64,000 nt of DNA from an uncultured Acidobacteriota bacterium (GCA_963737465.1 CAVTTC010000014.1:103567-167566); one strand, 5' to 3'; shown: positions 1-64,000, counted from the stretch's first letter. Notes: generated by a model from the letters alone, not told the origin. Numbers and translations are program-made.

Positions 1-30
1 GCCGCGGGTCTGGATGATATTGTCAGCCAT
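1..30 (-). CDS. 5' end (10 codons, MADNIIQTRG...) of a gene running off the window; by position probably the ATPase subunit of the adjacent MacAB-like ABC efflux operon
   Basis: ATG at 30..28 on the reverse strand, 9 nt after the stop of the adaptor gene. Too short to identify by sequence; product inferred from operon context only. Confidence 0.3.
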   Translation of the reverse strand, partial: MADNIIQTRG

Positions 31-39
31 GGTCACTCT

Positions 40-1392
40 CTAGGATTTGGTCTTCACGCTGCTGCCGTCTTTTAAATCGGCGGGTGGATTCATGACGATA
101 TCTTCGCCGCCATTCAGTCCTTCATCAATGGTGATGCCCTGCGCGCCCACTCCACCGGTCTTCACCGTGCGCCGCACGACGCGCCCATTCGCAACAACGA
201 ACACTGCTCCATCCTTCACCGCGCTTGCCGGTACGATGATGAGCGGTTTGGAAGGGACGGCTCCCGTCTTCGGCTGCTGTTTCGCGAGGAAGGCCACACT
301 GGCGTTCATTTCCGGGCGGAGATAATCGTCCGGGTTAAGGACCTTCACTTTCACCTGCACGGTCGCCTTTTGCCGGTTCGCTTCGGGCGACATCTCATCG
401 ATGATGCCGTCGTACTTGCGGTCGGGGAACGCGTCCGTAGTGACGATGCCCTTCTGCCGCGGTGTGAGCTTGGCGAAGTCGTTCTGGTTGATGTCGAGTT
501 CCACTTTCAAATCGTTCAGGTCGGCCATGGTCACGACATAGCCTTTCGCGCCGCGGTCGCCGACGAAGCCCGTGGTGACGAACTCACCCTTCTCCACATT
601 GCGGTCGAGAATTGTCCCTGTCACCGGCGCCCGGATCACGGTATTGTCCAACTGCGTCTGCATGTACGCGAGCTGGCCCTTGGCTTGTTCGATCATTCCG
701 CGCACGGAGTCGATCTGTTCCTGCCGTGGACCGATCTTCGCCAGGTCGAAGGTGCGCTGCAACGAGTTCGATCTGGCAACCGCACTGTCGAAACGGGCCT
801 GCGCGTCGTCCAAGGCCTGCCTGGCGAGCACGCGTTCGCTCACCAACTGCCGCGTCCGTTCCAGCGTGACCCGCGCGTTCTCCTGATCGGCGCGGGCCTG
901 ATCGACATCGGCCTTGGCGCGCGCGATCTCTTCGGGCCGCGAGCCGTGCAGCAGCTGATCCAGCTGCGCTTGCAGATTCAGCAGATTGCCCCGCGCCTGC
1001 TGCACCTGCGCTTTATATTCGTCATCTTCCAGGCGCACCAGCACCTGGTTCTGCTTGACGCGGTCGCCTTTCTCGACGCCGATCCAGGCCACCTTCCCCA
1101 ATACTTTCGACGCGAGCTCGATCTTGTGCGCGGCCACGATGTAGCCGGTAGCGTTCAGCACCACGCTGCCCGCGGCGGCGGCGTCCCCCGCCGTAGTGGC
1201 GCGCACCCGAACCGTTTCCACCACGGGAGCGGCGTCCAGCTTATTGAACACGAACCGGCCTAAGCCGAGTAGAACGAATAGCACGACACCCGCGATAATC
1301 CAGCGCGAAGCCCAGTTCGAGGGAGGCCGAGCGGCCTTTCGGTTTCGGTCGATGCGCAGGCTTCCCAGGTCGGATGGAGTACTTGTAACCAT
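40..1392 (-). CDS. HlyD-family periplasmic adaptor / membrane-fusion protein (MacA-like)
   Basis: 450-aa ORF with an N-terminal TM anchor (WIIAGVVLFVLLGLG), a long Q/A/R/L-rich coiled-coil hairpin (NLLNLQAQLDQLL...) and a beta-rich C-terminus. It sits 4 nt downstream of two FtsX-type permease genes. Confidence 0.85.
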   Translation of the reverse strand: MVTSTPSDLGSLRIDRNRKAARPPSNWASRWIIAGVVLFVLLGLGRFVFNKLDAAPVVETVRVRATTAGDAAAAGSVVLNATGYIVAAHKIELASKVLGKVAWIGVEKGDRVKQNQVLVRLEDDEYKAQVQQARGNLLNLQAQLDQLLHGSRPEEIARAKADVDQARADQENARVTLERTRQLVSERVLARQALDDAQARFDSAVARSNSLQRTFDLAKIGPRQEQIDSVRGMIEQAKGQLAYMQTQLDNTVIRAPVTGTILDRNVEKGEFVTTGFVGDRGAKGYVVTMADLNDLKVELDINQNDFAKLTPRQKGIVTTDAFPDRKYDGIIDEMSPEANRQKATVQVKVKVLNPDDYLRPEMNASVAFLAKQQPKTGAVPSKPLIIVPASAVKDGAVFVVANGRVVRRTVKTGGVGAQGITIDEGLNGGEDIVMNPPADLKDGSSVKTKS

Positions 1393-1396
1393 GCAA

Positions 1397-2560
1397 TTAG
1401 ATCTCTCTGAGGGCGGTCAGAATCTCTTTCCTCGCGGCCATTCGCGCAGGCAGAAGACCCCCAAATGCTCCCAAAATCAGCGCGAATCCGACGCCCAGCG
1501 CCATCACGAACGGACTGACGCGGAAGTTGAAGGAGGTCTCGCTGAAGGTGATAAAGTTGCCGACGCTGGTGGTAATGTTGTTGAGCGGCAGCACCAGCAG
1601 GATGCCAATCAGACCGCCAATCCCCGCCAGCAGCACCGACTCGAGAAAGAAGCTGACCAGAATCGAGCCGCGCGAAAAACCCAGCACCCGCAGAGTGCCG
1701 ATTTCCCGAGCCCTTCGCGCCACCGCCGCGTACATCGTGTTCATCGCCGCGAAACTGCTGCCTACGGCCATGATGATGGAGACGAAGATGCCCAGGAACT
1801 CGATGGGCGCGGCCGCGATGGTCTGCGACTCGTAGTATTCCTTCTCCGTGCGCGCCGTCATGTTCAGCTTGCGGTCGTCGTTGACGGAGTTGATGAGAGC
1901 CGGCACTCCGGCGGAGTCCGCCGCGCGTACCAGGACAGAACTCAGCCCGTCGGGACGGTTGAAGTCGCTCGATACCTGGTTGAGATCGCCCCACACTTCG
2001 CTATTCAGCGCGCTCTGGCCGCCGTCCATGACGCCCACCACCGTCCAGGAGCCCCGGCCGAACTTCATCTGTTTACCGAGCCCGGCATCGGGGAACTTAG
2101 CCGCGACCGACTTACCCACCACCACCTCGCGCTGGCCCGCGTTGAACCATCGGCCCGCCGTGATCTTGACCTCACGCATGCCGAACCCAACCGGTAGAAT
2201 CCCGCGGAGGTTGATATTGCTGCCATCGGGCTTAGAGGGCCCACGCAGGCTCAACACCGTAATCATCTCGAGCGAGGCGAGCGGTTCGTTTTGAGCGTTT
2301 CGGGCGATGCCGGGGACGAACTTGATGTTCTGGAACTGTTCCCGCGTCACAGCGCTGGTCAGTTCCGACGTTCCGGCCTTGCGCAGAATCAGTACATTCA
2401 ACGGATCGCCGGTGGCGCGAAACGCCCGCCGCAGGCCTTCCACCAGCGCCATATCCGCCGCGAGCACCGCCACCGTGAGGCCGATACCCAGCGCGGTCAT
2501 GATGGTGGTCGTCTTCCGGACCGTGAGGTTCCTCAAGTTGTAACTGACAGGTAGCGTCAT
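1397..2560 (-). CDS. ABC transporter permease, FtsX/MacB family
   Basis: 387 aa with an N-terminal TM, a large extracytoplasmic domain and three C-terminal TMs. Carries the hallmark [14 protein letters not shown] motif. Confidence 0.85.
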
Positions 2561-2563
2561 AGG

Positions 2564-3751
2564 TTACCCCGCGTTACGAAGCGCATCCAGAATGCCGGTC
2601 CGCGCCGCGCCGGCGGCCGGAATCAGCGAACTCACAAGGCCGACAAACACCGCAAATGTCAGGCAGAACAGAGTCACCGTCGGAGTCATGCTGAGGGTCT
2701 TCATGGCCTGGATGTATGCCGGACCCTGGCGCAGTCCGGCTGCGATGAAGCTTGCCAGCATCACGCCGAGCGCTCCGCCCAGAAGCGAGATGAACGCGGA
2801 TTCTCCCAGGATCATGCCCAGGATGGCGCCGTTCGGAAACCCGAGTGTCTTCAGAATCCCCACTTCGCGTATTCGCTCGCGCACCGTCATCGCCATGGTG
2901 TTGCCGGCCACCAGCAGGATGGTGAAGGTTACAGCTCCGCAGATGGTGAGCAGGAAGACCTTCACATTCCCGATGAACGAAACGAAGCTGAGAGTGAAGG
3001 CCTGCTCGGATTCCGTGCGGGTCTGAGCCGTCGAGTTCTCGAACATCTTGTCGATCGCTGACGAGACTCTGGGAACCAGGTCCGCGCTCTCAACTTGAAT
3101 CGAGAATGCGCCCACCTGGTCCTTGCGGGCTCCGGTCATGCCCTCGCGCAAGTAATCGTGGTTGAAGTAGAGCGCTTCGTTCTTTTCCGGATCGTCGAAG
3201 ATACCTGCCAGGTTCAGCTCGAGATTGACAGGGAAGATATCGCCCACCAGGGTGATTCGCTCGCCCAACTTCCAGCCGAATTTGTCAGCCAGGGTTTTGC
3301 TGACGATGCAAGCCGTCCGGTTCGAGAGAAAGGCCTTCTTCTGCTCCTCGGGAAGCGTGTATTCGGGGCGCATGCGCAGAAACTGCGCTGGCTCCACGCC
3401 GAAGCGAGCGAAGAAGTTCTTGAAGTCGCGGGAGTCTTTGTAGGTGCCGCCATACCACTGCCAGATGCTGACTTCGCGAACCCCGGGCACCTCGCGAATC
3501 TTCTGTTCGTAGGAGCCTGGAAGCGACTGGGTCAACGACACGCGATGGTAAGTGATCACGCGCAGTTCCTGTCCCGGGGCGGGTGGGCTGAGGAACAATG
3601 CGCGGTACAGGGCGAACAGGACGCCGAGCAGGCACATCGAAGCAGCAATGCTCGATATCGTCAGCAGGCTTCGACGCCGGTTGCGGAGCGTGTTCTTAAA
3701 AATGAGCGGTAGGTACCGAATCATACGCCTTTCCAGTTTAGATGACCCCAT
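2564..3751 (-). CDS. ABC transporter permease, FtsX/MacB family (second paralogue)
   Basis: 395-aa ORF with the same architecture and the motif RIREVGILKTLGFP. The more likely start is MIRYLPLIFKNTLRNRRRS at 3724, preceded by GGAAAGG. Confidence 0.85.
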   Translation of the reverse strand: MGSSKLERRMIRYLPLIFKNTLRNRRRSLLTISSIAASMCLLGVLFALYRALFLSPPAPGQELRVITYHRVSLTQSLPGSYEQKIREVPGVREVSIWQWYGGTYKDSRDFKNFFARFGVEPAQFLRMRPEYTLPEEQKKAFLSNRTACIVSKTLADKFGWKLGERITLVGDIFPVNLELNLAGIFDDPEKNEALYFNHDYLREGMTGARKDQVGAFSIQVESADLVPRVSSAIDKMFENSTAQTRTESEQAFTLSFVSFIGNVKVFLLTICGAVTFTILLVAGNTMAMTVRERIREVGILKTLGFPNGAILGMILGESAFISLLGGALGVMLASFIAAGLRQGPAYIQAMKTLSMTPTVTLFCLTFAVFVGLVSSLIPAAGAARTGILDALRNAG

Positions 3752-3965
3752 GCCTGATGGAGATGCACTTCGGCAGAAGGCGCGATTCCGCCGACGAATG
3801 GCCTTCGCCGGGAGACGAAGCGAGTTTGCGGTTGTAGAGTCGCGCCGAAAAATACACGAAACGGTTACGAGAGGATCAGAGACCGGAGATCTATGCTATT
3901 CTGACGCAATCCGAACGCCAAACGGCGCTTCGGCTTAGGGCACCAGACTGGGGGATATTCACACA

Positions 3966-4540
3966 ATGAAACTGATGAAACTTGTTTTGGCGACGGCCTT
4001 GGCCGTGGCGCCGGCGATGCTGGCCGGACCGATCGTCTACGGCGTAGTGATGGATGGGCCGAGTGAATCGCCGGCGAATGCATCGCCGGGCACGGGAACC
4101 GCACTCGTAATATTCGACCTGACGGCGCATACACTCCAGATCGACATGTCGTGGACCGGGCTCGTAGGGACCACGACGGCGTCGCACATTCACTGTTGCA
4201 CGGCCACCCCAGATACCGGCACCGCCGGTGTCGCCACCCAGGTGCCGCGCTTCATCGGTTTCCCGACCGGCGTCACGTCAGGGACCTATAGCAATATCTT
4301 CGACATGACGCTCGCGTCCAGCTACAACCCAGCCTTCGTCACTGCTCAAGGCAGCATTGCCGCGGCCGAGGTGGTGTTGGCGGCCGGCGCCGCGGCAGGC
4401 AAGGCGTACCTGAATATCCACTCCACCTCGTTCCGGGCGGCGAAATCCGCGGCTTCCTGCAGCCGGTGCCGGAACCGGGCACCTTCGCGCTGGCGGGACT
4501 GGCGCTGGCCGGCGTCCTGCTCCGCCGGAAACTACTGTAA
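3966..4540 (+). CDS. secreted CHRD-domain protein with C-terminal PEP-CTERM sorting signal; frame broken by a 1-nt indel near 4431-4437
   Basis: Signal peptide MKLMKLVLATALAVAPAMLAG; CHRD-like TTASHIHC and KAYLNIHSTSF. After ttccggg (4431-4437) the +1 frame reads PGGEIRGFLQPVPEPGTFALAGLALAGVLLRRKLL*. That is the usual CHRD ending plus a VPEP-hydrophobic-RRK tail, with stop TAA at 4538-4540. The tracked ORF instead runs out of frame to 4847. Confidence 0.7.
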
Positions 4541-5428
4541 GGCGGATTTCGCCTCGATCCGATCCGCGCGGTCCAGGAATGGCCGTACGCGGGCTCGGAT
4601 ATCGTCCAGGTGCGTGAACAGGCTGACGTGCTCGCCGCCTTCGATCGTCATCAGTTCGGCGCCGGGCACCCTCGCCGCCAGCGACTTCGCGTGCTCGAAC
4701 GGCGCAGCGCTGTCCGCCGTGCCGTGGATGATCAGCGTTGGCGCTGCGATCCGTTCCACCGGGTACGCGAACGGCAACCTCGATTGGGCGATGTCGTTGA
4801 TCGTTCCGGGCAAACGCTCAGCCATCCGTTCCATCGTGCTGGTCTGAAGGGCCTTCATCAGCGGGCCCGCCTCCGGGTGTCGGAGCGTGCGTGCGCGCAA
4901 TTCAGGGTCGGGTATCGCCCGTGCGGCCGCGCGGTCCGGATCGGCAGCGGCCTTCTTCTGCATCATCGCCGCCAGCGCCGGAAAGCGAGCCACCCACTTC
5001 AGCAAGTGAAACCGGAGCGGCAGCCGTACCGTCAGCGGAGCGCAGCAGGCCGATATCATCACCAGGGCGCGGCAGCGTTCCGCATGCCGCAGCGCAAACT
5101 GAAGAGCGCACTGGCCGCCTCCCGATATCGCGATCACGGACACGTCACGGATGCCGGCAGCGTCCAGCAGGGCGGCGCAGAGATCCGCCTGGTCCTCCGG
5201 CGCTTTGCCCAGGGCGAGCGGCGTCCCCAGGTAACCAGGCCGGGACACGGCCACGAACTCGTGTCCCTCCGGTCCGCAAGCAGATCGCCCCAGCAGGAGA
5301 CCCTGATCGTAGCCGCCCATTGCTCCGTGGAGCAGCAGCACTGAAGGTCCCTCGCCTGTACGGGCGCATTCCATGCCGCCCCGCGATGTTTGGATCACGG
5401 TCGGCACTTCAGAGAGAGTGGGTTTCAT
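4532..5428 (-). CDS. alpha/beta-fold hydrolase
   Basis: 298 aa with LLLHGAMGG, the nucleophile elbow VIAISGGGQ, and late IIHGTADS ... GGEHV. Confidence 0.8.
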   Translation of the reverse strand: MKPTLSEVPTVIQTSRGGMECARTGEGPSVLLLHGAMGGYDQGLLLGRSACGPEGHEFVAVSRPGYLGTPLALGKAPEDQADLCAALLDAAGIRDVSVIAISGGGQCALQFALRHAERCRALVMISACCAPLTVRLPLRFHLLKWVARFPALAAMMQKKAAADPDRAAARAIPDPELRARTLRHPEAGPLMKALQTSTMERMAERLPGTINDIAQSRLPFAYPVERIAAPTLIIHGTADSAAPFEHAKSLAARVPGAELMTIEGGEHVSLFTHLDDIRARVRPFLDRADRIEAKSALQ

Positions 5429-5969
5429 TTGGCCCTCCCTTTGAGGAACCGCAGCAGCGCGAGACCTTCGGGCGAGGGTTGGCGCTCGACTCTCCGGTAC
5501 TCGCGACCGTCAGCTGTCCGGGTCAGCAGGCCCTGATTGCACAGTTCCCGCCGCAGCAGCGCGTGGTCGCCGAACAGATGATTGGCTCCGGATTTGCCGG
5601 TTCAAATCGCTCTCAGTGATGGAAACACCAGGCGGAAGTTTCGACCACAGTGCCCATAGGCAGATGGACTGCAGGGCTGGGTTTTGCCGGCCAACTGGAC
5701 AAATGTCCCTCGGAATCGAAGTGCCGTGCGGCTTGCCGCACCTGCACGGAATCGACGGGCACGGGTGAGGACGGCGGCGTGTCGAGTTGGGTTTGGGCCA
5801 GGAACTGAGCCCGCAGGCTCTGGAAATTCCGGTGCCCGGTGGACCGCGCGAGCATGTTCAGTAACTCGACGTGGCCGGGAGTGGAATCGTGTTGTTCGAG
5901 CTGGCTTCGCAGGGAACGGGCCAGCGCGGAAATATCGTTTGCGGAAAACGGGATTGAAATTCGCGACAT
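5425..5969 (-). pseudogene. DUF2087-type protein with N-terminal glyoxalase-superfamily-antidote-like helix domain; two frameshifts
   Basis: Frame 1 gives MSRISIPFSANDISALARSLRSQL...SSWPAK. After the A4/T4 run at 5682-5685 the next frame gives NPALQSICLWALWSKLPPGVSITESDLNRQ. After about 5590-5600 the third frame gives ANHLFGDHALLRRELCNQGLLTRTADGREYRRVERQ...*. The stop overlaps the hydrolase ATG (ATGA). Confidence 0.6.
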
Positions 5970-6162
5970 CGCTTATCCTCACGGAACGCGCCTATCCGAA
6001 TTCGGATTGCCGGGGGTCGCCGTCTTCCGACTCGGCACGGGATAAGTGTCAGTCGTTTGGGAAAATGGCAGGTTTAGCTCCCCTCGCGGGGCGGCGACGC
6101 CTGGGTGAACTGCCGACCAAGGCCATCATATCATAGGGTCGATTACTCTGGAATCGGGAGTC

Positions 6163-6516
6163 TCATCCGTTTGATACGGAACCTCGGCGAACCGGTGCTT
6201 CCTCCGCCTCTGGGCGTAGCGCCATCTGCACCAGGCGAGCCAGATCCGACGTGCCCAGCAGCACGTCGAAAACCTCCACCCCGGTGCTGAACCCGCGTTG
6301 GCCGGGAGTCACGTGGATCACCTGTCCGAGCAGGCTGCCTTCGGAGAAATCCACCCGTACCATGTCACCGTGCGCCATTTCGGACGGAAGCTCGACACAC
6401 ACTCCCGCCGGCGAGACATCCACCATTTCGCCCCGCACGGACAGCCCATTCCAGTTCAGGTCCGTGACCCGGACCTCGAGCTGAGTCTTGAGCCGGTCAT
6501 GCTGTCGTAAGTCCAT
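6163..6516 (-). CDS. PilZ domain protein (putative c-di-GMP receptor)
   Basis: 117 aa. RQHDR ... DVSPAGVCV resembles the RxxxR / DxSxxG PilZ motifs. Confidence 0.6.
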   Translation of the reverse strand: MDLRQHDRLKTQLEVRVTDLNWNGLSVRGEMVDVSPAGVCVELPSEMAHGDMVRVDFSEGSLLGQVIHVTPGQRGFSTGVEVFDVLLGTSDLARLVQMALRPEAEEAPVRRGSVSNG

Positions 6517-6560
6517 GTCTCACAACATCGGCAGAATCCGCCTGGACTTTAACGTGCCGA

Positions 6561-8246
6561 TCAGCCGCCGTCGTCGTACCACCGGTATTCCACCGGGCCG
6601 CCGGACCCGCGCCATCGCGCAGGGGTGGTGGTGTCCATCCCGTCCAACGGCTCAATGCCGGAGTGCGCCGTTGAGGCGGCCGCGAACGCCGCCTTCAATC
6701 CCGCGCGCTCCCGCTCTCCCATCACCGCCGGGTCTGCCGAAACGAACAGCGGCGTTGCGCTCCGTACCACCAGGTCCAGCCACTGCCTGGTCAGGGACCA
6801 GGGAATGTCTTTCGTCACTGGAACGCAATCGGCGTCCGCGGCAAAGAACGTATTGTGCTGCGCCAACCGGAATGCCAGGGTGTTGACGCCCATTTTGCGC
6901 GTTCGGCTCCACTCCCGCCCACTCGTGTCATCGCCGATGCGCTGCATCTCGAACAGGCCCGCACCCAAATGCCCGATCGTGTTACATCCGATCAACATGG
7001 CCGCGCCGGCGCTCCCCCGAATCGTCTCGTACAGCTTCGAGACAATCTCCGCGGTGGTCCGCCCCCGGTCCCGGAAATGCCAGCCCGCAGGGGTCAGATC
7101 GGGTCCCATCTGAAATCCCCAGCGGCCCGTGATGTCGTAGGTCGAATAGTCGTGCTTGATCAGTTCGAAACCCCACGCGCTCACACCGCGTATCGACTCC
7201 GCCACGTATCCCAGCGCCTCCGGAACGCTCGGGTCAAGAATGAAGAACGGCGCCTTGATTCCACCGCCGGCCTGTGGGCCCTCGAGTCGCCACGCCTCGG
7301 GAAGCTTTTCCACGGTCAGGAGTGGACGCACCCAAATCCCCGGACGCACGCCGCGCTGTTTCATCTGCCCTGCGAGCAAGGGCATCTCGGGAAACCCCTT
7401 ATTGGTGCGATTCGTCGGACCCGCGCCTTCGGGTGCATCGGTCCAACCCATATCCAGCACCATGTAAGGACGGTTCCCGGCGCCCGCCGGCGCGAGTTCC
7501 GCCATCAGGCTCGAATCGCGCAGCAGCGCCTCGGCCGTCAGATCGCGGCCGTACGTGTAATACCAGTTATTGCCGCCGTACACCGGAAAGGACGGCAAGC
7601 GTGGCTTCGCGCACATGGCGCGGCACAATCTCCGGGACGTTTCGAACGGTGTCTCGCCCGCTTTGCCCCGCTCGGAGACCACCGTCGCCGCCTCCAACTG
7701 CCGGTCCCCGAGTTGGACTCCGAGTCCGCCGTTATGGACATCCAGGCATAGCGTAATGCCGGCCGGGTCCACCTCCCAGTGAGCGATCGATCGCGCTCCG
7801 GTCTTCACCCCGTAGCCGTTCGTCACCCTCCCGTCATTGGACAGGAAATACCACGGCATCAGCCGGTCTGCGACAAAGCCCCGCCATTCCAGGTCGCCGT
7901 ACGAGCGCTCCCAGTGGTCGCCGAGAAACCGGTGGCCCTCGCGAATCGGGCCTTTCCAGCGGAGCCATACGCGAGTGATGGCAGTCCGCGGCGCCAGGAT
8001 CCGTATGGGCAACTCGATTGGCGCGCCCCGCCGCGGTTCCGCCTCGACTTCAATATCAGGACCAGTCCACCGAGGCCCTGAGCGCGTCAGGCGAACCGTG
8101 CCCTTTTCAGAGTCCACCCAGACGCGGTCCGGCGTGCGAAGGATGTCGGGGCTGCCAGCCGCGGCTGCAGGGGCTTGGCCCAGCAGAGGAGCCATAGCGG
8201 GCGACGCTCCGGAGCTGAGTAGGAATGATCGACGCTTCATGTCCAC
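6561..8246 (-). CDS. secreted glycoside hydrolase, clan GH-D (alpha-galactosidase/melibiase-like)
   Basis: 561 aa with a Tat-like signal (MKRRSFLLSSG). Motifs YGGNNWYYTYG, MVLDMGW, GIWVRP and FELIKHDYS are as in GH27/36-type enzymes. Confidence 0.6.
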   Translation of the reverse strand: MDMKRRSFLLSSGASPAMAPLLGQAPAAAAGSPDILRTPDRVWVDSEKGTVRLTRSGPRWTGPDIEVEAEPRRGAPIELPIRILAPRTAITRVWLRWKGPIREGHRFLGDHWERSYGDLEWRGFVADRLMPWYFLSNDGRVTNGYGVKTGARSIAHWEVDPAGITLCLDVHNGGLGVQLGDRQLEAATVVSERGKAGETPFETSRRLCRAMCAKPRLPSFPVYGGNNWYYTYGRDLTAEALLRDSSLMAELAPAGAGNRPYMVLDMGWTDAPEGAGPTNRTNKGFPEMPLLAGQMKQRGVRPGIWVRPLLTVEKLPEAWRLEGPQAGGGIKAPFFILDPSVPEALGYVAESIRGVSAWGFELIKHDYSTYDITGRWGFQMGPDLTPAGWHFRDRGRTTAEIVSKLYETIRGSAGAAMLIGCNTIGHLGAGLFEMQRIGDDTSGREWSRTRKMGVNTLAFRLAQHNTFFAADADCVPVTKDIPWSLTRQWLDLVVRSATPLFVSADPAVMGERERAGLKAAFAAASTAHSGIEPLDGMDTTTPARWRGSGGPVEYRWYDDGG

Positions 8247-8276
8247 TGAGTCTATCGAAGCCGCACAGGCCCGGCA

Positions 8277-8624
8277 TCACTGGCCGAGCTGGCTTCTCAC
8301 CTTCTTCGGCAATGAAGCCAGTACCCGATCGTACGCCCGCCGAAGCCGGGCAGCGCATTCGCGCAACGGCATCGCGTCCGGGGTCTCCAGGGCTACCCAG
8401 TGCGCGCGAGCCAGGTACGGCGCCGGCACAATGCCCGGGCGCTCCACCAACTCGCCGAAGTCCTCTGGTGAACATTTAAATGACAACCGGTTGCCCACCG
8501 GCTCCAGCGGCGCGACGGCGAACATTTTCCCGCCGATCTTGAACACCAGATCGTTCCCCCACTGGACCTGCTCGGTGGCGTTCGGAAAAGACATGCAGGT
8601 TTGGCGAATCCAGTCGGTGGTCAT
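8277..8624 (-). CDS. MmcQ/YjbR family DNA-binding protein
   Basis: 115 aa. FPNATEQVQWGNDLVFKIGGKMFA and PAPYLARAHWVAL are typical of the family. Overlaps the MFS gene stop by 4 nt. Confidence 0.7.
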   Translation of the reverse strand: MTTDWIRQTCMSFPNATEQVQWGNDLVFKIGGKMFAVAPLEPVGNRLSFKCSPEDFGELVERPGIVPAPYLARAHWVALETPDAMPLRECAARLRRAYDRVLASLPKKVRSQLGQ

Positions 8625-9865
8625 TCCTGGTCAGTGCTCCAGCGAACCGGTTCCACCCTCCGCACCAGCAATATGTAAGACGAAGCCGAGATCAACAGCG
8701 CTGCGCAAGCGGCAATGAACGCGCCCAGGAAGGAATGCGTCTCGGCCACAATCCACCCCGTGAAATAGGGCGCCAGAACGCCGGATAGGTTGCCGAACGT
8801 GTTTTGAATCCCCGTCCACTTGCCCGCGGCCGACGTTCCCGCCAGGCTTTGCGTCACCGCCCAGATGTTGGATGTGAACAACCCGAACGACAGGCAGGCT
8901 GCTGTCAGCAGCGCCAATGCCAGCTTCGGATCCTCCACCACCGCTGCGGGGAACAACAAGGTGGCGAAGATAAGCCCGGTGACAACGAAGCCTTTACGGA
9001 CCAGCGTCGGCGAGTTGCCCCGCCGGATCAGGAAGTCCGACAAGAATCCGCCGAACACCGACGACGCCGCCACTGCAAGAAACGGAATAGAACCGGCAGT
9101 GGCCATCATTTCCGCCGAGTAATGCCGCTCGCGACGCAGATACGACGGCAGCCACGTCAGCATGAAGTACCAGGCGTAGTTTGACCCCAGCAGTCCGATA
9201 AACGTTCCCCAAGCCGGAGCCTTGGAGAAGATCTCCATCACGGACGGTCCCGTCTCCACCTTTCGAACGGCATGGCCGGTGCCGCGCCGGATGGCCCAAA
9301 TCCACGGCCCGAGCCACAACAGGCTCACACCACCGATGATGACGAACATCGCGCGCCAGTTATACGCCGCGATAATACTGCCGCCCACCAGTAAACCCAG
9401 AAAGGGTCCCAATTTCGATCCTGCGTCGATCAGGGCATTGGGCACTCCGCGCTTCTCCTCCGGAAAGCCCGCAGCCAGGATCTTCGAGTAGGACGGATAC
9501 GCCACCGATTCGGCCAATCCCAACAGCAGGCGCAATCCGAACAATACGTTGAACGACCCTCCCAATCCGGTAAGCGCCGTTGCCAGCGACCACAGAAAAT
9601 AGCCGCCCGCATATACCCAATAGACGTTATACCGATCAATCAGCCAGCCAGCCGGGATCTGAAAGATCATGTAGGTCCAGAAGAAGGACGACAACAGAAT
9701 CCCGACCCGCTTCGGATCCAGGGCGAGCTCCCGGCTCAGGTCTTCGGCAGCCGCCGAGAGATTGGCCCGGTCAACGTAGTTAATACATATAGATAGGACT
9801 AGAAGGGCGAGCAGCAGATACTGTTGTCTGCTGATCTTCTCTTCATTAGTGTCGCTCGGCACCAC
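8621..9865 (-). CDS. MFS transporter (ACS/sugar-acid type)
   Basis: 414 aa with about 12 hydrophobic segments, NYVDRANLS near TM1 and the PAGWLIDRY loop. Confidence 0.8.
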   Translation of the reverse strand: MVPSDTNEEKISRQQYLLLALLVLSICINYVDRANLSAAAEDLSRELALDPKRVGILLSSFFWTYMIFQIPAGWLIDRYNVYWVYAGGYFLWSLATALTGLGGSFNVLFGLRLLLGLAESVAYPSYSKILAAGFPEEKRGVPNALIDAGSKLGPFLGLLVGGSIIAAYNWRAMFVIIGGVSLLWLGPWIWAIRRGTGHAVRKVETGPSVMEIFSKAPAWGTFIGLLGSNYAWYFMLTWLPSYLRRERHYSAEMMATAGSIPFLAVAASSVFGGFLSDFLIRRGNSPTLVRKGFVVTGLIFATLLFPAAVVEDPKLALALLTAACLSFGLFTSNIWAVTQSLAGTSAAGKWTGIQNTFGNLSGVLAPYFTGWIVAETHSFLGAFIAACAALLISASSYILLVRRVEPVRWSTDQE

Positions 9866-9969
9866 GATACTGTATCACGCGCAACCGCGATGTCGAGGCT
9901 TCCTTGGTTCTTACTTGGTTCTTACTTACAAGCGCCGCAGGATACCGCCGAGCGCCAGCGCGAGCCGCT

Positions 9970-11301
9970 TTACGTTGCCCGTTCCTGCAACTTCCCCTCC
10001 ACCGTTGTCGCCCAACCCGGCTGTGTGCCAGCGGCCTCACGCTTCTCTCGAATCAACCGCAGATTCCGTACGGTGGTCTCCGGTTCCCATTTCTCCCGGA
10101 TTGACACCAGCGCCTTGCCCAACATCTTCTTCGCTTCCGCTTCGTTCGATTCGATGACTGCCAGCTCGATCAGCGTCGCGTAATCCCAATAATCGGGTTT
10201 GCCGTTGGCGATCTTCCTCTCCACGGCGTAGCGCACCACAGGTATGATCTTGATCCGCCGGTCGTCGGGAGGATTGCTCAACTCCATGAGGGTCGCGGCG
10301 TTCACGCCCGGATACGCATCCCGCCAGTCCGTTTCGAAGCCCTTCAGGTACGCTTCCACCGCCTGGGAAAGATACTCGGCCGCCTCAATGTCGTCGCCGG
10401 CTTTAGCGGCGTTCTCCCAGCGATCTTTGTACACGCGTCCCAGCAGCCCATAGGTTTCGCTGCTCGGACCCCGCTCGTCGATCAACTGCTTCAGCACTGT
10501 CTCGGCCTCGTCTGCCCGCCCCATCCGGTTCAGTGCGAACGCCAACTGCTCGCGCACCATGACGGTCTGTGCCAAGGGCTGCGACATTCTCCTGTAGAGC
10601 GCCTCCATGTCGCGCCACGCCTTGGTCGCACGATAGGAGAGGAACAGATCCACCACCACACCAGCGTCGCTGTCCGCGACGTTGCCGAGTTCCCTCTCCA
10701 CGGCCCGCACCGCATCGGCCCCGTCCTTGCGTGCCGAGGCCAGATTCGTTTTCAAGCGTTTTGAATACTCCACCTGCTCCCGGAACACGTCCGTCTTGAG
10801 GTGATCCACTGATGCCGGTCTGAGGTTGTCGAGCAGTTGGTAGATAGGACTGTCCTGAGCGCCGTTGCGGGCCTCTGCGAGGAATCGAGCGATCGCCGCC
10901 CGGGTTCTTTCGAGTTTCTCCGGGTCCGGAACCCCGTCCTTCCTGAGTCCGTACGGGATCGTCCGCAACATCTGGACATCGAATGGAAGGCGGCTGCCTT
11001 CGGCGATCAACTGCACTGTCGAAAACGGCCGGAAGGCATGCCGCACACCGAGTTCGTAATAGACGTTGGCGTTGGCCAGCGTGAGGTCGGCCACCGCGAA
11101 CGGGCACAGGATCAACCGCTCGAACATCGGCTTGTGGATAATACCACCCGCAGTCTCCTGATCGGCGCGGATCGGTTCGAGGGCGGCGGCGGCGATCGCG
11201 GGCGCGATCAAGTCGGCGTAAACCTTGTCAAAATCGATCAACGTTCCATCCGGCGCGGGTTTCTGGCCGAACGGCATAAGGATGAAGCACAGGGGGTTCA
11301 T
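9970..11301 (-). CDS. NDT/TIR-like Rossmann domain fused to DUF4071 (ASK1/MAP3K-type TRAF-binding TPR) domain protein
   Basis: 443 aa. The N-terminus is CFILMPFGQK ... LANANVYYELGVRHA. The C-terminal helical repeats have the core YGLLGRVYKDRW ... YLKGFETDWRDAYPGVNAATLM. Starts 19 nt downstream of the 636-aa gene. Confidence 0.65.
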   Translation of the reverse strand: MNPLCFILMPFGQKPAPDGTLIDFDKVYADLIAPAIAAAALEPIRADQETAGGIIHKPMFERLILCPFAVADLTLANANVYYELGVRHAFRPFSTVQLIAEGSRLPFDVQMLRTIPYGLRKDGVPDPEKLERTRAAIARFLAEARNGAQDSPIYQLLDNLRPASVDHLKTDVFREQVEYSKRLKTNLASARKDGADAVRAVERELGNVADSDAGVVVDLFLSYRATKAWRDMEALYRRMSQPLAQTVMVREQLAFALNRMGRADEAETVLKQLIDERGPSSETYGLLGRVYKDRWENAAKAGDDIEAAEYLSQAVEAYLKGFETDWRDAYPGVNAATLMELSNPPDDRRIKIIPVVRYAVERKIANGKPDYWDYATLIELAVIESNEAEAKKMLGKALVSIREKWEPETTVRNLRLIREKREAAGTQPGWATTVEGKLQERAT

Positions 11302-11320
11302 GATACCTCTCGAGACTGAC

Positions 11321-13231
11321 TTATTCGCATACTATGCACCGAAAGCCGGTATATGGGTTTGTGTCATCGGGATTCAGTGCCACCTGCGGGACATGCAAAC
11401 GGGAGAGCGGCGTATTATAAGCGCCGCCTAGCGCATCCGACTTCGGAAGCTCGATGACGGCGCCGCTATATGGCGCCTCCGACGTTAGCACGTACCGCTT
11501 CGTCCATTCCCACACGTTGCCGAGCAGATCGTAGAGTCCCCAGGTATTCGGTTTCTGCAGTCCCACGGGATGGATCCGATCGTCGGAATTCTCACGGCAC
11601 CACGCCACGATTCGCACTACCGTAGGATCATCGCCCCACCAGTACGTAGACTCGGCCCCGGCCCGAAAAAGCTGCTTCCATTCGTCGGCGCTCGGCAGTT
11701 CCAGCATGGCCCAACTGCAAAACCGCTCGGCATCTGTGACCGACACGTTCACCACCGGCGCATCATCCGGTTCCTTTGCCGCCTGTAGGTGTTTCGGAAG
11801 TGCGTACCCGGTTGCCTGACAAAACTGCCGGTATTGTTGATTCGTGACGGGATAGCGTCCGGCCCAGATCGTTTTTCCTTCCCGGGTCTGGACCGGGACT
11901 TTCACCAATTGATATTGCGAGTTGCCGAAGTTGCGCTCTCCGAGGTTCACCGTCATTGGCAGCCTACGGTCGGGAACCTTCTTCAAAAGATCGATGAACT
12001 GGTTGATGTTCTGAAACACCTTCTCCTGGACGAAGACATCGGTCACGGGCCGGGTCTTTTCATGCCGGATGACGGTCAATCGATCGGAACTGCCTTTGTG
12101 CGAGCCGTGAAATGTCCGCGCCAAAAACCACCCGGCCAGCACTCCATTGGCAGCGTTGTCTGCTCCGTCCCGGACGTCTGAACCTTCGGCAAACGGAGTG
12201 ATCGCCCACACAATTTGGGCGACTCCGGCCAGTCTCTCTCCGGCCTCATTGAAATTCGACCCTTCCGGCGGTCTGTCCCAGTGCTCGGTGGTGTCGCCCT
12301 CCAGTTCCCGTAGTGCGGCGCCCGCGTGGCGCGACGACAAAAAGAGCGTCGCCCCGCTCTCCGGCACAGCGCCGGCCTCTTTCGGCTTGTACCACTTGCT
12401 CTCGTTCTTGATGTAACTTCTGAGCTGGGTCAAGTTCTCGATTGCCTCGACGTTAAAACCCCTGAACAGCGACTTCTGCAGCCACGCCGGGACGCTCGAT
12501 CCAAAGCACACCAGGCATGTCGGCTTGCGGAAACCCAATGCCAGACCAGCCTCGAACCCGACGTTCGCATTCGGGCGGTCGGTCACCACCAGCACGCGGT
12601 CATGATCTCTGATTCCGGGCAGCACGGTGTTCAGCAGAATGTCGCCGCCCGATCCCGATTCCCTTCTCGGAATTTGAAAGCGGAATCCTTCCGGCGGCTG
12701 CCGTTCGAGCGAGGTCAGGATCAAGTCCACATCCAACAACTCGAAGTCCCAAACCACGAACACCGAAGCCTCTTCCGCGACTTCTCCTTCCAGCATCTCC
12801 AGTTGGGCGGAAACCGCCGCCCCGATCGTCGCGGGCTGAAAATATCCAAAGCGTTGAGATGTTTTCACCTTCTCGAAAAACGCGCGTAACGGCTTCAACC
12901 GGTTCGGATGATCCCAGGCTTCCATCGCCGTCGGCGGTATCCAGGACACCGATTCGTCCGGCAACAGGGCTCGCACCGGCTTGCGCGCTTTGAGCATGGC
13001 ATCCCATTCGAGTTCCTGGATGCCTTGCCCAGCCTCATCGTGCCCATATGTATAAGCCGAGATCAGCAGGAGCGCGTCGCATGCCTTGGCAGTCTCCAGG
13101 CGATTCGGGTAGCCCGGTCCGTCCGCCACCGTCCACCCGGCTGCTTTCGCTACCGCAATGGCGCTCTCGGCATAAGTCCTGAGATCGTCCGTGTAGGTCA
13201 GGTACAATTTTTGGGGCTTCTCTGCCGCCAT
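11321..13231 (-). CDS. multidomain protein: DUF4062-like + tandem NDT/TIR-like Rossmann units + C-terminal FGE-sulfatase (SUMF1) domain
   Basis: 636 aa. DUF4062 pattern: KLYLTYTDDLRTYAES...CDALLLISAYTYGH...ELEWDAMLKARKPVRALL. Rossmann-unit motif: VVTDRPNANVGFEAGLALGFRKP. FGE motifs: YPVTNQQYRQFC, VVNVSVTDAERFCSW, LPSADEWK, WGLYDLLGNVWEWT, GFRCI. Confidence 0.7.
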   Translation of the reverse strand: MAAEKPQKLYLTYTDDLRTYAESAIAVAKAAGWTVADGPGYPNRLETAKACDALLLISAYTYGHDEAGQGIQELEWDAMLKARKPVRALLPDESVSWIPPTAMEAWDHPNRLKPLRAFFEKVKTSQRFGYFQPATIGAAVSAQLEMLEGEVAEEASVFVVWDFELLDVDLILTSLERQPPEGFRFQIPRRESGSGGDILLNTVLPGIRDHDRVLVVTDRPNANVGFEAGLALGFRKPTCLVCFGSSVPAWLQKSLFRGFNVEAIENLTQLRSYIKNESKWYKPKEAGAVPESGATLFLSSRHAGAALRELEGDTTEHWDRPPEGSNFNEAGERLAGVAQIVWAITPFAEGSDVRDGADNAANGVLAGWFLARTFHGSHKGSSDRLTVIRHEKTRPVTDVFVQEKVFQNINQFIDLLKKVPDRRLPMTVNLGERNFGNSQYQLVKVPVQTREGKTIWAGRYPVTNQQYRQFCQATGYALPKHLQAAKEPDDAPVVNVSVTDAERFCSWAMLELPSADEWKQLFRAGAESTYWWGDDPTVVRIVAWCRENSDDRIHPVGLQKPNTWGLYDLLGNVWEWTKRYVLTSEAPYSGAVIELPKSDALGGAYNTPLSRLHVPQVALNPDDTNPYTGFRCIVCE

Positions 13232-13309
13232 AGGGCGCCTCCTAGGTCCACAGTTCGCGCGTGGCGGCGACCGTCGTTGAACTGGCGACGAACCTCCGGC
13301 GATTCATCT

Positions 13310-13996
13310 TCATTGAACGATCTCGAATTCCATGGTGACTGTTGCCGTGGTGGTCACGTTGCCCGGCACTATTGGTGTCGTGGCCGCGGCTGTCGGCACA
13401 TTGGAGTACACGATGGGTGTGGACGTCGCGCCTTCGATAATGGAGAGCACGGTGCCCACCTTCAGGCTGGCTCCGTTCGCCATGGCGTCAGCGTGGGTCC
13501 GGGCGAGAATGGCGGCCTGCCGCAACGCCTGTAGCCGGACAGGTTCGGGATCCTTGAGAGAAAAGACGAGCGATTGAACTTGAGTCGCCCCCGCTTGAAC
13601 TCCCACATCGATCAGTTTGCCCACCTGCGCCAGATTCGTGAGGGTCCCTTGCACGGTGTTCGACGCGGCGAACCCGGAGAGTTGGCCTTGCCCCCCGTTT
13701 GGCGGATAGGTGTAGACCGCGTTCAGGGAATAACCGGTAGTCTGCACATCACCCCCGGACCCAATGACGCTCTTCAGGGCGGCGATCACGGCGGTTGTGA
13801 TGGCGGCATTCTGGGCCGCGGCGTCCTGGGCGGTTGCCGCCCGGGTCTCCACAGCAAAGCTGACTTTGGCCTGATCGGGAATCGACATGATCGTCGCATC
13901 GCCGATGGCCCGGACAGATGGCTTGCCGGTAGCGACTTGCGCTTGGGCCGCCGCAATTCCGAGGATGACAATTGCGAAGACTGGTATAGCTTTCAT
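13310..13996 (-). CDS. SIMPL (DUF541) domain periplasmic protein
   Basis: 228 aa with a signal peptide MKAIPVFAIVILGIAAAQA. The A/T/Q-rich two-lobed sequence ends in PGNVTTTATVTMEFEIVQ, as in SIMPL proteins. Confidence 0.7.
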   Translation of the reverse strand: MKAIPVFAIVILGIAAAQAQVATGKPSVRAIGDATIMSIPDQAKVSFAVETRAATAQDAAAQNAAITTAVIAALKSVIGSGGDVQTTGYSLNAVYTYPPNGGQGQLSGFAASNTVQGTLTNLAQVGKLIDVGVQAGATQVQSLVFSLKDPEPVRLQALRQAAILARTHADAMANGASLKVGTVLSIIEGATSTPIVYSNVPTAAATTPIVPGNVTTTATVTMEFEIVQ

Positions 13997-14075
13997 CAGC
14001 AGTCAGGATACCAGTCAGGGGGATGGAAGAGAATGGTCTACTCCAACTCCGGCGAACGCGCCCGTCACAACGAAC

Positions 14076-14267
14076 TCAACTCCGTTCGAGTTCAACAACT
14101 CGATAAACTCGCACAAGTCCTTGCCGAGCCGCATCGGGACGCATGGTATCGCGGAGGGTCATTACGATCTCGATGCGTTCCTCCGGAGTCAAATTCGCGT
14201 CCGCACAGGCATCGGCCTCATCCGCTTCTTCCAGACTCGAGAAGACTCGTACCGTTTTCTCGATCAA
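14076..14267 (-). CDS. small acidic conserved hypothetical (antitoxin-like), followed by a truncated nucleotidyltransferase-like remnant
   Basis: 63 aa: RVFSSLEEADEAD...LTPEERIEIVMTL...RVYRVVELERS. Immediately downstream (14075-14010, reverse) only about 20 codons remain: VEFVVTGAFAGVGVDH..*. Confidence 0.4.
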   Translation of the reverse strand: MIEKTVRVFSSLEEADEADACADANLTPEERIEIVMTLRDTMRPDAARQGLVRVYRVVELERS

Positions 14268-14317
14268 TCTTTCTTCACCGTCCCGCTGACGTCACGCCCA
14301 CCCGATAGAATGTTTCT

Positions 14318-16489
14318 GTGCGCAACCCTGCTTGTCTCCTCCTTCTCCTCGCCGGTACCCTCGCGGCGCAATCCATCGACTATTCCGCCGCCCGCAAAAC
14401 CTGGATCCTCAAAACCGATTCCAGCGCCTACGCCATCGGCGTGAATCAGCGCGGTGAGTTGCAGAACCTCTACTGGGGTGGACCCCTCTGGCGCTCCGAC
14501 GACATCGGCGCGGCCCAGGCCGGTCCCGAATGGTCTTCCTTCGATCCCTCGCAGTCGCTGACCAATGAGGAGTTCACCGGCTGGGGCGGCACCCGCTATT
14601 TCGAGCCGTCCCTCAAGATCTCTCGCGCGAACGGCGTGCGCGATCTCGTCCTGCACTACTCCTCGCACACCATCAACGGCAATCAGCTGAACATCGTCCT
14701 CAAGGACATCAACGACGATCTGTTCGTCACTCTGAACTACCTCGTCTACCCTCGGGAAGGGATCATCCGCAAACAGGCCAGGCTGGAGAATCGCACCGGA
14801 CAGCCCGTGACTGTGGAGAGTTTCCAATCCGGCGTCTGGTGCCTGCCCCATGGTGAAGGCTACCGCCTCAGCTATCTCACCGGACGCTGGGCCGCCGAGA
14901 CTCAACTCACTCGCGAGGACATCCACACCGGATCGAAGATCATCGAGAGCCGCAAGGGACATACCAGCCACAACGCGAACCCGTGGTTTGCCATCGACGA
15001 AGGCGGCGCAGCGAACGAGCAGTCCGGACGTGTCTGGTTCGGCGCCCTTGGCTGGAGCGGGAACTGGCGCATCACCGTCGAGCAGACACCGTATTCGCAG
15101 GTACGCGTCACCGGCGGTTGGAACCCGTTCGATTTCTCCTACACCGTGAAGCCCGGCGCATCGCTCGAGACGCCGCCCTTCTATGGCGGATTCTCGAACC
15201 ACGGCTTCGGCGAAGCCTCCCGCATCCTGCACCGCTTCGAGCGCACCCAGATTCTGCCCCTGGGCACGAAGGCACGGCTGCGGCCGGTTCTCTACAACTC
15301 CTGGGAAGCCACCGAGTTCGCCGTGGACGAGCCCGGGCAGAAAGCGCTGGCCGAGAAGGCCGCCAAACTCGGCGTGGAACTGTTCGTCATGGACGACGGC
15401 TGGTTCGGTAAGCGCAACACCGACAAGGCGGGTCTCGGCGATTGGACCGTCAATCCCCAGAAGTTCCCGCGAGGACTCACGCCGCTCATCGAATCCGTAA
15501 AGTCGCTGGGCATGGAATTCGGACTGTGGGTGGAGCCCGAAATGGTCAACCCGGATAGCGACCTCTACCGTGCCCATCCCGATTGGGCCATGCATTTCCC
15601 GGGACGCCCGCGTACGGAACTGCGCAATCAGCTGGTGCTGAACATGGCACGCGACGACGTCAAGGAACACATCTTCGGTGTGCTCGACAAACTGGCGAGC
15701 GATTACCCCATCCGTTACTTCAAATGGGACATGAACCGCCCCTTCGCCGAGCCCGGCTGGGAAGGCGTCCAGGATCAGAAGGAATTGTGGGTGAAGTACG
15801 TGCGCAATGTCTATGAGATCTTCGATCGCCTGCGCGCCAAACACCCTGGACTCGAAATCGAATCCTGCTCCGGTGGAGGCGGTCGCGTGGACCTGGGCAT
15901 TCTTCAGCGCGTGGACGAGGTCTGGACATCCGACAACACCGAAGCCTTCGACCGGCTTCGTATCCAGGAAGGCTTCTCCCAGGCTTACGCGCCAAAGATC
16001 ATGTCGGCCTGGGTCACCGACGTTCCGAACATGAACGGTCGCAGCACTCCCCTCCAGTATCGCTTTCTGGTAGCCATGCAGGGTGCGCTCGGAATCGGCT
16101 CCAATCTGAATAAGTTCTCGGCGGATGACACCGCGCTCGCTACACGCATGGTCGCCTATTACAAGCGGATTCGCGGGACGGTGCAGGAAGGAAAGCTGTA
16201 CCGGCTGCTGTCCCCACGCCTGGGCGAGTTGACCGCGAACCAGTACGTCTCCGAGGATGGCAACCAGGCTGTTCTGTTCGCCTTTCTCCACTCGCAGCAA
16301 TACCGGAAACCGGCGCCGGCCATCCGGCTCGCCGGCCTCGACCCAAAGGCCGTGTATCGAGTCCAGGTGCTGGGCCAGACTACGTCGCAAACGTTGAGCG
16401 GCGCATACCTGATGGATCAGGGCGTCACCGTGTCGCTGACGGGCGACTACGATTCCACTTCCGTCCTGCTCGAGAAGGTGGCGAACTGA
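14318..16489 (+). CDS. alpha-galactosidase, glycoside hydrolase family 36
   Basis: 723 aa, GTG start, signal peptide. Motifs NPWFAIDEGG, YNSWEATEF, ELFVMDDGWFGKRN, EFGLWVEPEMVNPDS, YFKWDMNR, ESCSGGGGR, WTSDNTEAFDR. Confidence 0.9.
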   Translation: MRNPACLLLLLAGTLAAQSIDYSAARKTWILKTDSSAYAIGVNQRGELQNLYWGGPLWRSDDIGAAQAGPEWSSFDPSQSLTNEEFTGWGGTRYFEPSLKISRANGVRDLVLHYSSHTINGNQLNIVLKDINDDLFVTLNYLVYPREGIIRKQARLENRTGQPVTVESFQSGVWCLPHGEGYRLSYLTGRWAAETQLTREDIHTGSKIIESRKGHTSHNANPWFAIDEGGAANEQSGRVWFGALGWSGNWRITVEQTPYSQVRVTGGWNPFDFSYTVKPGASLETPPFYGGFSNHGFGEASRILHRFERTQILPLGTKARLRPVLYNSWEATEFAVDEPGQKALAEKAAKLGVELFVMDDGWFGKRNTDKAGLGDWTVNPQKFPRGLTPLIESVKSLGMEFGLWVEPEMVNPDSDLYRAHPDWAMHFPGRPRTELRNQLVLNMARDDVKEHIFGVLDKLASDYPIRYFKWDMNRPFAEPGWEGVQDQKELWVKYVRNVYEIFDRLRAKHPGLEIESCSGGGGRVDLGILQRVDEVWTSDNTEAFDRLRIQEGFSQAYAPKIMSAWVTDVPNMNGRSTPLQYRFLVAMQGALGIGSNLNKFSADDTALATRMVAYYKRIRGTVQEGKLYRLLSPRLGELTANQYVSEDGNQAVLFAFLHSQQYRKPAPAIRLAGLDPKAVYRVQVLGQTTSQTLSGAYLMDQGVTVSLTGDYDSTSVLLEKVAN

Positions 16490-16656
16490 CGCCCGCACCC
16501 GCGGCCGTCGGCCCGGCAAGCAGCTGATTCTACCGAGCCGCGCACGTAAGTAAGCGGTTTCGGACACCTCCTGCCTCGGTCACTGCGAACGGGCTGGGTC
16601 TCGCTGAGTCTCCGGACTTTCGTCATCCCGCGAATCTGTTAAGATCAGTAACCTCA

Positions 16657-18996
16657 ATGGCTGTCTTTGCCGACGTCTTCGCGCGCGAGTTGGAGGAAAT
16701 TGCGAACCGCCGCCGCCTCCTCGGCCTGGAGCCGGTGGATGCCTCACGTGCGCCCTCGCCTTCGCTCGGACTCACCGCACTGGCCTTCTCGGGTGGCGGA
16801 ATCCGCTCCGCCGCATTCTGTCTGGGAGTTCTCCAGTCATTTGCCCGTGCCGGTATCGTCAGAACAGTGGATTACCTGTCGAGTGTCTCCGGCGGAGGTT
16901 ACATCGCTTCCTGCCTCGAGTCATTGATGAACGATCCGCGTTCCGGCGCCTGCTGCTGCGAGCCTGATCGCTTCCCTTTGCGCAAGGACTCCGGCGTTCC
17001 TGAGACGGTCGTGCTCAGTCATCTCCGCAATAGCGGCAGTTACCTCGGCTCGGGCGGCCTCATCGACAAACTGAGGATCGCCACTCTCGCCCTCCGTGGC
17101 ATTCTGCTCAACATGCTGCTGCTCTTCCCGATGCTGAGTTCGGCCGCTTTCGTCACCGGAATCGCCTATCACTTTCAAGGCGCATCCGCCGTGCGGCAGG
17201 CCCCGATTCTCTTCGTCGTCCTGTGGCTGGGCGGCCTGTTCCTCTTGTTGGTAGTCACGTTTCCATTCATCTCGCGCATCTTCAGCGGCCGCTTCAACTG
17301 GTCCCGCCGCAACGACTACGAACTCGTGCTGACGTTTGCCCTCGCCCTCTTTCTCGGCTCCGTCCTCCTGCTGCCGCTGGCGGTGATTGTCGACAATGTC
17401 CTGCTCTACCCGTGGTCCACGTTCCACCTTTCGAGCCTTCTGACTCTGCGCTACTGGCCCCTGTGGACCTCACTCGCCGGCATCAGCCTTCTTCTGCTGA
17501 TTGCCGGACCGATGGCCGCCACCTCCCGTGCCGCTTGGAGTCTGCTGCTGTATGGCATCGGCATGCTGGGGCCCGTCGTGGTCCTGGCCACCTATCTGCT
17601 CTTCTGTATCCAATGGGTTCGCATTCCCTACCTCTCCCTCAGTCTCGTCGATGAACTGTCTCTGGCCGCCGAACACTCCGAAACGCAATCGAAAACCCTC
17701 GGAAGGTCCAGGCGGCAGCGAGTGGAAAGCGGTCTTGCGGGAGAATTGCAGCGCCGCGGATTAGTGGATAGTATGTCGGAGCCGATCGAGGTGAACCGAG
17801 TGCCTCCGGCAAAAGGCGAAGAAGGGGAGCGTTGGAGCGTCCAAACGAGAAGCCGCACGTTCGTGATTCAGGAGGCGAGCGACCGTCTGGTAATTGTCAT
17901 GAACCCGGGCGATTCGCCCATCCTGCCGGGTTGGCCGCTGGCCGCCTTGAGCCTCGTCTTCCTGCTCATCAACCATCTCCTGCTGGATGTGAACCTGACC
18001 TCGCCGCACGGTTTTTACCGCGACCGCCTCAGCAAGGCCTTCCTATTCCAACTGGCGGAGGATAACGAAATCCAACCTACCGACAGCCTGAAACTCTCCG
18101 AGTTGAATCAGCCGGGGACGGCCGCCCCGTATCACCTGATCAACGCCGCGCTGAACCTGGAAGGCAGCCGGAGGCCCGGATTGCGCGGGCGGAATGCCGA
18201 CTTCTTTCTGTTCTCGAAACACTTCATCGGCAGCGAATCCACCGGCTATTCCCCCACCCACAACATCGAGATGGTGGACACGCACCTGAACCTCGGCACC
18301 GCCATGGCCATCTCCGCCGGCGCCGCCGCTCCCAATATGGGAGCCACCACCCTCAGGCCCCTGATGTTCGTTCTGACGCTGCTCAACATACGGCTCGGGT
18401 ATTGGCTGCCGAATCCGCTACGCCTGGCTGAGGGAGTCCGTCCCGGCCAGCAACACTATTTTGGGCACGCGGGCGCGATCTACGTGATGCGGGAATCATT
18501 GGGTTTGATCGATGAGCGTGGGCGTCGCATCAACGTCTCCGATGGCGGTCACATCGAAAATCTCGGCATCTACGAATTGCTCCGCCGGCGCGCGAAACTC
18601 ATCATTGCCGTGGATGGCGAGGCCGATCCGAAACTGAGCTTCAGCAGCCTGATCAACTTGATTCGGTACGCCCACATCGATATGGGTATCCGGATCGAGA
18701 TCAACCTCGACGCCATCCGGCACGGGACGGATCACTACACTGTCGGAACCATCGAATACGGCAGCGGCGAGAAGGGCGAGTTGCTCTACATCAAGGCCTC
18801 GAAAACCGGGGACGAGAATCCCTATGTTCTCGACTACGCGGCCCGGTACCCCGCATTCCCGCACGAATCGACGACCGACCAGTTCTTCGGCGAAGCCCAG
18901 TTTGAGGCCTATCGCGCCCTCGGGTATCATATCGCTCACCGCGCCCTCGCCGCCCTCCCGCAGATGCCCGGCATTCGCGCCGCCTCGGCGACCTGA
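16657..18996 (+). CDS. patatin/cPLA2-like phospholipase with a large polytopic membrane insertion
   Basis: 779 aa. Oxyanion motif FSGGGIRSAAF (about residues 44-54), nucleophile SSVSGGGY (Ser about 78), catalytic Asp motif VSDGGHIENLG (Asp about 629). At least six hydrophobic helices lie between residues about 140 and 450. Confidence 0.8.
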   Translation: MAVFADVFARELEEIANRRRLLGLEPVDASRAPSPSLGLTALAFSGGGIRSAAFCLGVLQSFARAGIVRTVDYLSSVSGGGYIASCLESLMNDPRSGACCCEPDRFPLRKDSGVPETVVLSHLRNSGSYLGSGGLIDKLRIATLALRGILLNMLLLFPMLSSAAFVTGIAYHFQGASAVRQAPILFVVLWLGGLFLLLVVTFPFISRIFSGRFNWSRRNDYELVLTFALALFLGSVLLLPLAVIVDNVLLYPWSTFHLSSLLTLRYWPLWTSLAGISLLLLIAGPMAATSRAAWSLLLYGIGMLGPVVVLATYLLFCIQWVRIPYLSLSLVDELSLAAEHSETQSKTLGRSRRQRVESGLAGELQRRGLVDSMSEPIEVNRVPPAKGEEGERWSVQTRSRTFVIQEASDRLVIVMNPGDSPILPGWPLAALSLVFLLINHLLLDVNLTSPHGFYRDRLSKAFLFQLAEDNEIQPTDSLKLSELNQPGTAAPYHLINAALNLEGSRRPGLRGRNADFFLFSKHFIGSESTGYSPTHNIEMVDTHLNLGTAMAISAGAAAPNMGATTLRPLMFVLTLLNIRLGYWLPNPLRLAEGVRPGQQHYFGHAGAIYVMRESLGLIDERGRRINVSDGGHIENLGIYELLRRRAKLIIAVDGEADPKLSFSSLINLIRYAHIDMGIRIEINLDAIRHGTDHYTVGTIEYGSGEKGELLYIKASKTGDENPYVLDYAARYPAFPHESTTDQFFGEAQFEAYRALGYHIAHRALAALPQMPGIRAASAT

Positions 18997-19010
18997 CCGC
19001 AAAGGTGGGG

Positions 19011-19045
19011 CAGGCCCTCGGCCTGCGGCGGCCTCTCAGGCCGCC
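19011..19045. terminator. two tandem GC-rich hairpins between convergent genes (candidate bidirectional terminator)
   Basis: caggcc-ctc-ggcctg (19011-19025) and ggcggcct-ctc-aggccgcc (19027-19045). They lie between the patatin stop (18996) and the stop of the minus-strand gene (19056). No clear U-tract. Confidence 0.4.
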
Positions 19046-19055
19046 TCCGCGCGGA

Positions 19056-19646
19056 TCAGCGCGCCTTTCGGCGTTCCTTCAGGTACTCGTCCCGAAGCCA
19101 CGAGAAATTCATCCAGAAGTCGGGCAACGGCTTCTGTTCGCCATACCAGTTGTCCTGAATCAGGTGGCGGTACATCGCCGTCTTCTCCCAAAACCCATCC
19201 GGAAAATTGAGCAAGGTGTACGCGAAATCGAAGTCGCCGTAGCCGAGCCGGATCAACGCACCCAGATCTTCGTACAGCCGTCCGATCTCGACGAACTCCT
19301 TCAACTCCTCGGAGTGGTACATGTCGCGGCCGATCTTGTGCGCCTGCTGAAACAAATCGTCGGGTTTCGGAAGACAGGCTGTTTCGACAGCGCATTTGCC
19401 GTCCGCATCGGGGACACGGTCGAGAAAGGCCTTAATTCGGGTGTCGAGTTTGCGGCTCTCCTCCGCCATCCCGCGCAGTTCCTTGATGTGGATCAGGCGA
19501 GTCATCCGGAGGTGCAATTCCACTTGCCGGCGCATCTCGGTCATCGTCACGAGTCCCATGACGATGGCCACCATCACGGCCACCAGCACGGTGAGTTGAG
19601 CGATCTTCAGAATGACGTCGAGCTTCGAACGCGAATCGGGTTCCAT
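19056..19646 (-). CDS. membrane-anchored hypothetical protein (DUF4760-like by pattern)
   Basis: 196 aa with a single N-terminal TM (IAQLTVLVAVMVAIVMGLV) and a helical C-terminal domain (EIGRLYEDLGALIRLGYGDFDFAYTLL...WLRDEY). Lies 39 nt downstream of the VWA gene on the same strand. Confidence 0.5.
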   Translation of the reverse strand: MEPDSRSKLDVILKIAQLTVLVAVMVAIVMGLVTMTEMRRQVELHLRMTRLIHIKELRGMAEESRKLDTRIKAFLDRVPDADGKCAVETACLPKPDDLFQQAHKIGRDMYHSEELKEFVEIGRLYEDLGALIRLGYGDFDFAYTLLNFPDGFWEKTAMYRHLIQDNWYGEQKPLPDFWMNFSWLRDEYLKERRKAR

Positions 19647-19685
19647 GAGTGGACAGAGTCCGAGTCATTATAGCGGACTGGCCAC

Positions 19686-22171
19686 TCACCCTCGTTCGAA
19701 CAACCCCCGCCACTTCCTCACCACCAGTTCCGCCAGGTTCAGCGCGATGGCCAGCGCCAGCAGCCCCGGCCACAGCCGCATGGTGGAGGGCACGCTCCGT
19801 CCGGCTGGATCGAAAACAGCTTTTGGCGAGGGGTTGAAATGCCCTCCGGTGAACTCCGATACTTTCCTCAGCAGTAGCTCGTTCGACCCGAAATCCCTCA
19901 ACTCCTCTTCCTGCCGGTAGAACCCGACCTCCGGGAATACCTTCGATTCCGCCAGCGGACGTATCCGGAACAGCCCTTGCCCCTGGCCCACCGGAACCCG
20001 TCCCTGATAAGCGCCGCCCGCCACCTTCACTACCGGTACCGGACGTTGAAACCCGCCCGGCCCAATCGCGAAGATCGCCGGGATTTTGTCCGGCTCCTGC
20101 ATGCTCGGGTCCAGTCGGTAGTCCACCACCAGGTCGCCGTTTGCCGCATCCAGATCGATGCTCGCCTCTCCGGCGTGGGTATGCGGCAGCAGGTCGCGGA
20201 CCACGTTCATCCAGAACTTGTCGTAGCCCGGCCAGGTCACCCAACTCGAGGCCCACCGGCTCTTGGCGTCTGAGGCGAACACCGCGGCCCGGCCCAGGCC
20301 ATACTGCCAGCGCGCGAAGAGCGGATCTTTCCGGGCGTCGATGGTGAGGATAGTGTCCGCCGTGGGCTTTGCGATGAATCGCACATAGCCCTTCAACGGA
20401 GGCGCATTCTCCATCCCCACGCCGTCCAGAATCTCGGCCTGCTTCACCACCACCGGCTGCAGCGGCTTCTCCACCGCCGTGCTTCCGGTATGTTCCATCA
20501 CGTCTTTGAGCAGCAGGCGCTCCAGGCCGGCCGGATCGTTGAGGAGATACGACTTCCCGTTGGCCGTGGTCGCCACCTTCTCCAGGTACGCGCGATTCAC
20601 GTCCTGGCCCAGTCCGACCGTCGAGATCGTAATCCGTCGCTCCAGGGCCTGCCGCGAAATCTCCATCGAATCGCCTTCCTCGGAGATCCCATCGGTGAGC
20701 AGCACGATGTGCTTGAACGTTCCGTTCGTGGCGCTAATCCGGCGAAACGCCTCGGCCAGCGCCGGTGCGATCTGCGTCCCGCCGTCGGGCGTGATGCCTG
20801 ACACCAGCCGTTTAATCAGCGAGCGGTCCTCGGCTTTCCGCATCGGTACCGCCCACTGGAACGAGTTGTCGAAAATCAGCACTCCCACCTGGTCCACCGG
20901 CCGCAGATTGTCGATGACGCCGACGGCAGCCAGCCGCGCCAGTTCAATCTTCCGCCCCTCCATCGACGACGACTTGTCGATGATCAGCACCAGGCAGGTG
21001 CCCTCGGGGGAGCGCGGCGGCGCCACCTTCGCGGGAAGCGTCCGGTCCAGCGCATCCTCGATCTTCTTGCCTTCCGGGTACACGATTCTTCTCACCTCCG
21101 ATGATCAGCAGCCCGCCTCCGCCCTTGACGAAGGTTTCGATCTCGTCTTTGCGTCCCGCCGGAATTCTTTCCAGGTCCTGGTTGTTGAGCACGATCAACT
21201 GAACGTCATTCAACTTGGGCGTCACTGGATCGCTCGCCCGCTCAACATCCACCTGGGCCGCCGCCAGTGCCTCCAGCAGGTTGTTATCGGACCCCGCCGG
21301 GTCTTTCGATACATACAGAATCTTCGGACGCCGCAGAGTCAGCGCCTGATCGAAGCGCAGATCGCCCAGACCGGGAGCCTGCAAGGCCACCGCGAAGATC
21401 CACAGCCCCGGCCACGCTCAGGTTGGCATGCGCACGGATACGATTCAACCCGCGTTCCAACCGCACCGGCGTCTTGCCGATCGTCTTTCCGTCCGCCAGC
21501 ACCTCCAGCGTCCCGGCGCCCTCGCGCGGCGAACTGACCATCAAGTCGATCGGAAAACGTTCGCCCGTGAACGCCAGCGACGACAGGCTAACGGCGTCCA
21601 GGTGCAGGGCCGATTGCGCGCGTCCCGCCATGGGGATGGTGTCGATGGGGATGCCGAGCTGTCGTGCCTGGTAGGCTGCGCGCGCGATACTCCCGCGATT
21701 CTCGTTTCCGTCGGAGATGACCACGATCCGCGGCACCAGCCCCTCGGGAACCGCCGCCAGCGCCTCGCGCACACCCGCTTCCAGGTCCGTGCCGCGCCCG
21801 GCGTCGCTGGCCGTGTGCTTCAGATCCCAGCCCTTTTGCCGTTCCTGCTCGGTTACGGCGCGCGTGGTGCGCGCAAAGGGAATCACGCGGGTCCAATTGC
21901 GCCCGCGGCTTCTATCGATGGCCGTGGCCGTTTCCGACGCGCGCGCCAGGTCCGTGCTGGTGACGCTGGCCGAGGTATCCACCAGAATCGCCACCGCCAT
22001 CTTGGTCTCGAAAATGGAGATCCGTGGCGCCGCCAGCGCGAGCACCAGCGCCACGAACGTAGCCGTCTTCAGCGCCAGGCCGGCCCGCCGGAGGGTCTTG
22101 GAGCGCTCATAGTATGCCCAGATCAGCGGCAGCGCCAAAAAGAACAGGACCCACGGCCTCTCGAACGTCAT
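19686..22171 (-). pseudogene. large BatA-N/VWA/VWA membrane protein (Bat aerotolerance-operon type), split by two frameshifts
   Basis: Starts MTFERPWVLFFLALPLIW (ATG at 22171, ATGA overlap with the upstream gene), with the first VWA motif AILVDTSASV. The frame changes near 21390 (...AGAVDLR / ALQAPGLGDLRFDQALTLRRPKILYVS) and near 21085 (...GGLLIIGGEKN / VYPEGKKIEDALDRTLP). The second VWA motif is LVLIIDKSSSM ... GGTQIAPAL. Confidence 0.75.
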
Positions 22172-24075
22172 GATGCCTTCCTCTGCAGAACCCTGGTCCG
22201 CGTCTGCACGGTGCGGCGCCACGTCCACGCTTGACGCCGTCCCCGCCCGTACAGGATCCATTCGATCATCAGCACCGCCGTCCCGGCCAGGGCCAGCCAC
22301 GGCCATAAATCCACCACGCGGTTATGGGTGCGCGACGCTCTCGGGATTCCCCGGGCTACTCGCGGCGGCACGTTCCACCGGGTCTCGCCCAGTTCCGGCA
22401 GCGTCAGCGAGTAGGCGATCTCCCGGTCGCCCGCCTGCAGCCGGTAATTCCCCGGCGTCCCAGCGAAGAAGCGCACGTGTTCGTTCTGCACGGTATAAGG
22501 GATCGTCTGCCCCGCATCGGACCGGACGTCCACGGACTTGGCATCGACATTAGGGCCCAACCGTGCCTCAACGGTACCCACCGAGCCGGCGTTCAGTTCC
22601 CATTGCTGGAACACGGCCGGATTGATCCAGCGCAGGATGTTGGCAAACAGCAGCGGCGTTGCGAGTTCGTATTTCATCACTGAGAGCACGGGGTGGAAGC
22701 CGAACACAACCAGCTTGGGCGTCGTCGCGGTCTGGGGGCGCGCCAGGATCACCGGCCCAGCCTCCACCGAAGCTACCGCGATGTCGCCATTCTCGGCCGC
22801 GAACACGGACGTGCTCTCCAATTCCAGATCGCGAGTGCGGAGCCCGGTGCCCAGGTCGTGCGACGAGTTCCACGTTGCCAGCTTCGCCTTGCTCACCACG
22901 TTGCGAATCCGTACCGGCGACCGCTCGCCCGGCGGGTCGATAAAAATCGCCGGCGCGGCGGGAGCAGCCACGGGAGCGAACCGGTCCAGCACCACTGCGT
23001 CGGCCTTCGCCCGAGCATCGTAGGAAGCCACCGGCCGATACACGGCCCGCACATTGCCGCTCGCGCCCAGCACAGCGCGCAGCAGATCCGGCTCGTTGGA
23101 ATACACCACCACGTTCAGCGATGGCTGGGCGGGGACTTCCAGCACCGCGCGGTCGTCTTCCGGGAAGGTATCGCTCGCAAGCAACCGGGCTTCCAGCCAT
23201 CCCGCGGCGCGAGTGCGGAACGCGAACGACGATTCCTGCTGCTCGCCCGGCTTCAGGGCCAGCGTGCGGCTTCCAACAGGGGCCCCGCCAAACTGCACTG
23301 CGAGTTGGACCGTGCGTTGTTCCGAGCCGTAGTTGCGCGTCGAGACGAACACCTGCCAGGTCTCCGCATCGGCGCGCCGCAGCCCGATCTTGCGCAGCCC
23401 GCAGTTCTCGAGCGGCGCTGGGATGGGGATCACGCGCAGATTCGCCGGAACCGTCACGTCGGCCTCGCCCCCGCCTACCCGTCCGGGGCCGATGTAGACA
23501 ATCTCGCCGGGGTGCGGGGAATGTAGTTTCTGCACACGCCCTGCAAATTCGATCGCTTGTTCCAGGTTCAGCGCGGCCGCTTCGGGCTTCGATTCGCGGA
23601 TGCTCCGTTCCAGTACCGCGCGGTTCGCGTCGAACGGTGTCACCGGAGTAGCCAGGGCGTCGGCGCGGACCACCATGAGGCGGTCGTCGGGCGGAAGGTT
23701 CTTGAGGTAGGCGAGTGCAACCAGGCGGGCGTCGTCCATCAGTGTGCCGCGATCGGTGCGCGCTCCCATCCACGCCGAAGTGTCCAGGATCAGGACGTGA
23801 TCGCGAATGTTGGCGCCGCGGTCGCCCCACTGCATCTGTGCGATGGCCAGCAGCAGCAGCACCATGCCCAGCAATTGGAGCAGTAGGGACCACGGCTGCT
23901 GGATGCGCCGTTTCTGCTTCATCGATTCCGCGGTTTGAGCCGATTTCCAGAACCGCAGCGTCGCCACCACCTGCTTACGCCGCGACCGGTCGAGCAGGTA
24001 CAGCGTCACCAGGGCGGCCGAGATGGTTGTGGCGAGCGCAAATAGCTCAGGCAGGCTGAGATTGAGGAGCGACAC
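22168..24075 (-). CDS. BatA-N-terminal-domain membrane protein with VWA-like region
   Basis: 635 aa. The N-terminal LPELFALATTISAALVTLYLLDRSRRK pattern matches the aerotolerance-regulator N-terminal domain. There is a second TM, then DHVLILDTSAWMG, and a C-terminal TM. Confidence 0.7.
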   Translation of the reverse strand: MSLLNLSLPELFALATTISAALVTLYLLDRSRRKQVVATLRFWKSAQTAESMKQKRRIQQPWSLLLQLLGMVLLLLAIAQMQWGDRGANIRDHVLILDTSAWMGARTDRGTLMDDARLVALAYLKNLPPDDRLMVVRADALATPVTPFDANRAVLERSIRESKPEAAALNLEQAIEFAGRVQKLHSPHPGEIVYIGPGRVGGGEADVTVPANLRVIPIPAPLENCGLRKIGLRRADAETWQVFVSTRNYGSEQRTVQLAVQFGGAPVGSRTLALKPGEQQESSFAFRTRAAGWLEARLLASDTFPEDDRAVLEVPAQPSLNVVVYSNEPDLLRAVLGASGNVRAVYRPVASYDARAKADAVVLDRFAPVAAPAAPAIFIDPPGERSPVRIRNVVSKAKLATWNSSHDLGTGLRTRDLELESTSVFAAENGDIAVASVEAGPVILARPQTATTPKLVVFGFHPVLSVMKYELATPLLFANILRWINPAVFQQWELNAGSVGTVEARLGPNVDAKSVDVRSDAGQTIPYTVQNEHVRFFAGTPGNYRLQAGDREIAYSLTLPELGETRWNVPPRVARGIPRASRTHNRVVDLWPWLALAGTAVLMIEWILYGRGRRQAWTWRRTVQTRTRVLQRKAS

Positions 24076-24206
24076 GGAATCTTACTTAACTGTAACAGCC
24101 CAGGGTGCGCCGAACAGGAACTTGGGCCTGTCGGTAGCAATGCACGGAGACGGCCAGATCTTCTACGGGGCGGGCGTCAACTAGCCCTACAGTGAAGAGA
24201 GGATGT

Positions 24207-24332
24207 ATGGCAATGACAACCAAAGACGCGCTTCATCACCTAGTTGAACAGCTCCTGGACGACCAGGCGGAACTTGCTCGCACCTGGCTTGAGGATCTCC
24301 GAAACGCGGCCGGCGTGGATTGTGATCTATAG
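24207..24332 (+). CDS. 41-aa acidic antitoxin-like ORF followed by a RelE/ParE-like toxin remnant
   Basis: AGAGGA 4 nt upstream of the ATG. The product is MAMTTKDALHHLVEQLLDDQAELARTWLEDL.... The next frame, starting inside its last codons, reads WIVIYSDAVGHEAEKILDRP, like the start of RelE/ParE toxins, but then degenerates. Confidence 0.3.
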   Translation: MAMTTKDALHHLVEQLLDDQAELARTWLEDLRNAAGVDCDL

Positions 24333-24408
24333 CGATGCTGTTGGCCATGAGGCAGAAAAGATCCTGGACCGTCCCGCCATACTTAGGGTCTGCTATCGCG
24401 CCACGCGC

Positions 24409-24778
24409 CTACTTCGAACGGCCGGGATGAAGGTGGCTGGTCCTGAACTGCGCTTCCGGCCGGAAGGCCGGGACCAGATCGGTCCGGCTGAAGTCCTGCC
24501 CCTTGAAAAGGAGCGGTTCTCGAGACACCTTCGCGAGAGCATAGGTAAAACAGTCGCCGAAGTTCAGGGCGGCCGGATGCATGCCTTTGCCGAATAGCTG
24601 GAAAGCCTGCCTTGCCACGTTCACCTGCTCCGAGAAGGGCGCGTGTCACCGGATCGCCATTCCAGTCGACGAATATTGCGGCTTCAAGATAACTCGCAAC
24701 CGACTGCGGACCCGTCCGCGCCTTCTGTCCGCTTCGGGTTCACGAAGCAGAATCGCGAGGAGGCGGAAGTGTCTTGAT
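24409..24778 (-). pseudogene. vapC: VapC-type PIN-domain toxin, decayed (frameshifts and an internal deletion)
   Basis: Fragments lie in three frames: DTSA / LLAILLREPEAD / YLEAAIFVDWNGDPVTRAL / EQVNVARQAFQLFGKGMHPAALNFGDCFTYALAKVSREPLLFKGQDFSRTDL. There is no usable start codon, and about 15-20 residues are missing between the third and fourth pieces. Confidence 0.6.
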
Positions 24779-25036
24779 TTACCGGGGCAGTCTGTCGCCA
24801 CCGTACAGTAGGGTGGCATGATCGGAGGCCTTGCAGCTCCGGGGCATGGCGGCTGTGAAACGTTCAGAAAACGCCAGGATCCTGGCTGCCGTGGCCTTTG
24901 TCGCTCGCCGGTTCTCCTTCTCGGCGAGCTTCGATTCGAGCGCGTGAATTACGGCACTCGTCAGGCTTTCGCCGGTCAGGTCAGAGAGGCGACGGGCAAG
25001 TTCGTAGGCTCGTGGATTCTTGATGTTGAGGTTCAT
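24779..25036 (-). CDS. vapB: VapB-type antitoxin (Rv0623-like, PSK transcription-factor family)
   Basis: 85 aa from the ATG at 25036: MNLNIKNPRAYELARRLSDLTGESLTSAVIHALESKLAEK.... Starts 8 nt after the DUF58 stop. The tracked 128-aa ORF has an unlikely upstream extension. Confidence 0.75.
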   Translation of the reverse strand: MNLNIKNPRAYELARRLSDLTGESLTSAVIHALESKLAEKENRRATKATAARILAFSERFTAAMPRSCKASDHATLLYGGDRLPR

Positions 25037-25044
25037 ATACCCAC

Positions 25045-25935
25045 CTACTGCACCGTCTGCGTGTGCACCACCGGCCCGAAAATCGCATCCTCCAACGCCA
25101 GCGACGTCGAAAACCCGCAATACCGGCCGTTGTTGCGCACCGCGACGTTTTCCAGCCGTTCGCAATACTGGTCGAACTCGGCCGTGTAGTGCTCCCGGGT
25201 GGCCTGGTCGAAGTTCAGCGTCAACTTAGTCGCCGTCTCTGCGTCCTCTAAGTCGAGTTCCCCGTCCCATGGCGGAGTCCGATCTTCATCGGCCCATAAT
25301 TGCAGCAGCAGTAACTCGTGCCCGAACTCGGAGAGATACTGCAACGGCTTCACGCAATCGGAGTCATCCAGGAAATCCGAAATCACGATGAGCAACCCGC
25401 GCTGCGGATAATTCGCAATGAACTGCCGTGCCGCCGACAGAAAGTCCGTCGGCCCGCCCACCTCGATTTGCTGCAGAAAATCCACGGCGGGCATGAATCG
25501 GTGCCGCCCGCCGCCCGCCAGAAACGAGTCATACAGGTGGTCGCTGAAAGGCTGCAGGCAGATCGTATCCAGCCGGACCAGCCCCACATAGGCAAGCGCC
25601 GCCGCCAGTTGCTTCGCATACAGAAGCTTGGAGGGCGACCCGGTATTCATCGATGGGCTGATGTCGATCAGCATCCGCACCGGAACTCGCGGCTCCACCT
25701 GGAACATCTTCAGGAACAGCTTCTCCAGGCGCAGGTACGCTCGCCAGTTGACGGCCCGCAGGTCGTCGCCGTGATGGAAATGGCGGTGGTCGAGAAACTC
25801 GATCCCCGATCCAGGGAACCGCGAGAGGTTGTGACCGCCCACCAACCCGGGAAACGACTTGCGCCATCGGACGGTCAGACGTTCGAGCTTCTCCAGCAGG
25901 TGCCGGTCAATCAGGCCTTGCTGCGGAGCCGCCAT
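25045..25935 (-). CDS. DUF58 domain protein (MoxR-associated, VWA-like)
   Basis: Start MAAPQQGLIDRHLLEKLERL at 25935, in a TAATG overlap with moxR. Motifs GSGIEFLDHRHFHHGDDLRAVNWRAYLR and MLIDISPSM. Confidence 0.85.
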   Translation of the reverse strand: MAAPQQGLIDRHLLEKLERLTVRWRKSFPGLVGGHNLSRFPGSGIEFLDHRHFHHGDDLRAVNWRAYLRLEKLFLKMFQVEPRVPVRMLIDISPSMNTGSPSKLLYAKQLAAALAYVGLVRLDTICLQPFSDHLYDSFLAGGGRHRFMPAVDFLQQIEVGGPTDFLSAARQFIANYPQRGLLIVISDFLDDSDCVKPLQYLSEFGHELLLLQLWADEDRTPPWDGELDLEDAETATKLTLNFDQATREHYTAEFDQYCERLENVAVRNNGRYCGFSTSLALEDAIFGPVVHTQTVQ

Positions 25936-26927
25936 TACACTCCTGCCTTGGCCGCGACCCCATCCAGCACGCGTTTCAGAATCGTCTCCGCCGTTTGCCC
26001 GTCGGCATGCGCGTCGAAGTTGAGGATGATGCGATGACGCAGGACGCCCGCAGCCACCTCCCGGATATCGTCGATGCTCAAGTGCAGCCGGCTGCGCATC
26101 AACGCCAGCACCCGTCCGCATTCCACCAATGCCTGCGCGCCGCGGGGGGAACTGCCGTAGCGCACGTACTTGTTGGCGATGTCGTGGGCGTAGGGTGTCC
26201 CGGGCTGCGTGGCCATCACCAGGTCAATCGCGTATTCCTGAACATGCGGCGCCACCAGCACCTCGCGGCAGATGGAACGCAGCCGCAGGATGGCCTCGCG
26301 ATCCACAATCTGGCTCAGTTGCACCTCCTCCCTCTGTATGGTGCGATCCACGATCCGGTTCAGCTCCTCCCGCGACGGGTACTCCACCAGGATCTTCATC
26401 AGAAATCGATCCAGCTGAGCCTCGGGCAGCGGATACGTGCCTTCCATCTCGATGGGGTTCTGGGTTGCCATCACCAGGAACGGAAGGTCGAGTTCATGGG
26501 TGGTGTTGCCGCTCGTCACGGTGCGCTCCTGCATCGCTTCCAGCAGCGCCGACTGCGTTTTCGGAGTGGCGCGGTTGATTTCATCGGCCAGCACCAGGTT
26601 CGCGAAAATGGGCCCCGGCTGAAACCGTAGGGCCTTCCCTCCGCGATCGTCGGTTTCGATGATCATGCTGCCCACAATATCGGCGGGCATCAGGTCCGGC
26701 GTGAACTGGATGCGGGAATATTTCAGATGCAGCACGCGCGCCAGTGTCCGTAGCAGGGTGGTTTTTCCCAGGCCCGGTACGCCTTCCAGCAGGACGTGGC
26801 CGCCGGCCAGCAGGCAGATCAGGACGCCATCCACCACATCCAACTGGCCGACAATGACTTTCCCGATTTCCGCGCGGACGGTGTTGAGTTGGGCCACCGC
26901 TTCTTGTAACGATTCTTCAGTGCGCAC
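25935..26927 (-). CDS. MoxR-family AAA+ ATPase
   Basis: 330 aa with Walker A GVPGLGKT, RIQFTPDLMPADIVG, Walker B LADEINRA, and the C-terminal SPRGAQAL lid. Confidence 0.9.
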   Translation of the reverse strand: MRTEESLQEAVAQLNTVRAEIGKVIVGQLDVVDGVLICLLAGGHVLLEGVPGLGKTTLLRTLARVLHLKYSRIQFTPDLMPADIVGSMIIETDDRGGKALRFQPGPIFANLVLADEINRATPKTQSALLEAMQERTVTSGNTTHELDLPFLVMATQNPIEMEGTYPLPEAQLDRFLMKILVEYPSREELNRIVDRTIQREEVQLSQIVDREAILRLRSICREVLVAPHVQEYAIDLVMATQPGTPYAHDIANKYVRYGSSPRGAQALVECGRVLALMRSRLHLSIDDIREVAAGVLRHRIILNFDAHADGQTAETILKRVLDGVAAKAGV

Positions 26928-26936
26928 GAGTCCATT

Positions 26937-27608
26937 CTATGCACGTTTGGAGCCGGAAGCCGAAGCGGAGCGCGTTGCTTTTCCCGCAACCGCATCCAGA
27001 ACCGCCCGGGTGTGTGTCGGGATCCAGCCGGAAAAGGCCAGCCTCTCGATCGAGGGCGGCTCGTCCACATCGAACCAGGGCGAGCCCAGCGCCGTGGTCA
27101 GCCCGCAGGATGCGCAGGCCGACAGGGAGTCTTCAAGAGCATGTTCGGTGGACCAGCGGACGCCCTGAAACATCGCCGGATGGATGCGGCTGGCCGAGAT
27201 TCCGTAGTATCCGCCGTCCTGGGTGGGCCCGAGCGCGACATCGGCGCGGGCGGCCAGCAAATCCGTCACGTACGCAGGAGGAAGGTCCGGCGAATCGCTG
27301 CCCAGGATGAGCGCGCGCGGGTGGCCTCGCTCGAGCGCGCCTCCCAGCGCTTTGAGCATTTTTAATCCTAAATCGCCTTCATGCTGCAGGCGCCGCGGGA
27401 CTGCGGCCGAGGCCCATGCATCCGTCTCCCGATCGGTGTGCAACTCCACTTCGGCGATCGCGCTAAGTGCTTCCAGGGATTCGAGTGTATCCAGCACGAA
27501 AGCTGCGTAAAGGGCGGCCGCCGTCTCCGGATCCAGATACGGGACCAAACGGGTTTTCACGCGTCCCGGCTCGGGGACTTTCGCAAAAACCATAATGACG
27601 GGACGCAT
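26937..27608 (-). CDS. DUF2064 / TIGR04282-type glycosyltransferase-like protein
   Basis: 223 aa with VFAKVPEPGRVKTRL, GSDSPDLP and DGGYYGI. Confidence 0.65.
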   Translation of the reverse strand: MRPVIMVFAKVPEPGRVKTRLVPYLDPETAAALYAAFVLDTLESLEALSAIAEVELHTDRETDAWASAAVPRRLQHEGDLGLKMLKALGGALERGHPRALILGSDSPDLPPAYVTDLLAARADVALGPTQDGGYYGISASRIHPAMFQGVRWSTEHALEDSLSACASCGLTTALGSPWFDVDEPPSIERLAFSGWIPTHTRAVLDAVAGKATRSASASGSKRA

Positions 27609-27702
27609 GGCTCGATTGTAAACTAAAGAAGATACTGCCCTTTCGATAGGTCTTGGGGCAGACCTGCACTGGGTAAGCGATTAAAGAGGAGTTTCCGAAC
27701 TG

Positions 27703-28023
27703 ATGAAAACGAAACTGATGATTGCGGCAGCCTGCGCCGCGATGCTGATGGCTGGGTCGGCGAAGGCTGCCGGCGATGCCGCCAAGGGCAAAGAGACCTT
27801 CGAGCAGTGCGGCGTCTGCCACAATGTCGATACGGACGAGAAGAAGATGGGTCCGTCGCTCAAAGGCCTGTTCAAGAAGGAGAAGCTGAAGAACGGCAAG
27901 GCCGTGACGGAAGCCAACGTGAAGGCGATCATTAACGCCGGCGGCGGCGGCATGCCCGCGTATGCCGACATGTTGACGGATGCCGAAAAGGCCGACGTCA
28001 TCGCGTATTTGAAGACGATCTAG
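27703..28023 (+). CDS. class I c-type cytochrome (secreted, mono-haem)
   Basis: 106 aa with a signal peptide, the haem motif CGVCH, and distal GGMPAY supplying the Met ligand. Confidence 0.85.
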   Translation: MKTKLMIAAACAAMLMAGSAKAAGDAAKGKETFEQCGVCHNVDTDEKKMGPSLKGLFKKEKLKNGKAVTEANVKAIINAGGGGMPAYADMLTDAEKADVIAYLKTI

Positions 28024-28032
28024 CAAAATCGT

Positions 28033-28059
28033 GCGCGCCGGAGTTGTCATCCGGCGCGC
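28033..28059 (+). terminator. 9-bp GC hairpin after the cytochrome c gene
   Basis: gcgcgccgg-agttgtcat-ccggcgcgc, starting 10 nt after the stop. Followed by a weak T-containing tail. Confidence 0.45.
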
Positions 28060-28109
28060 CATTCGATACTCTGAATAAAGAGCGTCATTTCAGCGTTTTG
28101 TCCTACAAG

Positions 28110-28187
28110 GTCCCCATCGTCTAGCCCGGCCTAGGACACCACCCTTTCACGGTGAGAACCGGGGTTCGAATCCCCGTGGGGACGCCA
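28110..28187 (+). tRNA. tRNA-Glu (anticodon TTC), CCA encoded
   Basis: Hand-folded cloverleaf: acceptor GTCCCCA/TGGGGAC, D-arm GTC..GAC, anticodon stem CCACC/GGTGA with loop CTTTCAC, T-arm CGGGG-TTCGAAT-CCCCG, discriminator G, then CCA. Close to E. coli tRNA-Glu as I recall it. Confidence 0.95.
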
Positions 28188-28204
28188 TCCTAAGTCTTTT
28201 CACT

Positions 28205-28640
28205 TCAATTCGTTCTGGTCTTTTCGACCGTCTCCGTTGTGCCATGTTGTGCCGCGGGCTTCGGCTCAGCTTTTTCGGCCATCAATTTGTCCAATATTGC
28301 GGCCACATCCTGATCGGTGTCCGGAAGCGCCTGCTGGTAGATTTTCGCGGTGGTGTACGGGTCCCGATGACCGAGGCGCTTCGATACGTTTGCGATCGGC
28401 ACGCCGTTGGCGAGCAGCGTTGAGGCGTGCGTGTGTCGTAACTTGTGGAGACTCACTCCCTTCAGGCCGATCTTGATTGCGAGGTCCCGTATGGCGCAGG
28501 ACGGTCCAGCAGCGCACGGGCGTAAGGGCGTCCTCGTTGATGCCGGGATCCGCGACATCCGCCAGTCTCCGCTGGTCAAGGCTGCCGAACAGCAAGCTGC
28601 TCGGCACACTGCGGCGAAGTCGGCGAGGATCCGACTGTAA
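28205..28640 (-). pseudogene. tyrosine recombinase (phage integrase family), C-terminal catalytic fragment only
   Basis: The intact stretch GVSLHKLRHTHASTLLANGVPIANVSKRLGHRDPYTTAKIYQQ carries HxxR ... H ... Y. Upstream sequence is only recognisable in another frame (SLDQRRLADVADPGINEDALTPVR), and the N-terminal two-thirds is absent. Confidence 0.7.
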
Positions 28641-29071
28641 AACGCAGTGAAACAGTGGCGGTCAGGTATGGGGAGGCGCAGGAGCGAGAGGCCAACACGT
28701 TGGGGGTTTGAGGATCTATGGCAATCCCCTACTGGGGACATGAGCCACGCGTTCAAACCGCCGGCCGGACGTCGCGCTGCGTCCTCCCAGCTCGAGCCTA
28801 CCACCACCGGCCCTGAAATGATAGGGTTCTCCTATTCGCATGTTCTCTTGCTCGTGGAGCCCTGAAGCAGAACGGCCGCCCGATGCCGAAGCACCGAGCG
28901 GCCGTGAAGTTGGCGTCAGAACCCTCGGGAAGATTTTCGCCAGGGGCGCGCGGCGATTCGAATTGTCTGCCGCACAGCCGGTGAAAGCGATAGAGAGCGA
29001 CTCTGAAAGTGGGGCCTGAAGACTGGGGGCCGCCTGCCAGCCTGGGGCAGCCGGGCTGATAAGGAGGAACC

Positions 29072-29560
29072 ATGCGATTTTCTCGGGTTCTTGCATGTTC
29101 GATGTGGGTTACCGCTTGTTTTGCTGCCGCCCCAACGATCAGCACAATTGTGAGCGGCGGATCCTTCAATCCCTCGAAGATCTCTGCGGGCGCATTCGCC
29201 ACGGTCGTCGGATCCGATCTATCAGACCAGCAGTACACGGACTCCGTTCCATGGCCAAAGCAACTCGGGGCGACAACAGTAACTATCTATGACAACGAGC
29301 GCAATAACTGCGTCTTTCCGCAACTCACGTAAGTTGGCCCGAAGAGCAATGAAAGGTTTCCGATGAACGGCTACTCTCCAGAGATTTTTCGCATAGGGTA
29401 CGACTGTCTCATCGATGACCGCTATCAGAATCGCCACCCAAATTGTGGGCTTACTCCGTAAGCGAGCAAGTACAACCAGGCTTTCCGCGGCGCGATAACT
29501 GATCAGGGTGGAGTCATCCGATCCTCTGTCAACCCGGCCAAACTCGGAATACGAAAGGGG
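29072..29560 (+). pseudogene. fragment of an acidobacterial surface-protein paralogue (TIGR03437-like repeat), with in-frame stop and frameshift
   Basis: Signal peptide, then PTISTIVSGGSFNPSKISAGAFATVVGSDLS...LGATTVTIYDN...PQLT*VGPK...YSPEIF. This resembles the AASF..APG..IFG.NL...APGIF pattern of that family. The reading stops at 29330 and continues in other frames. Confidence 0.35.
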
Positions 29561-29577
29561 TGGATGAATTGGGCGTA

Positions 29578-29971
29578 GTGGCTACCATCAACCCGAAAAA
29601 GTACGGGGGACTCCCGGCGAAGGCGCTCGAAGGCGATCGAGACCGATGAAGAGTTGGAGCATTTTTCAGAGATGCTCGAACAACTTGACCGGCTCGACCG
29701 CGAATTGACACCGGAAGAAACGGCCCTGGAGGCTCTCCTACTGCGCTTGATCCAGGATTACGACGACAAGATCGAACTACCCGACGTTCCGCCGCATCAG
29801 ATGGTCCAATGCCTGATCGAGCAGCGCGGACTGCGGCAGGCTGACTTGGTGCCAATTCTCGGAACACGCACACAGGCGAGTGATTTGGTGAGCGGCAAGC
29901 GTGGAATGAGCAAGGCTCAGGCCAAGAAACTGGCAGAGTTTTTCAAGGTGTCAGTCGAGTTGTTCATATGA
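29578..29971 (+). CDS. higA: HigA-type (COG5499-like) HTH antitoxin, frameshifted near 29627-29631
   Basis: The frame from the GTG at 29578 gives VATINPKKYGGLPAKAL. The tracked frame then gives KAIETDEELEHFSEMLEQL...LIQDYDDK...QRGLRQADLVPILGTRTQASDLVSGKRGMSKAQAKKLAEFFKVSVELFI. No partner toxin is recognisable upstream. Confidence 0.6.
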
Positions 29972-30131
29972 ACACATTTATTCCGGCGATGATCGCGGAA
30001 GGGCTTGCCAACAGCAAATGCCGCCGGCCCGATTTCTCGGTCAATCCATCGGTCATCGACTCTTAGCCCGAACGGGACTCGGAGGTTCCCAATCGGCAAC
30101 CGTGTCACCATGGCACCTCATCAGTGTGCAT

Positions 30132-30404
30132 TCAATCGTGCGATTCAGCCGTTCCGCCACTCTCTTCCACCTTCCGCCAGGCCGTACCTTTGCGTTCTGC
30201 GCTACTACGATTCGCTTTGCAAAGGTAACACGAGCACGGCCGGCAGTGAGTCGACGCGAGTATGCCGATCTGCTTCGGATCATCGATGGGAAGGGCAAAC
30301 CCCATTCCGCCAAACCAAGAGAACCGAACGCGGCGGGCCCTCTGTTTCATGCGGGCCTGGTCAGCCCGGCGGCGCGCCCGTTTCATGTTCCGCGACAGCT
30401 GCAT
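30132..30404 (-). CDS. small basic Cys-containing hypothetical (phage-like)
   Basis: MQLSRNMKRARRRADQARMKQRARRV ... THCRPCSCYLCKANR .... Lies inside the island. The start is uncertain (30404 or 30386) and no family is assigned. Confidence 0.25.
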   Translation of the reverse strand: MQLSRNMKRARRRADQARMKQRARRVRFSWFGGMGFALPIDDPKQIGILASTHCRPCSCYLCKANRSSAERKGTAWRKVEESGGTAESHD

Positions 30405-30487
30405 CTCGATTTTGATTGTACGCAAACAGAACGGCCCCCGATGGGCTGAGCACCGACCGCCCGGGCTAGTCACTCGTTAGAGCGGTG

Positions 30488-32521
30488 TCACCTTACCAGC
30501 GTCAGCCTTCTCGTACAAAACGCATCGTATGGCTTAGCTCCGGAAAACACCAGCGTCAACGTCAGCCCGTCCGCCGAAATCCACTTGGCCGGTAATCGGT
30601 ATCCGTGCGTTCCGGCGACGTCCCACTGGCGATGGAGAATCGTCGTCCACGGGCCCCAAGGCTCGGGCGCGTCGAAGAGTCCCCATCCGCCCGCATGGTC
30701 GTATCCCAACGCCATCAGATACCGCCCGATCCCGGCATCGTACACGACGTCCACCCGCTGGCAGTTCGCCGGATACGAAAACACCGCACCACGGCGCGCA
30801 ATGTCGGCTGTCCATATCGGCCGTCCCCCGGCATCCAGCCGTTCGAAAAACTCCCAGGCGCCGCGCTCGCGAATCCGGTCCTTGGGTACGCGGGCCAGCA
30901 TCAGGCTGTTGTCGCTTTCATACGCCGACGGGCCATCCTGGGAGTACGTGTACACAAAGCCGTCGCGCGCGCCCGTGTAGTCTCGGCCGAAATTCAGAAA
31001 AACGGGGGATCCGAATCCAGTCTCCATCCTGAATCCCCACTGCCATGTCTTGCCCCGATCCTCCGACCACAGAAGTTGAGCATTCGCGACGTTGCGAACC
31101 CATAGGTACAGCACGCCCTTCACCATCAGGATTCCGCTCGCCTTTGGACTGCTGACCCCGTTGCCGGTCCGCTCGCCATCCGAACGCAGATTTTCGCCGT
31201 GATAGTCGTCTGGGCCGCCCGCGATGCGCGCGAACCCCATGCCCAGTTTTCTTTCGATGTAGGGTTCGAACCCGAACCCATCGCCATACGAGGTGTATTG
31301 CTGATCGTCGTCGGCCCACGTCAGCGGCCAATTATCGCTGTCGATGGCCGAGCGGCGGATCTCTTTGCCGAACATGCCGCCGTGGATTACGGGGCTCGGT
31401 GGGTAGGGAGCACGAACTGTGACCGCTTCCATCAACGGCTTCACTACCAGATCATAAACAGGTCCCCAAAACCCCGCTCGAGTGTCGTCGAGCGCAGTCC
31501 CGTTGCGGACGACGATCAGGTCCAGGCTGGGCGAGACGACGATGATCTGATGTTGGGCGCCTGCGCCTGCAAAGGTGTCACGCGGCGCCGCCGGCCAGAC
31601 CCCATCCTCGTTGGTGTACCACGCCAGGCCCGATGCGGGCGCTAAGTTCATAGCGCTCCTCTGAGGACGAGGCATACCCTGATCGGTCAGCACTTTCTTC
31701 ACGATGTCGCGCCGGATCAACTCGTGCCCGTTCAGCTGACCTCCGAGCATCATCAACTGCCCGATTCGCGCTGCTGCCCGCGCGGTGAAGCTCGCGCCGC
31801 CCCAGTTCGCATAGAGCTTCAGCCCGTCTACTTCATAGGCCCGCCCGTATCCGATGGACCACCATCGCTCCGGCACTCCGAGCGGGTCGAGCAAACGCTC
31901 CTTCATCAAGGTGCGAATCTCCCCTCCTTTCAGGGCTGCCGTGATCGCGTACGAGAGGGCCGCCATTCCCGGGTTGCTGTAAGCGTATTGCGTTCCCGGC
32001 TCGAAGAGCACCGGGGCCTGCTGCACCGCAATCGAAAACGGGTCCGGAGACCGCTTCCAAAAGTTGCCCTTCCAGCCGGGGAGCTGTTCATGCGGGATTT
32101 CGTCCTGCTCCGCGTCGGAGATGCCCGAGGTGTGGGTCGCCAGTTGCCTGATCGTGATCTTCGACTTGAGCGGGTCCGCCCTCCAGGCGGGAATGTACTT
32201 CGATGCCAGATCATCCGGCGAAATTCGGCCGTCACTCATCGCCACCGCCAGCGACATCCCGCCGACCAGAGCCTTCGCCATCGAAGCCGTACCGTGCGGC
32301 TTGTCGGAGTCCCACCCGGGCGCGTACCATTCGAGCGCGATTCGCCCATGACGGATCGTGATCAGGCCGGTGGTCCCGTGACGTGCGAGGCTGCTGCGCC
32401 ACGTCTCCAGCTTTTTGGCATCGAATCCCGCTTCCTCGGGCTCGATGGTGGCCCAATGCAATGGCTGCGCACACACCAGCCCAATGCAGACCATCATTAA
32501 ACCAACCGGGATCAAACGCAT
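30488..32521 (-). CDS. serine hydrolase (beta-lactamase/PBP-like, SxxK = SMAK) fused to a C-terminal beta-propeller-like domain
   Basis: 677 aa with a signal peptide, GTASMAKALVG, YAYSNPG and THTSGI. The C-terminal half has W/D/G-rich repeats (DNWPLTWADDDQQYTSYGDG, LLWSEDRGKTWQW). Confidence 0.7.
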   Translation of the reverse strand: MRLIPVGLMMVCIGLVCAQPLHWATIEPEEAGFDAKKLETWRSSLARHGTTGLITIRHGRIALEWYAPGWDSDKPHGTASMAKALVGGMSLAVAMSDGRISPDDLASKYIPAWRADPLKSKITIRQLATHTSGISDAEQDEIPHEQLPGWKGNFWKRSPDPFSIAVQQAPVLFEPGTQYAYSNPGMAALSYAITAALKGGEIRTLMKERLLDPLGVPERWWSIGYGRAYEVDGLKLYANWGGASFTARAAARIGQLMMLGGQLNGHELIRRDIVKKVLTDQGMPRPQRSAMNLAPASGLAWYTNEDGVWPAAPRDTFAGAGAQHQIIVVSPSLDLIVVRNGTALDDTRAGFWGPVYDLVVKPLMEAVTVRAPYPPSPVIHGGMFGKEIRRSAIDSDNWPLTWADDDQQYTSYGDGFGFEPYIERKLGMGFARIAGGPDDYHGENLRSDGERTGNGVSSPKASGILMVKGVLYLWVRNVANAQLLWSEDRGKTWQWGFRMETGFGSPVFLNFGRDYTGARDGFVYTYSQDGPSAYESDNSLMLARVPKDRIRERGAWEFFERLDAGGRPIWTADIARRGAVFSYPANCQRVDVVYDAGIGRYLMALGYDHAGGWGLFDAPEPWGPWTTILHRQWDVAGTHGYRLPAKWISADGLTLTLVFSGAKPYDAFCTRRLTLVR

Positions 32522-32548
32522 GTCTTATTTTGTGCCGTTCGCAATCTC

Positions 32549-32993
32549 GTGTTCTACCTGAGCGCAAGGGATGCCGGGGTGACGGCTCATATCGAGCCTG
32601 GCGTCGTCAACGCTATCGCCGATATGCGCGCCACCGGCATCGGCTTCGATGTCAGCACCGATCATGAGAATCTGTCCCGGTTCTCTGTGCACTCGGTCCA
32701 CGGTGCGAGTGAATTTCGACATGGCGAATCTTGTTTTGTACGGCATGGAGGATCCGCCGGCGGCGCTGCGAGCCCTGCTGGCGCGCGTCACATCCGTCCG
32801 TTTGAAAGATGGACTGCCCCCTCCCGATCCCCATCAACTCGGAAGGGAAGTGCGTCTTGGCGAGGGGGATGCGCAAGTCAAGACCAAATTCGGTCAACAC
32901 AGAAGAGGGAAATCGCGCAGTTGCGCTTGGGCGGGATCGGGCGCATATTGGGAACAGGTTGATGCGACACGCATTAACCGTTGGCCGCGCTAG
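32549..32993 (+). pseudogene. 3' fragment of a xylose-isomerase-like TIM-barrel (sugar phosphate isomerase/epimerase) gene, frameshifted
   Basis: One frame gives GVTAHIEPGVVNAIADMRATGIGFDV, another gives FDMANLVLYGMEDPPAALRALLARVTSVRLKDG...GEGDAQV. The 5' half of the gene is missing. Confidence 0.3.
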
Positions 32994-33578
32994 GGAAAAC
33001 CTCCGAGTCCCTAGCGCGGCTGTTCCTTGTGGGTGCGTCCCACCAAGGATATCGATCATTTGAGGTGGTGCGGTGCACGCCGCACCGTTCACTTGCCCGA
33101 CGGGAAGTAGGCTCCACGCTGGGCCGAGCTCCGAACACAACGCGATTTCAGAACACGGATTACTCCGACGCCGCGTCAGGCTGGCATTCGATGCAGACGT
33201 GCATCTTTGATCCAAAATTTGAAGATGATATTTTTCGCCCCCTCTTTGTCTGTGTCGATTGTAAAGTGTTAACACATGCCGAAGGTACTGGGGAAAATCC
33301 TAGAGCATCGCGGGAATCGTAGCTTGCTCGGCCTGGCCTGAAATCGGAATCGCGGAGTCCCGCGCGTTTTCTCTGGCGCGGTGCATGAAGCAAATGGGAT
33401 TTCCCCTTGGGCGGTAACCGTTACGTTTTTGCCCGTGTTGTTATCCTATCTTCCACAAGTGTCATTTGCGTGCCATCACAGCAAGGCCCAGGAAAACAGG
33501 TCAGACAGCCGCATAACATACGACATTCTTCGTCAACCACTTGGCACGCGAGTTATCAGCCGATATGGGCGGGAAGGC

Positions 33579-33606
33579 GTTCGAATGCCCCCTGGGGACG
33601 CCATCC
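33579..33606 (+). repeat. attR-like copy of the tRNA-Glu 3' end
   Basis: Matches 28164-28190 at 26 of 28 aligned positions (one inserted G, one G-to-C change), in the same orientation. The match includes the 3 nt (TCC) beyond the CCA. Confidence 0.6.
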
Positions 33607-33917
33607 CTCGCAAGTCACTAGTCCCTCGAGTTGCGATGCAGCGAATCAAACGCGACCGGATTTTCAAGGTGACGAGCAGCACATGGTTAGTCTGCCTCGA
33701 CCTGCCCGTGAGGCAGGCTCCACCGGCCGCCCGCCGAACTACCTTCGCCGGACTTTCTCCCCCGCCTCGCCAACCAAAACTGACGCCTTTCACAGGCACT
33801 TTTCCACAGGCCCGAAAACCCATTGAACTAAATGAATCTGGGGCGTTTATGATCGCATCTAGGATGCGCTGGCCGATCCGGTTTTTTGGCGTCGCCTGAT
33901 AATCTGAAGGTGGAAAG

Positions 33918-34574
33918 ATGAGTACCACAGCTCAAATCCTCGCAAACCGGCAGAATGCCATGCGGTCCTCCGGCCCGATCACGCCGGAAGGGAAAGCCGC
34001 CTCCAGTCAGAATGCGACCCGTCACGGTCTCAGCGGCCACTTCTCCGTCCTCTCCCACGAGTCCTCCGAGGAGTTCGATGCGCTCGCCGCCCGTCTCGGC
34101 GCCGAGTTCCACCCCGAGGGCGAAAACGAAGGCTTCCTCGTCCATCAGATGATCCAGGCCCGCTGGAAACTCCTCCGCATCGAACGGCTCGAAGGGCTCG
34201 CCTTCGAGCAGATCCTCACCGAGCCCGGATCCGATGACGATCCCGACACCCGTTTGCTCGGAGCCATGGGCCGGAACGGCAACATCCTCGACAAACTCGC
34301 CCGCTACTCGGCCGCCGCCGAACGCTCCTACTTCAAGGCTTTGCGCGAACTCCAGGCGTCGCGGGTTCGCAATCACAAGGCCGAAGCCAGCGCCCTCGAC
34401 GCCTACATAAAGAAGTTCATCAATGCTCCCGTCCCCGGCGAACTCGAGATGAAGGCCTACCATGCCGCCGTGAACGCTTTCGCAAAGGAACAAAACGAAC
34501 CCAAATCCGCCCCCGTACAAAACGAACCCAAAATCACCGGCCGAGGCCTCGGCAATCCGGCGCTCCGGCTCTGA
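33918..34574 (+). CDS. conserved hypothetical protein (ANRxNAxxSxGPxTxEGK family)
   Basis: 218 aa. The N-terminal AQILANRQNAMRSSGPITPEGKAASSQNATRHGL matches a family I recognise as widespread and uncharacterised in Acidobacteria and Planctomycetes. Helical C-terminus. Confidence 0.55.
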   Translation: MSTTAQILANRQNAMRSSGPITPEGKAASSQNATRHGLSGHFSVLSHESSEEFDALAARLGAEFHPEGENEGFLVHQMIQARWKLLRIERLEGLAFEQILTEPGSDDDPDTRLLGAMGRNGNILDKLARYSAAAERSYFKALRELQASRVRNHKAEASALDAYIKKFINAPVPGELEMKAYHAAVNAFAKEQNEPKSAPVQNEPKITGRGLGNPALRL

Positions 34575-34607
34575 AAGGCACGTGTTATATACTTCTGAGG
34601 GAACACC

Positions 34608-35189
34608 ATGCAACCGATTCTCCGCAATCTATTGATCTCGCCTTACCCGAACGCGCGCACGTCCAAGCCGCTCGCCGGGTTGGGAATTCTAGTGCTCATG
34701 GCCATGGCTGCGCCTGTTTTCGGGCAGAAGCCGGGCTATCTGAAGACCGTTGTGGAACCCGGCCGCGCCGGAGTATTCGTGGACGGCAAATATGTTGGTC
34801 CGGCCAAAAACTTCGGCTCTGCCCGCAAGTACCCGCTGGCCGCCGGCGAACACGAAGTGAAACTCGTCGAACCGCGCTACGAAGAGGTGGACCAGAAGGT
34901 GACCATCACGGCGGGTAAGACCACCGTCCTGAACCAGAGCCTCAAAGCGCTCCCGCCGCCCAAGCCTCCATTCGGAATGATCAGGATAATGGGCGCTACA
35001 AAGTATTCGGCTGTTTACATTAACGACAAGTACTACGGTCACGCCGATGAGTACAGCAACCCCTCGCAGCGTCTGCTGATCCCTCCCGGGGAATATGACG
35101 TGAAGGTGGTAGGCGTCGATGGCGGCGCGAGCAAGGAAGAAAAGGTCAAGGTAACGGCAGACCAGACCACCGTCATTAACGTGAAATAG
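34608..35189 (+). CDS. PEGA domain protein (two PEGA repeats), secreted
   Basis: 193 aa. GVFVDGKYVGPA...LAAGEHEVKL and VYINDKYYGHA...IPPGEYDVKV. Confidence 0.7.
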   Translation: MQPILRNLLISPYPNARTSKPLAGLGILVLMAMAAPVFGQKPGYLKTVVEPGRAGVFVDGKYVGPAKNFGSARKYPLAAGEHEVKLVEPRYEEVDQKVTITAGKTTVLNQSLKALPPPKPPFGMIRIMGATKYSAVYINDKYYGHADEYSNPSQRLLIPPGEYDVKVVGVDGGASKEEKVKVTADQTTVINVK

Positions 35190-35258
35190 GACGACCCTGT
35201 CCGCAGCCGGACCACCTCGCTTTGCTACAGTCGGAGTGTACGTATACGAGGACATCGA

Positions 35259-35774
35259 ATGGCCGATGCCGGTATAAAGGATTCTCTGAAGAAGCGGGGT
35301 GTTCGGCTCACCCGTCAGCGCAAGATCCTGCTTGAACTGATTGACCAGTCGGGCGAGCATTTGGACGCCGACAGGTTGTATCTGCTGGCGCACGAGAAGG
35401 ACCCGAAACTCAACCGGGTAACGGTGTATCGCACGCTGAAGCTGCTCAAAGAGGGCGGCCTGGTGGATGAGTTGGACCTCATGCACCACAGCGGCGACCA
35501 GCACTACTATGAGACCCGCCTCAAGCAGGAGCACGCTCACGTCGTCTGCCTGCGCTGCGGGAAAGTGGAAGAGTTCTTCGGCGAACCGCTACAAAAACTG
35601 CGCCGGCAGGTGGAATCGCACTTCGGTTTTCAGATCATCGTCGCGCGTACGGAGATCGGTGGCTACTGCTCCCACTGCCAGACTCTGCGAGCTAAGGATT
35701 TGCAGAATCTGGCTTCGGAACCGGGCGGAAGCGAAAGGGGCGCGACGAAGCAAAGGCCGGCGCGGAGGGGCTGA
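35259..35774 (+). CDS. Fur-family transcriptional regulator
   Basis: 171 aa with LTRQRKILLELI, RVTVYRTLKLLKEGGLV, HAHVVCLRCGKVEEF and CSHC. Has a basic C-terminal extension. Confidence 0.85.
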   Translation: MADAGIKDSLKKRGVRLTRQRKILLELIDQSGEHLDADRLYLLAHEKDPKLNRVTVYRTLKLLKEGGLVDELDLMHHSGDQHYYETRLKQEHAHVVCLRCGKVEEFFGEPLQKLRRQVESHFGFQIIVARTEIGGYCSHCQTLRAKDLQNLASEPGGSERGATKQRPARRG

Positions 35775-37430
35775 TGCGGCCGGCGCTGCTGGTAGTGACC
35801 AACCCCTCAGGCAACCGTAGCCGGGTGCCGGTGGATCCCGTTCCGTTCCTCATCGGCCGCAACGCCGATAACCACCTGGTGCTGCGCGACAACCGGATCT
35901 CGCGCAGTCATGCCCGCATCTTCGTCGAAGACGGCGAGTTCGTCATCGAGAACCTCAAAAGCCGGCACGGTGTATGGATCAATGGACTGCTGGCCGAACG
36001 CTCGGTGCTGCGGGATTCGGATCGCATCGAGTTCGGATTTCCGGATTCATATAGGCTGACCTTCAGCTTCGAAGAGCACGAACTCAACCGGATTCTCGAT
36101 CAGATCACTCCTGCCGGCGGTGGCGGGCCCACCTCGAATCTAGGGAAATTGCGGGCTTTGGTGGAAGTCGCCCGAACCCTTCAGGGTTCGTTTTCAACGT
36201 CCGACGTGCTGACCGCGGTGGTGGATGCCTCGCTGGCTGTCACGGGTGCCGAACGCGGATTCCTGCTGCTCAAGCGCGGGAAAAGTCTGGACATGAAGGT
36301 CGCCCGTGATTGTCGCGGAACGCCGCTCGCGAGCGACGATCTGAAAGTGCCGATGTCGGTGATCAACCGCGCCCTGAACCAGCGGCGGGAACTGCTGTCC
36401 ATGTCCTTCGATCCGCTGGAGGAGCAGGGCGTGCGGCCGGAATCGTCGGTGGCGAACCTGGAACTGCGCAGCGTGGTCTGCGTGCCGTTGGTCCGCGTTC
36501 GCACCACCAGACGCGCAGGAGACGTCCATCCTGTCCTCGGCCAATGAGACGGTCGGAGTCCTGTACATGGATTCCCGGGGCGCTCCCGCGGACCTCTCCC
36601 ACGGCAACCGGGAATTGCTGCAGACGTTGGCGCTCGAAGCATCCACGGTGCTCGAAAATGCGCGCCTGCTCGAAGAGGAACGCGCCAAGCAACGGCTCGA
36701 AGAAGAACTGGATATTGCCCGGAAGATCCAGATGGGATTGCTTCCATCGGAGTTGCCGCGCACCGGATGGTTCCGCGCCGCCGGTTCCAGTATCCCGTCG
36801 GCGCAGGTCGGCGGGGACTTTTTCGATATCCGCCGGCTGCACGCGAACGCGTGGCTGACCATGGTGGCCGATGTCTCGGGTAAAGGGGTGAGTTCGGCCC
36901 TGCTCGCATCGTTGTTACAGGGAGCGTTCCTGCTGGCCTCCGACGACCCGGGCCAGATCAATGCGACGCTCATGAAAGTGAACCGGTACCTGCTGGAGCG
37001 TACCCGCGGCGAGAAGTACGCGACCGTGTTCTACGGCGCAACCTCGGCCGACGGCCTCTTGCGCTGGGCCAACGCGGGACATTGCGCCCCGTTGCTGCTG
37101 CATGCCGACGGGCGGATGCGCTCCCTGCGGACCACCGGGCTTCCTTTGGGGATGTTGGAAACCGCCGAGTACAGCGTGGAGACCGTCACCCTGGAACCGG
37201 GCGACAAGGTGGTAGTGTACAGCGATGGCCTCACCGAAGCCGAGAACTCCGAGGACCAGTTCTTCGGTATCGAGCGGCTGCGGCAGACCCTGCGGAACCA
37301 CGCGCGGGACAGTTGTGATGCCGTGCATGCGGCGATTCTGGAGGCCGTCGAAAAGTACACCGAGAGTTCCGTGCTGAGCGACGACATCACCCTGGTGGTG
37401 TTCGAATACCATCCTGAGGTGGGCGGCTAG
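35774..37430 (+). CDS. FHA - GAF - PP2C/SpoIIE serine phosphatase, frameshifted near 36498-36510
   Basis: FHA: FLIGRNADNHLVLRDNRISRSHARI...GVWING. The GAF region follows. The tracked ORF ends at 36547, but the next frame continues PPDAQETSILSSANETVGVLYMDSRG...ARKIQMGLLP...QVGGDFFDI...VYSDGLTEA... to 37430. The start overlaps the fur stop (TGATG). Confidence 0.8.
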
Positions 37431-37433
37431 ACT

Positions 37434-38840
37434 TTGCTTCGTTTTCGTGATTTCCCGCTCGTTGCCGCGGTCGCCATCGCCCTGTATTTCGGCAGCCTGA
37501 CGGCCCCGGGTTTCAGCACGCTGTTCGCGCCGGACGATTTCCAGAACATGTACCGTTACTGGAACCCTGGGCTGGGCGAGGTGATCCGGGCGAACCTGTT
37601 GTTCGTCACTTCGTTCTACCGCCCGCTGGGTGCGGTGTTCTATCTGCCTCTGCTGCATCTGTTCGGGTTCCATCCACTGCCCTACCGGATCGTCTATCAC
37701 GCCCTGCTGTGGTTGAATCTGGGGCTGCTGTACGTTCTGGCCCGCCGGATCTGTCGTAGCCGGGCCGCCGCCGGTCTGGCGGTCCTCATCGGATGTTTCC
37801 ATGCCGAGGCAGCCGGTGTCTACCTCAGCTCCTCCATGATCTATGAAGTGCTGTGCTTCACCTTTATGGTGGGGTGCCTGATCTATTACATCCGGATTCG
37901 CCAAAGCGGTCGAGTGCTGGGAGCCCGGGAACTGGGCATCTTCGTGCTGCTGTACATCTGCGCGCTCGATTCGAAGGAGATGGCGGTGGTGCTCCCCGGG
38001 ATTCTGGTCGTATACGAATTGGCGTACCGGCCATGGAAGCGCCCCGTGTTTCGCGAGTTACTGCCCATCCTGCTCGCCGGCGCGATGTCGATCGCCTATA
38101 CGATCGGCAAGATATTCGGCGCTGACTCGCTGTCCCGGATTCCGGGCTATGAGCCCGTGTACACGATCGATCAGTTCCTCAAGACCACCGGAGTCTACCT
38201 CGGTCAGTTGCTGATGAGCGGCGAACCGCTCGCCCCCGGAGCCTCCCTTACGTTCTGGGCGGTCCTGCTGGCGCTTGCGGCTGTGTTCCGGCGAAGGGCG
38301 ATGTGGTTCGGCATGACCTTCGCGTTCCTGGCATTCCTGCCGCTGAACTTCGTCCCGCCCAGGCAGGCGTTCGTTCTCTATATTCCGCTGGCAGGCTTCG
38401 GAATCTATATGGGCGATCTGATTACGACAGTGGTCGATTTCATCACGGCCCGAACGCGCCTGAGCGAAGGCAATCGGTCCCAGGTCACCGCGATGGTGTT
38501 CGCCGCCTGCTTCGTTGCCGTCGCAGTCATTCAGACCCCGCCGGCGATGATGAAAGCCGGGGAGATATCGCTGGCCCAGCAGGCCCACTGGAAAGTGATT
38601 CAGGAACTGGAGCGGCTAAAGCCTCACGCCAAACCAGGAGGACAACTGTTGCTGGTGGATTCGCCCCTGGAGGCGGAATGGGACCTGTACTTCATTGCCA
38701 AGCTATACCTGAACGATCACGCGTTGAAGGTGGCCTGGACCCACGCTCCGAAGCCCCGGTCCGCCACCACCGGCGACTTTGTCGGGCCGCCGGACAACGA
38801 GTGGCGCTTCGACGGGAACAAGTTGGTGCAGGTCAAGTGA
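37434..38840 (+). CDS. polytopic membrane protein, GT39/ArnT-PMT-like glycosyltransferase fold (tentative)
   Basis: 468 aa with a TTG start 3 nt after the phosphatase stop, and 10 or more TM segments. The N-terminal loop DDFQNMYRYW...SFYRPLG resembles the GT-C family. Confidence 0.5.
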   Translation: MLRFRDFPLVAAVAIALYFGSLTAPGFSTLFAPDDFQNMYRYWNPGLGEVIRANLLFVTSFYRPLGAVFYLPLLHLFGFHPLPYRIVYHALLWLNLGLLYVLARRICRSRAAAGLAVLIGCFHAEAAGVYLSSSMIYEVLCFTFMVGCLIYYIRIRQSGRVLGARELGIFVLLYICALDSKEMAVVLPGILVVYELAYRPWKRPVFRELLPILLAGAMSIAYTIGKIFGADSLSRIPGYEPVYTIDQFLKTTGVYLGQLLMSGEPLAPGASLTFWAVLLALAAVFRRRAMWFGMTFAFLAFLPLNFVPPRQAFVLYIPLAGFGIYMGDLITTVVDFITARTRLSEGNRSQVTAMVFAACFVAVAVIQTPPAMMKAGEISLAQQAHWKVIQELERLKPHAKPGGQLLLVDSPLEAEWDLYFIAKLYLNDHALKVAWTHAPKPRSATTGDFVGPPDNEWRFDGNKLVQVK

Positions 38841-39936
38841 GCGGACTCAACTCCGCGACGTAGACCTGCGCCGTGCCCGTGCGGTCGCTGGTAAAGGCTA
38901 CCAGTGTTTCGTCCGGCGAGAACGACGGGTGTGGATGAGTGGATTGCGGGCCGTAGACGGTGTCGCTCCCGGCTTCCATCCAACTTAAATGGGTGCCGGC
39001 GGCGCTGCGGGCCGCTTCGAAGTCCTCGCGCAGCGCGTAGCGGCTCTTCTTCCATTGGCTGCCGCGATTGCTCGATTCCGACATGCAGATCCGGGTCGGG
39101 TTGCCCGTGGCGACGTCGATCAGGAATAGCCCCTCGTCGGGATGGTTTGTGTCGCACAGGATGGCCGTTCCGGCCCGGTTGGGCGTGATATGCCAGGCGT
39201 TGAACCGGGCGATCTCGGTGATCTTCCGCGTGTTCCAGTTGAGCCGCTGAACAGCAAACGGCCAGACGGTGAACACCAGGTCGCCGGTGTTGCCGAGGAA
39301 GGTCTCGTGGACCACGAACTCGTCGTTCCCGTGGTGGTACAGGCACTCGAGCCCGGTGCCGTCCCGCCGAACCCGAAACATGCGGGGAGCCGGATCGGCG
39401 GCGAATTCGATCCACTCGGGTTCGAGCGGATGAAACTGCGGATGGATCACCGTCCGTTCAAACGGAATCGAGTGCCAATCCGAGCCGTCGAGGCGGCCAG
39501 TGAAGAGGCCGTTTTCGGTCCCCCGCTTATAGGCCACCACGGCCCACAGCCCGTCGGCTGAAAACGAAGGTTCGCCGAACTGGGCTCCGTCCAATCGCCC
39601 GACCTCACGCTCGGCCAGCGTGGATCGATCAATGGTCCAAAGGGAACCGCCGCGCACGAACAGGAGTTTCCCATCCGGGAGAATCGCCGGGGAGTAGGGA
39701 TGGATCGCTTCACCCGACGTGATCTGTCGTATGGGTCCTTCAGGGAACGAGGCCTCGAAGATCTGGGCTGTTCCGGTACGGTAGCCCGTGAAGATCAGCG
39801 CTGCGTTATCCGGCGTAAAGGAGCGCTGGAGAAAGTAAGTGGAGTGGCTGATGGACGGGTGCGCCGTCACCTGGTGTATACGCGTACCGGTAATGGGATC
39901 GAAGTAGGTCGAATGCTCTCCGGCCCAGGTATTCAC
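38833..39936 (-). CDS. TolB-like beta-propeller protein (oligogalacturonate-lyase-family-like)
   Basis: 367 aa with FDPITGTRIHQVT, FTPDNAALIF and the PD40-like C-terminus PSFSPDETLVAFTSDRTGTAQVY. Confidence 0.5.
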   Translation of the reverse strand: MNTWAGEHSTYFDPITGTRIHQVTAHPSISHSTYFLQRSFTPDNAALIFTGYRTGTAQIFEASFPEGPIRQITSGEAIHPYSPAILPDGKLLFVRGGSLWTIDRSTLAEREVGRLDGAQFGEPSFSADGLWAVVAYKRGTENGLFTGRLDGSDWHSIPFERTVIHPQFHPLEPEWIEFAADPAPRMFRVRRDGTGLECLYHHGNDEFVVHETFLGNTGDLVFTVWPFAVQRLNWNTRKITEIARFNAWHITPNRAGTAILCDTNHPDEGLFLIDVATGNPTRICMSESSNRGSQWKKSRYALREDFEAARSAAGTHLSWMEAGSDTVYGPQSTHPHPSFSPDETLVAFTSDRTGTAQVYVAELSPLT

Positions 39937-39939
39937 TCG

Positions 39940-40551
39940 TCAGGACGGACGTTTCTTGGGCACCGCTGCGTGTTTAGACGTCGGCGCGGGGCCCTGGAGC
40001 AGAGCCTCTATCTGCTGGCGAAGGCTGTTCTCTTCCTGCAGCTTCTCGTCGCCTTGAGGCGGAGTCTGCTTCTGGATCACACCCTTCTTGTCGATGAGGA
40101 CCACCTGCGGAACCACCCAGCGTTCGACGGCGTTGATCTGAAGATAGACCAGGGCGGGATCCCTCTCGCTGGCGCCAACCGGGAAGTTGATGTTGTAATC
40201 TCTGACGAAATCGGGCACCAGCATCATCGCCATGGGATTGACGGCGATCGCGAGCGGTTGAAAGCCCTTGGGCCCGAGTTCCTTGTTCAATTTGGATAAT
40301 ATTTGGCACGTCACCTGGCAGTGTGGACAGGTGGTGAAGATGAATAACAGGGCGACAACCTTGCCCTTGTAACTGCTGAGCAACGCCTGTTTGCCCCCGG
40401 GATAGTTGATGACGAACTCGGGGGACGGGCGCGGAAGGGGAGCGGCGGCGAACGCCGTGAGTGACAGGCCCAGAATAACAGCCAAAGCTGCGAGTCTCCG
40501 CATATGTAAACAGTTTAGCGTGAGTCGCGCCTTACGGGCAGGCCGGCTCAT
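39940..40551 (-). CDS. TlpA-family thiol:disulfide oxidoreductase (thioredoxin fold)
   Basis: 203 aa with a signal/anchor and YKGKVVALLFIFTTCPHCQ (CxxC). Confidence 0.8.
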   Translation of the reverse strand: MSRPARKARLTLNCLHMRRLAALAVILGLSLTAFAAAPLPRPSPEFVINYPGGKQALLSSYKGKVVALLFIFTTCPHCQVTCQILSKLNKELGPKGFQPLAIAVNPMAMMLVPDFVRDYNINFPVGASERDPALVYLQINAVERWVVPQVVLIDKKGVIQKQTPPQGDEKLQEENSLRQQIEALLQGPAPTSKHAAVPKKRPS

Positions 40552-41771
40552 TAAATCCCTTCAATGCTCGACACTTTGGAGCCGTCCAGCGTGAGTTCGA
40601 AAGAGCCCCGATCGCCAGCGCCAGTCATGTGGTTCACAGTCTGCTCGCGCGGTTCGAAGCGCTTCCACTTCTTCGGCAGCACAGCGCGGTAGGCGTCGTA
40701 GAAGTCCCGGGCGGCCTCGGGCGAATCCCACTCGGTGACGAACGTCAACAAGGGTTTGCGGTCCGCCTTAGTTTCATAGAGGCGGAACTCGCCTCCGCGC
40801 CAGTGCGGCGGCACTCGCTCGGCGGTCTCCTTATCGGCGTACTGGTTGAAGAGAATGCGGAAGTCGAGTTCTCCCACCGAGCCCTCGGTAAGCTTCCGGT
40901 AGCCGCGCGGTCTCGCAGGTTCGGGCGCACGCGGGTGAGTCGGTTCTCTTTTGGCAAGATACTGATCGGGATGGATGATCTGCTGGGTGCTGACCGGGGG
41001 ACGTTGAAAGACCTCGCTGAATCCGGCCTTTCCGAGTTTCTCGATCACCGCGTTCGAGAACTCGAGGCCGTCTGCGTACGGGAAGATCAGGGATTCCCGC
41101 AGGTATAACGGCGCCTTCTCGAACACGGGATACTGCGACGACACCGAAGAGGTGGCCGCGCCCTTCATCGAGTCCAGCACCATTTGCGACACCTTGGCTT
41201 CGCCGCCGCCGAGTTTCGAAACGTATGCCCACATCAGCCAGGTCGCCTGGCCTTCCACGACGGCCTCCCGCGCGGTTGCCGCGTCGTCGCTCGTGGCGCC
41301 CTTGTGCATGAACCTGCCGAGCGGAAAACTCTGGTCGGCTAGGGCGTGGGCCAGTTCGTGGACCAGGGCCGCCCGCTTCTCCAGGAATGAGGTGTCCGAT
41401 TCGGTAATGAACAGCTTCTTGCGGTCGTAGTCATAGAACGCCGCGGCCTGCTCGGTCATGAGTTCGACGATGGCTTGCTTGAGATCGTACTCCTCGGGGA
41501 TGAATCCGAACATCTTGAGCGCGAGCGACTCCACTCGGATCTCCTCGGGTTTGACGGCTTCCTTGATCCGGCGATGGATGAATTCCTCGAGTTTGGCCTT
41601 GGAGATGTAGTCCGCGGGGACTTTGCGTTTCACCTTCCAGCCCGTGATCTCGCTGAGACCTTGCAGGATGGGATCGATTTGGGTGAAGAGTTGGCGGGAG
41701 CTCTCCACCTGCCCCCGGGCGCCGGGAATCCAGGCGAGGGCGGTCAAAATGAGGACGGCGAGTTTTTTCAT
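40551..41771 (-). CDS. secreted putative zinc metalloprotease (HExxH)
   Basis: 406 aa with a signal peptide, ALVHELAHALADQ and downstream EGQATWLM. Its stop overlaps the tlpA-like start by 1 nt. Confidence 0.55.
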   Translation of the reverse strand: MKKLAVLILTALAWIPGARGQVESSRQLFTQIDPILQGLSEITGWKVKRKVPADYISKAKLEEFIHRRIKEAVKPEEIRVESLALKMFGFIPEEYDLKQAIVELMTEQAAAFYDYDRKKLFITESDTSFLEKRAALVHELAHALADQSFPLGRFMHKGATSDDAATAREAVVEGQATWLMWAYVSKLGGGEAKVSQMVLDSMKGAATSSVSSQYPVFEKAPLYLRESLIFPYADGLEFSNAVIEKLGKAGFSEVFQRPPVSTQQIIHPDQYLAKREPTHPRAPEPARPRGYRKLTEGSVGELDFRILFNQYADKETAERVPPHWRGGEFRLYETKADRKPLLTFVTEWDSPEAARDFYDAYRAVLPKKWKRFEPREQTVNHMTGAGDRGSFELTLDGSKVSSIEGI

Positions 41772-41824
41772 GGGCGCGGGTACGCTAAACTTTAGTTTCC
41801 ACTTCTTTTCTGGAGATCTGAAAC

Positions 41825-41965
41825 TTGGCAGAAGAAAAAGACGACAAACTGTACAGCGCCACCTACCTGGGCAGCGGCACCTTCATTATCAGCAAGCCGA
41901 AGCGCAAGTCGGCGAAGCGGCGCCAGAGCAAGCTGAAGAGTCCGCAGCGCGGCGCCCGGAAGTAA
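41825..41965 (+). CDS. possible 46-aa basic small protein (not in ORF track)
   Basis: TTG start 9 nt after GGAG. Product LAEEKDDKLYSATYLGSGTFIISKPKRKSAKRRQSKLKSPQRGARK. About 84 % G/C at third codon positions by hand count, matching coding bias here. No family recognised. Confidence 0.3.
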   Translation: MAEEKDDKLYSATYLGSGTFIISKPKRKSAKRRQSKLKSPQRGARK

Positions 41966-42052
41966 TTCCGCCTCACCCGAGCGTTATCACAACCTGCCGT
42001 ATCGTCAGCGCGACGATGCGGCGGAAATGCGGAAGCACGTCGATTCGCTCAA

Positions 42053-42991
42053 ATGTTACCCGACAGACTGAACTACTACCTGAACCGTGTTTCCCGGACC
42101 CCGTTGGTACCGGTTCAACTCGGCGACGACTCGCCCGCGATCTGGTGTAAGCTCGAGTTCCTCAACCCGAGCGGATCCACCAAAGACCGCGTGGCTCAAT
42201 ACATCCTGACCAAGGCGTGGCGCGAAGGACGGCTCGGTCCGGGCGGCACGGTCATCGAAGCATCCAGCGGATCCACCAGCATCGCCATGGCGCTGACGTG
42301 CTCGCAACTCGGCGTGCGGTTCATCGCCGTGATGCCGGAGGGCGTCAGCAATGAGCGTGTCTACATGATCCGGGCCTTCGGCGGCGAGATCCGGTTGACC
42401 AGCAAGGACTGCGGGATTCAGGGCGCGATCGCCGAGACTCAGCGGCTGGCCGCGGAGTGCAATGCGTTTCTCCCGTGCCAGTTTTCGAATCCGGAGAACC
42501 CGCAGGCGCACCGAGTCACCACCGCCCGCGAAGTTCTGGACCAGATTCCCGGAGCGTCGGTGGATATCGTCGTGGCAGGTGTCGGCACCGGCGGAACCCT
42601 GGTGGGACTGTACCAGGGGTTTCGTGACAACGGGTGTCCGGTAATCCCGGTGCTGGCACGTCCCGTGAACCTCTCCGGAAGCACTCCGGAGATCGAATGC
42701 TGCAGTTTCAGTACGCGCATCCCCGGCGTGATGGACTGCGTTTCGACGATCTTCAACGAGAAGGAACTGGCGGGCCTGCGCACGATTGAGGTGCAGGACG
42801 ATCAGGCCATCGAAACCACTCGCAAGCTGGTCGCGCTGGGGTTCCCGGTGGGCCCGAGTTCCGGATTGAACCTATGCGCGGCGATCTGTGCCGCCAAGAT
42901 GTTGGGCGATGAGGTAGCTAACATCGTGACCGTGTTTCCGGACCGTATGGAACGGTATTTCACCACTGAGTTATTCCGGCCTTACCGCTAG
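42053..42991 (+). CDS. cysteine synthase family PLP enzyme (CysK/CysM-like)
   Basis: 312 aa with LEFLNPSGSTKDR (PLP lysine), EASSGSTSIAMA and AGVGTGGT. Confidence 0.85.
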   Translation: MLPDRLNYYLNRVSRTPLVPVQLGDDSPAIWCKLEFLNPSGSTKDRVAQYILTKAWREGRLGPGGTVIEASSGSTSIAMALTCSQLGVRFIAVMPEGVSNERVYMIRAFGGEIRLTSKDCGIQGAIAETQRLAAECNAFLPCQFSNPENPQAHRVTTAREVLDQIPGASVDIVVAGVGTGGTLVGLYQGFRDNGCPVIPVLARPVNLSGSTPEIECCSFSTRIPGVMDCVSTIFNEKELAGLRTIEVQDDQAIETTRKLVALGFPVGPSSGLNLCAAICAAKMLGDEVANIVTVFPDRMERYFTTELFRPYR

Positions 42992-43031
42992 CAATACCGC
43001 TTACTAACGTGCGCGGCTCAGTAAGCTCGCA

Positions 43032-43850
43032 TCAGGACCTTGCCCGGCCACGCAGGTTGGGCGTGTAATAGCGCGATAGCCAGCGGCTGAGGCCGTCGAG
43101 GCCGGGGTACAACATCCGTTCGGTAATTCCGGCCTGATCGAGTTTGTCACGCACTTCCCATTTGAGATCGGCAGGAATGACGATCTTCTTGGCTAACTCG
43201 GGATGCTCACCCAGTAACTCGTTCAGCCCGTGACCGGGGTGATTCACCGCGGAGAACAGCGCGAACTGGTTCACGATGCGGGCGTTCAGCGACGGGGGTT
43301 CCAGGAACACTACGAACTCCGATTTCGAAAGCCGGTCGAACTTCTCGAGCGTATTCGCGACACGGTCGAGCATTTCGGCCGTGAATACGTCGGATCCCGC
43401 GTTCTCCGCCTCCTCGCGAAGGCCGTCGGGCAGCAGGGTATTGGACTGGCGGTGGTTCAGGCACCAGACGGCGCCGTCGCATCCGAATGCGTTCAAGTCT
43501 TCGGTTGCGAAGTGCATGGCCACCATCGGCGAATAGGTCCAATCGAGGAGGCGCGTCTGCAAGCCGTGGTGTTGGGCCAGGGCGAGCCAGTTCCAGATGG
43601 ATTTCCCGATCTCCAACCGCGTATCCAGGTGGGCATATTTCTGGAAGTTCCGGATCATGTGGCGTTCCAGCCGGGCGAGATCCTCGTAACCCTGGCCGAG
43701 CCGCATCAGGCTGGTGCTGAGATCGGCCGATGCGTCCGAAACGCCGCGAAATACATACGGAGACCGGAACCGTTCCAGGCCCGGGTCCCAGGATTCGCCG
43801 TAGACTTCCTCGAGCAACTGCGCCCAACTGGCAGCCCGAACTGTGTTCAT
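43032..43850 (-). CDS. FRG domain protein
   Basis: 272 aa from the ATG at 43850 (ATGA overlap with the GH4 stop). Contains YVFRGVSDASADLSTSL, LALAQHHGLQTRLLDWTYSP and NARIVNQFALFS. Confidence 0.7.
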   Translation of the reverse strand: MNTVRAASWAQLLEEVYGESWDPGLERFRSPYVFRGVSDASADLSTSLMRLGQGYEDLARLERHMIRNFQKYAHLDTRLEIGKSIWNWLALAQHHGLQTRLLDWTYSPMVAMHFATEDLNAFGCDGAVWCLNHRQSNTLLPDGLREEAENAGSDVFTAEMLDRVANTLEKFDRLSKSEFVVFLEPPSLNARIVNQFALFSAVNHPGHGLNELLGEHPELAKKIVIPADLKWEVRDKLDQAGITERMLYPGLDGLSRWLSRYYTPNLRGRARS

Positions 43851-45220
43851 TTCAGATATCCGAGGTGGACAGGATCGGCGGCAGCCAAGGATCGCCGCAG
43901 CCGTCCCGCCAGTTCCCAATCGCCCACGACTGGATATTCCAGCATAGCTAACTGCGCGAGGTCGCCCGACCGTTCCACCGCCGAGCGGATGACGGTGCGT
44001 TCGTACTCCTTGACGGATAACACCAGACCGCGAACGGCGGCGGGCAGAGGGCCCGTGGGCCGGGGGCGCGGACCGTTGCGATCAATGTGGCAGGGAACCT
44101 CGACCACGTCGCCGTCGAGCAGATCGGAGATGGCTCCGCGGTTCGAGACGTTAAGAACGAGGTCGGTGGTGGAGTCGGAACCGAGAGCAGTTAACACGTC
44201 CAGCGCGATTACGTGGTAGCCCGTAACGGTTTCAAACGGATCGTACTGATCCTGTTCGACGGTGAAGGCCGATTCGGCCTGTGCCTCCAGTTTCATATAG
44301 GACGAGTTACGGCGCAGGAGATAGCGCCGGTAGGTCTCAACGCCATCCGATGGGCTTCCGGTTGCTAACTCCTGGAATAGTTCGCGATTGAGTCGTTCCA
44401 ACTCCTCTCCCCGGCTGGCGCCGGCCCGTAACTGATTGTCCAGTGCCTTGCGTCCACTGTAATAGAAGAACAGATACTCGGTTGGAATCAGGCGAAGCGC
44501 GCGGATGAGTGACGGATCGAAGAGATCGGCGGGATAGAGCCTCCGCAGCACCTCGTCCGATGCCAGAATTCGCTCCAGGATATCCTGGCCTCTGAGCGTC
44601 ACGCCGCGTACCCAGCCCAAATGATTCAAGCCCGCGTAATCGAACGTCATCTCTTCATAGGGTTCCCCGAGTGCCCAGGCGATGCGGTGGAACAGTTCCA
44701 TGGGGGTGTCGCAGATGCCGATCACGTTCAGGCCGGTGTTTTGCGCGATGGCCTGCGTGATCAGCCCCGCTGGATTGGTGAAGTTGATGAACCATGCCTG
44801 GGGCGCAACCCGCTGAACGGTACGGGCGTGTTCGAGAGCGATCGGAATGGTGCGCAGCGCCATCGCCGTGCCGCCGGGTCCGGTGGTCTCCTGCCCGGCG
44901 AGTCCAAGGCCGATGGCGATGCGTTCGTCGGTGGCGCGCGCCTCGATGCCGCCCACACGGATGCTGCTGAGTACAATGCCGGCGCCGTCGGCGGCGGACT
45001 CAAGATCTGTGTGAGTAGTGATGCGGAGGTCAGAACCCTGCCGCTCGACCAACTCGCGGCTGATTCGCCCGATGATCTCGAGGCGGTGCGCATCGATGTC
45101 GAACAGCGCGAATTCGCGAACGCCGAGCGATCTCTGCGCTTTCGCGAGGCCGTGAACCAATAGCGGGGTGCGCGCGCCTCCCCCGCCGATCATGGTTATC
45201 TTTTCGAACCCGTAGTTCAC
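43847..45220 (-). CDS. glycoside hydrolase family 4 (NAD/Mn-dependent 6-phospho-glucosidase/alpha-glucosidase type)
   Basis: 457 aa with a GTG start, [32 protein letters not shown] and LNHLGW. Confidence 0.85.
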
Positions 45221-46131
45221 TTCGCGGTGACCTCGTGCGCCAATGCTTCATTGAGACCGTCTTTGCAGGGGAATCCTTCCAGTCCGCCCAATGACAGCGT
45301 CGATAGCGCTCCGCAGATGGTGCCGACGCGGAGGCAGGTTTCCGGCGGCTCACCCTTGAGCCAGGCATGGAGGAAGCCGGCGTCGAAGCAATCGCCGGCT
45401 CCGGTAGTATCGACGGCCTCCACCGGATAGGGATCGCCCATGAGGACGGCGCCCTTCCACAGCAGCGCGGATCCCTGGGACCCGAGTTTCAAAGCCACGA
45501 TATTGGCGCCCGCATTCGCGAAAGCTTTCAACATTTCGGCGGGTTCCTGTTCGCCGGTCATGGCGGCGCCTTCCAATTCGTTAGGAAAGAAGATGTCCAC
45601 CTGTGGGAGCACGCCGATGCTTCTGGAATCCGTGAGCCACTGGTGATGCCACCCGACGTCGAGCGAAATGCTGCACTCGTTCTGGCGCAGAGCGGGGAGC
45701 AGTTCGACGATGGAGTCGAGATCCGGAGCGCATCCCAGGTGGACGTGCCGCGCGTGAGCTAGCAGGTGCTCCGTGGCGGCCTCCATCAGGATCTCGGGGA
45801 AGCGGTGGTTGGCGCCGAGGTAGGTGAAGAACGAACGGTCCTCCGGGCTGGTGACGGCGACGGTAAAAGCAGTAGGCTCATGCAGATCGTAGGCAATGCC
45901 GGCAGTGTCTACGCCGATGCGACGTAGGCGGTCCACCAGCCAGGCGCCGTCGTGGCCGACCACCCCAAGCACGCCGGTTCTCGACCCGAGTTTCGCGAGG
46001 CCGGCGGCGGTGATGGCAGCGCCTCCTCCGATCTCACGGCAGTAATGGCTGGCGACGGATTCCTGCCCAGGCTGGGGCCAAAACGCGAATCCGCTCATGA
46101 CGATATCCATGAACAGATCGCCGGCCACCAT
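45217..46131 (-). CDS. PfkB-family carbohydrate kinase
   Basis: 304 aa from the ATG at 46131, with GGGAAITAAGLAKLG and DTTGAGDCFDAGFL. Its stop overlaps the GH4 GTG (GTGA). The tracked 484-aa ORF has a spurious 180-aa extension. Confidence 0.85.
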   Translation of the reverse strand: MVAGDLFMDIVMSGFAFWPQPGQESVASHYCREIGGGAAITAAGLAKLGSRTGVLGVVGHDGAWLVDRLRRIGVDTAGIAYDLHEPTAFTVAVTSPEDRSFFTYLGANHRFPEILMEAATEHLLAHARHVHLGCAPDLDSIVELLPALRQNECSISLDVGWHHQWLTDSRSIGVLPQVDIFFPNELEGAAMTGEQEPAEMLKAFANAGANIVALKLGSQGSALLWKGAVLMGDPYPVEAVDTTGAGDCFDAGFLHAWLKGEPPETCLRVGTICGALSTLSLGGLEGFPCKDGLNEALAHEVTAK

Positions 46132-46212
46132 GGCGTCCAGCTTTTTGACATTCTTCAACGATAGTTCCGCCTCCCGGATGCCTGGACTCTCTGATCCGTT
46201 GACCACGACTCG

Positions 46213-48376
46213 TTGAAAATGGTTTCCGACGGCCTCTGGACAGACCTCCTCCCGGAGCGGCGCGCGTACACTGGAAAGTTGGACCTTTCCACTCCGTTGA
46301 TGTACGTGAAGGGCGTTGGCCCGGCGCGGGCGAAGATGCTCGAATCGAAGAGCCTCGTCGTGGTTGAGGACATCCTCACGTACACGCCGTTCCGATATGA
46401 GGACCGGCGGAACGTCAAAACCATCGCACAACTGGCCCCGGGCGAGATGGCCACGGTCATCGCGGAGGTTCGCGATTCGCGCGTCACCGGGCTGCAGCGG
46501 CGGAACGTCGGACTGTTCCAGGCGAACTTCAGCGACGGATCGCGGGAGGTGCTCACCGGCAAGTGGTTCCACGGCGCGTACCTGAAGGATGTGCTGGTTC
46601 CCGGTGTCAAGGTGGCGCTGTACGGCAAGGTGGAGTTCGATTCCTACACGGCCGGCCTCACCGTGATGCATCCCGAATACGAGATTCTGGCCGACGACGA
46701 GGAATCCGACTCAGGGCTGCATTCGGGGCGTATCGTTCCGATTTATGAGGCCGCCGGTAAGGTGAATACGCGCCTGTTCCGGATGCTGCTCCATCGAATA
46801 CTGGGCGAACTGCCGGCGCTGGTGGACGCGCTGCCCGAGATTATCCGCTCGCGGCTGAGGCTGCCGGACCTGGATATCGCCGTGCGGACGGTCCACTTTC
46901 CGGGCGAGCACGACGATGTCCGGCTGCTGAACAATTTCCGATCGCCTTCGCAGTTCCGCATGATCTTCGAGGAATTCTTCTGGCTGGAGTGCGGGCTGAC
47001 GCTGAAGAAATCCAAGGCCCGCATTCGGACGGGAATCGCATTCGATTTGAACGATCGCGTCCGCGAGAAGATCAAGGCGATGCTGCCGTTCAAGCCGACC
47101 GCCGCGCAGAAGCGTGTGTTGGGCGAGATCGCGCAGGACATGGCGAAGCCGAATCCGATGTACCGGCTGCTACAGGGCGACGTTGGAAGCGGGAAGACGC
47201 TGGTTGCGGCAGAGGCGGCGATCATCGCCATCGAGAACGGATGCCAGGTGGCCGTGCTGGCTCCCACCGAGATCCTGGCCACGCAGCACTTCTTCTCGTT
47301 TCGCGAAATGTTCAAGAAGCTCGGCTACGTTGTGATCCTGCTCACCGGGTCGGGGTCGAAGCGAGAGAAGGAGCAACTGAAGAAGCTGCTGGCCGCGGGC
47401 CTGGCGCATGTGGTGGTGGGCACTCACGCGTTGATTGAAGAGAACGTCGGGTTTCAACGGCTGGGGCTGGCTATCATCGACGAGCAGCACCGGTTCGGCG
47501 TGGAGCAGCGGCTGAAGTTAGTCGAGAAAGGCGCGAATCCGGACGTGCTGGTGATGACAGCGACGCCAATTCCGCGGACGCTGGCATTGACGCTGTACGG
47601 CGACCTGGATGTTTCGATCATCGACGAGTTGCCTCCGGGACGCAAGCCGATCGTGACCAGGAATGTGCCTGAGGACCGGATCGAGCAGGTCTACAGTTTT
47701 CTCAAACAGCAGGTGGATCTGGGGCGGCAGGCGTACGTGGTGTATCCGTTGATCGAGGAATCGGAGACTCTGGCTGTGAAGGCGGCGCAGAAGATGTACG
47801 AGCATCTCTCGACGGTGGTGCTGCCGGGGTACAGAATCGGGCTGCTGCACGGACGCCTGCTCGCAGGACGAGAAAGACGACGTAATGAGCCGCTTCAAGG
47901 GCCGCGAGTTGCAGATTCTGGTTTCGACGACCGTGATCGAAGTGGGCGTGGATGTCCCGAACGCGACGCTGATGGTGATCGAGCAGGCGGAACGGTTCGG
48001 GCTTTCGCAACTGCACCAACTTCGCGGACGGGTGGGGCGCGGAGGCGAGCAGAGTTATTGCGTGCTGGTAACGGGCAAGATGAACGAGGCGGCGCGGGAG
48101 CGGATCCGCACCATGGTGGACTCGAACGACGGTTTCCATATCGCCGAGATGGACATGAAGCTGCGGGGGCCGGGGGAGTTTTTCGGCACCAAGCAATCCG
48201 GGCTGCCGGCGTTGCGGATTGGCAACATTGTGCGTGATGGCGAGATTCTGGAGATCGCGCGGAGAGAGGCGGACGCGTTTGTGGAGCATCCTCCGTCGAA
48301 GGAGGAACTGCAGCGGGCCGTCGGCTACATTCGCGATCACTGGCAGCGCCGTTATGGATTGGTGGAGGTCGGGTAG
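46213..48376 (+). CDS. recG: ATP-dependent DNA helicase RecG, frameshifted near 47857-47861
   Basis: Wedge-domain N-terminus, [17 protein letters not shown] and [10 protein letters not shown]. After LLHGRL the next frame continues [33 protein letters not shown]...[12 protein letters not shown]... to 48376. Confidence 0.9.
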
Positions 48377-48910
48377 ATGCGGGTAATCGCCGGACAGTTG
48401 CGCAGCCGCCGGCTGAAGAGCGTTCCGGGGTTGGACACGCGTCCTACTCCGGACCGTCTGCGCGAGGCCTTGTTCAATGTGCTTGCGCCGCGGATTGAAG
48501 GCACGGTGTTCGTGGACGCCTACGCGGGCACGGGGGCGGTGGGCATCGAGGCGCTTAGCCGCGGGGCGCGGCGGGCTATCTTCATCGAGCGAAGCCGGGC
48601 GGCGCTGGCGGTGCTGCGCGAGAACCTGGCCGAACTGGATTTGACGGCGGCGTCCCACATTGTTACAGGGAAGGTGGTCTCCACGCTGTCAAAATACCCA
48701 GCGGATATCATATTTTTGGACCCGCCCTACGAGTCGGAACGTGAGTATGAGGCGGCGATGGAAGTGCTGGGGAGTGAGGCGGCGGGGCTGGTGATTGTGC
48801 AGCATTCGGTTAAGTACGAGTTAGCTGGGGAGTGGGGGCGGTTGCGACGAGTCCGGCTGTTGCGGCAGGGGGACAACTCGCTGAGTTTCTTCGAGGCGGA
48901 AGGGGAGTGA
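48377..48910 (+). CDS. rsmD: 16S rRNA (guanine966-N2)-methyltransferase RsmD
   Basis: 177 aa with MRVIAGQLRSRRL, TRPTPDRLREALFN, DAYAGTGAVGIEALSRGA and LDPPY. Confidence 0.85.
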   Translation: MRVIAGQLRSRRLKSVPGLDTRPTPDRLREALFNVLAPRIEGTVFVDAYAGTGAVGIEALSRGARRAIFIERSRAALAVLRENLAELDLTAASHIVTGKVVSTLSKYPADIIFLDPPYESEREYEAAMEVLGSEAAGLVIVQHSVKYELAGEWGRLRRVRLLRQGDNSLSFFEAEGE

Positions 48911-49090
48911 TGGTTATCTGTGGGTTGAGTCCCTCCGTAGATCTGCCAGCCGCGCAGTCTGGATTTGGTCTGACAGCGGAGGTGCGAGCGTCGAGAAGAG
49001 TCTCGACGCGGCACGCAGGAGTGCGTGCGCCACTGGGAAACCGTGCACAGGATGAAACGTGAACCGCGGTATGATCACTATCACAGCAGT

Positions 49091-49786
49091 ATGCGACCTT
49101 TCATTACGTTCGCGTGTGCGTTGTCGGCATTGCTTGCGCCGGGTTGCAGCCGGGGCGGCGATGCGCGAAGTCAGTCCAGCGAGAGTCCCGCCAAACCGGC
49201 GCCGAAAACTGTCGAGCGAGCGGTCAATTTCGACTACTACCTGCTGAGTCTGTCGTGGTCGCCCGAGTACTGTTCGGGCCCCGGCGGATCGCGGGACAAA
49301 CTGCAGTGTGGAGAAGGGCGGCGATTCGGGTTTGTCGTGCACGGGTTGTGGCCGCAGGCGGCCGGCGGTAACCCGCAGAACTGCGGGGCTGCATCGAAGG
49401 TGCCGGAGTCCGTCGTGAACGCGATGCTCCCGCTGATGCCAAGCCCGGGGCTGATCCAGCATGAATGGGCCACGCATGGAACGTGTTCGGGGCTGGAGGT
49501 GGAGCCGTATTTCCAGGAAGTGCAGCGGGCGTTTTCCGCGGTGACCATCCCCGACGATTTCAAGCAACCGCCGGCTCAGGTGGGAGTGAAGCCGAAGGAG
49601 GTAAAGGCCAAGTTCGCCCAGGCGAACTCGCTGTTTCCGGCCGAAGCCTTTCGGCTGAGATGCACCGGTCGCTATCTCTCCGAAGTGCGTGTGTGCTTGA
49701 CCACCGACCTGAAGGGCCGGGCCTGCGAGGCCGATGTGCGCGAGAATTGCCGCGCGGACTCGGTGATTTTGCGGCCCGTGCGCTAA
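49091..49786 (+). CDS. RNase T2-family ribonuclease, predicted lipoprotein
   Basis: Start MRPFITFACALSALLAPGC (lipobox). Active-site blocks FVVHGLWPQ and HEWATHGTC. Confidence 0.8.
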   Translation: MRPFITFACALSALLAPGCSRGGDARSQSSESPAKPAPKTVERAVNFDYYLLSLSWSPEYCSGPGGSRDKLQCGEGRRFGFVVHGLWPQAAGGNPQNCGAASKVPESVVNAMLPLMPSPGLIQHEWATHGTCSGLEVEPYFQEVQRAFSAVTIPDDFKQPPAQVGVKPKEVKAKFAQANSLFPAEAFRLRCTGRYLSEVRVCLTTDLKGRACEADVRENCRADSVILRPVR

Positions 49787-50992
49787 TTGGTGGGACGCTC
49801 GCGCGGCGGAAGGACGGCGCTGAAATCGTTCTGAAACCGCTGCGCATAACTCGCGAGTAACTCGGTGATGCGGGCGTAATTGGGCGATCGCACGATGAGT
49901 CCAGCGTGATGGTCGCGAGCCATGCGCCACACCACTTCGGGATCGTGGTAGGCCGAGGTGTCGGGACGCTCCTGACGGGCCAGCGAAATCAGCAGCGCGG
50001 CGTAGTCATTGCGTTCGGACTTGACCGAGTACGGCGACTTGCCGCCGGCGATTTCGATTTTGGCCCACTCGCGCCACATATTGACGCCCGTTCCAGCTTC
50101 GATGAGGTCCGCGATGTGCGCTCCGCCCACGCGGGCGGCTGTTTCCAGAAAGTAGGCGCGGCCATCCTGATGGGCGATGATGTATTCGGTGTGGGACACA
50201 CCGCGGAGCAATCCGAGTCCGGCCAGGACGCGCTGGTTCTTGTCGAGCAGCGCTTTTTCGGTCTCCGATCCGTGTTCGAGCAGGCGAGTGGTGAAGATGC
50301 CGCCACCGTGCGAGACGTCCATCGGAGGGCGGCCGTACGCGCTGGCGACGGCGAACAGAATCTCGTGCTCATACACGATGGAATCCACGTGAAAGACGTC
50401 GCCGGGGATGTAGCGCTCCAACAGGTAGAACGACCGCTGGTCACCGAGTGAGTTGATCAAGCGACCAGGCTTCTTCCGCGGAATGGACCTTCTTGACGCC
50501 AATCGATCCGGCCATCATGCGCGGCTTGAGGACCCAGGGGGCCGGTACGCGCTGCATGTATTCCGACAGCCGTCCGTCGTTCAACACGTGGACGAATTCA
50601 GGGACGGTGAGGCCGGCCTCCTGCGCCTTCATCCGCATGGACAGTTTGTCGCGATAGTAACGGGTGGTGGTTTCGCCCATGCCCGGTACGCGCAGATGCT
50701 CGCGAAGTGTGGCGGCCAGTTCGAGATCGAAGTCATCGAGCGGGACGATGCGTTGAATATCGTGACTGCGGGCCAGATAACTCACCGCATTGATGGTGTC
50801 GGTGGTGTTCCACTTGCCCTCGACATCCGGCATGTAGAAGAGGTCATCGATGGATTCGGTGGGCCATACCGCTTTGTCTTTGAGACCGAGCGATGTGAGC
50901 AATAGTACGGTTGCCCCCTGGCGTTTGGCCTCCTTGATGAACTCGTGGCCCTTCTCATAACTGGCAATGCAGAGGATGGTCATTGCGGACAT
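49783..50992 (-). CDS. ATP-grasp domain protein, frameshifted near 50455-50462
   Basis: N-terminal part [21 protein letters not shown]...[25 protein letters not shown]. The next frame continues [27 protein letters not shown]...[13 protein letters not shown].... Confidence 0.7.
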
Positions 50993-51011
50993 TGTCGCAC
51001 CTCCGGCTGCG

Positions 51012-52902
51012 TCAAGTGCTCATGAGATAGATGCAGGGGCGCACGTCCTCTTCGGGGGTCCATTCCCAGTAGCGCAACAGGATTGTATAGACCATCAGGC
51101 CAGTTTCGCCTTCGCCGAGTAGCAGGAATCGCAGCGATTGCGCCACCAGGTTCTTGCGGCTGAGATCGAGGAAGATGCTGATGGGGTCGAGCATCTCGCT
51201 GACATAGGCGATGGTGTTGGCGATTGCCAAGGCTTGGGTGACGTCGATGACGTATTCGCCCGCTTCTTCGCGCACCGAGATACAGATCGGCGAGAGGAAG
51301 TCGCTCCGATTGTCGAGCAGGCTGACTCGAATGAATGCAATCCGGCCTTCGAGTTTGTAGTGCTTCGTGATCTCCTGTGTTTTACGCGCTCGCGTTCCGG
51401 CATCCAGGGAACGCACGGGTACCAACTGCACCTTCTTCCCTTTCATTTCACCGAACATCCGCTCGGCTTCCGCATTGGCGAAAATTGACACCCGACACGC
51501 GCAGTTCCGTTGCGCGGCGGTAACGGCTGAGCGCGCTCGTAGCGATGATGATGAAGATGAAGACGCTGGCGATGATGATGCCGTCGGGACGTTCAATGAC
51601 GTTATCGACAAGGGTGTAGGCGAAGATCAAGCTGACTATCCCGGCGTAGAACATCATTCCGGTTCTTTTTTCCGAGCGGAGCGCCAAGGTACTGGCCACG
51701 GCGGCGGACAGCATCAGCACCAGAACCCCCGTGGCGTAAGCGCCGCCTTGGGCGTCCACATTGGCCCGGAAGGCAATGGTGACGATGAGATCGGCTGTGA
51801 ACAGAACAATTACGAGTGGGCGCGAATAGGCGGTCCATTCCGGCGCCAGGCCGAGCCGGGGGAGGTAGCGCGGAATCAGGTGCAGGAGGCCGGCCATGGC
51901 GGACGCACCCGCGAACCAGAGGATGAGGATCGTCGAAATGTCGTAGAGGCTTCCAAATGTGTTTCCCAGCAGTTCGTGAGCAAGATACGCGATGGCCCGG
52001 CCGGAGGCGGGTCCGTTTTCGCGATAGGCGTGCGGCGGGATTAGCAGGGTGGTGACGAAACTGGAGACCAGCAGCGCCCCGCTCATGATCAGCGCGGCCG
52101 AACCGAGCAGCTTCTGCGTATTCTTGATGCGTTCATTGGGGGGATCGTCGTCGTCCGATCCGCCCTTGATCAAGGGCATGACGGAGACACCGGTTTCGAA
52201 TCCGCTCAAGCCCAGGGCGAGCCGGGGAAAGATGAGCGCCGAGGCGATCGCGATGGAGGTCCAGTCGCCGCGTGCGTGGAGTGCGGACTGCCACTCGGGG
52301 AAGGCACGGGGGTGGTGCAGGATTTCGAGAAAGGCTCGGCCGAGTACGACAGCGTTCAACAGCAGGTACGGGACGCAGACGGCGGTGGCGAGTTCGATGG
52401 CCTCACTGAATCCGCGGATGAAGACGATCGCGAGCAAAGCGAGGAGCCCAATGGTGAGGGGCATTCGGACGCTTTCACCCAGGTAGTGGTGCAGAAACGG
52501 ATTCTCGATGATGTGCTGGGTGGCATCGGCGGCCGAGAGCGTCATGGTGATGACGAAATCGGTGGCGGCGAATCCCAGCAGCACCAGCACGAACACCTTC
52601 CCCTTCCAACCGGAAAGCAGGTTCTCGAGCATAGCGATGGAGCCCTGTCCGACGTACGAGCGTCTGGCGACTTGCGCGTAGATGGGGAGCGCGCAGCCGA
52701 GAGTGACGGCGATGAGGATGGCCGTCGCAAGGGGCGCGATGGAGCCGGCGGCGAGAAGGGCGATACCGGGCTGATAGCCGAGAGTGGAGAAGTAATCGAC
52801 GCCGGTCAACCAGATGACGAGATACCAGGGGTGCGTTTCGCGATGACCCGAAGGTGAATCGAGCCGTCCGCCGCTTCGAAACCAGTTTGATACCCAGGCC
52901 AT
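51012..52902 (-). CDS. APC-superfamily-like permease with a cytoplasmic C-terminal domain, frameshifted at the A4/T4 run 51482-51485
   Basis: About 12 TMs ([21 protein letters not shown]...). ...[12 protein letters not shown] continues in the next frame as [24 protein letters not shown]...YLMST*. Confidence 0.65.
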
Positions 52903-52997
52903 GCGAGATATATGATAGCGGCTCAGCGGCGCTCAGCGGCGTGCGCGACACCACCCATCCTTATCCGGCGCTCTCCATAAGTGACTGAATTGATTCA

Positions 52998-53028
52998 TTG
53001 ACAGGTTGGCAGACAGCGTGCTTACACT
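52998..53028 (+). promoter_or_regulatory. candidate sigma70-type promoter with a 19-nt spacer upstream of the cus operon
   Basis: TTGACA (52998-53003), a 19-nt spacer, then TACACT (53023-53028). Long spacers are typical of MerR/CueR-controlled promoters, but I see no convincing dyad. Confidence 0.25.
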
Positions 53029-53038
53029 GAGAGTAGAC

Positions 53039-53389
53039 GTGATTCGCTCGATTCTCAGCATCGGCCTGGCAACGATCCTACTTACGGTGGTGATCTGCGG
53101 GTCATGTCTCGCCTGCCAACCGGGGTCTGCTCCGATGAAGTCCGGCGGGTGCTGCAAGGGTCATGGAAAGTGCCCGATGCCGGTCCAGAAGACGCATGCG
53201 GAATGCGGGGCTCCGGCGTTGGAGGCTTTCACTGTTGAGAAGATTTCCGCTCCCGACGTACCTTTGGTTTTCGTGGTGGTTCCGCTAGCTATCTTTGCTC
53301 CGGTTGAGACATCGGCGCCGGTGATTGATACCGGTTGCGACTACTCTCCTCCCGATCTTCGTATTCTGAACTCCTGCCTTAACGTCTGA
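53039..53389 (+). CDS. small Cys/His-rich membrane-anchored protein, first gene of the cus-like operon
   Basis: From the GTG at 53039 (the tracked ORF starts at 53006): TM SILSIGLATILLTVVICGSCLAC, then GGCCKGHGKCPMPVQKTHAEC, ending PPDLRILNSCLNV. Confidence 0.5.
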   Translation: MIRSILSIGLATILLTVVICGSCLACQPGSAPMKSGGCCKGHGKCPMPVQKTHAECGAPALEAFTVEKISAPDVPLVFVVVPLAIFAPVETSAPVIDTGCDYSPPDLRILNSCLNV

Positions 53390-53466
53390 TTTCTTCGCAT
53401 CGCTCCCGATATTTGCGGGACTGAAGACCCCGCGCGGACTGAAGTCCACCCTACAAGGAGACGATT

Positions 53467-54696
53467 GTGCGGAGAACCGCGCTTTGGCTGCTGTTTTCGC
53501 TGCCTGCGCTCGCTCAGGCCGTGAAACTGGAAGATCTTGTCGAGCAGGCGCTGCGGCGCAACCCGGAGATTCTGGCTGCGCAGAAGAAGTATGAGGCCGC
53601 GCGGCAGCGGCCCGCGCAGGAACGGTCACTGCCCGATCCGATGTTTTCGGCGGGTTGGAATTCGAGCGGGAATCCGCTGCCGTTTGCCGGGGTGGGTCGC
53701 GAGCCGGTGGCGAACGTCGGAGTGATGGCCTCACAAGAATTGCCCGGACCAGGGAAGCTGAGACTGCGCGGGTTGGTGGCGGCGAAAGAAGCGGATGCGG
53801 AGGCGCAGCAGTTCCGGGCCGTGCAGTTGAACGTGGTGGCGCGCTTGAAGTTCGCGTATTTCCGGCTGCACCACGCCTGGATCATGACGGACATCTACCA
53901 GCGCAATCTCGAGACGCTGCGGTCCCTGCTGCGAATGACGGAGGCCCGGTATTCGGTAGGGAAGGCGCCGCAGGCGGACGTGTTCAAGGCGCAGACCCAG
54001 ATGACGGTGATGGAGACCCGGCTCATCCAGATGCGGCGCGACATTAAGGCGCGGAGCGCGGAACTGGACAGCCTGACCGGCCGGCCGGGCGGAGGCATCT
54101 ACGGGCTTCCCGAAGATCCGCGCGAGGCCCACGAATTCACGTTGGAACAGCTTTTGGCGCGGGCGCGTGAGGAGGCTCCCGAACTGGCGCGCGATCAGAA
54201 GATGATTGAACGCGCGGGGACCGCATTGAATCTGGCTCGCAAGAATAACCTGCCCGACGTGACGATCAACGGCGGGTACTACTATATGGGCTCCATGCCT
54301 CCGATGTATACGGTCCGGGCGGATATCAAGGTGCCTCTGCGGTTCGGCAAGACTCGGGCCGAAGTAGCCGAGCGGAGTTATGAGGTGTCGGAGGCGCGGC
54401 ACGCGTATACGTCCGCGGCGCAATCGCTCGAGTACAGGATTCGCGACGACTATGCAATGGTCGAGTCGGCGCAGAAGCTGATGGACCTTTACAGCAAAGT
54501 GGTAATTCCTCAGGCAAAGCTCGCCGTCGAGTCATCGCTGGCTTCCTACCAGACCGGCACGACGGACTTTCTCGCGGTACTGATGAACCAGCTTGCGGTG
54601 TTCGAGTACGAGATGGCGTATCACGAGCAGATGCAGGAGCACTACCTGGCGCTGGCGCGCTTGGAAGAAATGACGGGAGTTCAACTGATCCAATGA
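53467..54696 (+). CDS. cusC: TolC-family outer-membrane factor (CusC/CzcC-like)
   Basis: 409 aa, intact, with a signal peptide and two repeats of the OEP helical pattern. ATGA overlap with cusB. Confidence 0.8.
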   Translation: MRRTALWLLFSLPALAQAVKLEDLVEQALRRNPEILAAQKKYEAARQRPAQERSLPDPMFSAGWNSSGNPLPFAGVGREPVANVGVMASQELPGPGKLRLRGLVAAKEADAEAQQFRAVQLNVVARLKFAYFRLHHAWIMTDIYQRNLETLRSLLRMTEARYSVGKAPQADVFKAQTQMTVMETRLIQMRRDIKARSAELDSLTGRPGGGIYGLPEDPREAHEFTLEQLLARAREEAPELARDQKMIERAGTALNLARKNNLPDVTINGGYYYMGSMPPMYTVRADIKVPLRFGKTRAEVAERSYEVSEARHAYTSAAQSLEYRIRDDYAMVESAQKLMDLYSKVVIPQAKLAVESSLASYQTGTTDFLAVLMNQLAVFEYEMAYHEQMQEHYLALARLEEMTGVQLIQ

Positions 54697-56064
54697 GGAA
54701 GACATTCGGAACGTTACTCATCATTGTGGTGCTGGCGGCGGGATTCGCTTCCGGGATCTGGTACTCGCGCCGGGCCTCCGCTCAATCGGGGAAGAAGGAG
54801 CGCAAGGTCCTGTACTGGGTGGACCCGATGCATCCGGCGTACAAATCCGATAAACCGGGCATCGCGCCCGATTGCGGCATGAAGCTGGAACCGGTCTACG
54901 AAGGCGGCGGGCCGGCGCCCGATGCGTCCAGGAAGGTGCTGCATTATCAGGACCCGCAGGACCGAGGTTACCGGTCGGATAAGCCGGGCATCAATCCCGC
55001 GACGGGAAACGACCTGGTTCCCGTGCACGAAGGGTCGGCCGAGAGTATGCCGGCGGGCACCATCAACGTGAGCGCGGAGAAACAACAGACCATCGGAGTG
55101 AAGTTCGCGACCGTGGAAGCCGCGTCGGGGTCCGAGATCATCCGCTCCAACGGCCGTGTCACTCAGGACGAGACGAAGGTGACCCGCGTTCATCCGAAGA
55201 TCGAAGGCTGGATTCACAAAGTGGACGTGGACTTCACCGGCCAGTTGGTGAAAGCGGGCGATCCGCTGTTGACCTTGTACAGTCCTGAGATGCTGGCCAC
55301 CCAGCAGGAATTCCTGCTGGCGCTGCGAGCCCGCGATTCGATGAAGGGCAGCCCGAGCCGTGACGCTTATGAGAACAGCGAGATCCTGATTGAGGCCGCG
55401 CGGCGGCGGCTGGAATTGTGGGATCTGGGTCCCGCACAGATCGCCGAGTTGGAGCGCACGCGCAAGCCGGTGCGGACGGTGACGCTGTACTCGCCGGCGG
55501 CAGGCTACGTGATGTCGCGGAATGCCTTCCCCAGCCAGCGCGTGACGCCGGAAACCGAACTGTACGCCATCAGCGATCTGAGCCGGGTCTGGATCATGGC
55601 CGATGTGTTCGAAACCGATATCCCGAAGATCCACTTGGGGCAGGCGGCGACCGATCACGCAACCGTACACCGGGGGCGTGAACATTCCGGCGCGGGTCAC
55701 CTACATCCAGCCGCAGGTGGATCCGGCGACGCGCACGTTGAAGGTGCGGCTGGAGGCGGCCAATCCGGCGATGCGGTTGAAGCCGGACATGTTCGTGAAC
55801 GTCGAGTTCCGCATGAGTGTGGACGGCGCGGTTGACCGTGCCGGCGGACGCCGTGGTGGACACGGGGCTTCGCAAGACGGTGTTCGTCGATCGCGGCAAC
55901 GGCTACCTGGAGCCGCGCGCGGTGGAGACCGGCGAGCGCATCGGCGAGCGCGTCGCAGGTCCTCAAGTGGACTGCGGCCGGGCGAGCGGGTGGTCAGCTC
56001 CGGGGCTTTCCTGATCGATTCGGAAGCCAGCTCAAGAACCGCCGTGGGGCCGTCGCATGATTAA
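54693..56064 (+). pseudogene. cusB: CusB-type membrane-fusion protein with N-terminal heavy-metal-binding domains; at least three frameshifts
   Basis: YWVDPMHPAYKSDKPGIAPDCGMKLEPV plus a degenerate second copy, then an MFP core. Frames change near 55660, 55810 and 55960: ...IHLGQAAT / ITQPYTGGVNIPARVTYIQPQVDPATRTLKV..FVNVEF / LTVPADAVVDTGLRKTVFVDRGNGYLEPRAVETGERIGERV / ..GERVVSSGAFLIDSEA. Confidence 0.8.
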
Positions 56065-59000
56065 CGCGGATCATCGAGTTCTCCGGACGCAACGGCTCAT
56101 CGTCTTCATCCTGGTGGCGTTTGCGGTGGCGGCGGGCGTGTGGTCGCATGCGCAACATCCCGCTGGATGCGATTCCCGACCTGAGCGACACGCAGGTGAT
56201 CGTCTATTCGCGCTGGGATCGCAGCCCCGACATCATGGAGGACCAGGTCACGTATCCGATCGTGACGGCCATGCTGGGCGCGCCGAAGGTGAAGGACGTC
56301 CGCGGATTTTCGGACTTCGGCTACTCGTACGTCTACATCATTTTCGACGAAGGCACGGACATCTACTGGGCGCGGTCGCGGACGCTGGAGTATCTGCAGG
56401 GCGTGCTGCCGCGGCTGCCGCAGGGCGTGAAGACCGAACTCGGGCCGGATGCGACCGGCGTGGGCTGGGTGTTTCAGTACGCGCTGGTGGACACCGAACA
56501 CCGGCACAACCTGGCGGAGCTGCGATCGTCGCAGGACTGGTTCGTGCAGTATCAGTTGCGATCCGTGCCGGGCGTGGCCGAGGTGGCGCCGGTGGGCGGG
56601 TTCGTGCGCCAGTACCAGGTGAACGTCGATCCGCAGCCAGCTGCAGGCGTACAACATCCCGATCATGAAAGTGGTGGAGGCCGTCCGCGCCGGCAACAAC
56701 GACGTGGGCGGGCGTCTGATCGAATCGGCGGCGCCGAGTACATGGTGCGCGGCCGCGGCTACGCGAAATCGCCCGACGACATCGGCAACATCGTGCTGGC
56801 GACCACGCCGGGCGGCACGCCGGTCCGTGTGGCGGACGTCGGCGACGTCGTCGCTGGGACCCGACCTGCGCCGCGGCGTCGCCGACTGGAACGGCAAGGG
56901 CGAGATCGTCGGCGGCATCGTCGTCATGCGGCAGGGCGAGAACGCGCTGAACGTGATCGAGCGCGTGAAGGCGAAGCTGCAGAGATCGAGCCGGGGCTGC
57001 CGCCGGGCGTCAAGATCGTCACCGCGTACGACCGCTCGACCTGATCCTCGCTCCATCGACAACCTGAAGCACACCCTGATCGAGGAGATCGTGATCGTGT
57101 CGCTGGTCATCCTGGTCTTCCTGTGGCACATTCCGAGCGCCCTCATTCCGGTCATCACGATTCCCGTCGCGATCATGATTTCGTTCATTCCGATGAAGGC
57201 GATGGGCCTGACGTCGAACATCATGTCGCTGGGCGGCATCGCCATCGCGATCGGCGCGATGGTGGACGCGGCCATCGTGGTCGTGGAGCAGACGCACAAG
57301 AAGCTGGAGGAGTGGGAGCGCACCGGGCCGCAAGGAGGACTATCACCGCGTGGTGCATCGACGCGGTGAAGGAGGTGGGCGGGCCGAGCTTCTTCGCGCT
57401 GCTGGTGATCGCGGTGTCGTTCCTGCCGGTGCTGACGCTGGAGGCGCAGGAGGGGCGGCTGTTCAAGCCGCTGGCGTACACGAAGAACTTCTCGATGATC
57501 GTGGCGGCGGTGCTGGCCATCACGCTCGACCCGGCGATGCGGCTGCTGTTCACGCACATGCGCAATTTCAACTTCCGGCCGCGCTGGCTGGCGCGCGTGG
57601 CGAATGCGGTGCTGGTGGGCACGATCCATCCGAGGAGAACGCACCCGATCAGCCGCATCCTGATCCGGCTGTACGAGCCGGTGTGCGCATGGGCGCTGCG
57701 CTGGAAGTGGGTGGTGATCGCCGGCGCGGTGGCGCTGGTGGCGTTCACGGTCCCGGTGTATCCAGCGGCTCGGCTCGGAGTTCATGCCGCCGCTCGATGA
57801 GGGCACGCTGCTCTACATGCCGTCGACGCTGCCCGGCATTTCGCGTGACCGAGGCGCAGCGGCTGATGCAGATCCAGGACCGCATCATCAAGCAGTTCCC
57901 GGAAGTGGAGACGGTGCTGGGCAAGGCGGGCCGCGCGGAAACGTCCACGGATCCGGCGCCGCTCTCGATGATGGAGACCGTGATCGTGCTGAAGCCGCAC
58001 GAACAGTGGCGCAAGGTGAACACCTGGTATTCCGATCTGGCGCCCGAGTGGTCGCAACCGGTGCTGCGGCGGATCACGCCGGACCACATCTCGACCGAAC
58101 AACTGGTGGACGAGATGAACGAGGCGCTGAAGCTGCCGGGCGTGTCCAACGCCTGGACCATGCCGATCAAGGCGCGCATCGACATGCTGACCACCGGCGT
58201 CCGCACGCCGGTGGGCATCAAGATCTACGGCGCGAACATCGAAGAGATCGAGCGGCTCGGGACGCGAGATCGGAGCAACTGCTGCCGCAAGGTGGCCGGG
58301 ACGCGCAGCGTGTTCGCCGAGCGCACCGGCGGCGGCTACTTCCTCGATTTCGACTGGAACCGCGACAGAGCTGGCGCGCTACGGGCTGACCATCGACGAC
58401 GCGCAGGCGGTCGTGATGAACGCGATCGGCGGCGAGAACGTGACGACCACCGTCGAGGGCCGCGAGCGGTATCCGGTGAACGTGCGCTACATGCGCGACT
58501 TCCGCAGCGATCCGGCCCAGCTGGCCGGGTGCTGGTGCCCGTGAACTGCCTGAACGGCCGGCGCAGATGCGCCGTGTCGTGCCGATTTCGGAACTGGCGA
58601 CCATCCAGGTACGCTCCGGCCCGGCGATGCTGCGCGACGAAAACGGGATGCTGAACGGCTACGTGTACGTGGACGTGGCGGGCCGCGACATCGGCGGCTA
58701 CGTCGCGGAGGCCAAGCGGGTGGTGCGCGAGAACGTTCACGCTGCCGCGCCGGCTATTCCTCGTCTGGAGCGGCCAGTACGAAGCGATGGAGCGCGTGCG
58801 CGAGCGGCTGATGGTGGTGCTGCCGCTCACGCTGTTCCTCATCCTGATGCTGCTCTACGTGAACACGCGGTCGATCACCAAGACCGCCATCATCATGCTG
58901 GCGGTGCCGTTTTCGGCGGTGGGCGCGATCTGGCTGCTGTACCTGCTCGGCTACAACATGAGCATCGGCGTGTGGGTGGGGCTCATCGCGCTGATGGGCG

Positions 59001-59343
59001 TGGACGCCGAAACCGGCGTGTTCATGCTGCTGTACCTGGACCTCGCCTACGACAAGGCGCGCGACGCAGGGACGGCTGCGGAACCTGGCGCGAACTTCGA
59101 GAGGCGATCATGCACGGCGCGGTGAAGCGCATCCGCCCGAAGTTCATGACCGTGGCATGCATGTTCATCGGCCTGGTGCCGATCATGTGGTCGGCAGGCG
59201 CGGGCGCGGACGTGATGAAGCGCATCGCGGCCCCGATGATCGGCGGCATCTTCACTTCGTTCGTGCTGGAACTGGTGGTGTATCCGGCGATCTACGAGGT
59301 CTGGAAATGGCATTTCGAACTAAAGAACAAATCTGCTGTTTAA
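56057..59343 (+). pseudogene. cusA: CusA-type Cu(I)/Ag(I) RND efflux pump, riddled with about two dozen 1-nt indels
   Basis: Pieces spread over all three frames assemble into a full-length CusA-like protein: AIPDLSDTQVIVYSRWDRSPDIMEDQVTYPI..., GPDATGVGWVFQYALVD, MSLGGIAIAIGAMVDAAIVVVEQ, EAQEGRLFKPLAYTK. The three transport Met contexts are present: LLYMPSTLPGIS, APLSMMETVI, RIDMLTTG. It ends AAPMIGGIFTSFVLELVVYPAIY. Confidence 0.85.
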
Positions 59344-60012
59344 TGCTTCTCGCGATGTTCGCCGCGGCCGGCGCCGAGCCGGTGACGCTGGAGTCCGCCA
59401 CCGTCATTTGCGCAAGGGCGGGGCGGGTACGCTGGCGTTCACCGATGATGGCGTTCGATTTGATGAGCGCGGGCAAGAAGGCGGACCACTCGCGAACGTG
59501 GAAGTACTCGGATCTGCAGCAGCTCGAACTGGCTCCCGACCACATCCGCGTCCGCACGTATGAGGATATTGGCTGGCAGGCGGGAAAGGATCGCGAGTAT
59601 CTGTTCGACCGGATCGGCGACGGGTCCGCCGCGAAGCTATATCCGCTGCTGGCCGCGAAGCTCGACCAGCGTTTCGTGGCGGAGTGTGCCGGCGCCGGCC
59701 GGACCGACATTGTGGGAAGCGCCCGCGAAGCTGCTGCATCGGACCGGCGGCTATAACGGAACGTTGAAGATCGCTCAGGACGTGGTGGTGTTTCAGAGCG
59801 CCCGTGGATCGCGCACCTGGCGGCTCAGCGACATCGACAACTTCAGCAGCGCCGGACCGTTCGAACTGACGGTGACGTCGCTCGACGCCGAGACGCGATT
59901 CCAACTCAAGCAACCGCTGCCGGAGGATCGGTACAACGACCTTTGGCGGCACTTTCAACGGGCCACCGGCCCCAAGACATTCCAACCCTTCGAGGAGAAT
60001 CATCATGAATAG
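59343..60012 (+). pseudogene. two-repeat secreted hypothetical protein, frameshifted
   Basis: MLLAMFAAAGAEPVTLESATV... Repeat 1 is GKKADHSRTWKYSDLQQLELAPDHIRVRTYED. Repeat 2, in another frame, is GSRTWRLSDIDNFSSAGPFELTVTSLD. The start overlaps the cusA stop (TAATG). Confidence 0.4.
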
Positions 60013-60313
60013 ACTGATTACCGCATTTGCTTTTTCCGCACTACTCGCGAGCGCTGCGACATTCACGGGCGTGATTACGGATTCCATGTGCAACCTGGAC
60101 CACAAGGCCATGAACATGGGGCCGGACGCCGAATGCACCAGGGCCTGCGTTAAACACGGCTCCAAGTACGTCCTGCACGATGGAAAGAAGGCCTATAAGC
60201 TGAGCGATCAGCAAACTCCGGAAAAGTTCGCCGCGCAGAAGGTAAGAATCACGGGGACGCTGTTCGAGAAGACCGGTGTGATTCAGGTGGACAAGATCGA
60301 ACCCGTGAAGTAG
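60005..60313 (+). CDS. small secreted DUF5818-like protein
   Basis: 102 aa with a signal peptide, then GVITDSMCNLDHKAM...CTRACVKHGSKYVLHDGKKAYKLSDQQ...KVRITGTL. Confidence 0.6.
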   Translation: MNRLITAFAFSALLASAATFTGVITDSMCNLDHKAMNMGPDAECTRACVKHGSKYVLHDGKKAYKLSDQQTPEKFAAQKVRITGTLFEKTGVIQVDKIEPVK

Positions 60314-60357
60314 CCAGGCCCCCTTGTCACCGCGGCCAGGATTGTGCATCTTCGTAG

Positions 60358-61707
60358 GTGACCACCTATGCGAATCCTGGTCTTATCTCTGCTGCTAGCT
60401 CTGCGCCGGTCCTCCCGCAGGAAGCCCTGACCCTGCAGCAGGCCGTCGCGACCGCGCTCACCAAGCACCCGGCGATTGAGGCCGGATCAGCCGAATTCAA
60501 AGCCGCCGACTCGAGAATCGCCCAAGCCAAGGGCGCGTCACTGCCGCGCGTCAGCTACACCGAAGCCTGGATGCGGAGCAACAACCAGGTCTTCGTTTTC
60601 GGGTCTCTACTTACCCAGCAACAGTTCACGGCATCGAACTTCGATCTCAACTACCTGAACAACCCGCCGTTCCTGAATAACTTTCAATCCCAGATCATCG
60701 TCGATCAGACGATCTACGACAACGGCTTTCGGAAGTCGCAGGTGCAAACCGCGCAGATCGGACGCGAACTGGTCACCGAGGAGAACCGGAAGACCGAGAT
60801 GCAGGTGATTGGCGGAGTCCTTCGATCGTACTACTCGGCTATCGTCGCGCAGGAGCGCATCCGCGTCGCCGACGAGAGTCTCCGCTCGGCTGAGGCCGAT
60901 CTGAAACGGGCCGGAACCCGGCTCGAGTCGGGTGTCGCAACCAGTGCGGATGTGCTCGCCATTCGAGTCCACGTGGCCGCGATGCGCGAGCAGCGCATCC
61001 GCCGCGGCTTCGAACTGGACATGGCCCGCGCCGAACTGAATCAGGCCATGGGACTCCCGCTGGACGCACGCTACGATCTCTCCACTCCATTGAAGGCTGT
61101 CCCATCGACGACGCTCGATTCATCCCTGATCGAAAAGGAAGCCACCGCCGGCCGTCCGGAAACACGCGAGGCCCAACTCGCGCTCAAGGTCGGCGAGGAA
61201 CAACGGAAGGCCGCCCGAGCCGCACTGCTCCCCGAGTTTTATCTGCGCGCGGGATTCGAAGCCGACCGTCAGCAATTCGTCAACAAGGGAGGCGCCAACT
61301 GGCTGGCCTCCGCCGGCCTTCGCTGGAACCTTTTCAACGGCTTCTCCGATAAGGCCCGCATTGAGGAGGTCCGGCACGAAACCGAGCGCCGCACCGCGCA
61401 GGCCCGTCTCGCCGAATCCTATGTTCGCCTGGACGTCCGCCGCGCAGTCCTCGACGTCAACTCCGCCACCGAGCGGTTGGAAGTGACCCGCGCTGCGATT
61501 CAGATGGCGGAAGAGAGCCTCCGCATCATCCGCAATCGATACGAAAGCGGACTCACCGATGTGACCGAACTGCTCCGCAGTGAATCCGCCCTGCTCGAAG
61601 CGCGCAGCCGTGAACTCGAAGCCGTGCGCGATCAGGTGTTAGCCGTGGTGGCCCTGGAATCTGCCCGCGGGCAGCTGACAAAGAACTCCGAACTGGTGAA
61701 CCGATAG
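60358..61707 (+). CDS. TolC-family outer-membrane efflux protein (second system); N-terminus probably frameshifted
   Basis: 449-aa OEP-type sequence. The tracked start lacks a signal peptide, whereas the ATG at 60368 in another frame encodes MRILVLSLLLAL.... This suggests an indel near 60390-60400. Confidence 0.75.
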   Translation: MTTYANPGLISAASSAPVLPQEALTLQQAVATALTKHPAIEAGSAEFKAADSRIAQAKGASLPRVSYTEAWMRSNNQVFVFGSLLTQQQFTASNFDLNYLNNPPFLNNFQSQIIVDQTIYDNGFRKSQVQTAQIGRELVTEENRKTEMQVIGGVLRSYYSAIVAQERIRVADESLRSAEADLKRAGTRLESGVATSADVLAIRVHVAAMREQRIRRGFELDMARAELNQAMGLPLDARYDLSTPLKAVPSTTLDSSLIEKEATAGRPETREAQLALKVGEEQRKAARAALLPEFYLRAGFEADRQQFVNKGGANWLASAGLRWNLFNGFSDKARIEEVRHETERRTAQARLAESYVRLDVRRAVLDVNSATERLEVTRAAIQMAEESLRIIRNRYESGLTDVTELLRSESALLEARSRELEAVRDQVLAVVALESARGQLTKNSELVNR

Positions 61708-61711
61708 CCTT

Positions 61712-62859
61712 ATGATCCGACGTTTTATTCCCGTCCCCCTATTTCTCGCCCTGATCGCTTGCGGATCGAAACCCGAAGCGCCCACCACGGTTGAAGCGAA
61801 GACCGGACCGCCCGTCCAGGTTCGCACCGCTGTTGTGAGCCAGGCCGAGTGGCCGTCCGTCTACGATGCCGTCGGCACCGTGCGCGCCCGCACGGCGACG
61901 CAGGTGTCGGCCCGCATCATGGGCGCTGCCCGCGAGGTGTCCGTCCACTTGGGCGACCATGTCCGCCAGGGTCAAGTGCTGGTGGTCATCGACTCCGGCG
62001 ATCTGGAAGCCCGTCAGCGCCAGGCCGATGCGGCATTCGCCGAAGCGCAGAGTGCGGAACTCGAGGCTCAGAACGGCATCGAATCCGCCAAGGTCAACCT
62101 GGAACTCGCCCAATCCACTTATAAGCGGATGAAGGATCTTCACGACAAGACGTCCATCTCCAACCAGGAGTTCGACGAAGCGTCCGCACGCCTGAGCTTG
62201 GCAAAGTCGGGCGTGGATATGGCGATGTCCCGCCGCAAGCAGGTGGAATCTAAGATCGCGCAGGCCAAGGAAGGCCAGAACGCCGTAAAGATTCAAATCG
62301 AGTACGCCACCATCACCGCGCCTTTCGCCGGTGTGGTCACTGAGAAGACCGTGGAGCCCGGGAACATGGTCACGCCGGGCGCTCCGCTCCTCACCATCGA
62401 GCGCGAAGGCGCCTTTCGCCTGGAAGCCGCTGTCGAAGAAGGGAACCTGGGTAAGGTGCACGCGGGAATGCGGGCATCGGTGAGCCTCGATTCTCTCGAC
62501 CGCACTTCGACGCAACCGTGTCCGAAATCGTCCCTTCGGTGGACGCCGCATCCCGCGCGTTTATCGCGAAAATCGATCTTCCCGTCTATTCCGAACCTCC
62601 GCGGCGGCCTGTTTGGACGCGCCCGGTTTGCCACCGGATCTCGGAGCGTTGTGGCTGTCCCGTCAACCGCCCTCGTCGAGCGGGGCCAGATGCAGTGGGT
62701 TTTCATCGCCGACGGCGACACCGCTCGGGGCCGTATCGTCACACTCGGCCAGCGCAATCAGGACAGCATTGAAGTCCTCTCCGGCCTGAAGCCCGGCGAG
62801 AAAATCATCGCGCCGGCGTCGCCCGAACTGGTGGACGGCGCCCGGATTGAGGTTCGCCC

Positions 62860-62863
<4 letters not shown>
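61712..62863 (+). CDS. RND-type membrane-fusion protein (HlyD/AcrA family) containing a compensated frameshift pair
   Basis: Lipoprotein signal LFLALIACG, with the normal MFP pattern. However, residues [30 protein letters not shown] are out of frame. The conserved text [29 protein letters not shown] lies in the +2 frame (62505-62595). Confidence 0.8.

Positions 62864-64000
<1,137 letters not shown>

Follow-up and report, generated by a model that had tools for sequence, protein, structure and literature searches.

What do two adjacent, intact genes of an uncultured Acidobacteriota bacterium do, when one resembles a known anti-phage effector and the other has no name in public sources? The genes, here called A and B, lie in a 64,000-nt stretch of DNA (the window) and were put forward in a preliminary description as a sensor/effector pair centred on nucleotide chemistry. 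Both open reading frames were found as described there, uninterrupted, co-directional and separated by 19 nt (Table 1). Co-transcription is likely, since the spacer holds no terminator-like element. A foreign origin had also been suggested from G+C content, but at 58.9% and 61.2% the two genes fall inside the normal range of the window (61.8%). The cassette is flanked by housekeeping genes within the window and does not sit in a defence island. No separate TIR gene lies near it, and no ORF of the window region matches an iterative TIR profile at E<=1e-3. The earlier remark on frequent indels among the genes of the window found no support. Two overlapping ORF pairs were scanned, at 19432-21095 and 25045-26927, and the latter represents two distinct genes, DUF58 and MoxR.

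Table 1. Features of the two-gene cassette (positions in the window, residues in the respective protein)
Feature	Residues	Position (nt)	Strand	Basis
Gene A, four-part protein	1-636 (636 aa)	11321..13231	-	ORF
Unit (i), DUF4062/TIR-like flavodoxin-fold domain (weak assignment)	1-150	12782..13231	-	profiles, AF2/Foldseek
Unit (ii), DNPH1/Rcl-type NDT-superfamily (DRHyd-like) domain	155-289	12365..12769	-	module profile
Unit (iii), second alpha/beta domain of the ~270-aa module	290-430	11942..12364	-	conservation, AF2
FGS, FGE-sulfatase/C-type-lectin-like fold	431-636	11324..11941	-	Pfam PF03781
Intergenic spacer, 19 nt		11302..11320	-	GAGAGG, a ribosome-binding site 6 nt before the gene B ATG
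Gene B, ThsI-family effector	1-443 (443 aa)	9970..11301	-	ORF, Pfam
N-terminal catalytic domain, NDT/MilB-like N-glycosidase	1-165	10807..11301	-	motif
TPR region	~170-430	10012..10794	-	Pfam TPR-S
TPR-S core	229-339	10285-10617	-	Pfam TPR-S

Gene B is the better understood partner. Judged against the Pfam gathering scores, it belongs to MAP3K_TRAF_bd (PF13281, the former DUF4071; residues 81-424, E 6e-41, 141 bits against a cutoff of 24.1), as had been predicted, and also to TPR-S (PF20308; E 3e-28, 99 bits, cutoff 27.6), a family not named before. The suggested likeness to ASK1, including its GRIYKD...FKKAFE...GINYAVLL core, was borne out: the TPR region matches the central regulatory region of ASK1/MAP3K5 (5ULM and 8QGY) by sequence at E about 4e-6, and a weak alignment reaches the region before the TPRs. 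Unlike ASK1, the protein is bacterial, has no kinase family by Pfam and no PH domain, stops after the TPR region at 443 aa, and carries an intact N-glycosidase-type domain. This N-terminal domain bears the motif N77-A-N79-V-Y-Y-E83 (nt 11053-11073), in which N77, N79 and E83 are invariant in 12 diverse members. Its profile matches Rcl/DNPH1 at a borderline E of 0.016-0.04 on the same motif, and the PADLOC "Effector TIR" model matches it at E 7e-6.

By sequence, gene B belongs with the ThsI effectors of type VIII Thoeris, a defence system in which the ThsB TIR protein is paired with ThsI, a "CMP hydrolase and TPR" effector (Yirmiya et al., bioRxiv 10.64898/2025.12.03.692087). It shares 27% identity (E 3e-25, 330 aa) and the catalytic motif with a TRAFs-binding protein encoded on an E. 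coli plasmid beside a ThsB-like TIR, for which identity to the type VIII ThsB validated in Yersinia is 56%. Identity rises to 57-60% with copies that directly adjoin ThsB_TIR genes in three loci (L051, L080, L082). In the validated systems of Yersinia and Pseudomonas, phage-triggered canonical cADPR activates the effector, and the ThsI TPR domain was proposed as the cADPR receptor (bioRxiv 10.64898/2025.12.03.692087). The BcTir/BcTpr pair of Bacillus cereus was likewise tested experimentally: BcTpr binds cADPR with a Kd of 1.9 uM, and the N82A and E86A changes in its N80-P-N82...E86 motif abolish NADase activity and defence (bioRxiv 10.1101/2023.05.26.542521). Gene B resembles BcTpr in both halves, with a MilB-like N-glycosidase domain carrying N-x-N-x-x-x-E at the same spacing (N77/N79/E83) and with TPRs that we propose as a putative receptor for a nucleotide signal.

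The gene B family is unusually conserved, at 57-78% identity across more than 10 phyla, and has a patchy, HGT-like distribution with plasmid carriage. Of 80 species-level loci, 30 have a TIR ORF at a distance of at most 10 kb. Other neighbours include TPR-S-patatin, alpha/beta-hydrolase-TPR-S, CHAT-TPR-S, SLATT and SLOG proteins, and the neighbours as a whole are overwhelmingly conflict-system domains (TIR, SLATT, SLOG, patatin, CHAT, nSTAND). Copies are also frequently solo and often lie amid housekeeping genes. No relative of gene A was found near the close relatives of gene B (0/80 loci); with so many solo copies, B is therefore not dependent on A.

Gene A is a rare protein, of which only about 15 full-length relatives were found (41-51% identity). 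In order, it contains a DUF4062/TIR-like domain, a DNPH1/NDT-like domain, a further alpha/beta domain and a probably non-catalytic FGS domain. PADLOC returns no match for it, Pfam finds no TIR family, and neither Pfam nor NCBIfam finds an NTPase family. A tandem alpha/beta module, and no STAND/NACHT P-loop NTPase, occupies the stretch between unit (i) and FGS; NACHT is present solely in one distant FGS relative (P0006).

Unit (i) is a candidate DUF4062/TIR-like domain, with a weak match for the window copy, which scores 12.4 bits (E 0.18) against Pfam DUF4062 (PF13271), below the 24.7-bit cutoff. Seven of the 17 family members do match DUF4062, the best at 9e-6, and one matches TIR_2. The unit aligns with TIR domains in hhalign (probability 92%, E 6e-7), and its profile matches a bona fide DUF4062 protein (L088) at E 2e-5. 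Its AF2 model (pLDDT 87) gives the highest Foldseek TM-scores, 0.57-0.61, to plant and bacterial TIR domains; by E-value, flavodoxins and receiver domains are nearly level with these. DUF4062 was shown experimentally to be a TIR-like NADase (2026 preprints), with the catalytic glutamate of these DUF4062/NIR domains on helix alphaC (KpSwz E97, Vulcan E98, VstA E103). The candidate counterpart here is E73 or E75 (nt 13007-13015), the register differing by method: the top PDB sequence match, a weak one to the KpSwz TIR/DUF4062 domain (E 0.66), pairs its E97 with E73, whereas hhalign places the TIR glutamate on E75. Of 17 sequences, 15 have Glu in column 73 and 13 have an acidic residue in column 75; both are present in the window copy, and the catalytic Glu column is not invariant.

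Of the two affinities given for unit (ii) in the preliminary description, NDT-like and TIR-like, the data point to the former, in the form of DNPH1/NDT (DRHyd). It carries the invariant motif P-N221-A-N223-V-G-F-E227-x-G (nt 12551-12571), with N221, N223 and E227 unchanged in 20-21 diverse sequences. Searched against PDB sequences, the module profile matches Rcl/DNPH1 at E 6.5e-5, laying PNANVGFExG on PSLGVGYELG with the catalytic Glu aligned. One short relative (P0297) matches Pfam Nuc_deoxyrib_tr (PF05014), and hhalign relates unit (ii) to the gene B N-domain over the same motif (E 1e-4). Unit (iii), which the preliminary description had listed as a further unit, proves to be a real conserved alpha/beta domain with invariant W342, N359 and D398 and a near-invariant R354-D355-G356. 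It has no identifiable relative in the PDB (Foldseek TM <=0.30) and no hhalign match to unit (ii), the gene B N-domain or TIR. It always accompanies unit (ii), and the two form an N-terminal module (AF2 pLDDT 86, pTM 0.88) in 234 proteins of 260-2264 aa.

The FGE-sulfatase call for the C-terminal part was right: PF03781 matches residues 431-633 at E 9e-31, and the best PDB match is SUMF2/pFGE (1Y4J, E 5e-14), with FGE structures also matched. The catalytic, copper-binding Cys pair of GGS-x-x-C-x-x-x-x-C-x-R-Y-R is absent. Relative to the T. curvata FGE (5NXL, 6S07), the first Cys falls in a segment missing here and the second aligns with Leu. Because both catalytic cysteines are missing, the domain probably binds rather than catalyses. 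Its position at the C-terminus is that of the described FGS syntax, and we propose it as a candidate ligand- or invader-binding sensor.

Of 8 independent contexts, 6 place a relative of gene A beside a TPR-S protein; across them the A proteins are 38-60% identical to one another and the linked B proteins 38-55% identical to the window gene B. The gene order is swapped in L002, and the effector set differs in L095, where A is accompanied by a patatin and a 670-aa TPR-S protein. Such adjacency, with variable gene order and effector type, argues for functional coupling of the A family to TPR-S proteins. The link appears specific to the architecture of A, as module proteins without unit (i) and FGS have no TPR-S neighbours. 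Three loci, those of the window, L090 and L002, lack a separate TIR gene in the cassette and its flanks; besides the B N-domain, A thus holds the only TIR-superfamily domains there. In Ca. Accumulibacter contigs, on the other hand, a canonical TIR_2 gene precedes the A and B homologues, and two relatives of A lack a TPR-S neighbour.

Comparison with known systems shows where the cassette belongs and what is new in it. As in type VIII Thoeris, a protein of ThsI architecture is encoded in a two-gene operon with a TIR-superfamily partner. Unlike those systems, the window has no ThsB-type TIR gene, and the partner is a 636-aa protein combining a DUF4062-like domain, a DNPH1-like tandem and FGS; gene B belongs to a highly conserved subfamily separate from enterobacterial ThsI. 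TPR-S systems, or "core Tpr" assemblies, are credited to Burroughs & Aravind 2020 (in bioRxiv 10.64898/2025.12.03.692087 and bioRxiv 10.1101/2023.05.26.542521). Their solo, TIR-linked and patatin-linked variants recur among gene B relatives, but the listed partners (TIR, YspA, patatin, LSDAT, calcineurin) include no FGS or DUF4062-like protein. The DUF4062/NIR defence proteins Swarozyc, Vulcan, Vesta, Evangelion and Avs2-NIR (2026 preprints) are similar to A in layout, with a TIR-like NADase-type domain at the N-terminus, for which unit (i) and its candidate catalytic Glu are the putative counterpart, and a C-terminal binding domain, the phage-cue sensor in NIR proteins. They differ in that unit (i) is divergent and sub-threshold, in the extra DNPH1-like tandem module, in the linked TPR-S effector gene, and in that known NIR systems deplete NAD+ directly. 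STAND NTPase-FGS conflict proteins with N-terminal TIR/DRHyd effectors, and the iSTAND/VMAP ternary systems (Kaur et al. 2020, 2021, eLife), have the same N-terminal domain types and a strictly C-terminal FGS; A lacks the STAND/NACHT NTPase and the vWA-MoxR partners and is coupled to a TPR-S effector instead. No description of a DUF4062-like, DNPH1-like tandem and FGS protein without a STAND NTPase was found in the literature. The earlier statement that the pair fits no named defence system thus fails for gene B and holds for its type of partner.

The reading that we favour, with chances that we judge about even, is a defence cassette of two genes that signals through nucleotides in the manner of Thoeris (type VIII-like) and in which A replaces the ThsB TIR as the signal source. 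Gene A would most likely be the infection sensor and signal generator. Its FGS domain would recognise an infection cue and switch on NADase activity in the DUF4062/TIR-like unit (i), the DNPH1-like tandem module, or both; these would make a signal from NAD+, with A standing in for the usual small ThsB TIR protein. The NAD+-derived nucleotide would be bound by the TPR-S repeats of gene B. Binding would free the MilB/DNPH1-like N-glycosidase domain of B, which would break down NAD+ or nucleotides and halt the growth of the infected cell. This scheme is consistent with the ThsI membership of B and its match to the BcTpr defence residues, with the TIR genes found near relatives of B, with the operon-like spacing, with the candidate catalytic Glu of unit (i), and with the DNPH1 catalytic Glu kept in unit (ii), a DRHyd domain of the kind predicted to generate second messengers. 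A sensor/effector pair working through nucleotide chemistry, as first proposed, finds support in the NDT/TIR-superfamily N-glycosidase-type domains of both proteins, whose catalytic residues are intact, in the non-catalytic FGS and in the recurrent TPR-S adjacency.

Several observations count against this reading. The DUF4062 enzymes characterised so far are depleting effectors that hydrolyse NAD+ to ADPR; TEP1 is reported to form no cyclic ADPR derivatives. BcTpr is reported to make its own cADPR isomer, and a separate generator is therefore perhaps unnecessary. The sub-threshold score of unit (i), the variable and ambiguously placed catalytic Glu of that unit, the absence of A from the 80 loci of close B relatives, the A relatives without TPR-S, the housekeeping surroundings and the lack of a PADLOC match for A weigh in the same direction.

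There is a second reading, which we consider rather unlikely: gene A may be a self-contained sensor-effector like Vulcan (NIR plus HEAT) or Swarozyc, its FGS binding a phage protein and its N-terminal domains depleting NAD+ or nucleotides, with B a separate ThsI-type effector that acts alone or with a TIR encoded elsewhere. Adjacency would then reflect defence-gene clustering, or B amplifying through ADPR-type products. Known DUF4062 domains are indeed NAD+-depleting effectors fused to binding domains, and the tandem module takes the place of the N-terminal effector in iSTAND proteins (in L101 beside a MoxR-type ATPase) and is also fused to trypsin-type peptidases. The solo B copies, the BcTpr isomer and the two A relatives without TPR-S fit as well. 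Loose clustering, however, hardly accounts for adjacency in 6/8 contexts, given how far the partners have diverged and that gene order and TPR-S effector type vary; several of these loci, moreover, lie between housekeeping genes, outside any defence island. A spacer of 19 nt points to a single transcript, and the TPR-S link is specific to the unit (i) plus FGS architecture.

The TIR_2 gene that precedes A in Ca. Accumulibacter weakens the simple idea that A replaces the TIR, and A is possibly an extra component instead of a ThsB substitute. It could be an accessory or regulatory part of a TIR-ThsI system whose TIR lies elsewhere or was lost in the window, either serving as a second sensor that recruits or activates a TIR or setting a threshold through N-glycosidase domains that break down the signalling nucleotide. 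Module relatives adjoin TIR genes in L099/L100, L104 and L110, and related systems have signal-degrading or dispensable accessory enzymes such as MisB and VstB. We regard this role as improbable, given that three loci (the window, L090 and L002) lack a TIR gene, that an enzyme which simply degrades a signal would not usually carry a large sensor-type domain such as FGS, and that two putative catalytic centres are typical of generators or effectors. A non-immune stress or metabolite signalling function, in which B would be a nucleotide-hydrolysing regulatory scaffold similar to ASK1 and A would sense an endogenous glycan or metabolite in the way of a lectin, would suit the strong conservation of B, its frequent housekeeping surroundings, the window's want of an island signature and the absence of either exact protein name from public sources, but it is very unlikely in view of the phage defence shown experimentally for close B family members, their conflict-system neighbours and their HGT-like, plasmid-borne distribution.

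If the Thoeris-like reading is true, the cassette would be a variant of type VIII Thoeris in which the small alarm enzyme has been replaced by a rare four-part protein.

The two-gene cassette is best read as a Thoeris-like system, a reading to which we give about an even chance of being right. The protein of gene A would sense infection through its C-terminal FGE-sulfatase (FGS) domain, its TIR-superfamily domains would make an NAD+-derived signal, and the protein of gene B would read this signal through its TPR-S region and then degrade NAD+ or nucleotides. We infer which way information flows between the two proteins, what the signal is and which phenotype results.

Both open reading frames lie on the minus strand where the preliminary description had placed them (Table). 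No terminator-like element is found in the 19-nt spacer between the genes, so co-transcription is likely. A foreign origin, at which base composition had seemed to hint, is not supported by G+C contents of 58.9% for gene A and 61.2% for gene B, against 61.8% for the window and a 1-kb profile ranging from 55% to 67% in its first 30 kb. A check of tRNA genes and flanking repeats found no island signature around the cassette: the sole tRNA gene lies at 28.1 kb of the window, ~15 kb off the cassette, and the repeats on either side are short matches of the kind expected by chance. Its neighbours encode YjbR, an MFS transporter, a SIMPL protein and a GH36 alpha-galactosidase.

Table. The cassette and other features of the window
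Feature	Coordinates	Strand	Size	Remarks
Gene B	11301->9970	-	443 aa	
Spacer between genes A and B	11302-11320	-	19 nt	GTCAGTCTCGAGAGGTATC; GAGAGG ribosome-binding site 6 nt before the gene B ATG
Gene A	13231->11321	-	636 aa	
ORF antisense across the entire GH36 gene	14264-16567	-	767 aa	almost certainly a spurious high-G+C shadow ORF
GH36 alpha-galactosidase	14318-16489	+		
Patatin-like phospholipase	16657-18996	+	779 aa	predicted membrane segments; 3.4 kb from the cassette; without TPR-S
MoxR (AAA_3), DUF58 and vWA genes	19432-26927	-		looks like a Bat/MoxR-vWA operon; overlapping ORF pairs at 19432-21095 and 25045-26927
Overlapping ORF pair	25045-26927			two distinct genes with over-extended starts, not a single frameshifted gene

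The observations comprise domain identities, motifs, family membership and adjacency statistics. In gene B, Pfam places MAP3K_TRAF_bd (the former DUF4071) at residues 81-424 (E 6e-41) and TPR-S at residues 229-339 (E 3e-28). A direct sequence search of solved structures matched the central regulatory region of ASK1/MAP3K5 (5ULM) and the ASK1 cryo-EM structure 8QGY, each with E ~4e-6. The resemblance to an ASK1 core given in the preliminary description holds, in that the GRIYKD...FKKAFE...GINYAVLL stretch falls inside this alignment. The N-terminal 165 residues contain an invariant N77-A-N79-V-Y-Y-E83-L-G motif, and a profile of this domain across the gene B family gave borderline matches to Rcl/DNPH1 (E 0.016-0.04) with the motif aligned on GVGYELG. 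In BcTpr of B. cereus, residues N82 and E86 (N-P-N-x-x-x-E) of the MilB-like N-domain are required for NADase activity and defence, and the protein binds cADPR with a Kd of 1.9 uM (bioRxiv 10.1101/2023.05.26.542521). The catalytic N and E residues of BcTpr are identical in gene B and equally spaced. Distant relatives of this glycosidase-type domain, 27-35% identical, are also encoded by six viral contigs in IMG/VR (L117-L122).

In type VIII Thoeris, reported by the Sorek laboratory in 2025, the ThsB TIR protein produces canonical cADPR upon infection (bioRxiv 10.64898/2025.12.03.692087). Family membership was tested with the TIR domain of the validated Yersinia system, taken from Table S1 of that preprint. 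This query led to an E. coli IncP plasmid with a TIR gene that is 56% identical to it and adjoins a gene for a "TRAFs-binding domain-containing protein" with Pfam TPR-S. Gene B aligns with the latter protein over 330 residues at 27% identity (E 3e-25), with NANAIYELGVRHA set against NANVYYELGVRHA. Copies 57-60% identical to gene B directly adjoin ThsB_TIR genes in Dehalococcoidales, Pelotomaculum and Trichloromonas genomes. The TPR-S/ThsI homology and the BcTpr catalytic residues kept at equal spacing thus identify gene B as a ThsI-family effector of a subfamily separate from the enterobacterial ones. The preliminary description knew of no named defence system with this pairing; gene B now has one, and the statement stands for the gene A architecture and its pairing with TPR-S effectors, neither of which was found in the searchable literature. 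In the proposed PADLOC check, the models (library version 2.0.0 of 2023, older than type VIII Thoeris) do not match gene A, and for gene B gave only a weak "Effector TIR" match at residues 46-114 (E 7e-6).

A scan of one genome per species gave 296 relatives of gene B. The best 80 of these are 57-78% identical to it and come from Acidobacteriota, Nitrospirota, Gamma-, Beta- and Deltaproteobacteria, Gemmatimonadota, Bacteroidota, Chloroflexota, Cyanobacteria, Firmicutes, Verrucomicrobiota and a Nitrososphaeraceae archaeon. For a defence effector, such identity over more than 10 phyla (loci L008-L087) is unusually high; it implies both that horizontal transfer has been wide and that the ligand or target is under tight constraint. 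Neighbours of the 80 were surveyed by ORF calling and clustering, the clusters being classified by Pfam. Recurrent neighbours are TPR-S-patatin fusions (16 loci), alpha/beta-hydrolase-TPR-S, CHAT-TPR-S, DUF4231/SLATT, LSDAT-SLOG-SLATT and ThsB_TIR proteins, and WD40 proteins with TIR N-termini; an iterative TIR profile detected a TIR ORF no more than 10 kb away in 30 of these loci. A gene A relative occurs in none of the 80. A Rhizobium plasmid carries a gene B homologue, a DUF4231 gene and three TIR genes, the mixed ThsH/ThsI layout mentioned in the type VIII Thoeris preprint. Solo copies amid housekeeping genes occur in some genomes, such as a 78%-identical copy in an Acidobacteria MAG, in agreement with "core Tpr" operons, which are solo in 29 of 78 cases (bioRxiv 10.1101/2023.05.26.542521). 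A link between the window's own patatin gene and the TPR-S-patatin neighbours was rejected, as the alignment covers the generic GGG-motif region only. Genes for QueC-like proteins (7-cyano-7-deazaguanine synthase) recur beside ThsI-like genes (L096, L038, L080, L082). In L096, Rhizobium sophoriradicis plasmid pCC511_4, the QueC-like gene accompanies an HhH-GPD N-glycosylase, a carbohydrate kinase, three TIR genes and DUF4231, and the set may be an undescribed accessory of TIR-signalling loci.

The gene A protein has no name in public sources, and NCBIfam returned only FGE-fold relatives below threshold. Full-length relatives are few: four at 41-44% identity in an indexed search, and ~15 after exhaustive representative and profile searches. 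Its N-terminal unit (i), residues 1-150, is restricted to these close relatives. Pfam DUF4062 falls below threshold for the window's unit (i) (E 0.18); of 17 relatives it matches 7 (best 9e-6), TIR_2 matching one, and the unit (i) profile matched a bona fide DUF4062 protein (2e-5). The AlphaFold model is confident (pLDDT 87), and its top Foldseek TM-scores, 0.57-0.61, are to TIR domains (RPS4, RRS1, SNC1, RPPT, TIR-STING), with similar E-values for generic flavodoxin-fold proteins. Profile-profile comparison by hhalign with a TIR alignment built here gave 92% probability (E 6e-7), a connection that the iterative TIR profile did not make, as it failed to recruit gene A at E<=1e-3. Pairwise BLAST of unit (i) against a validated ThsB TIR was not significant (E 0.08).

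DUF4062, for which NIR is another name, has been shown to be a TIR-like NADase that depends on its catalytic Glu in defence (three 2026 preprints). The best PDB sequence match of unit (i), a weak one (E 0.66), is the KpSwz TIR/DUF4062 domain, in which the Glu of S-F-T-E falls on window residue E73. Because the crystallised construct begins at residue 15, the Glu is E97 of the native protein, whose catalytic role is validated (2026 DUF4062 preprint). The register differs in hhalign, which places E75 opposite the TIR Glu; among 17 sequences, Glu occupies column 73 in 15 and column 75 is acidic in 13, the window having Glu at both. A catalytically competent unit (i) is plausible. Gene A could also be pictured as an autonomous NADase defence protein, a somewhat improbable alternative that agrees with the activity of DUF4062 and leaves aside the company that gene A keeps with TPR-S genes.

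Units (ii) and (iii), residues 155-430, form a single conserved module of ~270 aa, found at the N-terminus of 234 representative proteins of 260-2264 aa. Unit (ii) has the invariant motif D-x-P-N221-A-N223-V-G-F-E227-x-G. The module profile matches Rcl/DNPH1 (E 6.5e-5) with this motif on PSLGVGYELG, where the catalytic Glu of DNPH1 lies, and one short relative matches Pfam Nuc_deoxyrib_tr. Unit (ii) corresponds to DRHyd, a domain akin to TIR for which a role in second-messenger synthesis is predicted (Kaur et al.). In unit (iii), W342, N359 and D398 are invariant and R-D-G nearly so; neither hhalign nor Foldseek detected relatives, and hhalign gave no support to its being an internal duplicate of unit (ii). 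Foldseek with the whole module returned only low-TM matches to two-lobed alpha/beta proteins such as PleD and those of the periplasmic-binding fold, on which no reading is based.

Elsewhere the module is fused to trypsin-type peptidases, to astacin and Sel1 repeats, or to iSTAND beside a MoxR-type ATPase, and further module proteins have much longer C-terminal regions, e.g. the 2,264-aa protein of L108. In L101 (2669-9616) a module-iSTAND fusion precedes a MoxR-type AAA gene and two large genes that lack annotation, a layout matching the iSTAND ternary systems of Kaur et al. 2020. A metagenome scan found 14 module loci, none with the full gene A architecture save one fragment, and no module relatives were found in the viral contigs of IMG/VR. 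On the short metagenome contig L109 (598-1368), unit (i) and the module start are on two neighbouring ORFs, the gene being truly split or else interrupted by a frameshift error. The FGS domain, residues 431-636, best matches SUMF2/pFGE. Aligned with true FGE, the first catalytic Cys falls in a segment missing here and the second is opposite Leu; with both absent, the domain is predicted to be non-catalytic and lectin-like. It is C-terminal, as FGS domains of conflict systems strictly are in their description.

Conservation of the A/TPR-S neighbourhood, which had been proposed as a check, was followed in eight distinct A-family genes with pairwise identities of 38-60%, and is kept in six of the eight contexts. 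A DUF4071/TPR-S gene lies downstream in the window, in L090, in L003 (its start only, as the contig ends) and in L092-L094, and upstream in L002, where the order is swapped. In L095 (4836-10079) the A relative is followed by a patatin gene and a different TPR-S protein of 670 aa with a weak NitrOD2-like C-terminal match, the sensor protein here being coupled to another set of effectors. No TPR-S neighbour was found within the DNA examined in L001 and L088/L089. Partner B proteins are 38-55% identical to the window's and do not make up one lineage set apart from copies that are solo or linked to TIR. TPR-S genes never adjoin those of module proteins with other C-termini, some of which lie beside TIR genes; the association is specific to the architecture of unit (i), module and FGS. 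That it outlasts divergence, gene-order change and effector swap and is architecture-specific is good evidence for functional coupling of A and B.

The main complication for this coupling is the arrangement in Ca. Accumulibacter phosphatis (L092-L094), in which a TIR_2 gene precedes a 646-aa gene A homologue and the DUF4071/TPR-S gene; in L093 the three adjoin a Gp49/HI1420-type toxin-antitoxin pair. Gene A might on this pattern be an accessory to a TIR-ThsI system, which is decidedly improbable. A non-immune signalling role of the pair, with gene B assigned to a family of defence effectors, is very unlikely.

The effector and the general logic of a Thoeris-like cassette are already known. The partner classes that the BcTpr preprint lists for "core Tpr" operons include no partner of the gene A type, and FGE/sulfatase is mentioned neither in the tables of the type VIII Thoeris preprint nor in a DUF4062 preprint. 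One may go further and see in gene A a new class of immune signal generator, in which i) FGS detects the invader directly without a STAND NTPase; ii) a DUF4062/NIR NADase in series with a DNPH1-like module makes an NAD+-derived messenger, possibly not cADPR; and iii) TPR-S effectors read it. Taken jointly these propositions are unlikely to hold. If they did, the NDT-TPR-S protein of the window and the patatin and TPR-S proteins of L095 would read the same messenger, a DUF4062/NIR domain would for the first time act in signalling as opposed to NAD+ depletion, and a fourth route into activation of such effectors would join TIR, CD-NTase and Cas10.

If gene A does not feed the TPR-S effector, the locus is another ThsI-family gene beside a probable stand-alone NADase defence protein, of annotation value and unsurprising. 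TIR signalling in plants and animals has its bacterial counterpart in Thoeris-type systems, and the TPR-S sensor of gene B is a bacterial relative of the human ASK1 regulatory region. If gene A does feed this effector, the "sensor plus signal synthase" slot could be filled by a protein other than a plain TIR. The cassette would then offer a tractable case for what FGS domains recognise in immunity, and a test of whether DUF4062/NIR and DNPH1-like (DRHyd) domains make messengers, beyond the destruction of NAD+.
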